DNA of 45,092 nt. It comes from Promethearchaeota archaeon. GTDB lineage: Archaea; Asgardarchaeota; Lokiarchaeia; Sigyniarchaeales; SOKP01. The notes under the pieces were generated by a model. That model had not been told where the DNA came from. It saw only the letters and a list, made by a program, of their open reading frames with translations, and did no database searches. Below, one piece after another: positions 1 through 45,092 of the stretch. The stretch spans positions 1-45,092 of the forward strand of contig SDNW01000004.1 in assembly GCA_004524725.1 (NCBI GenBank), written 5' to 3'. The position numbers were made by a program, and so were the translations under genes. Numbering within the stretch: position 1 is the first letter of the stretch; each line of letters opens with the position of its first letter.

Positions 1-2444
1 AATAGGCTATTTGTTTTAATAAAAATATATCCAAATAAGAATCCAAGTGCTCCAGCATAAATGACCTGAAAGACGGTAGATACCCAATATTGACCAAAGA
101 TTATATTAACCAGATGAAATAATCCAAATGATATTGAACTAATTATTAATACCGTTAATTTTGAATACTTCTTCGAATTCAAGGGAATGATAACCCCTCG
201 AAATGCCCATTCTTCCCATATCCCCGGTATCAACATCACAATGAAGAAAAACCATCCATATATAAAACCAAAGGATGTGCTCCGTGGAGGACCGAATATT
301 ATTGATGGATCGAGCACAAAATCGCCTAAAAGAATTGCAAATATCCATAAAGAGCCACAATAGATAGCAACACAAGCTAAAGCAAGAAGAATATTAATGA
401 GATATTTTGATCTCTTCATTTTTGGAGTGATCAGTTTGATGGATTTCAAGTATTTATTAAACTTTTCCTTGCCATTTGGAAGACGTAAACTTTTTGGTAC
501 AACTAAAAGCCATAGGAGCATCATGAAGCCAAAATTATAAAAGAAATTCACGAAAAGCACTCCTGTAAGCGGAAGTATTTCGTATAATGGAATTAATAGT
601 AATTCTGGAAATTGAGGTAAGTATAAAAATGCAAAATAGATTAGTAATACCACTAAGGTTCCTATTAATGGTTTTTCACGTAAAGCCTGACGCATGCTTA
701 TCATCTTTCGCTTTCCAAACTCCTTTGGGAACATCCGATTGACGCCGATTAATAATCCTATTAATATGAATAAACTTGTTATGGACAATATTAATACCAT
801 TGGAGCCAATCCAAAAAACGATAGTAGTATAGCACCCATTATCAAATAGAATATCAATATTAATCCTTCAGTTGTCACCATGATTATCCATTTAAGAGTT
901 TTTTTGTTTGGGTTTACCTCTTCCAACACATACTTATATTTCATCCTCCCAAAGAGCCGGATCTTTAAGGAAAAAATAGTTAACACGAAAACAAGGCTAA
1001 TAGGATACCACGCAATAAATAATAGCAAATAATCTATAAAGACTGGACTAGTTATGAAAAGTAGTACTGGCATGAAAAATGAAAGCGTTTGAATAGTCAA
1101 TAACAATGAAAGCTTCGCTTTTGCTTGATCTCGTGGATGAATAGGTAATCCTGCAAGAATTGAGGCTCCTCCATCTTCCATATTTAAAAATCCAGTAGTA
1201 ATAATTATCGATATCATTGGTTGGTAAAACATTAGAATACTCCAAAAAATCATAACATCTCCCTGATCAAAACCATCCGTCGCGGAACCAATGCTAAAAA
1301 CAAGGATTATTGAATAAACTAAAGGAAGAATTATCGGGAGGATTAAATACATCAATGTCTGCATGTCTCTTGTGGCTGCAGATAGATCTTTTTTCCGGTA
1401 TGCCTGAATCGGAGATCTAACTAAAATATCAACGTCAAGGACCTCTTTTCTTTCTTTTTCTGTTTTTAATTTTTTCTCGGCAACAGAACTTATCGTTACC
1501 ATTTTCATTGAACTTACTGCTTTATTATATAAGAAATATGCTAAAACTATTAATAACCCAGTGCCAAGGAGCCCAGATATCCACATATTGGGAGTGAATT
1601 GGCTAGGATCTATAAGTAACGTTAATAAACTGGCTGGAGCAAATGGGAATGGAATCAATGTAAGAATAAAATTAACAAAATCAGGAATATCCATAGCCGC
1701 GAGGGAAATGAAAATATCCTGGATCGCATTTATCGCCCATTGAAAAATTAAACTCGCAGACATAGCTGCTATGAAATAACTAAGCATAGTAATGATCCTT
1801 ATAACTGTTGCTTTTTTGGAGCTTACTTGATCACCCATAAAGATGCGACTCATCCTCTCAGCAATTAAAACTAATAAACTTACAACAAAAATAACGTTTA
1901 AAACCGAGATGAGAACACTGATAATAACTAATAATATATTTTGAGTGATAATTGCCATAATTATTGGGAAAGATACAATGATAATGATTAAAGCAGCATC
2001 TAAATTTCGAATTACCGTTACTAATCCTAATTTTTGCAGTCGCCTTTTTGCAATAGGTAATGTTTCATACCACTTAAAAGCTTCACCAGTCATCATTGCG
2101 CTAATGTTAAACATACCCAATAATAACAAATAAATAAATTGCGTAAGGAAAAAAATTCCAAAAAATAGACTTCCCCCAAAAAAAATAGTGTTTACTGGTA
2201 AAGTACCAAAACTTTCCAATACTTGAAAAAGTGTAAATATTGGCACAACAATGACAAAAATAATTAATATAGCATAAACTATTTTGAGAGCGAATACTTG
2301 ATGTTGGACGGATTTCTTATTCTTTTTATACTTCTCCATGAGTTTGGCTTGATTTGCACCAGTTGATTGAATTTGCGCCTCCATTACAATCTCCAGATTT
2401 GTATATTTTGCTAACTTATACAAATTCAACTTATTTTTTGACAT
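1..2444 (-). CDS. Multi-pass ABC transporter permease fused to C-terminal CPBP/Abi (CAAX protease type II) intramembrane metalloprotease domain; 3' end truncated by window edge
   Basis: Not in the ORF track because it runs off the edge. Manual translation from ATG 2444 (MSKNKLNLYKLAKYTNLEIV...) was spot-checked in the same frame at ~1390 (YRKKDLSAATRDMQ), ~960 and ~720. It reaches the CPBP motifs IWEEWAFRG (~195-221) and SFGLFHLVN (~105-131). Lies directly downstream of an ABC ATPase. Confidence 0.85.
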   Translation of the reverse strand, partial: MSKNKLNLYKLAKYTNLEIVMEAQIQSTGANQAKLMEKYKKNKKSVQHQVFALKIVYAILIIFVIVVPIFTLFQVLESFGTLPVNTIFFGGSLFFGIFFLTQFIYLLLLGMFNISAMMTGEAFKWYETLPIAKRRLQKLGLVTVIRNLDAALIIIIVSFPIIMAIITQNILLVIISVLISVLNVIFVVSLLVLIAERMSRIFMGDQVSSKKATVIRIITMLSYFIAAMSASLIFQWAINAIQDIFISLAAMDIPDFVNFILTLIPFPFAPASLLTLLIDPSQFTPNMWISGLLGTGLLIVLAYFLYNKAVSSMKMVTISSVAEKKLKTEKERKEVLDVDILVRSPIQAYRKKDLSAATRDMQTLMYLILPIILPLVYSIILVFSIGSATDGFDQGDVMIFWSILMFYQPMISIIITTGFLNMEDGGASILAGLPIHPRDQAKAKLSLLLTIQTLSFFMPVLLFITSPVFIDYLLLFIAWYPISLVFVLTIFSLKIRLFGRMKYKYVLEEVNPNKKTLKWIIMVTTEGLILIFYLIMGAILLSFFGLAPMVLILSITSLFILIGLLIGVNRMFPKEFGKRKMISMRQALREKPLIGTLVVLLIYFAFLYLPQFPELLLIPLYEILPLTGVLFVNFFYNFGFMMLLWLLVVPKSLRLPNGKEKFNKYLKSIKLITPKMKRSKYLINILLALACVAIYCGSLWIFAILLGDFVLDPSIIFGPPRSTSFGFIYGWFFFIVMLIPGIWEEWAFRGVIIPLNSKKYSKLTVLIISSISFGLFHLVNIIFGQYWVSTVFQVIYAGALGFLFGYIFIKTNSL

Positions 2445-2455
2445 AAATCGCTCTC

Positions 2456-3256
2456 CTATCTCACTTTCCTTTGATTGAAAGATTTTCTTAACTTTTTTAC
2501 AATTTCTTCCACAGAAGTATCTTGTTCCGTCAAACGCAAGAAGATATCCTCCAAATTAGAGCCTAATCTATCTGCTTGGCGGCTGAGTTCCTCGATAGTA
2601 CCAATTCCCACAATCTTACCTTTATTAATTATTGCGATTCGATCGCATAAATCTTGCGCAATCTCCATAATATGAGTGGAAAAAAGCACCGAACCGCCCT
2701 TATCAATTTGGATATCCATAATCTCTTTTATTACTCGTACGGATTTTGCATCTAATCCTGCAATAGGCTCATCTAAGATAAGTAAATCCGGATCATGAAG
2801 GATAGAAGCGACAATTTGGATTTTTTGCTTATTTCCATGGGACAGGGTTGCGATAAGTTGCTCATAATACTCAAGAGCACCTAAACTTTCTAAGTATTCC
2901 TTAGCACGCTCGGTTGCATTATCCGGATCTAATTTTCGAATGGAGGCAATAAAATTAAATAAATCTTTTGGTGTTAATGATTTAAAGATCAATGGCTCTT
3001 CAGATACATATCCAATATTTTTTTTAATCTCTACCTCATCTTTTTCAGGATCATACCCCATAATGCTAATATTTCCCTCATTAGGTTCGAGTAAACCTAA
3101 TAATAATTTAATAGTGGTAGTCTTACCCGCACCGTTTGGACCTAATAACCCAAAAATCTCTCCCTTATGCACATCAAAGTCAATTCCGTTTACTGCTTTG
3201 ACGTCTCCAAAGAACTTTTTTAAGTTACGAACAGATATGATTTCATTATTAATCAT
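2456..3256 (-). CDS. ABC transporter ATP-binding protein (ABC-2/CcmA-like exporter)
   Basis: Walker A GPNGAGKTT, signature LSHGNKQK, Walker B LILDEP, H-loop STH. Confidence 0.95.
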   Translation of the reverse strand: MINNEIISVRNLKKFFGDVKAVNGIDFDVHKGEIFGLLGPNGAGKTTTIKLLLGLLEPNEGNISIMGYDPEKDEVEIKKNIGYVSEEPLIFKSLTPKDLFNFIASIRKLDPDNATERAKEYLESLGALEYYEQLIATLSHGNKQKIQIVASILHDPDLLILDEPIAGLDAKSVRVIKEIMDIQIDKGGSVLFSTHIMEIAQDLCDRIAIINKGKIVGIGTIEELSRQADRLGSNLEDIFLRLTEQDTSVEEIVKKLRKSFNQRKVR

Positions 3257-3455
3257 AATTTTATCAATTTTAGCTAAATTTTCGATAATTTATTATATTT
3301 ATTATAAAATATATTTGTATATACTTTTCTATATTAGTAAATATTTAAATCTTTTTATTACTAGCATAGTTTCTTAAAGCCTCATAAAACTGAAAATCTT
3401 GAAATAAATACTGTCTATTTAAAAAATATATTTATATATATTCAAATTAGCTCTC

Positions 3456-4403
3456 TTATTTTTCTTTCTGTGTGACAATAATTATGATTGATAAAATAAC
3501 AATTAAAGTACCTATTAAGTGAAAGATAGTAAACACTTCTCCCAGGAAAATAGTAGCAAATATAGCCGTTATTATAGGTGTGGGAGATAATATAATAGTT
3601 GCTTTTGAAACATCAAGATAAGATAACGTTTTATACCAACAAAACAATCCCAATCCATAAACCAAACCCATAGTTATATAAAATATCTGATTGAGTGGAT
3701 CAAATAAAAGAAAAATATTTTCAAAGGGAAAAAAGATAAAGTAAGTAGAAATTAAGATTATCCCACTTATCAAATTCCTAAGAAAAACCATTTGTATAGC
3801 AGTAACCTCATTTTTATTAAGTATTGGTTTAGTAATAGTGTGTCCGAACATCCATAGGCATGCAATAAATAATAATATAAGTACTCCAAGAACGATATCA
3901 GAATTAAAATTGATAAGATTAAATCCTTTTGTTATTGCTAATATCAGTCCAAAGAATAAAATTATAGAAAAAACAATTTGGAGTTTGGTAACTCGTTCTT
4001 TAAGAATCAAAAATCCAAATAAGATTCCAAAAAATACCGTAGTTTTTTGAGTCAATGAACCATTAATCGCTTCAGCTAGACCATACCCAATAAAAAAAAG
4101 CAGTTGATTTATACCGAATATAACTCCTATAAAGATGAAGAACCACAGATTCTGTTTCCACATTGCTATTAAACTAGTTTTTCCTTCAGAGCTATTTTCG
4201 GGAGAATTTCCTTTGTTACGATTGATCTTTCTCTCCACAAAAATCAATGGAAAGAAAATTGCAGCCTCTATTAGGCAAGTCATTGCGGCAAAAATAAAGG
4301 AATCAAGACTTTTAGGGCGAGCAATCGCAATAATAGGCTGTAGTCCTACAAAAAATACACCTAATACCCCAAAAAGGAGTCCCTTTTTCCTATCATTAAT
4401 CAA
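3456..4403 (-). CDS. DMT/EamA family permease
   Basis: ~10 hydrophobic segments, two EamA repeats (FLILKERV; TIFLGEVF..HLIG). Confidence 0.9.
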   Translation of the reverse strand: MINDRKKGLLFGVLGVFFVGLQPIIAIARPKSLDSFIFAAMTCLIEAAIFFPLIFVERKINRNKGNSPENSSEGKTSLIAMWKQNLWFFIFIGVIFGINQLLFFIGYGLAEAINGSLTQKTTVFFGILFGFLILKERVTKLQIVFSIILFFGLILAITKGFNLINFNSDIVLGVLILLFIACLWMFGHTITKPILNKNEVTAIQMVFLRNLISGIILISTYFIFFPFENIFLLFDPLNQIFYITMGLVYGLGLFCWYKTLSYLDVSKATIILSPTPIITAIFATIFLGEVFTIFHLIGTLIVILSIIIIVTQKEK

Positions 4404-4453
4404 GATAAATAAAAAAACACTTTAATGATTAAAAATGTTTAGTTCTCCAAGTT

Positions 4454-5410
4454 TTAAGCAGAAATCTTTTCTTTTTCTCTTACAATCATTACAATAGAGA
4501 AAATGATAACCAACAAACCGATCAAATGATATATTGTAAATACCTCCCCTAAGATTATAAACGCAAAGAATGCTGTAATTATCGGAGTGATTGAATTAAT
4601 TATTCCTGCTTTCCCTATATCAATATAGGATAAAGTTTTATACCAAAAAAATAGACTAAATCCATAATCCAAGCCCATTAAAATGAAATAGAAGAAATTA
4701 AGTGGATCTACTACAATCCAAAGATTTTCTAAAGGGAAAATTATAATATAAATAAATAATAATATGATTCCACTAAATAGGTTTCGGAAAAATACAATTT
4801 GAGTAGAGAATAATTCATTTTTATTTAGACCAATCTTGGTCAGCGTATGGATAAATGTAAATATAGCAACACTTATGATTAATATTATGACCCCCATATT
4901 GAATTCAAGTGAAATAAAATTCCCTTTACTTATTGCTATAAATAATCCAAGGAATAAAGTCATTGAAAAAATTATTTGTGTTTTTGTTATTCTTTCCTTA
5001 AGGATAAGAAAGCCAAATAATAAAGCAAATATTATCTCGCTTTTTAAGGCTAATGCACTCGGAATTGCTTTTGCCAATTCAAAACCAATAAATAGTAGGA
5101 TTGGGACTATACTGAAGGATATTCCAATTATGATAAGAAGTATTAAATTTTCCTTTTTTTTCCATCCATTTAACTGAGATTGAAATTTCATTGAATCTCC
5201 CGGATATTGTAATATATTTTTCTTTAACTTTTTTCTTTCAAGAAAATATAATGGAAAAAATATTGATACTTGAATAATAGCGCTCATCGCAGCAAAAATG
5301 TAGGGATCAATAATAGAAGGCCTTGAATTGGAAATAATAGGTTGTAATGAGATTAAAAAGACACCTATTACTCCGCATAGTATCCCCTTTTTTAAATTAT
5401 TGCTTACCAT
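4454..5410 (-). CDS. DMT/EamA family permease (tandem paralog)
   Basis: Same architecture and shared motifs (LQPII, FLILKER.TK.QI, WYKTLSY.D, LGEVFTI.HLIG) as 3456-4403. Confidence 0.9.
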   Translation of the reverse strand: MVSNNLKKGILCGVIGVFLISLQPIISNSRPSIIDPYIFAAMSAIIQVSIFFPLYFLERKKLKKNILQYPGDSMKFQSQLNGWKKKENLILLIIIGISFSIVPILLFIGFELAKAIPSALALKSEIIFALLFGFLILKERITKTQIIFSMTLFLGLFIAISKGNFISLEFNMGVIILIISVAIFTFIHTLTKIGLNKNELFSTQIVFFRNLFSGIILLFIYIIIFPLENLWIVVDPLNFFYFILMGLDYGFSLFFWYKTLSYIDIGKAGIINSITPIITAFFAFIILGEVFTIYHLIGLLVIIFSIVMIVREKEKISA

Positions 5411-5474
5411 AATATATGAAAGAAAAAATAAAATTTAGAATCTTTCATTGTGTCTTTTATTTTGCAAATGTTTC

Positions 5475-5849
5475 TTACTCAAGAACCGCAATAGCATTAA
5501 TCTCAACTAACATCGCCGGTATCGGTAAATTAGATACCTCAACAGTAGTCCTTGAGGGATAGGCTTTAGAAACATTATTCTCCTCAAAAAAACTTTTATA
5601 AGCATTATTCATTTTGCCGAAATCTCCCATATTTCTTAAGTATACTGTTGTTGCTACGATATGTGAAACCTTTCCTCCAGCCGTTTTTAAAATTTCTTTG
5701 ATGTTATTTAACGCTTGAAAAGTCTGTTCACTAACATCTGAAGACTCTTCTGGCCATCCTTGACCAGAAACATAAAGAGTGTTATCAACTTTTATTCCTG
5801 GACTATAGGGACCCACTACTGGAGTCCCTGGATTAATTATTTCCTTCAT
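5475..5849 (-). CDS. RidA/YjgF/YER057c family enamine/imine deaminase
   Basis: GPYSPG, LYVSGQ, catalytic Arg in YPSRTTV, C-terminal VEINAIA. Confidence 0.92.
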   Translation of the reverse strand: MKEIINPGTPVVGPYSPGIKVDNTLYVSGQGWPEESSDVSEQTFQALNNIKEILKTAGGKVSHIVATTVYLRNMGDFGKMNNAYKSFFEENNVSKAYPSRTTVEVSNLPIPAMLVEINAIAVLE

Positions 5850-5995
5850 AATTTAAAAGATTTCCATTTTTTAGGTAATTAAATATCCCAATTAATTTAT
5901 TCATTTCTAAGGGTCAGAAAATTGGACAATACTGTTAAATAGGATCCTAACTTCAATGTTTATACTCATATTGAATTTTATATGGTGAAATCCTT

Positions 5996-6298
5996 ATGGG
6001 AAAAATAATGACAATTGGGTGGTATCCACCCCATAAAGCCAAGGAGTTAATAAAAGTTTATAGTTCTAAAGATAAACCAGCTTATCCCGACTTTTTAAAG
6101 AAAATTCAGCACCTTGCTACTGTAAAGGAAGATGGACAATGGAAAAATTATGCTGTCTATGAATTCCCTGATGAAAAATATTCAGAAGCTATGAAAGCAC
6201 TCATAAAAAGGTATACACTCTATACTAGCGTCGAGGGTTATCGATTTATAGCCGAATTTGTAATGGATGCTCAAGATGCGATGAAGTTAGCATTTTAA
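5996..6298 (+). CDS. Small hypothetical protein (possible dimeric alpha/beta-barrel-like fold)
   Basis: 100-aa ORF filling an intergenic gap with GGTG RBS-like sequence upstream; fold is a guess from the alternating beta/alpha pattern. Confidence 0.7.
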   Translation: MGKIMTIGWYPPHKAKELIKVYSSKDKPAYPDFLKKIQHLATVKEDGQWKNYAVYEFPDEKYSEAMKALIKRYTLYTSVEGYRFIAEFVMDAQDAMKLAF

Positions 6299-6395
6299 GT
6301 ATATTATACTTTTTAATTGACCGCTAAATTTCATATGAATAGAAAAAAATAGGTATTAAATTACTTTTTTTTATTTATTAATAATTTTAATAAAA

Positions 6396-8213
6396 CTATT
6401 TTATATATATACCGAATTGAGGAAATTCTCTTAATTGTTTAGAATTAAAAACAGGCCCTTCCTTACAAACCGAAATATCACTATCCTTACCAATACAACA
6501 AGAACCACAGAGGCCAACTCCACACTTCATCTTTCTTTCTAAACTAGCTTGAACTTCAATATTATTAGATTGTGCGATATCAAAGACCCTTTTCATCATA
6601 CTTTCTGGACCACATGTAATTATGAGATCTATTTTTTCTTTATTGATTACATCCTCAATGTTATCGGTAACTAAGCATTTCTTTCCTATGGAACCATCTT
6701 CTGATGAACACAATGCATTTGGAATTAAATCAATCAATCTTTCGTGAAAAATGAGTGATGCCTTATCTTTTGCTCCAATGGTTAAAAATACATTCTTTTT
6801 ATTTTTTTTTAGAGGTTCAATTAAAGAAGTTAAACCAGCAATTCCCATTCCTCCTCCGACAAGAAGTATATTATTGGCATCCTCATAATTGAAAGAATTT
6901 CCATATGGACCTCGAATACCAATACTATCCCCTTTTTCCAGTTCAAATAACTTCTTAGTTCCTTCTCCTACTCTTTCGACAGTTATTTCAAGCATATTCC
7001 CATCAACGTTGGAGACAGACATTGGAAAAAAGTCAACATTCGGAATCCATACCATAATAAACATTCCTGGACGATATGCCTTTGCGATCTTTTGATTTCT
7101 TACTTTAATACTGCGAATTTCAGGAGAATGCTCAATAATTGATTCAATTTTTACAATATCAGTTTTATTCCGAGTAATATCTAATACAAGTTCTTCATTA
7201 TCTTTTTCAAGCGGCTTGGAAATTAAGATGTTATCTTTCAAGGCTAAATCAAAAACTTGCTTTCCTCTTTTTGTTCTAATTATCAAAGTATCCCATCCCT
7301 CATCGCTACCAGATATACCAATTGAAATATCCGCAAAAGAAGATGTGTAATCCGAACATGAAAAACATGCTGTTCTAATAGCTTTATCATACAATTTATT
7401 AAATGGGATTTCTTTTAAATCTGAATTAGTAGTTATTCTCATCTTAAAATTATTCTTATTGGTTTCATACTTTTTAATTTCTTTGGGTTCGATTCCATAC
7501 TCTTTTAAGACAGCATCCAGTTTTACATTATGGAAAGTACCAAAACAAAAAGTACCCACTGCTAAAGAAACTAAATCATATGCTTCATAATCAAAAATAG
7601 GATGATTTTGTAATTTCCTTAATGCTTGAATCTGACACGGAGTTCCAACCACTGCAATATCCATAAATCCTTCATTAATAGCCTTACCTATGAGTGATAA
7701 AGTTGGGCTTTGGCTTGGTTTATAACCAGCACCCCTAAATAATTCTTGCTCATTTTTGGCTATTATAGGAAAAGGTTTGAAATATTCATCTTTATCAGTA
7801 ATTATAGAGGCATCAATCAATCCATTTTTCATTGCAACCCATAAAAGTCCAGTTAAAGGCCCAGCTTGATTAGGTATAACTTTTTTTGCCTTATCTGTTA
7901 ATTTAACAGAACAAATTTCTATATAATGCCCCAAGATTTTATCATGTTTTCTTCCAAAAACCCACTTATCTAACAAAGATAAAGAAATCATATCAAGTTC
8001 TGTTTTAGGACATAAATTATAGCATATACCATATCCATCTCTACAAGTATTTACTTCTTCACATGAACCATCTTCTACAGGAATCTCTTTTTCTCTATCA
8101 AATTTTATATTTGTGCAGAATGCCCCACAAGCTCCACAATATACGCATTTATCTGTCTTTATTACTTCTTCTTCTAATTCTGCCCAACCTTTTTTGTTCT
8201 TTTTAATATACAT
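6396..8213 (-). CDS. Fusion: N-terminal ferredoxin + FrhB/FdhB (F420-reactive flavoprotein) domain and C-terminal PyrK/FNR-like FAD/NAD(P)-binding [2Fe-2S] domain
   Basis: CVYCGACGAFC...CYNLCP; FrhB motifs VGTPCQ, FCFGTF, ACFSCSDY; PyrK motifs GIRGPYGNSF, VGGGMGIA, CGPESMM, ERKMKCGVGLCGSC...CKEGPVF. Confidence 0.88.
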   Translation of the reverse strand: MYIKKNKKGWAELEEEVIKTDKCVYCGACGAFCTNIKFDREKEIPVEDGSCEEVNTCRDGYGICYNLCPKTELDMISLSLLDKWVFGRKHDKILGHYIEICSVKLTDKAKKVIPNQAGPLTGLLWVAMKNGLIDASIITDKDEYFKPFPIIAKNEQELFRGAGYKPSQSPTLSLIGKAINEGFMDIAVVGTPCQIQALRKLQNHPIFDYEAYDLVSLAVGTFCFGTFHNVKLDAVLKEYGIEPKEIKKYETNKNNFKMRITTNSDLKEIPFNKLYDKAIRTACFSCSDYTSSFADISIGISGSDEGWDTLIIRTKRGKQVFDLALKDNILISKPLEKDNEELVLDITRNKTDIVKIESIIEHSPEIRSIKVRNQKIAKAYRPGMFIMVWIPNVDFFPMSVSNVDGNMLEITVERVGEGTKKLFELEKGDSIGIRGPYGNSFNYEDANNILLVGGGMGIAGLTSLIEPLKKNKKNVFLTIGAKDKASLIFHERLIDLIPNALCSSEDGSIGKKCLVTDNIEDVINKEKIDLIITCGPESMMKRVFDIAQSNNIEVQASLERKMKCGVGLCGSCCIGKDSDISVCKEGPVFNSKQLREFPQFGIYIK

Positions 8214-8214
8214 A

Positions 8215-8814
8215 TCATGCTTTCGCCTCCTTTAATTCTTTAAGAAAACTCAGACCTTGTTGTTTACCCAATTCGAATGCTTCCAAATTTTTATCGAGTG
8301 TAGAACTTGGTACAAATTTTTTAATTGTTTCAAGGGCTGAATCTTCGGAAAATATGCCTGAAAGAACCGTAAAGACACCAAATAATATGGTGTTTCCAAA
8401 TACAATATTTCCAAACTTTTCAACAGCTATTTTCTGGATAGGAATCCCCAAAGAATTATCAATTCTTTTTACGGCTCGAAATTTTTGGATTGCAGAATTA
8501 TCCCATATTAAAAAACCCGTGTTTAATTCCTTTTTTACCATGTTTAGTTTTATATCTCCAGCAGCTTCTTGAGAAAGGATAATTAAAAAGTCATAGGGTT
8601 CTAAAGCCTTGGGGTAATCGATCATTTTTATATCTTTATCCAAATCAATCACAACTTCTGCCCAGCATTTTCCTCCACGAGCAGCAGCAGAATAAGCTTC
8701 AGTTTGTGTTCCTGCGAGACCTTCATAAAGAGAACTAGCAGTTACAATCATCTTTGAGAGTGTGATGACTCCTTGACCTCCATATCCGCTTATACGTATT
8801 TCATAACGAGTCAT
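8215..8814 (-). CDS. korC: 2-oxoacid:ferredoxin oxidoreductase gamma subunit
   Basis: EIRISGYGGQGVI, YSAAARGG, NTILFG, NLEAFELG. Confidence 0.9.
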   Translation of the reverse strand: MTRYEIRISGYGGQGVITLSKMIVTASSLYEGLAGTQTEAYSAAARGGKCWAEVVIDLDKDIKMIDYPKALEPYDFLIILSQEAAGDIKLNMVKKELNTGFLIWDNSAIQKFRAVKRIDNSLGIPIQKIAVEKFGNIVFGNTILFGVFTVLSGIFSEDSALETIKKFVPSSTLDKNLEAFELGKQQGLSFLKELKEAKA

Positions 8815-8816
8815 TT

Positions 8817-9734
8817 TTATTTTTCCTCCATAGCAAATTTCTGGATCTTATTATACTCATCAGAATATTCTGGTTTATCTGTTTGATATCTGAATTCACC
8901 TATGACATACTTATTAAGTAATTGATCTTCAGTCATTAATTTTGCTTGGTTTCTTCTTATAGTATTTTGTTTAATCCAATCAATCATTTTCTGCCCTGTA
9001 TCCATTTTTTCTCCCTCTCCTTCTCTATTCTCTGCTCCTAGGCTGTCAAGATTTTTCCTGCCAAAATATGTGACACAAGGAGTTATTACCTCAATTACAG
9101 AGGTCCCCTTATGGTTCAATGCTTTTTTGAAGTATTTCATAAAGGTTCTAGGATGCGCCACAGTAGTCCTTGCTACGTATGTAGCTCCCGCTGCTACTGC
9201 TAATTCTACGCCATCACTTCTATTTTCAAACATCTTATATGGTGTTGTAGTACTTTGAGCTCCGAACAGAGTGGTCGGCGCTCCCTGTCCTCCCGTCATG
9301 GCATAAATACTATTATTAAAAATGAAAATAACGCAATCAAGGTTACGCCTACAAAGATGAATAAAATGATTTCCACCGATTCCTAAACAATCACCATCAC
9401 CTGAGAAAATGATTGGTTTCATATTTGGATTAGCCATTTTAATCCCTGTCGCTAAAGCTGGAGCCCTTCCGTGAAGCGCTAATATTTTTTGTGATTTTGT
9501 ATGAACAATAAGAAGCAGCTGACTATAACAACCTATGCCGATTATCGTTGGAAATAAATGAGGGTCTAGTTTCTCGTCTTCAAAAATCTTAGTGAAAAGA
9601 TGACCAATAATTCCATAACCACATCCAGAGCAGAATCTGGTTGCAAAATTTCCAAACATACTTCCGGCATAAGAAAAGGGAACATAAGGATGTTCAGGTT
9701 TCTCATTTGGTAACATACGTCCTATATCTGACAT
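8817..9734 (-). CDS. korB: 2-oxoacid:ferredoxin oxidoreductase beta subunit (TPP-binding)
   Basis: FCSGCG, GIGC, LHGRA, GDGD..GIGGNH, NNSIYAMTGGQ.APTT, PCVTY. Confidence 0.93.
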   Translation of the reverse strand: MSDIGRMLPNEKPEHPYVPFSYAGSMFGNFATRFCSGCGYGIIGHLFTKIFEDEKLDPHLFPTIIGIGCYSQLLLIVHTKSQKILALHGRAPALATGIKMANPNMKPIIFSGDGDCLGIGGNHFIHLCRRNLDCVIFIFNNSIYAMTGGQGAPTTLFGAQSTTTPYKMFENRSDGVELAVAAGATYVARTTVAHPRTFMKYFKKALNHKGTSVIEVITPCVTYFGRKNLDSLGAENREGEGEKMDTGQKMIDWIKQNTIRRNQAKLMTEDQLLNKYVIGEFRYQTDKPEYSDEYNKIQKFAMEEK

Positions 9735-10909
9735 TACTTAGCCACCTCCTTTATAACTTTTAAAATATCGTCTGGATGATGAAACTCACATACTTTAGGT
9801 ATCTTTATGATAGGGATTTCCAGTTTTGTGACTCGTTCGACTTGTTCTGCAATATAACCAGTATAATTTAATTCTGGGACGATTATTGCTTTTGCATCCT
9901 TTACTACATCCATGACTTCTTCATCTGGGAATGGCCAAACAGTGACTAAACGAAAGATACCCACTTTGAAACCTTCCTTTCTAGCAATATCTACAGCGCG
10001 ATAACTTGCCCTAACGGGTAAACCATAAGCAATAATTATAATGTCAGCATCCTTTAGCTTATAAGATTCCGTTATACAAATCTTATCCTTATTTTTGTTA
10101 ATTTTATCCATAATTGCTTCCATAAACTGCATAGGTTTAGGGGTAGGGAGTCCTTCATAATTATGTGGTTGATGAAGTAATAAACCCGGACAATAATCAG
10201 TCCCCATTTGAGGAGGTTTAGGAATTACATATTTGCCCGTATTATCGTCTTTATAAGTGAATTTTTTAATATATTCATCTGGGGGTGGCAATTCTCTCTG
10301 AATGACTCTATCTAAAATTTTTTCTTTAGGAGGTATAGTAACGACTTCATGTAGATGACCTAAGTAAGCATCTGAAAGAATAAATACGGGACATCTGTAC
10401 AATTCGGCAAAATTAAATGCTGTAATTGTTAGATCAAAAAGTTCCTGGCAAGACATAGGTGCCAATGCTATAACTTGAAATTCTCCATTACCAGAAAATC
10501 TTACTAATCCAATATCATTATGATGCGGTTCTGTGACAAATCCAGTTCCGGGGCCATTTCTCTGGACATCACAAAATACAAACGGAACTTCTAAATTTGC
10601 TGCCATCGAAATAGTCTCCACCATTAACGAAAGACCTGGCCCAGAAGTTGCAGTCATGGATTTAGCACCCACCAAAGAAGCTCCTATTACCGAATTTATT
10701 GATGCAAGCTCATCTTCCATTTGCATACAAACACCCCCTACTTGAGGCATTCTCACTGCTAAATGCTCAATAACCTCTGTACTAGGAGTTATCGGATATC
10801 CTCCAAAATAATTCAACCCTGCCGATAATGCTCCTTCTGACATTGCAACATTACCCATCATTAAATGCTTACCTGGGGATAAAAACCTTTTTGAATTTAT
10901 TTTACTCAT
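9734..10909 (-). CDS. korA: 2-oxoacid:ferredoxin oxidoreductase alpha subunit
   Basis: GNVAMSEGA, GYPITPSTE, MEDELAS, TATSGPG, QRNGPGTG; 1-nt overlap with beta. Confidence 0.93.
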   Translation of the reverse strand: MSKINSKRFLSPGKHLMMGNVAMSEGALSAGLNYFGGYPITPSTEVIEHLAVRMPQVGGVCMQMEDELASINSVIGASLVGAKSMTATSGPGLSLMVETISMAANLEVPFVFCDVQRNGPGTGFVTEPHHNDIGLVRFSGNGEFQVIALAPMSCQELFDLTITAFNFAELYRCPVFILSDAYLGHLHEVVTIPPKEKILDRVIQRELPPPDEYIKKFTYKDDNTGKYVIPKPPQMGTDYCPGLLLHQPHNYEGLPTPKPMQFMEAIMDKINKNKDKICITESYKLKDADIIIIAYGLPVRASYRAVDIARKEGFKVGIFRLVTVWPFPDEEVMDVVKDAKAIIVPELNYTGYIAEQVERVTKLEIPIIKIPKVCEFHHPDDILKVIKEVAK

Positions 10910-10922
10910 GTTTTACACCTCA

Positions 10923-11189
10923 TTAAGTTATAGCTTTTTCAGTTGATTGTTCTTTCTCATTTATAATATATATACACCATTCAGGGCATGCAAATTCACA
11001 CCTTCTACAAGCAGTACAATATTTTTCCTTTCCCTTTTTAATCTGGGGAAGATATGCTACTCTCATATTTAACTCATCACCTGGTTCTAAGATACCTGTG
11101 GGACATACAGCAATACAATTATAGCACTGATCTCCACCACATCTGTTTTTATTGAGAAATAATGAGAATTTTTTTTCTTTATTTTCAAT
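10923..11189 (-). CDS. korD: 2x[4Fe-4S] ferredoxin, 2-oxoacid:ferredoxin oxidoreductase delta subunit (start uncertain; missed by ORF track)
   Basis: Manual translation: IENKEKKFSLFLNKNRCGGDQCYNCIAVCPTGILE...YCTACRRCEFACPEWCIYI...AIT*. Stop is 13 nt upstream of korA. No in-frame ATG/GTG/TTG before the first cluster motif. Confidence 0.85.
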   Translation of the reverse strand: MENKEKKFSLFLNKNRCGGDQCYNCIAVCPTGILEPGDELNMRVAYLPQIKKGKEKYCTACRRCEFACPEWCIYIINEKEQSTEKAIT

Positions 11190-11349
11190 TAGTTTTGGAA
11201 TTTTAATATCAACTCAAATGATTTTATCAAATTGAAAAAATATATCTACAATAATAAATTTCCATCTAAATCAAAATAAGTATTTCCTATACAAGTATTA
11301 ATTTGAATAAAATATAACCTTTTTTTTTAGTTAAACAAATATACTAATC

Positions 11350-12093
11350 ATGACGAAATTAATTTTTTTAGGTTGCCTTTCAAGATCTAAGTATGGAGAA
11401 ACTTGCGATAATGCAATCAAAATCATTAAATTTCTCGATGAAGATTACCAGACACTGGATAATCCTCTTTGTTGTGGTGCTTTAGCCCATCAAATTGCCC
11501 CCAAAGAAGAGATAATAGACTATGTCAAATTGGTAAACAATTGGTTAAAAAAAAATAATGTAACTCATTTAGTAACTATATGTGCTGGTTGTTACAATTA
11601 TCTTACACGATATTACCCAGAATATTTAGGAAAAGAGTTTAAAGTAGATGTAATGCATTTACTACAGTTGCTGAATAAGCCTGAAAATTTAGAAAAGTTA
11701 AACTTAAAATATGACGGTAAAAAGTTAAAAATATATTATCATGATGCCTGCCATTTGAGAAACGCAAAACCTCCAATTATAGAAGAACCAAGAGAAATTA
11801 TTAATTCAATTGAAGGAAATATTGTATTTGGAGAAATGGAAAATAATAGATTAAATTCATTGTGTTGTGGGGCTGGAGGGGGAGTATATTCAACTTATAA
11901 GGAAAATAGTGACTTTAGTTCTAAATTAATTTTTAATCAAATGAGAATGTCTAAAGCATTATTAACAGCTTGTCCATTTTGTTATACCTCATTTATCAGA
12001 ATCAAGACAGAGAATAATATTAAAACGCCCGTAATTAAATTTGAAGATTTTATAGTAAAGTTAATGGAAGGAGTTGACCCAATAAATGTCTGA
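11350..12093 (+). CDS. CCG-domain Fe-S protein (LutA/LldE/GlcF-like)
   Basis: Two CCG motifs (LCCGA, LCCGAGGG), CAGC, YHDACHL, TACPFC. Confidence 0.88.
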   Translation: MTKLIFLGCLSRSKYGETCDNAIKIIKFLDEDYQTLDNPLCCGALAHQIAPKEEIIDYVKLVNNWLKKNNVTHLVTICAGCYNYLTRYYPEYLGKEFKVDVMHLLQLLNKPENLEKLNLKYDGKKLKIYYHDACHLRNAKPPIIEEPREIINSIEGNIVFGEMENNRLNSLCCGAGGGVYSTYKENSDFSSKLIFNQMRMSKALLTACPFCYTSFIRIKTENNIKTPVIKFEDFIVKLMEGVDPINV

Positions 12094-13390
12094 AAAAGGA
12101 TTAGAATTATATAATAGGATTAAAGATAAATTAGATGAATTACAGAGTGAGGATTCTGCTTATGCGCAATTTAATGAAATCTGGAAATTAGCTTGTTCTG
12201 CTAAATACAAATCATATGATTTAAGACATTTTTATGAAGATACAAGTAGGGAATTTGTAGATGAACATCGAGAAAATTTGATAAAAATGAAAGAGGATTT
12301 CATTAATAATATAGATGAATATGTAGAAAAATGCCTTCGTGTAATGGAAAAAACCAATCATTTTAAAGTGTATTATGCGAAAAACAACGATGAAGCTCAA
12401 AAAATCTTTATGGAAGAGTTAGGGGATAATAAAGTTATATACAAATCTAAGTCTTTAGAAGCAAAAGATGCAGGAATCATAGATACTCTAAAAAAGAATA
12501 ATATTGTTATTAAGGAAACTGATTTAGGAGATGTCCTCTGTCAATTATTAGAATATGATTATCCAAGTTTCACTTTAGGTCCTGGAATCCAATTTACAAC
12601 TAATGAAATTATCGCTAAGATAAAAGAAAAGTATAATGTTGAAATCGAACCCGAAGCTGAAGCGATTGTTGATTATTATAGAAAAACTTATCGTAAAGAA
12701 TTACTTAATGATATAAAAGTATCATTAACTTCTGCAAATGCTATATCAGCTCACGATGGGTCAATAGTTTTGGTAGAAAATGAAGGAAACATTAGTATAA
12801 TTACGAGAGCAACTGAAAAACATATAATTGTAGCCGGTATTCAAAGAATTGTTCCCAATGTCTTTGATGCTCTGCTTTGTGCAAAAATACAAGAAAGAAT
12901 CATAAATGTTGATGGGGCTTATATTAGTCTTATTTCTGCCCCATCCAATACTTCTGATGTTCAAGGTCATCGAGTATTTGGAATGTATGGAGCCAAAGAA
13001 GTAATTGTAATTCTTGTTGATGATTGGCGTATGAAAGCCGTCAAAGAAGACCTTTTTTATAAGGATATGCTGAAATGTATTGGATGTAAAAGTTGTGATC
13101 TTGTATGTACTGCCTCGAGAGCATTTGGAAATATTTATGCATCAAAATATGGTATTGGTGGTATCAATATTGTGCGTGATTATATTCATAATGGAATAGA
13201 AGCAGCAGTTGCAGATGGTTTATTTCTTTGTACTGGATGTGAAAATTGTACGAATTGGTGTCCTACGGGTGTTGATTTAGCTGAGATGATAAGACAATTA
13301 AAGAGAATAGCAACCGAAAACCATTTGTGTCCACCTTCTTTAGAGCAGTATAAGGATAAAATAATTAATGAGAAGAATCCGTTTAAGTAA
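12086..13390 (+). CDS. LUD-domain 4Fe-4S protein (LutB/LldF-like lactate utilization protein)
   Basis: KSKS, ETDLG, SANAI, ENEGN, C-terminal CIGCKSCDLVC and CTGCENCTNWCP; overlaps the upstream CCG gene. Confidence 0.88.
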   Translation: MSEKGLELYNRIKDKLDELQSEDSAYAQFNEIWKLACSAKYKSYDLRHFYEDTSREFVDEHRENLIKMKEDFINNIDEYVEKCLRVMEKTNHFKVYYAKNNDEAQKIFMEELGDNKVIYKSKSLEAKDAGIIDTLKKNNIVIKETDLGDVLCQLLEYDYPSFTLGPGIQFTTNEIIAKIKEKYNVEIEPEAEAIVDYYRKTYRKELLNDIKVSLTSANAISAHDGSIVLVENEGNISIITRATEKHIIVAGIQRIVPNVFDALLCAKIQERIINVDGAYISLISAPSNTSDVQGHRVFGMYGAKEVIVILVDDWRMKAVKEDLFYKDMLKCIGCKSCDLVCTASRAFGNIYASKYGIGGINIVRDYIHNGIEAAVADGLFLCTGCENCTNWCPTGVDLAEMIRQLKRIATENHLCPPSLEQYKDKIINEKNPFK

Positions 13391-13402
13391 AAATCCTAAA
13401 AT

Positions 13403-14587
13403 TTAAGAACGAAATATCTGGAATGGAGCTGCCGTGCATCTCCATATAGCTATATCTTCAAAACCAAGTATTTCTGCCTTGGTTTTTCCTCCATTACATG
13501 TTTCCTTGAGCTTTCGCCATAATGTATCAGCAATAACCTTAATGTCTTTATTTTCAGTAATAATTTTACTCGCATCTACATCAATATTGCTTGCCATCCA
13601 ATCACATGTTTTTGGATTGCCGCAAATTTTAATTACTGGAGTTACGGGATTACCACATGGACTACCACGACCAGTGGTCATGATTATGGCTTGAGCACCT
13701 GCAGCAGCCAAGCCAGTCATAGATTCAACGTCCAAACCAGGTTCTATCATCAACCATAATCCTTTTCCTTTAGGGGCTTCAGAATATTTTAAAACTCCCA
13801 TGATAGGAGCTTTTCCTGCTTTAGCAATTGTCCCTAAAGATTTTTCTTCAATTGTAGTTAATCCGCCCTCAATATTTCCCGGGGTTGGTTGTATTCCTCT
13901 AAAATCTATTCCAGTTTTCATTGTATTTTCTAAGAAATTATTTAGTGTTAAATGTATTTTATCAGCGACTTTCTTATTTGTAGCTCTCTGTATCAATAAG
14001 TGCTCAGTTCCAATCCACTCGGTGAATTCAGGTAGTATTGAAGTCCCTCCTAATTCGATGATTTTATCTGAAATTATTCCCACTGTAGGATTTGCTGTAA
14101 TTCCAGAAATTGAATCAGAGCCTCCGCATTCTAATCCCAATATTAAATTTGAAAAATCAAACGGTTCTTGCTGTAGTTCTTTAGCCTCATTAGCCAACAT
14201 TTTTCCTATTTTTATTCCCTTTTCCACTGCGGCTTTGGAACCTCCTTTAACGTCCTGCATATTAAAAAATTCAACTGGTTTTTTCGCTCTTTTAATATTA
14301 TTAGCGATTAGTTTACTAGTTAAGTTCTCGCAGCCTAAACCTACGACTATGACACCATAAATATTTGGATTACTGCCTAACCCTACCAATGTCCTCAGAG
14401 TATAAGAAAAATCCGGTCCAAATTGACCGCAACCTAGGGGATGAGTTATAGCAACACTATTTTCAATTTCTTTTGCAATCTGTTCGGCGATATGGTTAAC
14501 ACAAACTACAGATGAGATAATTGCGATTTTGTTTCTAATACCTACTTTACCTTTTGCTCTTTGATAACCTAAAAATTCCTCGCTCAT
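13403..14587 (-). CDS. UxaA/GarD/SuyB family dehydratase or sulfo-lyase, large subunit
   Basis: GYQR..GKVGIRN, SVVC, HPLGCG, GLGCE, ECGGSD..SGITANP, PTPGNIEGGLTTIEEKSLG, TTGRG. Confidence 0.92.
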   Translation of the reverse strand: MSEEFLGYQRAKGKVGIRNKIAIISSVVCVNHIAEQIAKEIENSVAITHPLGCGQFGPDFSYTLRTLVGLGSNPNIYGVIVVGLGCENLTSKLIANNIKRAKKPVEFFNMQDVKGGSKAAVEKGIKIGKMLANEAKELQQEPFDFSNLILGLECGGSDSISGITANPTVGIISDKIIELGGTSILPEFTEWIGTEHLLIQRATNKKVADKIHLTLNNFLENTMKTGIDFRGIQPTPGNIEGGLTTIEEKSLGTIAKAGKAPIMGVLKYSEAPKGKGLWLMIEPGLDVESMTGLAAAGAQAIIMTTGRGSPCGNPVTPVIKICGNPKTCDWMASNIDVDASKIITENKDIKVIADTLWRKLKETCNGGKTKAEILGFEDIAIWRCTAAPFQIFRS

Positions 14588-14871
14588 TTATCAATTACCT
14601 CAAGATAGTGGCTTCTAATATTATGTGTGTGAATCCAATCCCCCATTTTAATATCTTTTGTAGCAATTCCAATTATCTCTCCATACTTTTTTATTATATC
14701 TCCTTCATGTATATCCTTTACAGCAAACTTATGTCCCATTGGAATTTCTTGGTTTATCGTTATAATTTTATCGTTTATATTGATTTCTTGTTCTTTTGAG
14801 ATATTTTCAAGTGCGGTTGCACAGTTATCTTTTGGGCTCATTAGTATGAATCCTTCGTTTTTTATCCCCAT
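14584..14871 (-). CDS. UxaA/SuyA family SAF-domain small subunit
   Basis: DNCATAL, IPMGHKFA, IIKKYGEIIG.A, GDWIHTHN; ATGA overlap with large subunit. Confidence 0.92.
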   Translation of the reverse strand: MGIKNEGFILMSPKDNCATALENISKEQEININDKIITINQEIPMGHKFAVKDIHEGDIIKKYGEIIGIATKDIKMGDWIHTHNIRSHYLEVIDK

Positions 14872-15051
14872 TTTAACTCATTTAAATCTTTGTTTTCAAA
14901 AATAATAATGAGTTTATTATTAATAATCATAGCATAATTTGAAATTCTCTAAGTAAATCATTAACATAAATCAATAACAAAATAGAAAACAATATTTGGA
15001 TGAATTCTTTTACATATATAATTAGATTATACTTTTGAGCTTAGTGATTAT

Positions 15052-16398
15052 ATGCCAAAATTTTCGAAAGATCCCTTGAGAGGAATGGAAGATTTTTATC
15101 CCGAAGATTTACGGGAAATGAATTGGATCATTGACAATATTCGAGACATAGCAGAAGTTTATGGGTATGAGGCGTTTGAAAGCCCACAATTGGAACCGAT
15201 TGAGATTTTTGCTGCAAAATCATCAGATGAGCTCGTAAATGAGCAGTCATTTATTGTAGAAAAAAAGGAAGGAGAGCGACTCATCCTTATACCCGAACTC
15301 ACACCAAGCTTAGCCAGGATGATTGCAAAAAAAAACCAAGAATTAAAAAAACCAATACGCTGGTATTCCGTTCCCATTTGTTTCCGATATGAACGCCCTC
15401 AAAGAGGTCGTCGTAGACAGTTTAAACAAATCAATTTTGACATTTTAGGGGAAGATAGTCTATATGGAGATTTAGAGATCTTTAACATTGTTGTTGACAT
15501 CTTTACTAAATTTGGAGCAACAGCAAAACAGTTTCAAATCTATTATAATAATCGGCGATTTATCGATGCTGTTTGTCAAATGATTTTAAAAGTTCAACAG
15601 AATAAGTTAGCTTTGATTTATAAAGCGCTCGATAAAGCAGAAAAAATGGATGAGAATGAATATGAAGATTATATTTCAGAACTCTTCCAAGATAATTCGA
15701 TTATTCAAGGAATATTAAGATTAAAGAAATCCGATTCAATCGAAGATTTATTAAAGAATTTTGACAATATACCTGATAATTTTTATAATTCTGAGGGTTA
15801 TAAAGAACTGAAAGAATTTGAAAGGCTCTTAGAAGAAGCAAATCTTTCAGAATTCTGTACATTTTCCTCTGGTGTTGTTAGAGGTCTTGATTATTATACC
15901 GGAATCGTTTATGAAGTGTATGATACTGGTACAGAAAACACGAGAAGTATTTTTGGAGGAGGAAGATATGATGATTTACTCTCACTTTTTTCCGATGAAC
16001 AGATCTCCGGAACGGGATTTGGTTTAGGATTGGTGATGTTTTCTCTGTTCTTAGAAACATATAAATTAATCCCCCAAGAAATTCGAGAGAGAGATTATTC
16101 AGATACAATCTATATTGCTGGAATAAAAGAGAATGTAAGTGCTTACACACTTCAATTAGCTCAAAAAATACGTGCGGAAGATTTTCCATGCATCATTGAT
16201 TATCGATTTAGTAATTTAAAGAACCAGCTTAGTAAAGCTAACGAACTTGGTAATATAATTACATTGATTATCGGTCCTAATGAAATGAAAGAAAAAAAAG
16301 TAACAATACGAAATATGATCAGTGAAGAACAGATCACAGTTGATAAAGAACACATAATTGATGAAATCTATAAAATTATCGATGAGTATGGAAATTGA
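15052..16398 (+). CDS. hisS: Histidine--tRNA ligase
   Basis: RGMEDFYP, PELTPSLAR, FRYERPQRGR, RGLDYYTG, GGGRYD, C-terminal anticodon-binding domain. Confidence 0.95.
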   Translation: MPKFSKDPLRGMEDFYPEDLREMNWIIDNIRDIAEVYGYEAFESPQLEPIEIFAAKSSDELVNEQSFIVEKKEGERLILIPELTPSLARMIAKKNQELKKPIRWYSVPICFRYERPQRGRRRQFKQINFDILGEDSLYGDLEIFNIVVDIFTKFGATAKQFQIYYNNRRFIDAVCQMILKVQQNKLALIYKALDKAEKMDENEYEDYISELFQDNSIIQGILRLKKSDSIEDLLKNFDNIPDNFYNSEGYKELKEFERLLEEANLSEFCTFSSGVVRGLDYYTGIVYEVYDTGTENTRSIFGGGRYDDLLSLFSDEQISGTGFGLGLVMFSLFLETYKLIPQEIRERDYSDTIYIAGIKENVSAYTLQLAQKIRAEDFPCIIDYRFSNLKNQLSKANELGNIITLIIGPNEMKEKKVTIRNMISEEQITVDKEHIIDEIYKIIDEYGN

Positions 16399-16444
16399 AT
16401 GCTTAAGTCCTAATTTATTGACCTATCATCGAGGAGCTTAACAG

Positions 16445-16873
16445 ATGTCCAAAAATTATGAAGAAAAATTATTTCCAATCAGCATTAATCCGAATTTCTG
16501 TATTCGATGTGAAAAATGTTCTTACTCGTGCCCATCTAAAGCGATTTTCTTTCGAGACACCCTCCGTTATGTAGATTATGATAAATGTAAAGGATGCTTA
16601 AAATGTGTTGAGGTTTGTGAACATGGAGCGATTGAAGTTATTTCTATTGAAGAAGGGACCCTAAAAGGATTTACTATTGATCCAGAAAAATGTACCCTTT
16701 GTAAAGCGTGTTTGAAAGAGAAATTTTGTTTTCTTCAGCTTTTTAAAATCGAAGAAGATAGGGATGGAAAAGAATATATCTCGTTTCGAAAGGATAGTCT
16801 TTCTGAATGCTTTAAATGTTTGAAGTGTTTTAAATCCTGCCCTACAAATGCTATTATCCCTGAAATAGAATAA
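16445..16873 (+). CDS. Polyferredoxin (up to four 4Fe-4S motifs)
   Basis: CIRCEKCSYSCP, CKGCLKCVEVCE, CTLCKAC..C, CFKCLKCFKSCP. Confidence 0.9.
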   Translation: MSKNYEEKLFPISINPNFCIRCEKCSYSCPSKAIFFRDTLRYVDYDKCKGCLKCVEVCEHGAIEVISIEEGTLKGFTIDPEKCTLCKACLKEKFCFLQLFKIEEDRDGKEYISFRKDSLSECFKCLKCFKSCPTNAIIPEIE

Positions 16874-16948
16874 TATTTCATGTAAATGGTAATAATTATT
16901 ATACACGGAATTAATTATTTTATAATAAAAATAGATATTTTTTTTACT

Positions 16949-17872
16949 ATGTATTTTGTTGAGCGATTGATTCAGCGTATTAAAGAGAAACAAAGCGTAA
17001 TATGTATGGGTCTTGATCCAAGGATGGATAATCGGGGTGAAATCCCTCAATATCTCATTAATCAATACGAGGATTCAAATACAATTATTTTAGAATTTAA
17101 TAAGCAGTTAATTGAATCTTGCCATGAATTAATCCCCATCGTGAAACCCCAAATTGCATTCTACGAAAAATATGATGCACTCAAAGCATTAAAGGAAACT
17201 ATCAAATATGCCCATAAACATGATCTCGAAGTAATACTCGATTCAAAACGTAATGATATAGGAACTACATCCGCGGCATACGCATATTCTACTTTCAATA
17301 TATATGGTGCTGATGCATGTACATTAAATGGGTATTTAGGATATGACAGTATAAAACCATATATAGATGGCTATAAAGAAAAAGGCTTATTTGTATTAGT
17401 AAAAACTTCCAATCCTAGTAGTAATGAATTTCAAAACTTATTTAGTGTGCGTATAGACAAAATCAATGGACCAGAAACAAGTATTAAGATAGAAAATATA
17501 GAATTAGAACGTAATTATGTCCATATGGCTAAATTAGTAAGAAAATGGTCAGAAAATTTAAATATCTTCTCAAATTACCATAACTTAGGTATCGTAGTAG
17601 GAGCTACCTTCCCTAATGAATTAAAAAGTATTAGGGAATTACTTAAACACTCTTTTATTCTGATCCCGGGTTATGGACACCAAGGCGCTCACGCTAAAGA
17701 TATTAAAAGTGGTTTCTTCTCTGATGGGTTAGGTGGAATTGTAAATGCTGCACGATCAATTATATATGCCTATCATAAGAATCCTAAATTTAGCCCTGAA
17801 AAGTTTGCATTCGCGGCTCGTGAAGAGATTATTCAAATGAACAAAAACATTAATCGAGAAATTAATCTTTAG
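16949..17872 (+). CDS. pyrF: Orotidine-5'-phosphate decarboxylase (likely start ATG 16949 rather than 16886)
   Basis: GLDP, KPQIAFYE, LDSKRNDIG (DxKxxDI), LVKTSNP, VVGAT, LIPGYGHQG, NAARSIIYA. Confidence 0.93.
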   Translation: MYFVERLIQRIKEKQSVICMGLDPRMDNRGEIPQYLINQYEDSNTIILEFNKQLIESCHELIPIVKPQIAFYEKYDALKALKETIKYAHKHDLEVILDSKRNDIGTTSAAYAYSTFNIYGADACTLNGYLGYDSIKPYIDGYKEKGLFVLVKTSNPSSNEFQNLFSVRIDKINGPETSIKIENIELERNYVHMAKLVRKWSENLNIFSNYHNLGIVVGATFPNELKSIRELLKHSFILIPGYGHQGAHAKDIKSGFFSDGLGGIVNAARSIIYAYHKNPKFSPEKFAFAAREEIIQMNKNINREINL

Positions 17873-17880
17873 GAGCCAAA

Positions 17881-18297
17881 CTATAAACGCGATAAATATT
17901 GAATTAAAAATGACATTGCAAATATGATTGGCACCAAAATTATTAATGAAACAAAGAATGATCGTTTAAAACCAATTTTATGAATAACATTAATAAGATT
18001 AAAATCTAAAAATACTGACCCCACAATCGCTAAAATTATAAATCCAACCGGTGGTCCCTCAGAAAAGGCCCCTGCAAAGCCAAGTATCAGCATAGGAGAA
18101 CTAATGAAAAAAATTGCTCCAAATTGGATAAGAAAACTAATCCCAACCCATTTTATTTTTCGGCGATATTCTGCTTTAGTTAGTATTAAACCAAGTTTTA
18201 ATAAAAATATATCAGCTATAATTAAAACTACACTTATAATAATCTCTTGGTACTCACCTAACGATCCTATACCCATTTGAAGTATATTAAAAAACAT
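17881..18297 (-). CDS. Hypothetical 4-TM membrane protein (ORF extends to TTG 18333; ATG 18297 more likely)
   Basis: Four hydrophobic stretches; fills the gap between pyrF and hdrA. Confidence 0.7.
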   Translation of the reverse strand: MFFNILQMGIGSLGEYQEIIISVVLIIADIFLLKLGLILTKAEYRRKIKWVGISFLIQFGAIFFISSPMLILGFAGAFSEGPPVGFIILAIVGSVFLDFNLINVIHKIGFKRSFFVSLIILVPIIFAMSFLIQYLSRL

Positions 18298-18508
18298 ATG
18301 ATATCCTTTTTCTCGAGTTATTCCAATTAACAATCAATCTTAAATTATTTTTTAAATAATCTAAGATATAAAAACAATATAATAGAATTTTGATTTAAAG
18401 TTAATTTTTTAGAAAGAAATTACTTTAATCTGATATAATTGAAAGAATTATAATATTTTTCAATAACAAACGGAGGATAATAATCAAATTCAAAAGGATT
18501 GATATGCA

Positions 18509-20479
18509 ATGGTAGAAGCAAAGGTTGCTAAAGATATCGAGGAAATTCGAATTTTCGTTGCTGTCTGTCAATGAGGTATAAATATTGCGGAAATAATAGA
18601 TACAAAACAATTAGCAGAGTTCTCAAAATCATTACCTAACGTTGTTGAGGCTCTAGATTACATAAGTCTCTGTACTGAAGCAGGAGCAGAGTTTATTAAG
18701 GAAAAGATGATAGAAAACAATGCAAATCGATTGGTAGTCGCATCTTGTACTCCAATTACACATGAACCTGTCTTTAAAAGTGTTCTTGAGGGTATGGGGC
18801 TTGATCCATCGTTTTTAGAATTTGTCAATATTCGAGAACATTCTAGTTTAGTACACAGAAAAGATAAACCTGGGGCTCAAAGAACCGCTGAAGATGCGAT
18901 TAGATCGGGCGTTGCTCGTGCTGCAGTACTAGAAAAAATTATGGTAAAAGAAGTAGATATTACCAAAAAAACATTAGTTATTGGTGGTGGGGTGGCGGGA
19001 TTATCTGCAAGTATTGATTTAGCTGAGGAAGGATTTGAGGTATATCTTGTAGAAAAAAGTCCTACTATTGGTGGGAAAATGGCGATGCTTGACCGAACAT
19101 TCCCCACAGATGACTGTAGTATCTGAATTCTCGGTCCTGTGATGCTCGAGGCTGCAAGAACTCCAAGATTAAACATTTATACTTATAGTGACGTGGAGGA
19201 TGTTTCTGGATTTGTGGGAAATTTTAAGGTAAAGGTCCGTAAAAATGCTCGTTACGTTAATAATGATTGCAATGGATGCGGATCTTGCTTTGATGTATGT
19301 CCTGCATATGGGTATGATGAGTTTAATGAAGGAATGAATCCACGGAAGGCAATATATCTCTCTTTTGCCCAAGCAGTCCCTTCAATGGCTCAGATCGATA
19401 TGAATCGATGTATCAAGTGTGGATTATGCCAAAAAGTCTGTGAGGTTAATGCGATTGACTTTAACCAAGAAGAAGAAGTCATAGAATTAGAAGTTGGCTC
19501 AATTATCGTGGCTACTGGTTGGGATGAATATAAACCAGAAACCGGCTATCTGGGATATAACAAATATCAAAACGTTATAACTCAAATGAAACTCGAACGC
19601 ATACTAGCGCCAAATGGACCTACAATGGGTCATCTTGTGCGCCCATCAGATGGTAAAACGCCTAAAAAAATCTTATTTATTCAATGTGTGGGTTCAAGGG
19701 ACTTAAATAAGCAAACATATTGTAGTGCCGGTGTTTGTTGTATGATTTCTATAAAAAATACCAAACTCATTAAACAACATTATCCAGATGCGGATATCAC
19801 TGTAGCTTATATGGATATCAGAGCTGCGGGAAAAGATTATGAAGAGTATTTTACGGCTTCGAGAAAGGAGGGTATTAAATACGTACGGACTAATGTCTCA
19901 AAACTTTATGAAGCCCCCGAAACTGGTAATTTAAAAGTTATATTGCAAAATACTTTGAGTAGTACGGGTCTGAAAGAGTTTGAATACGACTTAGTAGTCT
20001 TATCGTGTGCGATGGTTCCTGCGATTGGAGTGGAAAAAATCGGAAAAATATTAAAACTTGAAAATAGCCGTGATGGGTTCTTTAAAGAATTCCATTCCCG
20101 ATTGAATCCTATCGATACTAAAATACCTGGAATTGTACTTGCTGGGGTAGCTCAAGGTCCAAAATCTATATCTGAATCAATATCACAAGGAAGAGCTGCG
20201 GCATCATCACTAGCAAGGCTCATGAGTAAAGACAAATACCGAATTCTGCTGATCCGTGCTACTGTCGATAAAGATAAATGTGCTAAATGTGGTTTATGTG
20301 AACTAAATTGTCCCTATGACGCAATAGCATTGAATCCTGACGGTGCTGAAGTAAATGAAATTTTATGTCGAGGTTGTGGGTCGTGTCTTGCAAATTGTCC
20401 ATCAGAAGCTATAACACTACGATATTATCGAGAACCACAATATGAAACACAAATTGATGCTATATTAGAGGAAATCTAA
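18509..20479 (+). CDS. hdrA: Heterodisulfide reductase subunit A, selenoprotein with two in-frame UGA (Sec22, Sec206); 656 aa
   Basis: Single frame from ATG 18509: RIFVAVCQ-UGA(18572)-GINI matches HdrA CxCGxNI, and FPTDDCSI-UGA(19124)-ILGP matches FPTxDCxxCILxP. Also VVASCTP, NIREH, IGGGVAG, ferredoxin motifs, QCVGSR, GVAQGPK. Confidence 0.93.
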
Positions 20480-20485
20480 GGAGGT
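20480..20485 (+). promoter_or_regulatory. Shine-Dalgarno site for mvhD/vhuD
   Basis: GGAGGT 7 nt upstream of ATG 20493, immediately after the hdrA stop. Confidence 0.8.
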
Positions 20486-20492
20486 AAATAGA

Positions 20493-20972
20493 ATGTCAAC
20501 TAAAAATGGTATAAAGGTTATAGCCTTTATGTGCTGGAAATGAGGTTATGGAGCGGGAGATATGGCAGGAACTATTCGCGCCCAATACCCTGCAACAATA
20601 AGACCAATTAGGATTAACTGCACTGGTCGAGTAACTCCGAGCTTAATGATGCGAGCAATTGGTAAAGGAGCTGATGGCGTAATCGTAGCGGGATGATATG
20701 AAGGAGAATGTGATTATGAAACCGGAAATTTAATCGCAGCTAAAAATGTGGAATACACAAAAGAGATTTTAAAAACAGCGGGTGTATCTCCCGAAAGAAT
20801 CCAGATGTTTCATTGTAGTGCCGCAGAAGGACAGAGATTTCAAGAAGAAGTTACTCGTATTTCACAAATAATTGAAAAATTAGGCAGCAACCCTATGAAA
20901 GAATCTATATCTTTAGAAAAACAAAAAAGTAAAACCCAAGAAAAGAACAAAAAAACTAAACCGAAAGAATGA
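20493..20972 (+). CDS. mvhD: Hydrogenase iron-sulfur subunit MvhD/VhuD, selenoprotein with two in-frame UGA (Sec17, Sec68); 159 aa
   Basis: MSTKNGIKVIAFMCWK-UGA(20541)-GYGAGDMAGTIRAQYP...RINCTGRV...KGADGVIVAG-UGA(20694)-YEGECDYETGN...PERIQMFHCSAAEG. Both UGAs sit at MvhD [2Fe-2S] Cys positions. Confidence 0.93.
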
Positions 20973-21027
20973 ATCTTATAAAAAAACTATAGTTATAAGA
21001 GGACACACCATAAAGCAATGGTTTCGG
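20961..21027 (+). ncRNA. Putative SECIS element (eukaryote-like AUGA..AA..GA type; cis-acting RNA structure)
   Basis: AUGAA (20969-73) / GGAC (21001-04) core; 8-bp stem UCUUAUAA (20974-81) : UUAUAAGA (20993-21000); loop starting AAAAA; lower stem CCGAAA (20961-66) : UUUCGG (21022-27). Confidence 0.78.
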
Positions 21028-21176
21028 AAAAAAATTTTAACTATTTTTTAATTTTAAATTAGATCTCCTATTAATACTACAATAAAAAGTCTGTAAATCT
21101 TTTTAAACTCGAGTATCTAGTTAAATCGTGATTTTTTAATTTTAAAATCAAAATAAAACATAAAAAGTGAAAAATT

Positions 21177-21830
21177 ATGGCAGAAGTTAAAACAGAAACA
21201 AAAATCACAGCACCTAAATTACTTGCATTTATTGGTATGCTTTACACACTTGCACTTGGTATCACGTATTTCTATGCTGCAGGAGCAGATCCATTATTCA
21301 TTCTCTGGGGTATCATCTGTCTAGTAATTGCATTCTTAATTTTCGTGTCATTAGAGCTCATTGATTTTGGTCCTCTAAAAATCCCTTATTATTGGTGGAT
21401 AATACTCATATTTGGTGTAGTTTTAATATTATTTGCCTACTTCTTTATCGGAAACTACTTCCCCGGAATTCTTTTATTATTAGCGGCTTTAATCGACCTA
21501 ATAATGCAAAAGAAACCATATAAAGCATCAAAAATAATGGTCTTAGTAGGCATCGGTTTTTCCATCTATGAGTGTTTTGTACTATTCTTATCAGGAAGTG
21601 CAATTGCTATTGTAAACGGTGTTTTCGGATTGATTCTATTAATACTTTTAATTATTGTCCTATTTGATCTTGTAGACTTAAAAGTATTAGATTATTCATG
21701 GTGGTTTTTGCTTCTTGTAGGATTTGTTATCTTTACTTGGGTATCACCTTTTGCATTTGGTTTTCCGGTCGTAGGAAATGGAGGAACCCTTATCTTAATC
21801 GGATTTTTAATGATGTTGCTAGCCTTATAG
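21177..21830 (+). CDS. Hypothetical ~8-TM membrane protein with internal duplication
   Basis: Highly hydrophobic; the two halves share motifs (APKLL/ASKIM; LKIPYYWW/LKVLDYSWW). Confidence 0.8.
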   Translation: MAEVKTETKITAPKLLAFIGMLYTLALGITYFYAAGADPLFILWGIICLVIAFLIFVSLELIDFGPLKIPYYWWIILIFGVVLILFAYFFIGNYFPGILLLLAALIDLIMQKKPYKASKIMVLVGIGFSIYECFVLFLSGSAIAIVNGVFGLILLILLIIVLFDLVDLKVLDYSWWFLLLVGFVIFTWVSPFAFGFPVVGNGGTLILIGFLMMLLAL

Positions 21831-21860
21831 CTGAAAATTGACTAATAAATGAGTATTAAA

Positions 21861-21890
21861 TTCTTTTTTTTATTTTTCTTATTTTTCCTT
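21861..21890 (+). terminator. Oligo(T) archaeal-type terminator candidate
   Basis: Consecutive T-tracts ~30 nt after the stop of 21177-21830. Confidence 0.4.
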
Positions 21891-21954
21891 AGTAAGCGTA
21901 ATTTTTAATGTAAAATTTAATTCATAAATTTAATTGAGCATTATGTGATTTGAT

Positions 21955-23250
21955 ATGGGAAAAAACCCCGAGGAACAATTCTTAAAAGGAAAGCAGTTAT
22001 ATAAAGCACATCAATTTAAAAAATCAGGTAAAGCGTTCCATGGAGCTGGTATCTCTTTTTTAGATAAGGGAGACTATATACAAGCAAAAACGAGTCTCAT
22101 TAATGCTGCTAATGCTTTTATCGAAACGCAGAAATATAGCACTGTTTTAGAGATGCTACGCTTAGCCAGTGAGACATCACTTTTAGAAGGAGATTACTTA
22201 GGAGCAAATCAAGTTTATAAAGATTCAATAGAATATATCGCAAATCTCAAGAAGAATGATGATAAAAATGAAAATTACATTTTATTTTCAGTTTTGTCCT
22301 ATCTATGTCTTTTCGTCAAAGGGAGACAAGAGGAAGGATTAGATTATCTTAAAAGAATACAGAAAAAAGTGGATAACAACTATTTTAAAGAAAGCAATTT
22401 AATACGATTAGTTACTGATTTAACATTAGCACTTCGTGATAAAAATCAAGATTATTTAGAAAGGGTTAAAAATCTTATTAACAGTCTGAAACTCAAGAAA
22501 TCTGAAATCACGCTACTTAAAAAAGTTATTCTTATCATTCAATCTCAAATATTTTTGGATTTCAAACTAGTATTAGATAAACAAGAGTATACCACAAATG
22601 AAAATGTCAATTTAACGATTAATCTTAACTCCGGTCCTTTATATCAAGAATTTAAAAATCCTTTTTATGAGTTTCAAGTAAAATCTTTTGAAATAAGTAA
22701 GATCTCTTTAGATTTATCTGACAATTTAAGCCTTAATAAAAAACCTAACTTTCCTATTGATGTAGATCTCAGTGGTAATAATCCTATTGAATTTTTATTA
22801 AAACCCCACTTTCAATTGGATGAACCCTTTATCGGTCCCATCCATGTTACGTTTAATATAAATAAAAGCCTTGTTTTTGTATATGAAATAGAAGCTATTG
22901 AAGTCAATTTAACATCTCCCTTACCCACGCTTGATATTTCATTAAAGAATCTTCGACCTCCATTAATAGGTCAAAGTTTTCCACTGCAAATACAAATTCA
23001 AAATAATAGTGAAGGAGAAGCTCTGGATGTTAAGATTGGGGTCGAATTTCCTGAATTATTAAAGGTAATGAGAGGAACAACGGAGAAACAGATTTATTCC
23101 TTACGGAAGAATGAAGAACTAACGTGGGAGCTTAACATTAAGCCAATTGAAGCGGGAGATTACATAATAAAGGTAATTGTAAAATTTAAAGATCCGGATC
23201 AGAATGATATTGAAGATATTAAGGAATTCCCCTTTTCTATAAAACTCTGA
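21955..23250 (+). CDS. TPR/SNAP-like alpha-solenoid protein with two C-terminal Ig-like beta-sandwich domains
   Basis: N-terminal Ala/Gly/aromatic helical repeat pattern; C-terminal IGQSFPLQIQIQNNS...LTWELNIKPIEAGDY typical of Ig-like (TRAPP/CARDB-like) domains; no signal peptide. Confidence 0.7.
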   Translation: MGKNPEEQFLKGKQLYKAHQFKKSGKAFHGAGISFLDKGDYIQAKTSLINAANAFIETQKYSTVLEMLRLASETSLLEGDYLGANQVYKDSIEYIANLKKNDDKNENYILFSVLSYLCLFVKGRQEEGLDYLKRIQKKVDNNYFKESNLIRLVTDLTLALRDKNQDYLERVKNLINSLKLKKSEITLLKKVILIIQSQIFLDFKLVLDKQEYTTNENVNLTINLNSGPLYQEFKNPFYEFQVKSFEISKISLDLSDNLSLNKKPNFPIDVDLSGNNPIEFLLKPHFQLDEPFIGPIHVTFNINKSLVFVYEIEAIEVNLTSPLPTLDISLKNLRPPLIGQSFPLQIQIQNNSEGEALDVKIGVEFPELLKVMRGTTEKQIYSLRKNEELTWELNIKPIEAGDYIIKVIVKFKDPDQNDIEDIKEFPFSIKL

Positions 23251-23255
23251 TCCAA

Positions 23256-24395
23256 CTAAATTAAGATTGGATCAAGCGGGACATCCGTAACTTGATCGCA
23301 TTTACTTTTTCCAATGATTATATCATCTTCCAATCTTATACCCCATTCTCCTTGCCAATAGAGTCCAGGTTCATTGGTATATACCATATTCTCTTTGAGA
23401 ATAAAACCATCGGGAACAGAATGACTTATTCTCATTCCGATATCATGCGCTTCAAATCCAAGAGAGTGACCTAATCCGTGGAAGAATAACTTTTCATGAT
23501 CATATCCGAAATCTGCTAAGCATTCTCTACATTTTTTTGCAGGAATATTGTTTTTCGTCCCATCTGTATAATATTGATTTGCAACTTTTTTTGCTTCATA
23601 AAGCGCCTTATATGCCTCCATAAATTTATCTTGTGGATTTTTACCAACCCAGAACGTCCATGTGATATCAGAACACATCTCATCTATTTGGAGTCCTGTA
23701 TCAATCAAGAGTACGCCTGGTTTTATTTTCTTGGTACTGGTGTTATGGTGAGGATCAGCTGAATTGGGTCCAGTACCTACAATTGTATCGAATGAAGGTC
23801 TTCCAAGTTTCATATATTCATATTCGATTTTAGCTCTTACATCTCTTTCAGTCATCCCTACTTTGATCCAATCGGGCACTAATTCTAGTATCTCTATAGT
23901 TGCCTTACATGTATTTCTCAAATCTTTCTGCTCAGTTGGAGATTTGACACTTCTTAGATTATAAATAATCGGTGCTGAAGATATAAACTCGGTTTTCGGT
24001 GATAATTTTTTTATGGAAGAAAACTCTCCTACTCGTAAATAGTCGGCATATGCAGTTCCTTCAAAATCAAGTACATTTTCTCCAAAATTTAATGCTATTT
24101 TTCGTTTTCCCAGTACTTTCTTGAGTTTGTTCTTTAAATCATCAGAAGATTTAAATGCGAATACATTTGCTTCAACATTTCTTTGAATGAGTGATTTCTG
24201 AATCATAGGTGCCTCCATTTCAACGGCTAGAACCACATGATTTCCATCTCGCGCTACATAAACATAATTTTGAGCATGCGACGCCACACCTAACATAAAC
24301 CGTGAATTGATATCGCTATCTTCATCGCATATGATCAACCATCCATCAGCATTCATTTGGGTTAGAATCTGTTGTGCTCTCTCAAACTTATTCAT
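23256..24395 (-). CDS. Xaa-Pro aminopeptidase (M24 family)
   Basis: RSVKS, DPHH, LIDTG...CSDIT, HGLGHSLG.EAHD, TNEPGLY, GIRLEDD. Confidence 0.93.
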   Translation of the reverse strand: MNKFERAQQILTQMNADGWLIICDEDSDINSRFMLGVASHAQNYVYVARDGNHVVLAVEMEAPMIQKSLIQRNVEANVFAFKSSDDLKNKLKKVLGKRKIALNFGENVLDFEGTAYADYLRVGEFSSIKKLSPKTEFISSAPIIYNLRSVKSPTEQKDLRNTCKATIEILELVPDWIKVGMTERDVRAKIEYEYMKLGRPSFDTIVGTGPNSADPHHNTSTKKIKPGVLLIDTGLQIDEMCSDITWTFWVGKNPQDKFMEAYKALYEAKKVANQYYTDGTKNNIPAKKCRECLADFGYDHEKLFFHGLGHSLGFEAHDIGMRISHSVPDGFILKENMVYTNEPGLYWQGEWGIRLEDDIIIGKSKCDQVTDVPLDPILI

Positions 24396-24588
24396 CCTTC
24401 ATCTTCCTAAATTTATGATTGAATTCAAAACTTTAATGTAAAATCAAATGAAGCCTTCTAAATAAAACATTACCTTCTATACCTATCGAATTAATCACAA
24501 AGCAAAAATTAACCTATTAAAATCTTTTATATATACTTAATAATCTTATTTTCTTGTATTAATTACGAAAATAAATTGTAGTTTGAAA

Positions 24589-26127
24589 ATGAAGCTAAAA
24601 GTAAAAAAAATTAATTTTGAAACGGGCAATACTAAGGATGTTGTCATCAATAAGAAAGATGCTCTCCAATTAGGGCAAAAGGCAGGAGAACGTGTATATA
24701 TAAAAAACATTGAAGCTAAATCTCTTGAAAATAAATATTGGGTTGCAATAATCCAAATTGATTACTCCAATTCAATAGTAAAACAAGGAGAAATCGGAAT
24801 TTTTATTGACATTCTTCAAGAAAAAAAAGAACTAGTAGAAGGTGCTACTATTTCAGTAAAACCAGCTGATCCACCTGATTCATTTAGATTCATTAAGAAA
24901 AAAATTCAAGGAAAGAAACTTTCAAGTGAGGAGATCAATAGTATAATTTCAGACGCAGTATCAGGCTCTTTATCGAAAATTGAATTAGCTGCATTTATTA
25001 CTGGCGTCTCTATTAACGGAATGGATAATGAAGAAATGACAGCACTTACTTTAGCAGAAGTGAGAAGTGGAGATATGTTCTATTTTGGAATGGATGTATT
25101 TGATAAACATAGCACTGGAGGAGTTCCTGGTAATAAAGTCTCACTTATTATTGTACCTATTATAGCTGCTTCTGGGCTTATAATTCCCAAATCTTCTACT
25201 CGAGCAATTACATCCCCTTCAGGAACAGCAGACTCAATGGAAACTTTAGCTCCGGTATCATTTACTTCAGAAAAATTAAAAGAGATGGTTTCAAAGCATA
25301 AATCATGTATAATATGGGGGGGTGCTCTTAACACATCACCTGCAGATAATATTTTAATTGAAATAGAGAGACCTCTTCATATGGATCCAATTGGTTTAAT
25401 GATTCCTTCTATCTTAACTAAGAAACTATCACTTGGAGTGAAAAAACTAGTATTAGATATTCCAGTTGGTGAGGGTACTAAGTTTCCAACTCCCGATGCG
25501 GGTAAGCAGTTTGCCTATACTTTTAAAGAAATTGCAAAAAATGTAGGTATTGAAGCAGAATGCGCTTTAACACTTGCTCACCAACCAATTGGTCATGCAA
25601 TTGGTCCTGCGCTAGAAGCAAAGGAAGCACTAACATTACTGATGGACTATTCAGCAGGACCTAATTCCTTAATTGAAAAATCTACGGAATTGGCGGGGAT
25701 ACTTCTTGAAATGGGTGGAAAAGCACAAAAAGGAAAAGGACAAATCTTAGCAAAAGAATTACTAAAGTCTGGCAAAGCATATAAAAAGATGCAACAAATT
25801 ATCCAAGCTCAAGGAGGAGATCCAGAAATAAAACCCCAAGATATTAAGCTTGGTCCTTATATGAAAGAATTTTTTACCATAAAGGAAGGACATATTACGG
25901 AAGTAAACAATGCAATTATAAACCAGATCGCCAAAGCTGCAGGATGTCCTCATTCAAAGAGTTCAGGGGTCGAAATTTTTAAAAAACAAGGAGCAAGAAT
26001 AAAGCAAGGAGATCTTATATTCCGTATTTATTCTGATAGCGAAAGCAGACTAAAGAAAGCTGAGAAAATCTACAATTCTACGGGTGGGCCAATAATATTA
26101 GGGGGAATGATGATCGAGAGAATTTAA
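24589..26127 (+). CDS. deoA: AMP phosphorylase (archaeal thymidine-phosphorylase family; TTG 24583 alternative start)
   Basis: N-terminal extra domain, DKHSTGGVPGNK, PKSSTRAITSPSGTAD, DIPVGEGTK, GPALEA. Confidence 0.92.
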   Translation: MKLKVKKINFETGNTKDVVINKKDALQLGQKAGERVYIKNIEAKSLENKYWVAIIQIDYSNSIVKQGEIGIFIDILQEKKELVEGATISVKPADPPDSFRFIKKKIQGKKLSSEEINSIISDAVSGSLSKIELAAFITGVSINGMDNEEMTALTLAEVRSGDMFYFGMDVFDKHSTGGVPGNKVSLIIVPIIAASGLIIPKSSTRAITSPSGTADSMETLAPVSFTSEKLKEMVSKHKSCIIWGGALNTSPADNILIEIERPLHMDPIGLMIPSILTKKLSLGVKKLVLDIPVGEGTKFPTPDAGKQFAYTFKEIAKNVGIEAECALTLAHQPIGHAIGPALEAKEALTLLMDYSAGPNSLIEKSTELAGILLEMGGKAQKGKGQILAKELLKSGKAYKKMQQIIQAQGGDPEIKPQDIKLGPYMKEFFTIKEGHITEVNNAIINQIAKAAGCPHSKSSGVEIFKKQGARIKQGDLIFRIYSDSESRLKKAEKIYNSTGGPIILGGMMIERI

Positions 26128-26165
26128 TATTTTTAATGGATATGAAATAGTACTTCAAAAAAAAT

Positions 26166-27665
26166 ATGGAAATTAACCCAGAAGAGATTTATAAAAATTT
26201 TATCAATAAAAAGATAGATAGATCTACCCTCATTGATCAATTAATCTCAGTGATCGAAAATAGTATTGATATACCTCAGAGAATTACATCAGTCCACATC
26301 CTATCAAATTTAAACGCAAAAGATCAAAAAATATACAAACTTATTGAAAATTTAGCTATCTCTGATTCAAACAAGTATGTGAGACTAACTGCATTAAAAT
26401 ATTTGGGTGATAATTTCATAGATTACGCGTTAGAACCGATGAAATGGGCGTTCCATCATGAAAAAGCCCTTCGATGTTTATTAGTTATAGTATACACTTT
26501 AGGAAATATAAATACTCAACCTTCACGAGATTTTTTAATATCGATCCTAACAAGCATAGACGTTCCTGCTTTTAAGAGGCATATTGAAAAGATTTTAGAG
26601 TCTGAACATATCAATGATTATCAAAATCATGAACTATCCAACATTATAAAAGATTTCTTAATCGTTAATGAACTAGAAACAAAATACGGTCATATTGAAT
26701 TCAAGATTAAAAACGCTAGAGTTTGTGAATTAGATCTCTCAGATATTAGTGCTCACGTTTTTGGTTGGAATGCACTAAATAAGTTTCCATATTTTATAAC
26801 TGAGTTAGAATCGCTTGCATTTTTATATCTAAAATTCAATCGTCTAACGAATTTAGCTAACAACATTGGAAAATTAGTTAATTTAAAAACAATTGATTTA
26901 AGTTATAATAAAATTAAAAGCTTGCCTAACTCAATTGGGTCACTAAAGTCGCTTAAAACCTTAAATTTACGGTATAATCAATTAGAGTCACTCCCATCTT
27001 CAATTAAAAGACTTCAAAATCTTGAAAAACTTGACTTAAGATCCAATAACCTTCTTTCCCTTCCTAGTGATTTAAATAAACTGAAAAAACTTGAATTATT
27101 GGATGTACATGGAAATAGGTTGAAAGGTGCTCGTATAAATTTACTTTCATTAAATTCATTGAATTATTTGGAATTAGGATTAAATAATTTGGATGAATTA
27201 CCTCATTGGGTTAAGAATGTAAAGGATCTTAAGAGATTAGGGTTGGGAGGTAATAGAATCAAAAAACTTCCTAAGTGGATTGGCAGTTTTCACTCTTTAC
27301 AAGAATTAAATTTATACGATAATGAAATCTTAATCCTCCCAGACTCGATTGGAAAATTGCAAAACTTAGTTCGATTAACATTATGGAATAATCAACTAAA
27401 AGCCCTTCCTCGTTCATTTTCTTTGTTATCAAAGCTGCAAGTTTTAAACTTAAGCTGGAATAAATTTGTAAAATTACCAGAGTGGATTGGAAATCTTAAA
27501 TCACTGGAAATATTAACTTTATGGGGTAATAAATTAGAAGAACTCCCAGAATCAATAGCTCAATTAAAATCACTTAAAAAATTAGATTTGAATTTTAATA
27601 AAATACAAGTTGTTCCCGAATTTTTAAGACAATTAGAAAAAGAAGGATTAATTATTTATAAATAA
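26166..27665 (+). CDS. HEAT-like N-terminus + leucine-rich repeat protein (~12 x 23-aa LRR)
   Basis: LIENLAISDSNKYVRLTAL; repeats LxxLxLxxNxLxxLPxxIGxL. Confidence 0.92.
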   Translation: MEINPEEIYKNFINKKIDRSTLIDQLISVIENSIDIPQRITSVHILSNLNAKDQKIYKLIENLAISDSNKYVRLTALKYLGDNFIDYALEPMKWAFHHEKALRCLLVIVYTLGNINTQPSRDFLISILTSIDVPAFKRHIEKILESEHINDYQNHELSNIIKDFLIVNELETKYGHIEFKIKNARVCELDLSDISAHVFGWNALNKFPYFITELESLAFLYLKFNRLTNLANNIGKLVNLKTIDLSYNKIKSLPNSIGSLKSLKTLNLRYNQLESLPSSIKRLQNLEKLDLRSNNLLSLPSDLNKLKKLELLDVHGNRLKGARINLLSLNSLNYLELGLNNLDELPHWVKNVKDLKRLGLGGNRIKKLPKWIGSFHSLQELNLYDNEILILPDSIGKLQNLVRLTLWNNQLKALPRSFSLLSKLQVLNLSWNKFVKLPEWIGNLKSLEILTLWGNKLEELPESIAQLKSLKKLDLNFNKIQVVPEFLRQLEKEGLIIYK

Positions 27666-27697
27666 CGCAAATTTTCATAATTAACCTGTAAAAACCG

Positions 27698-29074
27698 ATG
27701 GAAATAAGCCCCAAGGTTCTTTATAAGAACTTTATCAATAAAATCATTGATGCGGAGTCTTTAATTGAGCAGTTATCAAGTCTAATTGAAAATAGCAGAA
27801 ACATTAAGATTCGTGTTCTAAGTATCCAAACTTTGGGGAAAATAGAATTAAATTCTCTAATTCCGGTTAAATCTCAAAATTCATTATTTCATCTGTTAGA
27901 AAATCTACTCATTTCTGATTCCAATGAAATAATAAGAAATGAAGCAGCCTTGATTCTAATTAAGTTGTTTAAGAAACGATCGCTAGCACCTATGAAATGG
28001 GCTCTCCTTCATGATGAGTCTGCGATATGTTTAGAAACAATTCATCAATCGATTATGGAAATAATTAATGATCTTAAGAAAAGTAATGAGGATGAGTCCT
28101 ACTCTACTTTGAAAAGTGAAGTACTAGCAATCGAGGATAAGGATTTCAAAATCGCGATTCAAAATATGATTCATCGCAATGATAGTATTATTTCGAAAAC
28201 AACTCTTATCCATATTTTAACCAATTATTTTACGCTATTATTCTTGAAAAAAGTATATTGGCGTTTAAAGTATCGAATTAAGGATGCAACTTTAGTTGAA
28301 TTAGACTTTAGTTTTAAAGTTTTAAGTAATTTACCTCGCGCTATTAGATTCCTTCAATCATTAAAAAAGTTAACTCTAAAATATAATCAAATACTAAAGT
28401 TACCCGAATGGATTGGAGAACTTTCCTCTTTGGAACACCTAAACCTGAATATTAATAATATTGCTAAATTACCAAATTCAGTCTCTATGCTTAATCAATT
28501 AGAGGAATTGGCCTTATGGAAAAATGAACTTGAAGAACTTCCTGAGAGTATTGGGAATTTGATAAATTTGAGAAAATTAAATTTACGACTCAATCAGCTA
28601 AAATTTTTGCCAGAATCTTTAGGAAATTTAATAAAACTCAAAGAGCTAGATCTCCATGATAATCGATTGTTATTTCTTCCAAGATCGATAAAATATATGA
28701 AATCGTTAGAAGTATTGAATTTAAGCTGGAATACATTAAAAAATCTCCCCGAGGAAATCTATGATTTATCCTCTCTTAAAATATTAGATTTAGGAAGAAA
28801 TGAATTACAAACCATCTCACCATCAGTTAGTCGTCTTAATTCATTAGAAATTTTGAATTTAAGTGAAAATAAATTAATTTCGTTACCGCATACTATTGGA
28901 AATTTGAGTTCACTAAAGATACTAAATCTATCTCGAAATCAATTAAAAGTAATTCCTAATTCCATTTATTCTCTCCCCTTATTAGAAGAATTATATTTAG
29001 TCGATAATCAAATAGAAGAGATTCCTTCAAATATACAAGAATTAGAAAATCGTGGTCTTAAAATTATATCTTAA
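27698..29074 (+). CDS. HEAT-like N-terminus + leucine-rich repeat protein (tandem paralog)
   Basis: LLENLLISDSNEIIRNEAA, PMKWA; ~10-11 23-aa LRRs. Confidence 0.92.
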   Translation: MEISPKVLYKNFINKIIDAESLIEQLSSLIENSRNIKIRVLSIQTLGKIELNSLIPVKSQNSLFHLLENLLISDSNEIIRNEAALILIKLFKKRSLAPMKWALLHDESAICLETIHQSIMEIINDLKKSNEDESYSTLKSEVLAIEDKDFKIAIQNMIHRNDSIISKTTLIHILTNYFTLLFLKKVYWRLKYRIKDATLVELDFSFKVLSNLPRAIRFLQSLKKLTLKYNQILKLPEWIGELSSLEHLNLNINNIAKLPNSVSMLNQLEELALWKNELEELPESIGNLINLRKLNLRLNQLKFLPESLGNLIKLKELDLHDNRLLFLPRSIKYMKSLEVLNLSWNTLKNLPEEIYDLSSLKILDLGRNELQTISPSVSRLNSLEILNLSENKLISLPHTIGNLSSLKILNLSRNQLKVIPNSIYSLPLLEELYLVDNQIEEIPSNIQELENRGLKIIS

Positions 29075-29075
29075 T

Positions 29076-30833
29076 CTATTGTGTGTTATATAATTCTAAA
29101 ATTTCCTTTACTGTAGTTACATCTTTTGGACCTTTTTCAGGGCGTAATCGCTGAAAAACAGGAAATCTCATTGAATATCCAAGTGAAGAGAATTTGTCAC
29201 TTACTGTTATCTCATCTCCTATGATCTCAATCACCACTTCAGGTTTCAACCACTGATCTGGAATGTCATCACATATGACGTCTGGAGATTTTCGGGAAAT
29301 TTTATACTGATCCATTTCACTCATTAAGCTTTCCATGATTTCATCAGTCCATCCAGACGCAATTCGAGTGAAAGCTTCGAATTTATCATTCTCTGGATCA
29401 TAAACCGCACCAATATATGTTCCATACATACCTTTTCTTCTTCCGCGACCAAAATTTGCTCCTACTAATACCACGTCTACCGAATCTTTTAGTTTTCCAC
29501 CCTCTAATCCTTTTAGTTTGATCCAGATAAAACCACGATTCCCAGCCTGGTATATCGAATCCTTTTTTATAGATTTTGCCATAATTCCTTCAGCACCAGC
29601 ACTTCTTGCTTCATTAAAGAAATCTAATAATTCCTCGGTGGAATTAATTAAGACCGACTTTGTTAATTGTATCTCATCTTTTTGTTCTACAATCCTTTCG
29701 AGTTCTCTTCGTCGATCGGGAAGGGGTTTATCGATAAATGATTGGTTTTCGAGTTTTAACAAATCAAATAAGAACAAACATACCGGAATCTCTTTGGCAA
29801 TCTCTTCCACATCATATTTTCTTCTCCGTTTGCTTAAAACTTGAAAGGGTAACATTTTTTCATAAAAAGCATCCATTGCGACCACCTCCCCTTCGATGAT
29901 TGTGTTTTCGGCTTTAACATTTTCAATTATTATTTGACATACATCAGGATATTGCTCTGAAATTTCAAGTAATCTTCTTGAAAACATCTGAACATTTTCA
30001 CCTTGTTTATGGATCTGAAGTCTCTCTCCATCAAGCTTGTATTCTGCTGTAAAAGGGGCTCCCAATTTTGTAATAATATCTCCATAAGGGACACGTGACG
30101 CTAACATACTTCTAACTGGTGTTCCATATTCGATCCCAACCCTTTTAACAGCCTCAATCCCCTGCTCAGCCAACATGAGAGTTATATCACCCAAATCGGG
30201 ATGCAAATTATATGCGTTTTCTATATAATATCTATTTTCCTTCTCATCAGTAAATCCTAATGCCAATCCATCAATGATCGTCAGAGTAGAAACCCCCACT
30301 CTTAATGTTGAAGTGATAATACGTAAAATATATTTCGTCTCTAATGGAGTACTTTTGCTCATCAGACCTCTCAGAGTGGCTAACTTTGTATCATGAGACC
30401 CTGCCCCCTCCGTAACGGCTATTTTTTGAAGGGATTTGTATAAATCTGAAATCTCTAAGGTAGATTCTGTTAACTCATCACTTACATTAAAATCGTACAA
30501 AGATTTCTGTTTCTTTTTTTTTGCTAAAATCAATTCCGCTGTTGCACCAATATCCCCCTTCTTAATTAATACTTGTTTGATATTCTTTTTATCAATACCA
30601 GAATGAAGGGAGAGGGCTTCTATGATCATTTTTTCAGCAATTCCAATTTTAGGTGCTTGTTTTATGTTAGAAACCAATTGACCTTGCAATAGATAGATTA
30701 TTTTTTTTAAATCTTCAAGTTCGTCATTTTCTTTTAGCTCTTTGAAAAAATAGGAAAGATAATCTATCATCTCAAGCCTTTTTGAGGTGGATTCTAAATC
30801 AGAAAAAAGCTGTGCTAATTTTTGGAATTTCAT
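29076..30833 (-). CDS. lig: ATP-dependent DNA ligase
   Basis: EYKLDGER adenylation motif, EGEVV, FDLL, EGIMAK, WIKLK, MRFPVF. Confidence 0.96.
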   Translation of the reverse strand: MKFQKLAQLFSDLESTSKRLEMIDYLSYFFKELKENDELEDLKKIIYLLQGQLVSNIKQAPKIGIAEKMIIEALSLHSGIDKKNIKQVLIKKGDIGATAELILAKKKKQKSLYDFNVSDELTESTLEISDLYKSLQKIAVTEGAGSHDTKLATLRGLMSKSTPLETKYILRIITSTLRVGVSTLTIIDGLALGFTDEKENRYYIENAYNLHPDLGDITLMLAEQGIEAVKRVGIEYGTPVRSMLASRVPYGDIITKLGAPFTAEYKLDGERLQIHKQGENVQMFSRRLLEISEQYPDVCQIIIENVKAENTIIEGEVVAMDAFYEKMLPFQVLSKRRRKYDVEEIAKEIPVCLFLFDLLKLENQSFIDKPLPDRRRELERIVEQKDEIQLTKSVLINSTEELLDFFNEARSAGAEGIMAKSIKKDSIYQAGNRGFIWIKLKGLEGGKLKDSVDVVLVGANFGRGRRKGMYGTYIGAVYDPENDKFEAFTRIASGWTDEIMESLMSEMDQYKISRKSPDVICDDIPDQWLKPEVVIEIIGDEITVSDKFSSLGYSMRFPVFQRLRPEKGPKDVTTVKEILELYNTQ

Positions 30834-30918
30834 GGAAAATAATTTTTTGTTATTCTTTCTTGAACATAATTAAAATAGCTAAATTAATAAAGTATTTTTA
30901 AAAAAATAAGAAAATAGA

Positions 30919-31797
30919 TTAGATTAACTTTGAAAGTTCAACAAATTTTTTTTGGATTTCAGTTTTTACGTTAGTAGCGATTCCTGCGAATGAATTTGCC
31001 GTGAATTTAATCTTACCCTCTGAAATTGTAAATTCACATACTTTTCCATCCATATGTTCAACTGCATAAGCTCCATCTTCTTTTTTAGAGATCCATATAT
31101 CATCGTAATGATCCAAAATTCCCATGAAAACAAACCCGATTTTAGCTTGTATACTTAAACCTAACGGTTTAATTACGATTTCCGAAGGTTTTGGCATGAT
31201 AACCGGCTTCTTTTCCACTTTTGGTTCTGACTCAACTATTGGTTTTGGTTTTTCAATTTGAATTTTTTTTGGTTCGCTATCATATTCTGAAGCGGCAGTT
31301 ATTTCCGCTTTGGCAGTTTGTTGGAGTTTCGGTTGGCTTACAACTGGTATGCGCTCTACTTTTTCTACTATAGGTTTTGGTTCTGCTTTTATTTCATGTT
31401 TTACTGGAGCGGTTTCGATCTCTTTGCTTGCATAAGAAATGATAAAATTATCCAATTCTTTATATTCTCTATTTAATACTTCTTGGAGTTCTTCATTGTA
31501 TCTATCTGTTTCTGGGTCTCTTCCAATTTTTCTCTGATCTATTTCCTTCAACAACTTGATATCTCTTCCCACAATACTTTTACCAACAGTAAATCCGTGA
31601 CCCTTTAATGATTCGGCCTGCCTTAAAGCTGTTCTTCGAGCAACTAAGCCTTGATTTGATCCATGCCATAAATAAAGAGAAGAAGAACCCTCATCAAGAA
31701 TTATAATATTCCTATCATTAGTAAGATTATTTTTATCCCACGCAATGGGTTGACTCACACCACCCTCTAATACATCAAACATTAATGCGTAATCCAT
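30919..31797 (-). CDS. Gelsolin-domain protein with Pro/Lys/Glu-rich linker and C-terminal globular domain
   Basis: IIILDEGSSSLYLWHGSNQGLVARRTALRQAESL matches the gelsolin core (hhhLD...hYhWxG...A...A). Confidence 0.75.
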   Translation of the reverse strand: MDYALMFDVLEGGVSQPIAWDKNNLTNDRNIIILDEGSSSLYLWHGSNQGLVARRTALRQAESLKGHGFTVGKSIVGRDIKLLKEIDQRKIGRDPETDRYNEELQEVLNREYKELDNFIISYASKEIETAPVKHEIKAEPKPIVEKVERIPVVSQPKLQQTAKAEITAASEYDSEPKKIQIEKPKPIVESEPKVEKKPVIMPKPSEIVIKPLGLSIQAKIGFVFMGILDHYDDIWISKKEDGAYAVEHMDGKVCEFTISEGKIKFTANSFAGIATNVKTEIQKKFVELSKLI

Positions 31798-32105
31798 GGC
31801 TTTAACTCAACACTTAATAGTATCAATCTATAATTATCTTATAAAATTAATAGGTTTTATAAATATAAAAATTGAGTTTTTGATATTTTAATATTAAATA
31901 GTTACTTCATAATTATTGGAATTTTTCCGATTTTCCTATTGATTAGCAGAGATTTTTGTGGTTATTGAAAAACTAACTAAATCAAATGAAGTATTGAAGT
32001 AAGATTATAACAAAAAAATATATACTATCATATAATTAGATAAATAAATCTATAATTAAATCTTCCAAGACAACATATTAGATATAAAGATTTAAGGAAT
32101 GAGAT

Positions 32106-33209
32106 ATGGTAAAGAATATGGATCTTGAAAATTTATTCCGAGAAAATTTAAAAAAATATGTCGCATACGAGACCGGTGAAATACCTTTAGGAGAAAATTG
32201 GCTCTTATTGGATACAAATGAAAACCCTTATCCACCTATACCCGAAATTATAAAAGATTTAAAGGAAACGATGGCAAATCCCGAAATATTGAAAAAGTAT
32301 CCTGATCCTAATGCACTTGAAGTCCGGAAGGCAATATTGAACCAACTTTTAAGAGATAAAGATACTCTAACAAATAGAAACACAGTTTTTGTCGGTAATG
32401 ATTGTGATGGAATTTTAGAGGTACTCTTTAAAGTATTTATTGACACCGGAGATCAAATAGTCGTTTTTTATCCTACGAATGCAATTTATAAGGCTTTAGC
32501 TACTCTTTATGAAGCAAAAATTAATGAAATTAAGTTAAATGAAGATTTTTCTATACCTGATGAGGTATATAGCGCCAAAGGAAAGTTATTGTTCATTAAA
32601 TCTCCAAATGATCCCAATGGTCAATCACATCCTAATGAACAAATCCAAAAAATATGCCAACATTTCCCAGGAATAGTTGTTGTTGATGAGGAATATGCTG
32701 ATTTCTCTGATAAGACTTGTGTATCTTTATTGAAAAATAACAAAAACTTAATTGTAGTGCGATCACTTACAAAAGCGTTTTCTTTAGCCGCTTTTAGAAT
32801 AGGATTCGCTTTAGCCGATGCCCGAATAATTAAGGAAATGAATAACGTAAAATTACCATATAATACGAGTTCTTTAGCTCAAATAGCGGCAATATCATGC
32901 ATCAAACATAGAAGGAAGGTTTTTGAACAAAATGAAAAAATCTTATCTGAAAGAAAAAAGCTTGTGGATGCCTTAAATAGTTTTGATGGAGTAAGTGTAC
33001 AACCATCTGATGCAAATTTCATATTTATTAAATTCGCTGATAAATCTAAGACTCTTAAATTTATTTGGGATTTGAAAGACTTAAAGATATTAACCCGCCA
33101 TTTTAGTAAACCTGGTTTATACAATTATATTCGGATGACCATAGGTACTGAGGAAGAAAATAATAGATTTTTATCCGAATTTGAAAAAATTGCAAAGAAA
33201 TACTTATAA
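32106..33209 (+). CDS. hisC: Histidinol-phosphate aminotransferase-like PLP protein (class I/II), divergent
   Basis: LDTNENPYP, YPD, RSLTKAFSLAAFRIG (PLP Lys), SDANFI, IRMTIGT.EEN. Confidence 0.8.
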   Translation: MVKNMDLENLFRENLKKYVAYETGEIPLGENWLLLDTNENPYPPIPEIIKDLKETMANPEILKKYPDPNALEVRKAILNQLLRDKDTLTNRNTVFVGNDCDGILEVLFKVFIDTGDQIVVFYPTNAIYKALATLYEAKINEIKLNEDFSIPDEVYSAKGKLLFIKSPNDPNGQSHPNEQIQKICQHFPGIVVVDEEYADFSDKTCVSLLKNNKNLIVVRSLTKAFSLAAFRIGFALADARIIKEMNNVKLPYNTSSLAQIAAISCIKHRRKVFEQNEKILSERKKLVDALNSFDGVSVQPSDANFIFIKFADKSKTLKFIWDLKDLKILTRHFSKPGLYNYIRMTIGTEEENNRFLSEFEKIAKKYL

Positions 33210-33313
33210 ATGTTTTTTGTTTAACAAAATTTTTTATTTTCCTAATTCAAATTACTATATAAGAATTCATAATCTCAATAAAAAATCTTAACTAATCATG
33301 GAGTTATTGGAAT

Positions 33314-34558
33314 ATGCCTAAAAAAAACAGAGCGTATCCAGAAGGCTTTTTAAAAGAGCAATCCGTCTCAAAAAAACTAGATTTTAACGCCAATAAAGAC
33401 GTGATTAGTTGTGAAAACTGTGGATACAAGATTATAAGACCATATCCAAAAGACCAGTTATGTCCACGATGTGGTAAATTTTTAGCAAACCTTTATAGCC
33501 ACAAAGATATGAGTGAAAATGAAGAATCGAAACAGAAAATCATTAAAGAATTTGATACTCGGACTGCTATGCCCTCCAAAAAATTCGGATCAAAAGTAAG
33601 AGTTAAGCAAAAGGTTGGAGATGATTTCTCTCTTTCTGATGATTTCATTCCTCTTCAACAAAATAATGAATATCTCCGATTTTTAGGAATCACGACTAAG
33701 AAAGGACGTAATAAATTATTTTATAGTAATAACCAATTTAAATATCTTTTAGAATTGGCAAATAATTTGGACTATATTGCGGTTAGCATCTTAGGTGGAA
33801 AACTTGACAAAATGTTACTTATATCTAAGGATAATATTGAAGAAAAATGCCAATTTCTAGTTTTAGAGAATTTAATATATGTTGTATTTGGGAACTTTCC
33901 CGATAAGAAAGGAAAATGGATTCTTGAGCAAATGGCTAAATATTACTCTGATCTAATACAAAATAGAGATGTAGATGCTTTAACAGAAACTGAAAGATAC
34001 GATATTGAAAGAAAATTTCTTGGTCCTGCGAATTTTCTTATCAATGAATATAAGCGCCTACAGAAGATATTTACCGACAAGGAAATTCCATATTTAGAGG
34101 ATTGGATGAGAATTGATTATTTAGGTCTATCTTCGATGTCTATTGGAGTAATTTCTTTACTTCTAGATACAGATGGTAACTTAAATGTTGAAGTTCCGGG
34201 AGAGTATGAAAACGAATATGAAGAAATCGAAATGAAAGAGTCACTTTTAACAGCGAAAATTGAAGCAATTGCCGCCAATACTCTTGGAAATACTGGGTCA
34301 TATCCACGATGGATTGCGGTAAAGTTAGGTTTTCAGCATTATCGCTTTTTAACATTTAAGAAATATCAGAATGATTACTTTCTTTCTTTACTCTCGGAAG
34401 GAAATTTACGTAAGCTTGATAAAATCGAAAGTAAGGTTGAGCCCTATTTATACCACGGTATTGATAAACCTTTTTCAGGAAATTTAAGGCCCTTCAATAA
34501 ACTCAAAGCTACAATTAAAGATATGTTAAATAAATTTCCCGAACATAAAATCAGTTAG
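33314..34558 (+). CDS. Zn-ribbon protein with two putative longin/roadblock-like domains
   Basis: CENC..CPRC; two segments with a beta-beta-alpha-beta-beta-beta-alpha pattern (LRFLGITTKKG...; IDYLGLSSMSIG...). The ORF is secure; the fold is inferred. Confidence 0.6.
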   Translation: MPKKNRAYPEGFLKEQSVSKKLDFNANKDVISCENCGYKIIRPYPKDQLCPRCGKFLANLYSHKDMSENEESKQKIIKEFDTRTAMPSKKFGSKVRVKQKVGDDFSLSDDFIPLQQNNEYLRFLGITTKKGRNKLFYSNNQFKYLLELANNLDYIAVSILGGKLDKMLLISKDNIEEKCQFLVLENLIYVVFGNFPDKKGKWILEQMAKYYSDLIQNRDVDALTETERYDIERKFLGPANFLINEYKRLQKIFTDKEIPYLEDWMRIDYLGLSSMSIGVISLLLDTDGNLNVEVPGEYENEYEEIEMKESLLTAKIEAIAANTLGNTGSYPRWIAVKLGFQHYRFLTFKKYQNDYFLSLLSEGNLRKLDKIESKVEPYLYHGIDKPFSGNLRPFNKLKATIKDMLNKFPEHKIS

Positions 34559-34602
34559 AATGTCTAAACTTTATTTTTAAAGAAATTTTTATTGACTTAA
34601 GT

Positions 34603-37053
34603 ATGCTTGAAATAATACAAGATAATAAAGATACTATTGAAATCTCTAATGGAAAGATTTTCCTCAAATTTTTCAAAAATGGTCCTTCACAGGGAACATA
34701 TGAAATTATTTATCTTGAAGAAGTGGCCTTAAAGGATTGTTATTGCAACATAATATTTCATGAAGATTCTTCTGAAAATTTACTAGAAATTAAGTCTAGC
34801 CAAATCTCTTATATTACCACTATAGAAAAAACATTAACCGGAAATGGGAATGGCTATAAATTAATTCTTTCCCCTTCTCAAGTTGATAGCTTAGATGTTT
34901 CATTTAGGATCCAATTTGAACTGTATGAACAGCAAGATTTTTTACTTATAACTGTAATAAATATAGAAGACAGATCAAGTATTAAGAGAAAAGTACATAG
35001 TATATCTCCGTTTACTCTTAAAAATAGTGTATTATACTTAAATGGATTAGATTCAGCTACAAATTTAGAAAAAATTACCTGGTTTAAAAACGGATTTCAA
35101 AGTTGGAGTCCCTGTAATCTATTTTTTGGTACTGAAAGGGATGTGATGGGACCTTCCACTGAAGTATTGAATTTAACTTTTGATAATCAAGATTATTATC
35201 TCCAAGGGAGATTCTACAGCGAATATAATACTGTGATCACCGATTTAACCTCCACTAACTCTCTGATTATGGGATTTGTCACTAATAAAGATCAATTTAC
35301 CCGTATCATCATGGATTATGAAAATGGAGCTAACTTGAAGCTACTTACCGCATTTGGGTGCATGGATGGTGTTAAATTTCATGAAGCTACCATTGACTTT
35401 TCTGAAACGTTGTTTATTGGTTTTAGACCCCAAAATCTTGGTTATTATGGGCTTATTAACTATGCGAAAATAGTAAAATCTATGAAAGAGAATGACCTTA
35501 TTAGTGAAATTCCAGTAGGGTGGTGTAGTTGGTATTATTACTACACAAATATAACTGAAACGGATATGATTGCGAATTTGGAATTTTTTAATAATAATAA
35601 AGGAATTCCCATTGACTTTATACAGTTAGATGATGGGTATTTTACAAAAATTGGTGATTATCTTAATATCGATCAAGAAAAATTCCCTAAGGGTTTGGAT
35701 TATTTATTTTATCAAATTAAAAAAAAAGGATTTAAAACAGGGATATGGACCGCTCCATTTTTTGCAGTCAGAACTTCAAAACTCTTTAAATCTCATCGCG
35801 ATTGGTTTCTCACGAAAAAAACCAAACCTTTAAAAGTACACTTTAATTGGAATTCTTTTCAATATGCTTTAGATTTGACGAGAGAGGATGTTTTACATCA
35901 TCTTTTTGAGCTTTACACTGAGTTATCCCATATAAATACGAATTTAAGAATGGATTTTTTCAAAATCGATTTTTTGCATGCCGCAGTCCCATACGGGGCA
36001 ACTTATAGTAAAAATTACCTTACCAGAGCTCAAGTTTTATACCAAGGAATAAAGAAAATTAGAGAAACAATAACTCCCAAATCATTCTTGTTAGGTTGTG
36101 GGGCGCCCCTCGGACCATGTATCGGTTTAGTGGATGCTATGAGAATAAGCGGAGATACTGCACCGATATGGGATGCGGGATACATTGAACAATATTCCAA
36201 TAATAAGGGGATAGAAAGCACATCACTGAAATCTGCATTAGTAAATATTTTGTATCGCTCGTTCATGCATAATTATTTCTGGATTAACGATCCAGATTGT
36301 TTGATGATACGCCGAAAAAATACACAACTAACTCTCGATGAAATTCGTCTTCAGATGACCATATTTGGTTTATCGGGTGGACAATTATTAATTTCAGATG
36401 ATATGACAATCCTTTCTCAAGAGGAGATACATGATGCTAAATTATTGTTACCCCCCTATAATCCTAAAGGGTTTGATCCAATTGTTATTGATGCTTTTCG
36501 AAGCGTTTTACCTACCCTATACATGTTAGAGACAAATGAAATCATTGGACATCGATATTTAGTTGCAATTATTAATTGGAACGATGAACATGAAACAAAA
36601 AATATTCTTGTGTCTGAACTATTAGGGAAGCATTTTGATGAAACTAAAAAATATCTCATTTTCAGTTTCTGGGATAAAAGATATCTCGGTCAATTTGCTA
36701 TAAAGGACAAAATAAGTTTATCAAATATACCTCCTCATTCTTGCGCTTATCTAACATTAATACCTGTTAATAAAGACTCCTATAATGATATTATCTTTAT
36801 TTCATCGGATTTACATATTTCACAAGGATGTTATGAAATCAAGGAATTTGAATATCTCGAAAATGAATCCAAAATCATTATAAAAGTTCAGGTACTTGGA
36901 AGTAGGACCGGATTCTTTTACATTAAAATTCCTATGGATAAAAAAGTGGTCGCTTATGAGAAAGAATATGAACAAATCGATGAATTGGAAAATATTTGGA
37001 AATTTCATGCCGTTATTGAAAAAGAAGCAGTGATAGAAATCATCCTATCTTAA
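34603..37053 (+). CDS. Alpha-galactosidase, glycoside hydrolase family 36-like
   Basis: NGFQSWS, GWCSWY, QLDDGY, GIWTAPF, KIDF (nucleophile), MRISGD (acid/base), NDPD. Confidence 0.9.
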   Translation: MLEIIQDNKDTIEISNGKIFLKFFKNGPSQGTYEIIYLEEVALKDCYCNIIFHEDSSENLLEIKSSQISYITTIEKTLTGNGNGYKLILSPSQVDSLDVSFRIQFELYEQQDFLLITVINIEDRSSIKRKVHSISPFTLKNSVLYLNGLDSATNLEKITWFKNGFQSWSPCNLFFGTERDVMGPSTEVLNLTFDNQDYYLQGRFYSEYNTVITDLTSTNSLIMGFVTNKDQFTRIIMDYENGANLKLLTAFGCMDGVKFHEATIDFSETLFIGFRPQNLGYYGLINYAKIVKSMKENDLISEIPVGWCSWYYYYTNITETDMIANLEFFNNNKGIPIDFIQLDDGYFTKIGDYLNIDQEKFPKGLDYLFYQIKKKGFKTGIWTAPFFAVRTSKLFKSHRDWFLTKKTKPLKVHFNWNSFQYALDLTREDVLHHLFELYTELSHINTNLRMDFFKIDFLHAAVPYGATYSKNYLTRAQVLYQGIKKIRETITPKSFLLGCGAPLGPCIGLVDAMRISGDTAPIWDAGYIEQYSNNKGIESTSLKSALVNILYRSFMHNYFWINDPDCLMIRRKNTQLTLDEIRLQMTIFGLSGGQLLISDDMTILSQEEIHDAKLLLPPYNPKGFDPIVIDAFRSVLPTLYMLETNEIIGHRYLVAIINWNDEHETKNILVSELLGKHFDETKKYLIFSFWDKRYLGQFAIKDKISLSNIPPHSCAYLTLIPVNKDSYNDIIFISSDLHISQGCYEIKEFEYLENESKIIIKVQVLGSRTGFFYIKIPMDKKVVAYEKEYEQIDELENIWKFHAVIEKEAVIEIILS

Positions 37054-37122
37054 CTTTTATAACTCTCCAATACTTAAAATATTCATACATCTTTAAGGCT
37101 TATTTCTCCATTTCATGAGAAT

Positions 37123-38094
37123 ATGTTAGATCTCGATCCAGAAATTTTGTATCACAGGTTCTGCAACAAAGAAATCGATAAATTAACTCTAGTAAATTCT
37201 CTTTTATTATTGATTGAAGAATCCATCAATGAGGATCTTAGGATTAGTGCGATAAACCAATTAAGAAGATTGGGCATTACTAGTGATCATCTTTTCAATG
37301 TGATGGAAAATCTAATGATTTCTGATACCAATGGAAAAGTAAGAAACGCTGCTGCGCGCTATATTAGCTATTTGTATTTTGAAAAGTCTTATAATATCGT
37401 GAATTGGGCAATACAATATGAAGAGTCCTATGAATGTATTCTTACAATGGTAAATACTCTGAAAAAAATGCAATCAGAGGATTCCAAACGGCTTTTAATA
37501 TCTCAGATTTCTAAGATTTTGAAACCAAGTACCCATTCAACCGAAAAACCATACATATTCCAAAAATATAGAAAAAGGATGAAAAAGGTATTCAAAGAAA
37601 AAGATATTGGAGATTTTACCGTAGAAGAATTAGCAGAAATTTTGATTAATTATAAAACAGTATCATTTCTAGCACTTACTTACCCTAATTTCTATTTTGA
37701 TTTAGATATTTCTAATGGGTTAGTCTCAGAAGTAGACCTTGCTGATTATCTCCAATATGAAGTCAAAGGAACTCCATTTGGCTGGAAAAATAATATAGCC
37801 TCTCTTAAAAAGATAAAAGGACTTAACAATTTTAAGTACGTCAAGAAATTAGATTTATCTAATAATCTTATAGAGGATTTAAGTGCTTTAACTGGTTTTA
37901 AAAATTTAGAGACCGTTTGCTTAGCAAATAATAAGATATCTGATCCCAAAAATATAAAATATCTCAATGATCTTCCTAATATTCGTTATATCGACTTAAC
38001 TGGGAATAAAATTGCAAAATCAGTTTCCTATAAGGATTTTAAGCCAAATGTGAAAGTAGTTTTAAAGCGGTTTGATGAACAAGTTGAATTTTAA
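37123..38094 (+). CDS. HEAT-like N-terminus + short LRR protein (third family member)
   Basis: LDPEILY..F.NKEID, MENLMISDTNGKVRNAAA; C-terminal LDLSNNLI, LANNKI, LTGNKI. Confidence 0.88.
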   Translation: MLDLDPEILYHRFCNKEIDKLTLVNSLLLLIEESINEDLRISAINQLRRLGITSDHLFNVMENLMISDTNGKVRNAAARYISYLYFEKSYNIVNWAIQYEESYECILTMVNTLKKMQSEDSKRLLISQISKILKPSTHSTEKPYIFQKYRKRMKKVFKEKDIGDFTVEELAEILINYKTVSFLALTYPNFYFDLDISNGLVSEVDLADYLQYEVKGTPFGWKNNIASLKKIKGLNNFKYVKKLDLSNNLIEDLSALTGFKNLETVCLANNKISDPKNIKYLNDLPNIRYIDLTGNKIAKSVSYKDFKPNVKVVLKRFDEQVEF

Positions 38095-38132
38095 TAATTA
38101 TACTCCAATAAAAAAGAAAAGAAAAATTAAAT

Positions 38133-39494
38133 TTAGACAGACGTAAATTCAGTTTTCTTACCGATGCCAAATAATCCTAAGGCTACACCTAATTCTTTAT
38201 GATCCTTAGCATATTCTCTCACAGGAATGCCTTCCATGACAGCATCAATTGCTTGTCTAAAAGCTTTTGCTCCAGCTATTGGGCCATCTGGGTGTGCATG
38301 TATTCCTCCTCCGCTACCAATCATGATATTTGTTCCTAAGTCTTGAACACATTTTTCAACTAAACTCTGAGTGATCCCGCCGGAGGGCATCGGTAAAGTT
38401 CTTTTAATATGAGGTGCATTCCGCATAGGCATAACCATTTGTCTAGCAGTTTCTTTGAACCTATCTGCAGTTGTGGGTGCTTTACCATAAGGAGCTGGAT
38501 GTACAATCGTATCACAACCTGCCAGTCTTCCAAACTTTCCCAGAATTAATGGACTTGAAATACCACTAACGGGATCTTGGTAAAATGCACCTGCTAAATC
38601 CATATGGCCTAAGATAGGTACCTTAACGGAGGGGTCTTCTGCTAACTTTCTCAAGGCAGAATATCCTGTAGAGATGTGATTAACCATTATCGCATTAGCT
38701 CCGTGTTCTTGTACTATGTCTGCTAATTCAAACATGCGTTCTACTCTATCAGTTATATTCACTGTATAAAGGGTTTTTTCTCCCTTCTCCGAGTCTGCTT
38801 TATCCAAAGCTTCCATGAAAGCGGTTACTCGTTCTGTGATCGGATTAAAATCTACATCTGCGATTAGTTCATCATCCTTAATTATATCACAACCGCCTAC
38901 TGCGGCTTTATAAGCGAGATCTGCACCAATCTTAGGATCAGAGTAGACGCAAGGCTTTATCATATTATTTAGTAGAGGACGCTCTTTTACACCTAAAAGT
39001 TTCCTTATACCAACATCTCCAAATTTAGGACCTTTAAATTCTTTTAAGAAAGCTTTCGGAAATCTGACATCAACCATTTTAAGTGGTCCACCCATAGAAA
39101 TATTTCCGTATATAGTAGTAAACAGCATTGGAAATTGAGGCTTAAAATTTAAAGGAAACGCTATTTGTACTACATATTGATGCATTTTGGGATTTCCAAA
39201 GAAGTCTTCGGCTCCTTCATATTCGAAATCTGGGAATCTCCACCACCCAATTACTTTTGCTACATGTTTTCTTCTTTGTTCAGGTGTTTCTGCGGGAACA
39301 GGGACGAATGTACCTGTTGATTGTTCAACACAAACTGCCTGCATCATATAGAACGCATCCATTTTCCTATGAAGCATTGCTGTATATGTAGCAATGATAT
39401 GCGTTTCATAATCGATATCTTCGGGAAGAGCATTGGGTTTTGAAAGATTTTCCAAATCAAAATCGTCAAATTCGGTTGGAATTTTTTCTTCCAT
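38133..39494 (-). CDS. RuBisCO-like protein (form IV); GTG 39503 alternative start
   Basis: EQSTGT, GPKFG, IIKDDE, YGK loop 6, PSGG, GGGIHAHPDG; IKPC instead of IKPK and GHMD instead of HRA. Confidence 0.88.
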   Translation of the reverse strand: MEEKIPTEFDDFDLENLSKPNALPEDIDYETHIIATYTAMLHRKMDAFYMMQAVCVEQSTGTFVPVPAETPEQRRKHVAKVIGWWRFPDFEYEGAEDFFGNPKMHQYVVQIAFPLNFKPQFPMLFTTIYGNISMGGPLKMVDVRFPKAFLKEFKGPKFGDVGIRKLLGVKERPLLNNMIKPCVYSDPKIGADLAYKAAVGGCDIIKDDELIADVDFNPITERVTAFMEALDKADSEKGEKTLYTVNITDRVERMFELADIVQEHGANAIMVNHISTGYSALRKLAEDPSVKVPILGHMDLAGAFYQDPVSGISSPLILGKFGRLAGCDTIVHPAPYGKAPTTADRFKETARQMVMPMRNAPHIKRTLPMPSGGITQSLVEKCVQDLGTNIMIGSGGGIHAHPDGPIAGAKAFRQAIDAVMEGIPVREYAKDHKELGVALGLFGIGKKTEFTSV

Positions 39495-39541
39495 TATAGT
39501 CACATTTTTCTTTTAATTTAATATAATAAGTTAAATCATTC

Positions 39542-39566
39542 ATAACCAAATAATATTTTTGGTTAT
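39542..39566. promoter_or_regulatory. Perfect 9-bp inverted repeat upstream of RLP (operator or hairpin)
   Basis: ATAACCAAA-N7-TTTGGTTAT, just upstream (minus strand) of a TTATTATAT box at 39521-39529. Confidence 0.5.
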
Positions 39567-39650
39567 AGAAGTAAGCGGATTTGAATCTTATTCCTTGAAA
39601 AATTGATTAAAAAATAAGATAAAATATAAAAAAAAATAAAAAAATTAAAA

Positions 39651-40754
39651 TTATTCTTTAGATTTAGCAGCTGCCTTTAGATTAATATAAGTATTTTCCA
39701 AAACGTTAAGATATTCGATTAAAACCTGATCTGCTTTTGACTTCTTCTCATACTCTTCCTTAATGATGTTAATCAGATATTTCGGAAAGATGAGTTCCAC
39801 ATAAAAATCAGATAGAAGAGCATAATATTCATTGTTTCTGTCATCTTGAAATACTTGAATCATTTGGCTCTCCCAAAGCATCTTTAATACCTCATCAACA
39901 TCGTCAACGCCTTTCTTCTTGAGTTTTTCAAGATCATTTCGGGTGACGATTGCTGTACGTAATAAGCGTAGAGTTTCATAGACTTGAGGGTTAATTAGCA
40001 CGTCGATTATGGTGAGATTATCGTTTTCTGATGGCCTATAATTCTGGAAAAACTTTTTGGTTTCAGTTCGATAATCTTCTACTAGTTGTGACGGTAAACC
40101 TCTATCAGCAGGATCTTTTAAAAGTTGGACAGGAGGAATCCTCATCATTATAATATCATTGGTAAGAAAGATCAATTCCGAGGGCATTCCTTTAACCGAC
40201 GCTTCTTTGATTATTTCACGTTTAATCAACTCAATTAATACTCCTTCTAAATCAACGAATCCTTGTTTATATCTGTCTTTTAACCATACCATCAATTCCG
40301 ATTTGGATACAACTCCTTCTTCTCGTAAGCGATTGATGATCATACGTTTAATCTCATCTTGATAAGTCATCGCTAAGCGTTGTTCGGCATTTAATGTTGG
40401 ATATACTGATAACCTTCTGAAAAGTGAGGGAATTAATTGAAGATAAGCCTCGTCCTCAAGATTTTGAAGGATAATTCTTGAGGTATCTGCGAGACCACCC
40501 TCGTAAGCATCAGGATCATCATCCAAATTCAAGAGAAGAAGTATATAGTATCCCTTCTCTGGTCCGGTATAATATGATGCAATGTTTAACGAACCAACCA
40601 TTAAACTAATCATGCCCGATTCTCCGCTATATTCGTGCGTGCTATATACTTGCATTAAAGTTTTATCCGTGACCGTAATTTCTTCCGGATATTTCGCTAA
40701 AATTTCAGTTCCGACACGTTCATCCCATTTCATTAATACTAATCCTACTGGCAT
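39651..40754 (-). CDS. Cytoplasmic protein with N-terminal longin/uDENN-like domain and C-terminal winged-helix-like repeats (NPRL2/DENN-like)
   Basis: MPVGLVLMKWDERVGTEILAKYP resembles the uDENN/NPRL2 start (hhhhxFDxxxGPxhxxxxP); later wHTH-like segments (VSKSELMVWL...VLIELIKREII; VTRNDL...VLKMLWESQMIQVF). Confidence 0.65.
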   Translation of the reverse strand: MPVGLVLMKWDERVGTEILAKYPEEITVTDKTLMQVYSTHEYSGESGMISLMVGSLNIASYYTGPEKGYYILLLLNLDDDPDAYEGGLADTSRIILQNLEDEAYLQLIPSLFRRLSVYPTLNAEQRLAMTYQDEIKRMIINRLREEGVVSKSELMVWLKDRYKQGFVDLEGVLIELIKREIIKEASVKGMPSELIFLTNDIIMMRIPPVQLLKDPADRGLPSQLVEDYRTETKKFFQNYRPSENDNLTIIDVLINPQVYETLRLLRTAIVTRNDLEKLKKKGVDDVDEVLKMLWESQMIQVFQDDRNNEYYALLSDFYVELIFPKYLINIIKEEYEKKSKADQVLIEYLNVLENTYINLKAAAKSKE

Positions 40755-43700
40755 TAGAAATTACCTCCTTCTGATTCTGGTATTTCTGGCATTTTTTTAC
40801 CTTTTTTCCGTTCAACACCAAGTATATCATTTAAGGATAACCCTAACATCTCCCATCTATCTCCAAGTTCTTTGACGATATATTCTTCTTTTGATGGATA
40901 TAATAGTGAATCTGAGATTGATTTTCTGCCTTTTATATTCTTACTCATCGCTCTCACTCTCTTGACGAAAGTAGGAATTCTCGCTTTTTGTATAGTACGA
41001 TATGCTACAAGGCTTCCGACCACTGCCACTGCTGCTCCAACAATCATTAAGAAGTAGAACATTGGAAAACCAGGGAAAATTTCTACTAATCCAACAACAA
41101 TTGATAGATCAACTTCTTCAGAATAGTAGTACTCATTATCCAACGTGATGGTAGCTCCAATGGTTTGCGATAAGAAAAATGCATCTGGGAAAATTGTTGC
41201 ATCAATCGTTATTGAGTAAGTACCGTCACCTTCATCGGTAAAATCAAATGATTGCCCTTGGAGGGTGATAGATACATCCGCACCGATAATTGCACTGCTA
41301 TTTATCGTATCAGTTAAATCTAAAGATATCCTTAAATCATTTCCAGAAACTGTAGTAATAATATTGCCTAATGGAATGTTAACATCGAATTCGCGCGGAA
41401 TTATGTTCAGTATTAAGATTCCTCCTCTCTGAGCATAATTTTCCTTTTCAATATTAAAAATAATTGTATAAACTGCGATGTCTTGAGTTTCCGTGTCAAA
41501 ATCTAGAGCATATAATCCGTTTCCTAAGTCATCTAAGACATCAGCACCGCTATCAACAACACTTCCACTTACTTCTTTAGTCCATTCATAGGTTTTCAAT
41601 TCACTTCCTCCTAATCCTGAACCTGAACTTTCTTCTTCATAAGTAAAGTAAAAAATACTTTCTTCTCTAAATGCGACGTCGACTGTCTTGTATATACCAA
41701 CAGAATCATTAATTAATGTTTTGATGGCAAGTACATTAATTTCAACAAATATAGTCTGATCTTGATAATTCTGCCTGTCAGCAGTGATTTGAAGTGTATA
41801 TGAGTCGCTTCTTGGAAATAGGGAGGAAACCAATTCAAATCTGTAGGTTCCTGATGCGCCAGAAGGACTAAGAGATCCAACCAAAGTAGGAATACCAAGC
41901 ACGTAATATTCTACGTCAGCGCCAGTTATGGGATTATTTCCGCCAAAACTTACGTCCGTATAGCTTACCTCCATTATTAATGATTCACCCCAATAGGCTG
42001 TTAATTCGGTTTCATTGCCGACTAAAGTTGATGTTTTCGGATCAAGAATGAATGAAGTTGACACCTGCTTGGTTATGAATCCTGCTTTCGTAGCAGTAAC
42101 CTCAACAATATAATCATTTTCAGATACCCACTCCTCTCCACTAGGTTCAACTGGGTTTGCGGTGTTTATACTTAAATTATATAATCCACCTCCTAAGGGA
42201 ATGAATGACAATGTTAATGTATTAATTTTCTCAACTCCTGAAAAAACATTATATCTAACCATTGCTCCATCCATTGGATAATACATCGTTTCATTTTCCA
42301 CGTAAGTTAAATTGATTTGGAAATTAAGTGTATCACCTAACATTTGGTTAAAATCTGGATCAGGAAAAACTAAAAATTCCATGTTGGTTTCAAAACTCGA
42401 ACCAAAAGTTGCATTAACGATTGATGAGTTTGCTGTATGAAAGTAGAATGTTGTATTAACATTGCTGATTAGATCGAGATCTCCAACAGCCACAACGTTG
42501 GTTGAAGGGATTTCAAACCACTCAATTGAAAATGTTATGTTTCCATCTTGAGGATTAGTAAAATTAGCCCATCTGAAAATTAGTTCACCGTCATCATTAG
42601 CGTTTTCAGAACCAATAAGTTCTGACCCAGAACCATCATCCATCCAAAATGTTACTTTTGCTCCACTCAATCTACCTTTATAGTTATTTTGAGCGGTATC
42701 ATTGAATCGATTTAAGGTTAATGCCAATGAAGTCATCTGAATATTGGTAAACTCTAAGTAATATACACCAAATGTATCGACATTCGTTTCGTTCAGCTCG
42801 ATTTGTTTTGCTGTAGTCACAGTTAATGTTTTTCCATATCGAACATACGATACATTAACATCATATACACCTCCTTCTAAGCGATTAAAAATAGTTCGCC
42901 CATTTTCGTCGGTATCTTGATTCCAGCTCATTCCATAATCTGATGCATTCCATACGGTTACGGTGGCTTCTGGCACTAGATTATTATCGATATCGGTGAC
43001 ATTTACATCTAAATTATAAAAAAAACTATCTTGTTCATACATGTAGATGTTTGGCTCCTCTTTTAAAGTAAGTAGCATATTATCGAAATAATTAATCATA
43101 CCAGTATCATCTAAACTACCAGAAGTATTAACACTTCCAGCTAGTTCCCAGAAATTGATATTAAGCTTATAGGATTCATTTCCAACACTATTATCAAGAT
43201 CATTAATGGAGCCTGGTAAGAATTGCACTACTCCGCTATCATAGAGAACATCTCCTCTAAAGTATGAAATGCTCATATGAGCAGGATCTGATACTTCAAA
43301 GGCTTCTATAAACAAACCAATAGCATCTTTAGAACTATCAGGGGCATTATGGACAACTGTATAATTTTCTGAAACGAATCCTGCGGAAGTTATGTCCTTT
43401 TGCAGATTTCCATCATAAACATATAGTAATTCAGAATGATCGGATACACCGGTAAAATTAAAGTTGGTGTTTAAAGCAAACATACTGTCAGTTGTGTAAT
43501 TGAACTCGTTTTCGAAGTAAATCCTACGCTCTATACTCCATAAATTGTAGTCATAATAGAAAGTACAGATATCTTGGGTATGCATATCAAATGCGGTTGT
43601 CCAATCGATTTGATATCTGGAAAACACATCTCCAGTTATCAATGGGGTTATGATTTGAATAGTTGATGGCATAGAACCTAATTTGAAATCTTCTACTTCG

Positions 43701-45052
43701 TCATCAGAAAGATATTTATTATAAACCGCAACCTCATCGATTACTCCTTTAAAATATTGGTTGATGTGTTCAGAGGCTCCAATTGTGAACGGACTCCCGT
43801 CCGCTTCATCTAAATCTGAAGCTCCATTCCATGCAGAGCTTGAAATCCATGGTAGGTTATTAATTTTCACTTCTGCTGTACCACTATCATATCTGAAAGC
43901 TATAAAATACCATCCTCCTGATGTAGTTATTGTTCCTGCGGACCCAAAATCAGCTTGGGTATCTCTTGACTCGGTATCTAAATACACATGAATATTACCT
44001 TCATTATTAACTCCGATTTCGAAGTTATCATTTTTAGGATCACTTGCTTTTGCTGCAATTACATTCTCAGTTTGATGGTTCGTAGCGCCTCCACTAAGAC
44101 TACTGGGATTTATCCAAGCACAGAAAGTAAATTCCGTACTTGCACCATCTAAAGGATCTCCAACATCTTCCAGTCCATTAGCATAACTCAAAAAATCATT
44201 TCCATCAAATTCTAATCCAGATCTTACTTTTCCATCGGTAAAAGTTGGATCCCCGGTAGGAGTTCCATCAGGCTCATTTCCTGAAGAATCTGAATAAGAA
44301 TCCTCAAAATGTGCCAAGAATTTTAAACTTGGATCCGCTAATTCTTTCTCTGGAGATAGAGAATCATCCAAATGGAAATCTAATCCTTGTCTTACGAGTT
44401 GGGTACATGCCAAACCAGTTTTCAATACCACTTGATATTCCGTTCCAACTGTGACCGTAAGGGTCCCAGAAGAATAAATACTGGCGAAGTTGGTATTATA
44501 ATCTATTGTTTCTATATCGTCATCATTTTCATTATAATAGAGAAAGTAAGTCATATTTGAATTCGCAGAGACGTTTGCAATAAAGGTTATTGTACAAGAA
44601 TCAACATAATCGCCAGTACTTGGCGTACTATTCCACATTTGCATGGGAATTGGGTCACTCCATTCATCGTTGCCTGTAGCATTAAAACTAACAAGTCTTT
44701 CTGTATTTCGATAATGTTCATTAGCTCGAAAAGTGAAATAAACATCAATTGGTTGATATCTATCTACTCCTTCAGTTTCTTCTAAAACAAATCCTATGCG
44801 ATAACGATAAGTTTTATTCCACCAAATTGAAAGATCATATTTATCTCCAATGTGAAATACATCAGATGGTTTTGGTTCAAGCTCTTCAAAATCTTGCGGA
44901 TTATCAACTATGTCTTCGAAATCTGTTGGTGACTCAACTGTAGTTGGTGAAACTCCGGGATTTAAGTTAAATATCGAAAAGCATGTCGGAATTATAAAAA
45001 GTATCAATAAGATAGCTAAAGTTGTTAATTTTTGTCTTAATTTTGTATTCAT
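40754..45052 (-). CDS. Large (1432 aa) cell-surface glycoprotein: signal/TM, DUF2341-like, LamG/concanavalin-A-like, Ig-like repeats, C-terminal TM and cytoplasmic tail
   Basis: Hydrophobic N-terminus; WWNKTYRYR...YFLYYN; LamG motifs DSSGN, GLEFDG.D, FTFCAWINP, WYFIAF.YD, TIGA...FKGVIDEVAVYNKYLS; >20 NxS/T sequons; TM FYFLMIVGAAVAVVGSLVAY followed by a basic tail. Confidence 0.88.
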   Translation of the reverse strand: MNTKLRQKLTTLAILLILFIIPTCFSIFNLNPGVSPTTVESPTDFEDIVDNPQDFEELEPKPSDVFHIGDKYDLSIWWNKTYRYRIGFVLEETEGVDRYQPIDVYFTFRANEHYRNTERLVSFNATGNDEWSDPIPMQMWNSTPSTGDYVDSCTITFIANVSANSNMTYFLYYNENDDDIETIDYNTNFASIYSSGTLTVTVGTEYQVVLKTGLACTQLVRQGLDFHLDDSLSPEKELADPSLKFLAHFEDSYSDSSGNEPDGTPTGDPTFTDGKVRSGLEFDGNDFLSYANGLEDVGDPLDGASTEFTFCAWINPSSLSGGATNHQTENVIAAKASDPKNDNFEIGVNNEGNIHVYLDTESRDTQADFGSAGTITTSGGWYFIAFRYDSGTAEVKINNLPWISSSAWNGASDLDEADGSPFTIGASEHINQYFKGVIDEVAVYNKYLSDDEVEDFKLGSMPSTIQIITPLITGDVFSRYQIDWTTAFDMHTQDICTFYYDYNLWSIERRIYFENEFNYTTDSMFALNTNFNFTGVSDHSELLYVYDGNLQKDITSAGFVSENYTVVHNAPDSSKDAIGLFIEAFEVSDPAHMSISYFRGDVLYDSGVVQFLPGSINDLDNSVGNESYKLNINFWELAGSVNTSGSLDDTGMINYFDNMLLTLKEEPNIYMYEQDSFFYNLDVNVTDIDNNLVPEATVTVWNASDYGMSWNQDTDENGRTIFNRLEGGVYDVNVSYVRYGKTLTVTTAKQIELNETNVDTFGVYYLEFTNIQMTSLALTLNRFNDTAQNNYKGRLSGAKVTFWMDDGSGSELIGSENANDDGELIFRWANFTNPQDGNITFSIEWFEIPSTNVVAVGDLDLISNVNTTFYFHTANSSIVNATFGSSFETNMEFLVFPDPDFNQMLGDTLNFQINLTYVENETMYYPMDGAMVRYNVFSGVEKINTLTLSFIPLGGGLYNLSINTANPVEPSGEEWVSENDYIVEVTATKAGFITKQVSTSFILDPKTSTLVGNETELTAYWGESLIMEVSYTDVSFGGNNPITGADVEYYVLGIPTLVGSLSPSGASGTYRFELVSSLFPRSDSYTLQITADRQNYQDQTIFVEINVLAIKTLINDSVGIYKTVDVAFREESIFYFTYEEESSGSGLGGSELKTYEWTKEVSGSVVDSGADVLDDLGNGLYALDFDTETQDIAVYTIIFNIEKENYAQRGGILILNIIPREFDVNIPLGNIITTVSGNDLRISLDLTDTINSSAIIGADVSITLQGQSFDFTDEGDGTYSITIDATIFPDAFFLSQTIGATITLDNEYYYSEEVDLSIVVGLVEIFPGFPMFYFLMIVGAAVAVVGSLVAYRTIQKARIPTFVKRVRAMSKNIKGRKSISDSLLYPSKEEYIVKELGDRWEMLGLSLNDILGVERKKGKKMPEIPESEGGNF

Positions 45053-45092
45053 AGATAATTACCATTTTTTTAATTAAATTTTTGCTTGAAAT

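Follow-up and report, generated by a model that had tools for sequence, protein, structure and literature searches.

A UGA shared by the vhuD stop codon and the core of a predicted SECIS element in an Asgard archaeon: probably a neutral by-product of an element that abuts its coding region

Introduction

In a metagenome-assembled genome (MAG) of a Promethearchaeota archaeon (Lokiarchaeia, Sigyniarchaeales; GenBank assembly GCA_004524725.1, contig SDNW01000004.1), the gene vhuD ends in a UGA that is at the same time part of the core of a putative selenocysteine insertion sequence (SECIS). The locus raises the question of how a triplet can terminate translation in a transcript in which other UGAs are predicted to encode selenocysteine (Sec), and whether the sharing of one triplet between stop codon and recoding signal is a selected device or an accident of position. 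The stretch of DNA analyzed, hereafter the window, comprises 45,092 nucleotides (positions 1 to 45,092 of the forward strand), to which coordinates refer unless another contig is named.

The element is the published lokiSECIS, and both the overlap and the argument that a UGA may lie too close to the element to be recoded are already in print. The main text of Mariotti 2016 (PMC4989117) reports that many Loki selenoprotein genes end in UGA, describes the core UGA as the stop codon for VhuU.1, and states that proximity to the SECIS would preclude recoding, implying a minimal distance; the main text of Huang 2024 (PMC11227280) notes that stop and core "often" overlap. The function of lokiSECIS remains bioinformatic because, according to the available text of Peiter 2025, a lokiarchaeal SECIS was non-functional in Methanococcus maripaludis. 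In the same host a euryarchaeal SECIS placed directly after the coding region was still functional (Peiter 2022).

The hdrA-vhuD Locus

The two genes and their UGA codons, translated with TGA read as U, are as follows.

18509..20479, + strand: hdrA (heterodisulfide reductase subunit A), terminator UAA
18572-74 and 19124-26, + strand: in-frame UGA (predicted Sec) codons of hdrA, after the ATG
20493..20972, + strand: vhuD/mvhD (FlpD family), stop UGA at 20970-72 (codon 160)
20541-43 and 20694-96, + strand: predicted Sec codons of vhuD
20886..20969, + strand: Lys-rich, low-complexity C-terminal tail of VhuD (residues 132-159), beyond the FlpD/MvhD domain

HdrA contains Fer4, FAD and pyridine-nucleotide oxidoreductase domains (Pfam), and residues 9-131 of VhuD match the Pfam family FlpD (PF02662; E = 9.8e-43, 145.5 bits against a cut-off of 22.3). 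The genes are separated by 13 nt, with GGAGG preceding the vhuD start, and are probably co-transcribed as a bicistronic mRNA. The four UGAs upstream of the stop, which lie 275, 428, 1845, and 2397 nt 5' of the core, are presumably decoded as Sec; U17 and U68 of VhuD align with Cys residues of a Cys-containing paralogue in the same genome (42% identity, E = 2e-43). The main text of Mariotti 2016 gives the terminator of HdrA as always UAA or UAG and describes diverse stops for VhuD. The length and reading frame of the Lys-rich tail differ among orthologues.

The genome contains a full-length match to SepSecS (368.9 bits). No tRNA-Sec occurs among 18 Aragorn tRNA lines, and the two Rfam tRNA-Sec matches in the genome are below threshold (best 35.7 bits vs. 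a cut-off of 47), from which absence is not to be concluded because the MAG is only 70.7% complete. In a metatranscriptome run (X8), short contigs cover parts of hdrA and the start of vhuD, with none on 20762-21100; being contigs, these matches are silent on transcript ends and on the SECIS element. Over 19384-20067 the hdrA contigs of this sediment library are nearly identical to the window (1-6 differences per 151-241 bases), and carry-over of DNA is possible.

The closest public relatives of VhuD belong to MAGs labeled Promethearchaeota (Lokiarchaeota/Asgard). Other close homologues (74-87%) occur in MAGs labeled Hod-, Odin-, Thor-, or Hermodarchaeota, record labels that are at odds with sequence similarity. 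A 4221-base contig of a MAG labeled Kosmotogaceae bacterium (L157) is probably mis-binned, since it bears an Asgard-type vhuD (77% identical) with a lokiSECIS.

Structure of the Element

The element extends from the last codons of vhuD into the 3' flank, and its parts are listed below (all on the + strand).

20961..20966: lower stem (C helix), 5' strand CCGAAA; coding, CCG AAA = Pro-Lys
20969..20972: AUGA of the SECIS core quartet; UGA 20970-72 is the vhuD stop
20973..21001: upper stem and apical loop; nine stem positions, with eight Watson-Crick pairs and a non-Watson-Crick A20973/G21001
20974-81: UCUUAUAA, pairing with UUAUAAGA at 20993-21000
20982-92: apical loop AAAAACUAUAG, 11 nt, A-rich, last two nucleotides AG
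21002..21003: core GA, predicted to form tandem sheared pairs with the G and A of AUGA; followed by C
21007..21022: third arm (A)CCAU/AUGG(U) with loop AAAGCA; CCAU 21008-11 pairs with AUGG 21018-21
21022..21027: lower stem, 3' strand (U)UUCGG, partner of CCGAA(A) at 20961-66
21035-38, 21044-49, and 21052-55: T-runs 3' of the element, read from the sequence

Each feature of the published lokiSECIS is present: an AUGA immediately 5' of the main stem (20969-72), a 9-bp stem (here eight Watson-Crick pairs and the A/G at the base) with an 11-nt loop that starts with five adenines and has a final G after an A, a GA (AA being the published alternative) straight after the stem (21002-03), and a single copy behind the vhuD of an hdrA-vhuD tandem. 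The element also fits the type I model of Huang 2024, which the main text gives as a stem of 7-15 bp with at most two mismatches and a loop of 8-20 nt. The minimum free energy fold returned by RNAfold is the same three-way structure (-11.9 kcal/mol, z = -3.06), with no gap between the third arm and the lower-stem 3' strand; of 200 dinucleotide shuffles, 2 folded as well as the element. No Rfam family, the SECIS models included, matched the whole window at the gathering score, and at E values up to 10 the region 20850-21150 gave three chance matches on the minus strand and no SECIS family. A covariance model of the element has a single match on the window's contig, behind hdrA-vhuD, where the element is predicted to direct Sec insertion upstream. 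The T-runs at 21035..21055 could possibly represent an archaeal oligo-T transcript end.

Most of the original prediction, which was made from the letters of the window, agrees with these data. It had identified the hairpin as a SECIS, which the published features together with the conservation and covariation described below bear out, and had placed the in-frame stop of vhuD inside the AUGA at 20969-72 and the 5' strand of the lower stem in the Pro-Lys codons (CCG AAA, 20961-66), as found here. It had described a Lys-rich tail running up to the UGA, and residues 132-159 indeed lie beyond the domain at 9-131; an upper stem shorter than that of eukaryotic SECIS elements, which is supported; and a small extra hairpin creating a three-way junction, which is precisely the fold that RNAfold returns and whose arm is conserved. 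The stop was correctly counted as the fifth UGA, as two in-frame UGAs in hdrA and two in vhuD come before it.

Conservation and Covariation

The original prediction had proposed folding and covariation across Asgard vhuD 3' ends as a check. With this check run, the hairpin and the AUGA/GA core proved to be conserved and the stems to covary. The element occurs in all 30 orthologous loci of the same genus (79-87% protein identity, the window's own locus aside). It is likewise present behind vhuD at 79 of 80 loci in named Promethearchaeota MAGs, of which loci 29 duplicate the set of 30 and from which 76 distinct sequences were aligned. Among the 30 orthologues the U, G, and A of AUGA are invariant and its first A is kept in at least 90%, the core GA and the following C are invariant, and the upper stem shows compensatory changes at 6 of 9 pairs; 92.4% of cells are paired, against 33-49% when the partner strand is slid. 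Covariation in this set is uninformative for the lower stem and the third arm because both barely vary.

A wider alignment of 79 elements, fitted to the model and including paralogous elements, shows compensatory changes at all 19 pairs of the three helices (9/9 in the upper stem, 6/6 in the lower stem, 4/4 in the third arm), with 92.7% of cells paired against 39.7-50.7% when slid, values that such an alignment favors by construction. When the 76 distinct sequences were aligned by MAFFT without regard to structure (A4), 9 of 9 pairs of the upper stem covary and 90.2% of cells are paired against 32.1-47.7% when slid; the lower stem was left out of this scoring because a 1-nt difference in the spacer shifts half of the rows. 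The stem position beside the tandem G.A pairs (20973/21001 in the window, columns 38/68 of alignment A3) is non-standard in 47 of 79 elements, and what the published 9-bp stem counts as its "ninth base pair" is thus in most cases no Watson-Crick pair.

Ten lokiSECIS-like elements were found in the window's genome, hosted by four vhuD paralogues, vhuU, a PrxL gene, and three small ORFs with an in-frame TGA, while the tenth (site C3) has no clear upstream ORF. In other genera the model (R1), run with the stricter filters of Infernal, matched 2 of 24 genomes; a pattern scan of the vhuD 3' ends of 20 other-genus genomes gave a candidate core in 14, and this scarcity of model matches is a limit of the model, not of biology, because the pattern scan found cores. 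Two candidates were dropped for want of a convincing core (L044, and L104, the latter a weak one of the 14), and the scan of vhuD 3' ends found no core in L105, L107, L111, L114, L115, and L116. Eleven of the 13 other-genus elements kept fold as three-way junctions.

Some elements depart from the consensus in the core. Two vhuD 3' ends from named MAGs (L190 and L191) have GUGA in place of AUGA, and the element behind a Prx-like gene with a WUxxU motif (L038, G000:C96:14621-14701, + strand) has AGGA and retains the stem, the A-rich loop, the GA, the lower stem, and the third arm.

Candidate Selenoprotein Genes Upstream of Related Elements

Several elements follow small ORFs that could encode further selenoproteins. 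The first (L200, G000:C131:2033-2227, - strand) is a 64-aa ORF with one predicted hydrophobic helix, one in-frame TGA, and a C-terminal GGGUGC, with a lokiSECIS behind it. Pfam gave no match, and weak homologues (33-40% identity) retain one in-frame TGA in 13 of the 16 further matches in related genomes. Of 68 sampled same-genus elements, 17 are preceded by small ORFs in which a Gly-rich motif (GGGU, GGU, GDGU, or GEU) stands directly ahead of the Sec codon, itself 15-20 codons before the stop; the main texts on Asgard selenoproteins covered here name no family of this kind.

A second candidate (L201, G000:C16:4555-4779, + strand) is a 74-aa hydrophobic ORF with one in-frame TGA; no Pfam family matches it above the cut-off. 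The reading frame ends at a UAA within the upper stem of the SECIS, 7 nt beyond the core UGA, and the coding sequence therefore runs through the AUGA core. A third (L202, G000:C146:2108-2449, - strand) is an ORF of 113 aa with two in-frame TGAs side by side (GCUU) and no match in Pfam; a lokiSECIS lies behind it.

Position of the Stop Codon

The terminating triplet was located relative to the core UGA in both sets of vhuD loci, with the following results.

30 orthologues: core UGA, 11; UGA 4 nt upstream, 3; UAG, 0; UAA 6-19 nt upstream, 16; no element, 0
80 vhuD loci: core UGA, 13; UGA at -4, 6; UAG at -5, 32; UAA at -6 to -19, 28; no element, 1

In 79 of 80 loci the stop is thus either the core UGA or a triplet at most 19 nt upstream of it. 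Since the kin sampled are not independent, these counts are descriptive and no measure of selection. Of 68 other same-genus elements, 11 were assigned the core UGA as their stop, under a rule that takes the longest TAA/TAG-free frame to 33 nt before the core and counts a later in-frame TGA as the stop. An open frame of at least 40 codons reaches to within 33 nt of the core in 64 of these 68; in the remaining four (L039, L055, L070, and L088) fewer than 40 open codons reach that point and the assignment is unreliable. The upstream sequence of the other-genus loci is too short for reliable frames. As a general rule, then, the SECIS either adjoins the end of the coding region or overlaps it, so that the terminating triplet depends on the frame in which this end is reached, and the stop/core overlap is optional among relatives. 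An identical 18-nt sequence, AUUAAACCGAAGGAAUGA, is present in three loci that stop at the core UGA (L003, L005, and L006) and in five that stop at UAA (L009, L011, L016, L017, and L025), being entered in two frames after an A-rich tail of variable length.

These observations are best accommodated, with good confidence on our part, by a single Asgard-type SECIS that serves hdrA and vhuD, a core UGA that terminates owing to the geometry of the ribosome, and an overlap that is a neutral by-product. The folded element would let a Sec-specific elongation factor deliver Sec-tRNA to the four upstream UGAs. The vhuD frame crosses the indel-prone Lys-rich tail and meets the invariant AUGA in a register where its UGA is the first stop. 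A ribosome with UGA 20970-72 in its A site would already have unwound the lower stem and the core and would also cover the 5' strand of the upper stem, leaving no SECIS at that moment; the release factor would win at the core UGA because no folded element would then exist. Termination by unfolding of the SECIS is plausible on these geometric grounds. The overlap would be a labile consequence of an element that abuts the coding end, not a selected dual signal, and it looks like an evolutionary accident rather than a regulatory device.

The original prediction had gone further, presenting the triplet as designed to be both terminator and recoding signal and suggesting that terminating ribosomes transiently switch off Sec insertion upstream. 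Under that reading termination would melt the SECIS, throttle the decoding of upstream UGAs, and couple termination to recoding under selection. The position of the stop, within the core or at most 19 nt upstream of it in 79 of 80 loci, does mean that the element must be disturbed whenever vhuD translation terminates; in one group of vhuD paralogues (defined by C-terminal peptide) the core UGA is the stop in 9 of the 13 species sampled, and 3 of the first 8 elements scanned in the window's genome overlap in the same way. The core-UGA stop is nevertheless a minority state (11/30 and 13/80), it flips between relatives with the same 18-nt sequence, and the frame with the core UGA in it shows no enrichment (15 of 79 vhuD loci). 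The feedback, moreover, is not specific to the overlap, because UAA and UAG stops at most 19 nt upstream would cause the same disturbance, so that melting cannot account for the sharing of the triplet. Both the design and the feedback are thus left without support, and a selected dual signal is unlikely, although in some lineages the overlap may bring a weak benefit.

It is less probable still that Sec is inserted at the core UGA often enough to be of use. UGA presumably serves as a Sec codon in this organism and, as the original prediction had pointed out and the translation confirms, read-through would add only Sec-Ile-Leu before a UAA (C-terminus ...KTKPKE-U-I-L-stop), a short extension. 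With a ribosome on the core, however, the SECIS should be unable to fold, as judged from ribosome geometry, and a further SECIS-like match was not found downstream; the extension lacks conservation, with 67 of 80 loci stopping upstream or having no element, and the downstream frame differs even among core-UGA orthologues, one of which (L003) would continue through the stem. The least credible alternative is an mRNA 3'-end structure (terminator or stability element) that only resembles a SECIS, which the position at the operon 3' end, the adjoining T-runs, and the lack of an Rfam match would suit, but the invariant AUGA...GA, the A-rich loop, and the exact 9/11/9 spacing recur within the genome and genus behind unrelated selenoprotein genes (vhuD paralogues, vhuU, PrxL, and small ORFs with an in-frame TGA), the pattern is that of the published lokiSECIS, and the stems covary around a fixed core.

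The window's own case alters little, being one more example of a published arrangement. The set of loci has a wider use as a natural experiment, in which one and the same SECIS sequence is combined in close relatives with stops that are UAA, UAG, an upstream UGA, or the core UGA. The core-UGA stop would put at zero the upper bound of the UGA-SECIS distance at which termination still occurs; in small ORFs of the genus the Sec-UGA lies only about 51-76 nt from the core, and the two values together would bracket the minimal spacing of the system.

The Third Arm

The extra hairpin on the 3' strand is widespread. Across 81 elements from the window's own genome, its genus, and other genera, RNAfold with the upper stem alone constrained gave a lower stem enclosing a 3' hairpin in 68, against 26.7% of shuffled-flank controls (mean z = -2.0). 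The arm is 96.2% paired in the model-fitted alignment of 79 elements and 89.5% paired in the structure-blind alignment, where both partners vary at 2 of its 4 pairs. GC occurs in the loop of the arm in 59 of the 68 three-way elements (6.3 expected at random, maximum 15 in 2000 trials), and GCA or GCG in 47. The arm is separated from the lower stem by 0 nt in 34 of 68 and by at most 1 nt in 47, an adjacency that would fit a third arm stacked coaxially on the C helix. The 5' loop, which separates the lower stem from the G of AUGA, has 5-7 unpaired nt in 51 of 68 elements (5 in the window).

With this loop, the element does not conform to the standard k-turn, which has a bulge of about 3 nt before the G.A pairs. 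It resembles a k-junction, which the text of Li 2023 (PMC10573300) defines by tandem G.A pairs with a helix placed on the non-bulged strand, across from the loop: at the level of secondary structure the tandem G.A/A.G pairs are there, with a third helix opposite the loop on the non-bulged strand. As far as the texts of Wang 2014 (PMC4005666) and Li 2023 allow comparison, the two features in common are these tandem pairs and the extra helix on that strand, here placed between the A of GA and the lower stem; the 5' loop is longer here (5-7 nt vs. about 3), and the likeness is topological only.

The third arm may be the only part of this analysis that adds to the literature. The main texts of Mariotti 2016, Huang 2024, and a 2026 AEM review, the figures or supplements of which may show it, make no mention of the arm, nor, as far as SECIS-related wording goes, does Sun 2021, and a search of full-text literature for archaeal SECIS elements with a three-way junction and for lokiSECIS retrieved no description of it in the texts covered. 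We put forward, tentatively and as the less probable outcome, that the Asgard SECIS is a three-armed, k-junction-like RNA of which the third arm (3-7 bp, GC(A/G) loop) is an integral functional part. The arm may be a docking site, for instance for an archaeal SECIS-binding factor or for the Sec elongation factor. If so, one could understand why no activity has been demonstrated for the published core hairpin on its own, and the arm would supply a missing piece in the transition from archaeal to eukaryotic SECIS elements.

Comparison with Known Systems

In its core the window's element does not differ from the lokiSECIS of Mariotti 2016, which is the Asgard type I eSECIS-like element of Huang 2024, as both are described in the main texts, which leave unmentioned the combination of a lower stem with a conserved third arm and its GC-containing loop. 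According to the former, in HdrA-VhuD tandems one copy behind vhuD also serves hdrA; an hdrA that ends in UAA is likewise common to both.

The vhuD SECIS of Methanococcales and Methanopyrus, compared by its description in the main text of Mariotti 2016, has in common with the present element an AUGA opposed to GAC or AAC, an extra basal stem, and a position behind vhuD. Its main hairpin is of the euryarchaeal type with a GAA_A bulge, whereas that of the window is eukaryote-like.

With eukaryotic SECIS elements the window's element shares the AUGA/GA quartet (the kink-turn core), unpaired adenines in the apical loop, a position at the 3' end, a predicted effect on several remote UGAs, and a minimal spacing between UGA and SECIS. 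Eukaryotic SECIS elements are bound by SBP2; the archaeal SECIS literature, in the texts covered, reports no SBP2 in archaea. The Asgard element differs from its eukaryotic counterparts in having no match to the Rfam SECIS models, a shorter upper stem, an overlap with the coding sequence, and a third arm on the 3' strand.

Follow-up and report, generated by a model that had tools for sequence, protein, structure and literature searches.

The question raised by this locus is what a giant surface protein and a small cytoplasmic protein do together when their genes share a stop and a start codon. The two genes lie at one end of the window, the whole 45,092-nt stretch of a Promethearchaeota archaeon contig that was analysed. 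Computed here are the gene anatomy, the fold of the small protein (a longin domain and two winged helices), the conservation of the gene pair and of the receptor tail, the fusions and the gene neighbourhoods. The favoured reading, held with moderate confidence, is that the genes encode a receptor-adaptor unit that feeds a small GTPase. The interpretation of the preliminary description is supported: each outcome that it had named as contrary was checked, and none was found. The pair offers a testable route by which the surface of the cell could reach GTPase machinery of the eukaryotic kind.

Both genes are on the minus strand. The receptor ORF (40754..45052) encodes 1432 aa and is identified as a single-pass surface protein by its translation, Pfam matches, membrane helix and tail. 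The adaptor ORF (39651..40754) encodes 367 aa and is identified from its translation and a structural model as a cytoplasmic longin and tandem winged-helix protein. The minus-strand junction, read directly, is ...GAAGGAGGTAATTTCTAATGCC. The last A of the receptor stop TAA (40756-40754) is the first base of the adaptor ATG (40754-40752). A GGAGGT (40768-40763) lies ahead of the resulting TAATG overlap (40756-40752) with an 8-nt spacer, and these coupling signals together span 40752..40768. The ORFs, the overlap and the Shine-Dalgarno sequence are exactly where the preliminary description placed them, and its observation that a surface protein is coupled to a cytoplasmic protein is confirmed. 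Runs of T that resemble an archaeal terminator, a role suggested by their sequence, are found immediately past the adaptor stop (39608..39650, minus strand). Because of their position, the receptor and adaptor genes seem to form a unit of two. Only 40 nt of contig precede the receptor ATG, and the upstream neighbour is thus outside the contig.

The receptor begins with a hydrophobic, signal-like segment. Near its N-terminus, residues 77-85 (44798..44824) carry a WWNxxYxYR motif that recurs in the giant partners of other Asgard families. Giant proteins at loci L044-L046, L048 and L050-L052 have it near the N-terminus in the form WWN(S/V/E/G)(S/T)(Y/F)xYR, and no Pfam family matches this region of the receptor. 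Residues 304-453 (43694..44143) match Laminin_G_3 (PF13385) with E 1.8e-20 and 74.1 bits against a curated cut-off of 27.6. This match places the receptor in the LamG/concanavalin-like lectin superfamily and bears out the LamG head first proposed for it. The same-genus orthologue also matches Laminin_G_3 (E 1.1e-10). An Ig-like stalk had been proposed as well; beta-sandwich and Ig-like Pfam matches are present but all are below threshold, and the stalk is suggested rather than established. These matches include a CarboxypepD_reg/Ig-like beta-sandwich at residues 684-743 (42824..43003; PF13620, E 9.9e-6, 26.3 bits, cut-off 32.3) and sub-threshold hits to Ig_DR_A0283-like (PF24025), Big_1 (PF02369) and Invasin_D3. 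The receptor contains 26 N-x-S/T sequons, all in the ectodomain, where 17.5 are expected from composition. The ectodomain may serve in adhesion or glycan sensing.

A hydropathy scan finds one membrane helix, at residues ~1329-1350 (41003..41068), with FPGFP ahead of it. This is congruent with the single C-terminal helix of the preliminary description, and its tail of about 80 aa proves to be 82 aa long (residues 1351-1432; 40757..41002). The ectodomains differ between relatives and the membrane-proximal cytoplasmic tail is conserved. The tail is basic and has the pattern RIPxxVK(K/R)V...I...L. In the alignment of 13 tails (12 loci and the window), P10 is invariant and I23 and L53 are each conserved in at least 90% of sequences. 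The tail forms a basic module of ~55-80 residues that is kept across the Asgard lineages bearing the pair. Tails align without large gaps even where the family adaptors are only 23-50% identical. A search of the window's own genome with the tail HMM finds receptor-type proteins only; three have E < 1e-8 and all three are in operons with an adaptor gene.

A PGF-CTERM/archaeosortase sorting signal is ruled out for the tail, as 82 conserved residues come after FPGFP and the helix. No NCBIfam sorting-signal model matches the receptor at E up to 1, and archaeosortase (PF09721) has no match in the own genome, the assembly of which is 70.7% complete. The cleaved sorting signal that the preliminary description had named as the contrary case is replaced by a conserved module predicted to bind the adaptor.

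The AlphaFold model of the adaptor (pLDDT 95.6, pTM 0.89) contains a longin domain, two winged helices and a helical hairpin. Residues 1-120 (40395..40754) have the longin topology b-b-a-b-b-b-a-a, with strands at 2-11, 15-22, 47-53, 56-62 and 69-76 and helices at 30-43, 81-97 and 104-120. In VIA-align, this part of the model superimposes on a Lokiarchaeal longin (8yqg_A; Z 12.0, rmsd 3.1, 121 aligned) and on a GATOR1 chain (7t3b_B; Z 11.9, rmsd 2.7, 119 aligned). Its longin matches reach Z 12.0-10. By topology and superposition of these ~120 residues, the modelled partner belongs to the longin superfamily, as had been proposed. The W10-D11-x3-G15 hairpin and P23 are strongly conserved in a 54-row alignment (W10 49/54, D11 43/54, G15 50/54, P23 53/54).

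The more specific uDENN assignment made at the outset is not favoured over other longin types. VAMP7 (4afi_A, Z 11.6), Ykt6 and DENND1 longins tie with the GATOR1 chain, and there is no cDENN/dDENN part. A DENN protein (uDENN-cDENN-dDENN) is ruled out, as the 247 residues behind the longin fold as winged helices and helices; the DENND1 matches cover model residues 1-120 only. By sequence, the adaptor has no NCBIfam match and no PDB match, and its only Pfam row at E up to 1 is a chance-level eWH_GTF3C1 (E 0.12). The adaptor has paralogues in the own genome, where a search gives seven matches. After two of the paralogues, the next gene encodes a TrmB-like coiled-coil protein.

[quoted passage not shown] Winged helix 1 (residues 121-206; 40137..40394) lies in a C-terminal-half model with pLDDT 94.4 and has ArsR/MarR-type wHTH matches at Z 9.8-9.2 over residues 1-83 of that model; the best is RosR (6ez1_A; Z 9.8, rmsd 2.2, 74 aligned). 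A linker helix (207-242) leads to winged helix 2 (243-323; together 39786..40136), which matches ArsR (6j05_B; VIA Z 8.6) over C-terminal-half model residues 120-202. The C-terminal hairpin (324-367; 39654..39785) is modelled as helices 326-337 and 342-366, and its P324 and L352 are nearly invariant. Each repeat thus has the winged-helix fold of ArsR/MarR regulators, with wHTH matches at Z 9.8-8. A PDB profile search also aligns residues 248-317 with the wHTH protein 1uly (E 1e-4).

In the complex prediction, the receptor tail docks on the C-terminal helices of the adaptor. The hairpin is the main predicted clamp and residues 1360-1411 of the receptor (40820-40975) are the docking segment. The tail-adaptor pair gives an ipSAE of 0.78 (runs 0.77, 0.79 and 0.78) and the best control 0.02. 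Among solved complexes 116 of 157 attain the ipSAE mark, and among mismatched pairs 2 of 215 do; these rates are a rough guide, since custom alignments were used, the tail alignment being shallow (13 rows). At least 98% of the contacts recur between runs, and the partner pLDDT is at least 74. The lowest-error contacts involve adaptor residues 325-356, and residues 200-241 are also within the predicted interface. The predicted contacts include P10, I23 and L53, the three conserved columns of the tail, together with 5 of the 16 nearly invariant adaptor positions (P207, F236, Y239, P324 and L352). The charges are complementary: the adaptor is acidic (net charge -10 in the longin domain, 0 in winged helix 1 and -7 in winged helix 2) and the tail is rich in K and R.

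The same winged helices could instead bind DNA, which would make the adaptor a membrane-controlled transcription regulator that the receptor tail sequesters, or in the fused forms tethers, until a surface signal releases it. Both repeats resemble DNA-binding wHTH repressors (Z 8-10), and the family profile matches 1uly as above. HTH_20, TFIIE_alpha, HTH_5, HTH_24 and TrmB models are each touched by 3-6 of the 54 family members (E 1e-4 to 5e-4), and the TrmB-like protein gene behind two paralogues fits as well. Regulators of this type bind specific DNA sequences through a basic recognition helix and wing. However, the net charge of the winged helices here ranges from neutral to acidic, with family medians of -1 and -2 for the first and second, and the conserved residues gather in the predicted tail groove and not on a recognition helix. 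Winged helices serve protein contacts in NPRL2/3, the layout of which the adaptor shares, and in ESCRT-II and Nse1/3, which are among its tandem winged-helix matches. A regulator would account neither for the longin domain nor for the GTPase genes nearby, and this alternative is improbable.

The receptor-adaptor pairing is conserved, as the preliminary description required; it is reversed in one family and fused in some relatives. Among the best-scoring 30 loci of a phylum search, a tail-bearing ORF ends at the adaptor start in 28, including the window itself; the other two have less than 300 nt of upstream sequence. A more distant set comprises 20 regions with 22 adaptor genes. A giant receptor is directly upstream of four of the 22 (gap -1 to 2 nt) and directly downstream of six (gap -8 to 1 nt), with one more at 85 nt. 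Two of the 22 are fused or truncated at a contig edge, five abut an Arf-like GTPase gene and four adjoin neither a receptor nor a GTPase. The reversed gene order is found in another Asgard family. The best eight rows of a 50%-cluster search are proteins of 588-2548 aa with the adaptor at the C-terminal end. Eight of the nine long forms inspected are single chains that combine a membrane helix with the conserved tail, a linker and the adaptor.

These fusions bear on a second alternative, in which the adaptor is a biogenesis, targeting or sorting factor that holds the tail of the giant protein during insertion, glycosylation or placement and takes no part in signalling. Translational coupling implies co-production, and longin folds are present in the SRP receptor and in the tail-reading sigma, mu and zeta coat subunits, which the adaptor matches at Z 9.3-10.3. 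The near-complete genomes G038 and G006 each hold one full-length adaptor beside a GTPase, with four and three dispersed same-tail receptors, respectively; one adaptor appears to serve several receptors there. Against this, the fusions keep the adaptor covalently on the mature protein, as would be expected of a permanent cytoplasmic module more than of a short-lived chaperone. The alternative would also have to account for the recurrent Arf-like GTPase neighbour, and a sorting-adaptor version merges with the main explanation. The biogenesis role is unlikely.

The GTPase neighbours are proteins of 275-323 aa with Pfam Arf matches (E 7e-24 and 4e-15) and an N-terminal extension of ~120 aa ahead of the Arf domain. 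The adaptor abuts such a gene in 5/5 genomes of family f8, in 5/6 of f19 and, in f12, in all five genomes with both genes among the matches listed. Taken together, 15 of 16 genomes in these three families have the orthologous GTPase directly beside the adaptor, again among the matches listed. The gaps are often 35 nt or less, or the genes overlap. In families f7 and f3, the GTPase is not adjacent to the adaptor among the matches listed. Within the family of the window, nine genomes (G019, G049, G065, G113, G132, G150, G153, G156 and G192) have a paralogous GTPase ~0.6 kb or less from an adaptor gene. In G057 (same genus, divergent) and G138 (same strand), such a GTPase gene lies beside the receptor-adaptor unit. 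No GTPase gene is seen beside the pair in the own genome, where the contig stops just upstream of the receptor gene.

Asgard genomes are rich in small GTPases, with dozens in each, and 37 GTPase-like ORFs of the own genome match one query at E < 1e-5; in the family of the window, adjacency by chance must therefore be reckoned with. The pair could accordingly be a structural anchor to the cytoskeleton or an envelope scaffold that uses no GTPase, its neighbourhood being coincidental. Lokiarchaeal cells have an actin cytoskeleton and complex proteins on their surface (PMC9834061), which is in line with such an anchor. The adjacency in 15 of 16 genomes of f8, f19 and f12 argues against coincidence, and no cytoskeletal gene adjoins any locus inspected. 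A purely structural anchor is unlikely.

Under the receptor-adaptor reading, the large protein would be a glycosylated single-pass surface receptor with a variable ectodomain and a conserved tail. The hairpin, the linker helix and the edges of both winged helices of the adaptor would clamp the basic amphipathic tail, which would leave the acidic N-terminal longin free at the membrane. The free longin would most likely recruit or regulate a small Arf-like GTPase where the receptor sits. This step is proposed because well-studied longin platforms act in this way, by analogy, and because the adaptor abuts an Arf-like GTPase gene in other Asgard families. The adaptor may thus bind a GTPase and regulate its activity, with a possible link to the cytoskeleton. 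Signals may run outside-in, as sensing, or inside-out, as positioning, and the ectodomain would have a ligand of its own. A broader and more doubtful proposal is a phylum-wide Asgard module of three parts: variable receptors with one tail, an NPRL2/NPRL3-shaped adaptor and an N-extended Arf-like GTPase engaged by the longin. If real, it would be a prokaryotic forerunner of the longin platforms that place or switch Arf/Rag-type GTPases, such as GATOR1-Rag and the cargo-tail/adaptor/Arf coats. It would also link contact with a partner cell or substrate to local membrane or cytoskeletal remodelling.

The known proteins closest in layout are NPRL2/NPRL3 (yeast Npr2/Npr3), which belong to GATOR1/SEACIT, a GAP for RagA/B (Gtr1), as a heterodimer of two paralogues bound to DEPDC5. 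Their layout is a longin followed by at least two wHTH repeats (Levine et al. 2013, PMC3747258), and the adaptor model has the same domain order. The best five whole-chain Foldseek matches are GATOR1 chains (E 1.6e-4 to 6.8e-4), apparently NPRL2/NPRL3 given their lengths of 363-408 residues; the alignments run the length of both proteins, with 386 columns for a chain of 368 residues, and are geometrically weak (TM 0.18-0.28, rmsd 17-24 Å). In the longin domain, the Z-scores of GATOR1 chains tie with those of SNARE and coat longins. The GATOR1-like layout first proposed is thus supported at the level of models. The C-terminal half alone has no GATOR1 chain in its best 50 matches, which are to generic wHTH proteins, ESCRT-II, Nse1/3 and RPC subunits. 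The Pfam models NPR2 and NPR3, which we take to represent this family, are absent among the 25 families listed of the 66 touched by the 54 adaptor members, and a PDB profile search of the family lists no chain of GATOR1 among hits with E values of 10 or less.

NPRL2/NPRL3 act at the membrane beside small GTPases, as is proposed for the adaptor. In contrast to them, the adaptor has no detectable sequence similarity and no conserved arginine finger, and it is predicted to dock on, or is fused to, a receptor tail. To our knowledge, such docking or fusion is undescribed for NPRL2/3. No column in residues 1-120 reaches 70% R/K in the 54 sequences; R13 comes nearest, with R in 27 and K in 8 of them. 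The adaptor family thus lacks the conserved arginine finger of the longin GAPs NPRL2/NPRL3, FLCN and SMCR8.

Asgard NPRL2-like longins have already been catalogued (Liu et al., preprint 10.1101/2020.10.19.343400), and they are an ESP class listed for Ca. Lokiarchaeum ossiferum (PMC9834061). In the portions of these two sources consulted, they are abundant and often fused to other domains, and some have an NPRL2-like C-terminal part. The adaptor family very probably belongs among them. Those portions mention fusions to two-component signalling domains; they do not mention a giant surface protein, a conserved receptor tail or an adjacent Arf-like GTPase. The literature search found no paper on receptor coupling of NPRL2-like longins.

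The adaptor was also compared with the longin GAPs C9orf72-SMCR8-WDR41, FLCN-FNIP and the 'FLCN/SMCR8-type' Asgard longins (PMC12290439). The C9orf72 longin has W33-D34 ... G38-P39 in its b1-b2 hairpin, with the GP motif at the start of strand 2 (PMC12290439). The W-D-x3-G spacing of the adaptor is identical, compared by sequence spacing only. Its G15 is likewise at the start of strand 2, whereas only 7 of the 54 members have the GP proline (P16). Unlike the C9orf72 and FLCN complexes, the adaptor has neither a conserved arginine finger nor a DENN C-terminal part.

In MglB-MglA modules, a roadblock/longin-fold regulator is encoded beside a small Ras-like GTPase. The likeness is the gene of a roadblock/longin-superfamily protein directly beside a small GTPase gene. 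The adaptor, as the candidate regulator, differs in having two winged helices and a predicted clamp for the receptor tail. The GTPase here is of the Arf-like type and carries an N-terminal extension, and a surface receptor is the third component. The AP/COPI coats and the integrin-tail adaptors are functional analogies only, and no homology is claimed. No coat, clathrin-like or cytoskeletal partner is seen at the loci inspected. The logic is coat-like: the conserved short tail of a single-pass protein would be read by a longin-containing adaptor that is tied genomically to an Arf-family GTPase. Unlike in AP/COPI, the tail is predicted to bind the helical and winged-helix part of the adaptor and not its longin domain.

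The genes of the receptor (P0001, 1432 aa; 40754–45052) and the adaptor (P0002, 367 aa; 39651–40754) are adjacent ORFs on the minus strand, and both the ORF list and the translations place them where the preliminary description had done. The coupling described there is also present: the receptor stop codon and the adaptor start codon overlap in a TAATG at 40756–40752, with a GGAGGT 8 nt before the ATG. T-runs immediately follow the adaptor stop codon, and the contig ends 40 nt upstream of the receptor ATG. The next gene, 147 nt downstream of the pair (38133–39503, minus strand), encodes a homologue of the RuBisCO large chain, either RuBisCO-like or of form III. Its best NCBIfam match is an MtnW-type enolase (E 7.7e-96, 321 bits vs a cut-off of 409), a type III RuBisCO row follows at E 8.9e-77, and all rows are below their curated cut-offs.

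The receptor has a signal-like hydrophobic N-terminal segment, a single membrane helix near residues 1329–1350 and an 82-residue tail. All 26 of its N-x-S/T sequons are within the ectodomain, where 17.5 are expected. Of the proposed LamG/Ig architecture, the LamG part stands, with Laminin_G_3 (Pfam) matching residues 304–453 above cut-off (E 1.8e-20). The Ig-like stalk is suggested by beta-sandwich and Ig-like Pfam matches at residues ~680–750 and 1242–1298, all of them sub-threshold. A sequence search of the receptor against PDB chains returns no match. In a comparison with a same-genus genome (window 39610–44829), the DNA of adaptor and tail matches at 76.6% identity over 1482 bases, and the only alignable stretch of the ectodomain is 318 bases at 66% identity. 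The inside is thus kept while the outside varies, and on this sequence comparison the ectodomain appears to diverge fast or to be exchanged.

The motif (R/K)IPxx(I/V)K(K/Q)(I/V) is common to the tails, as are a conserved I and, some 30 residues after it, a conserved L. Thirteen tails align nearly gap-free, though the adaptors of their lineages are as low as 23% identical. In the best 30 loci, an ORF with the conserved tail ends at the adaptor start in 28; the remaining two have less than 300 nt of upstream sequence. A search with a 54-row adaptor alignment finds the adaptor family in 148 of 201 genomes of the phylum and in 69 of the 85 high-quality genomes. The family is present in every sampled genome of three genome families (f1, 40/40; f7, 43/43; f12, 19/19) and absent from the sampled genomes of four others (f5, 0/21; f14, 0/7; f16, 0/5; f22, 0/10). 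The relatives are named in their sources as Asgard archaea (Promethearchaeota, Loki-, Thor-, Hod- and Helarchaeota).

Gene order is more varied in a more distant set of 20 regions with 22 adaptor genes. Four of these genes have a giant receptor immediately upstream, six have one immediately downstream (family f7, gap of −8 to 1 nt), and for one more the receptor follows after 85 nt. One further case is a receptor–adaptor fusion of 2661 aa, and a second copy is truncated by the locus edge. An Arf-like GTPase gene abuts the adaptor in five cases, and neither neighbour is present in four. In one of these four (L040), the tail search finds a tail-bearing 1613-aa frame two genes downstream. In a search of cluster representatives, the eight best matches are long chains that end in the adaptor. 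Eight of the nine long forms examined run from membrane helix through tail and linker to adaptor in a single chain, and the ninth is below the hydropathy threshold. In a quick, midpoint-rooted tree of 26 rows, with fused and long forms trimmed to the adaptor part, receptor-linked adaptors are spread over three or more well-supported clades and are intermixed with GTPase-linked ones; no order of events is drawn from it.

The window's own assembly (2.4 Mb, 183 contigs, 70.7% complete) contains three proteins that match the tail profile, each encoded in an operon together with an adaptor gene: P0001 and two tandem receptors that precede an adaptor paralogue on contig C87, so that there one adaptor gene follows two receptor genes. 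The tandem surface proteins are 541–544 aa long, and the strand-oriented order is 1808–3443, 3445–5071 and then the adaptor at 5092–6220. Two adaptor paralogues of this genome, on C87 (locus L002, 1–1472, minus strand) and C158 (locus L005, 1792–3237, plus strand), are each followed within 22–32 nt by a protein of ~490 aa that combines a TrmB-type wHTH at its N-terminus (E 1.5e-9) with a long coiled coil, a second recurrent neighbour of the adaptor family.

The predicted complex of tail and adaptor has an ipSAE of 0.78 (0.77, 0.79 and 0.78 in three runs), and the best of three docking controls reaches 0.02. In calibration, 116 of 157 solved complexes and 2 of 215 mismatched pairs attain the 0.78 mark, figures that apply only roughly because our own alignments were supplied. 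Contacts agree by at least 98% between runs, and the partner pLDDT is at least 74. The contacts involve adaptor residues 200–241 and 318–360 and tail residues 10–61 (P0001 1360–1411). The predicted interface holds all three conserved tail columns and 5 of the 16 nearly invariant adaptor positions (P207, F236, Y239, P324 and L352), and the longin domain is outside it. The complex model supports binding of the tail by the adaptor, short of proof, and docking of the adaptor on the receptor tail is likely. In this arrangement the helical and winged-helix part of the adaptor would clamp the tail. A dedicated biogenesis or sorting factor is a less well supported reading of the adaptor. A PGF-CTERM signal was considered for the tail and rejected: 82 conserved residues extend beyond the FPGFP-helix, sorting-signal models return no match to P0001, and a search of the 70.7% complete genome finds no exosortase-family gene.

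The adaptor has no Pfam, NCBIfam or PDB sequence match. Its homologues number 812 proteins at E <= 0.001, the best 120 of them at 81–100% identity. Among representatives of 50%-identity clusters, 359 match. An AlphaFold model built with 54 diverse homologues (23–50% identity) has a pLDDT of 95.6 and a pTM of 0.89. Residues 1–120 follow the longin order of elements and superpose on 8yqg_A, a Lokiarchaeal Roadblock-Longin protein, with Z 12.0, which bears out the longin fold proposed for this protein. A GATOR1 chain (Z 11.9) and VAMP7 (11.6) follow. Since many more superpositions are within one Z unit, the fold is that of a longin with no single subtype singled out. The remaining 247 residues, modelled separately (pLDDT 94.4), comprise a pair of winged helices of the ArsR/MarR type, a helix that connects them and a helical hairpin at the C-terminus. 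Each winged helix has Z ~8–10 to ArsR/MarR-type structures, and there is a profile match to 1uly (E 1e-4). An ESM Atlas look-up returns unnamed Asgard clusters and a wHTH-labelled cluster (score 0.79). These domains are the point on which a membrane-controlled winged-helix transcription factor would be proposed; that alternative is less well supported than a receptor-bound adaptor whose winged-helix part holds the tail.

In its layout the adaptor resembles NPRL2 and NPRL3, which have an N-terminal longin and at least two winged HTH repeats (Levine et al. 2013, PMC3747258). In whole-chain Foldseek, GATOR1-complex chains occupy places 1–5 (E 1.6e-4 to 6.8e-4), followed by Mon1-Ccz1, Fuzzy-Inturned and DENND10. 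The TM-scores are low (0.18–0.28) because the domains differ in orientation. The C-terminal half alone gives no Foldseek match at E <= 0.001. It retrieves generic winged-helix proteins, ESCRT-II and Nse1/3, with no GATOR1 chains among the best 50 of Foldseek or VIA-align, and the folds may still agree. The NPRL2/3 layout previously assigned to the adaptor thus holds for the architecture, a longin with two winged helices and GATOR1 matches in Foldseek, but does not extend to family membership: no family sequence match supports it, the longin domain lacks a conserved arginine, and the C-terminal half alone does not retrieve GATOR1 chains among the matches listed.

The missing arginine finger speaks against a GAP of the NPRL2 type that works on its own. 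The adaptor could instead serve as a scaffold, as an exchange-type platform or as the non-catalytic member of a pair. The W10-D11-x3-G15 hairpin of the family (W10 in 49, D11 in 43 and G15 in 50 of 54 rows) matches the spacing of W33-D34/G38-P39 in C9orf72, as given in PMC12290439. The proline occurs in just 7 of the 54 rows. Stand-alone longin copies of 129–160 aa carry WDxxxGP, proline included; they occur on contig C161 of the same genome (locus L004, 1489–1878, plus strand) and as upstream ORFs at L040 and L042. In family f13, a stand-alone longin gene is directly upstream of a full-length adaptor gene.

In five distant loci, the proteins abutting the adaptor are 275–323 aa long, with an N-terminal extension of ~120 residues, a GTPase domain of the Arf family by Pfam (E 7e-24 and 4e-15) and the motifs GxGGVGKT, WDxAGQ and NKQD. 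Adjacency was counted by cross-reading the listed matches of the adaptor search and of a search with one GTPase. Among the matches listed, the two genes abut in 5/5 genomes of f8, 5/6 of f19 and all five f12 genomes with both. At least nine genomes of the family to which the window belongs have a paralogous GTPase within ~0.6 kb of an adaptor gene. In the same-genus genome the GTPase comes first and is divergent, with receptor and adaptor after it; in a same-family genome all three are on one strand. Two near-complete genomes each have one full-length adaptor abutting a GTPase, together with four (G038, one contig) or three (G006) dispersed giants. In all seven giants, the membrane helix is accompanied by ARIPxII(K/R)RID in the tail. 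In this arrangement several receptors appear to share one adaptor, itself apparently linked to a single GTPase.

No adaptor–GTPase adjacency occurs among the matches listed for f7 and f3. No GTPase gene is seen next to the pair in the window, where the receptor's upstream side is the contig end. In the window's own assembly, blastn with the same-genus locus finds a paralogous GTPase inside contig C42 only, and at no contig end. A GTPase-independent anchor formed by the receptor–adaptor pair is less well supported than a receptor–adaptor unit that engages a GTPase. In such a unit the longin domain, left free and acidic in charge (net −10), would be the platform for a small GTPase. This GTPase step is a tentative proposal with slightly less than an even chance, and the unit as a whole, with tail clamp and longin platform, is moderately probable.

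Asgard genomes carry longin/roadblock proteins and small GTPases by the dozen. According to Tran et al. 2024 (PMC10933270), GTPase genes of a cultured strain are generally outside operons with longin/roadblock genes, which makes GTPase partners hard to predict. NPRL2-like longin proteins are known from Asgard archaea, including one family with NPRL2 domain organisation and fusions to two-component domains (Liu et al., preprint 10.1101/2020.10.19.343400). Rodrigues-Oliveira et al. (PMC9834061) list the 'NPRL2-like longin domain' among enriched ESP classes and report unidentified complex surface proteins on Lokiarchaeal cells. FLCN/SMCR8-type Asgard longins are discussed in PMC12290439. In the openly readable literature, receptor coupling, the conserved tail and adaptor–GTPase adjacency were not found described. 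The pair is read as a candidate longin-platform GTPase regulator, set apart by its coupling to a membrane receptor. The module offers three testable pairings: the conserved receptor tail with the groove predicted to hold it, the adaptor of NPRL2/3 shape and, in other lineages, a specific Arf-like GTPase neighbour. The receptors are candidate identities, with an intracellular connection, for the 'complex surface proteins' of Lokiarchaeal cells mentioned in PMC9834061. If the GTPase link is true, an NPRL-type longin platform on membrane proteins predates eukaryotes.

Elsewhere in the window, three plus-strand genes encode leucine-rich-repeat proteins (26166–27665, 27698–29074 and 37123–38094; LRR_8 at E 2e-34, 5e-36 and 1e-7), the first of which also has a HEAT-repeat match. 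Two ORFs of 139 and 446 aa in the same frame (18707–20479, plus strand) are split by one in-frame TGA at 19124–19126. Readthrough of the TGA would yield a FAD/4Fe-4S protein of 590 aa containing ...FPTDDCSI[TGA]ILGP.... The TGA resembles a selenocysteine codon, standing where an HdrA-like subunit of heterodisulfide reductase would have a Cys by the HdrA motif.
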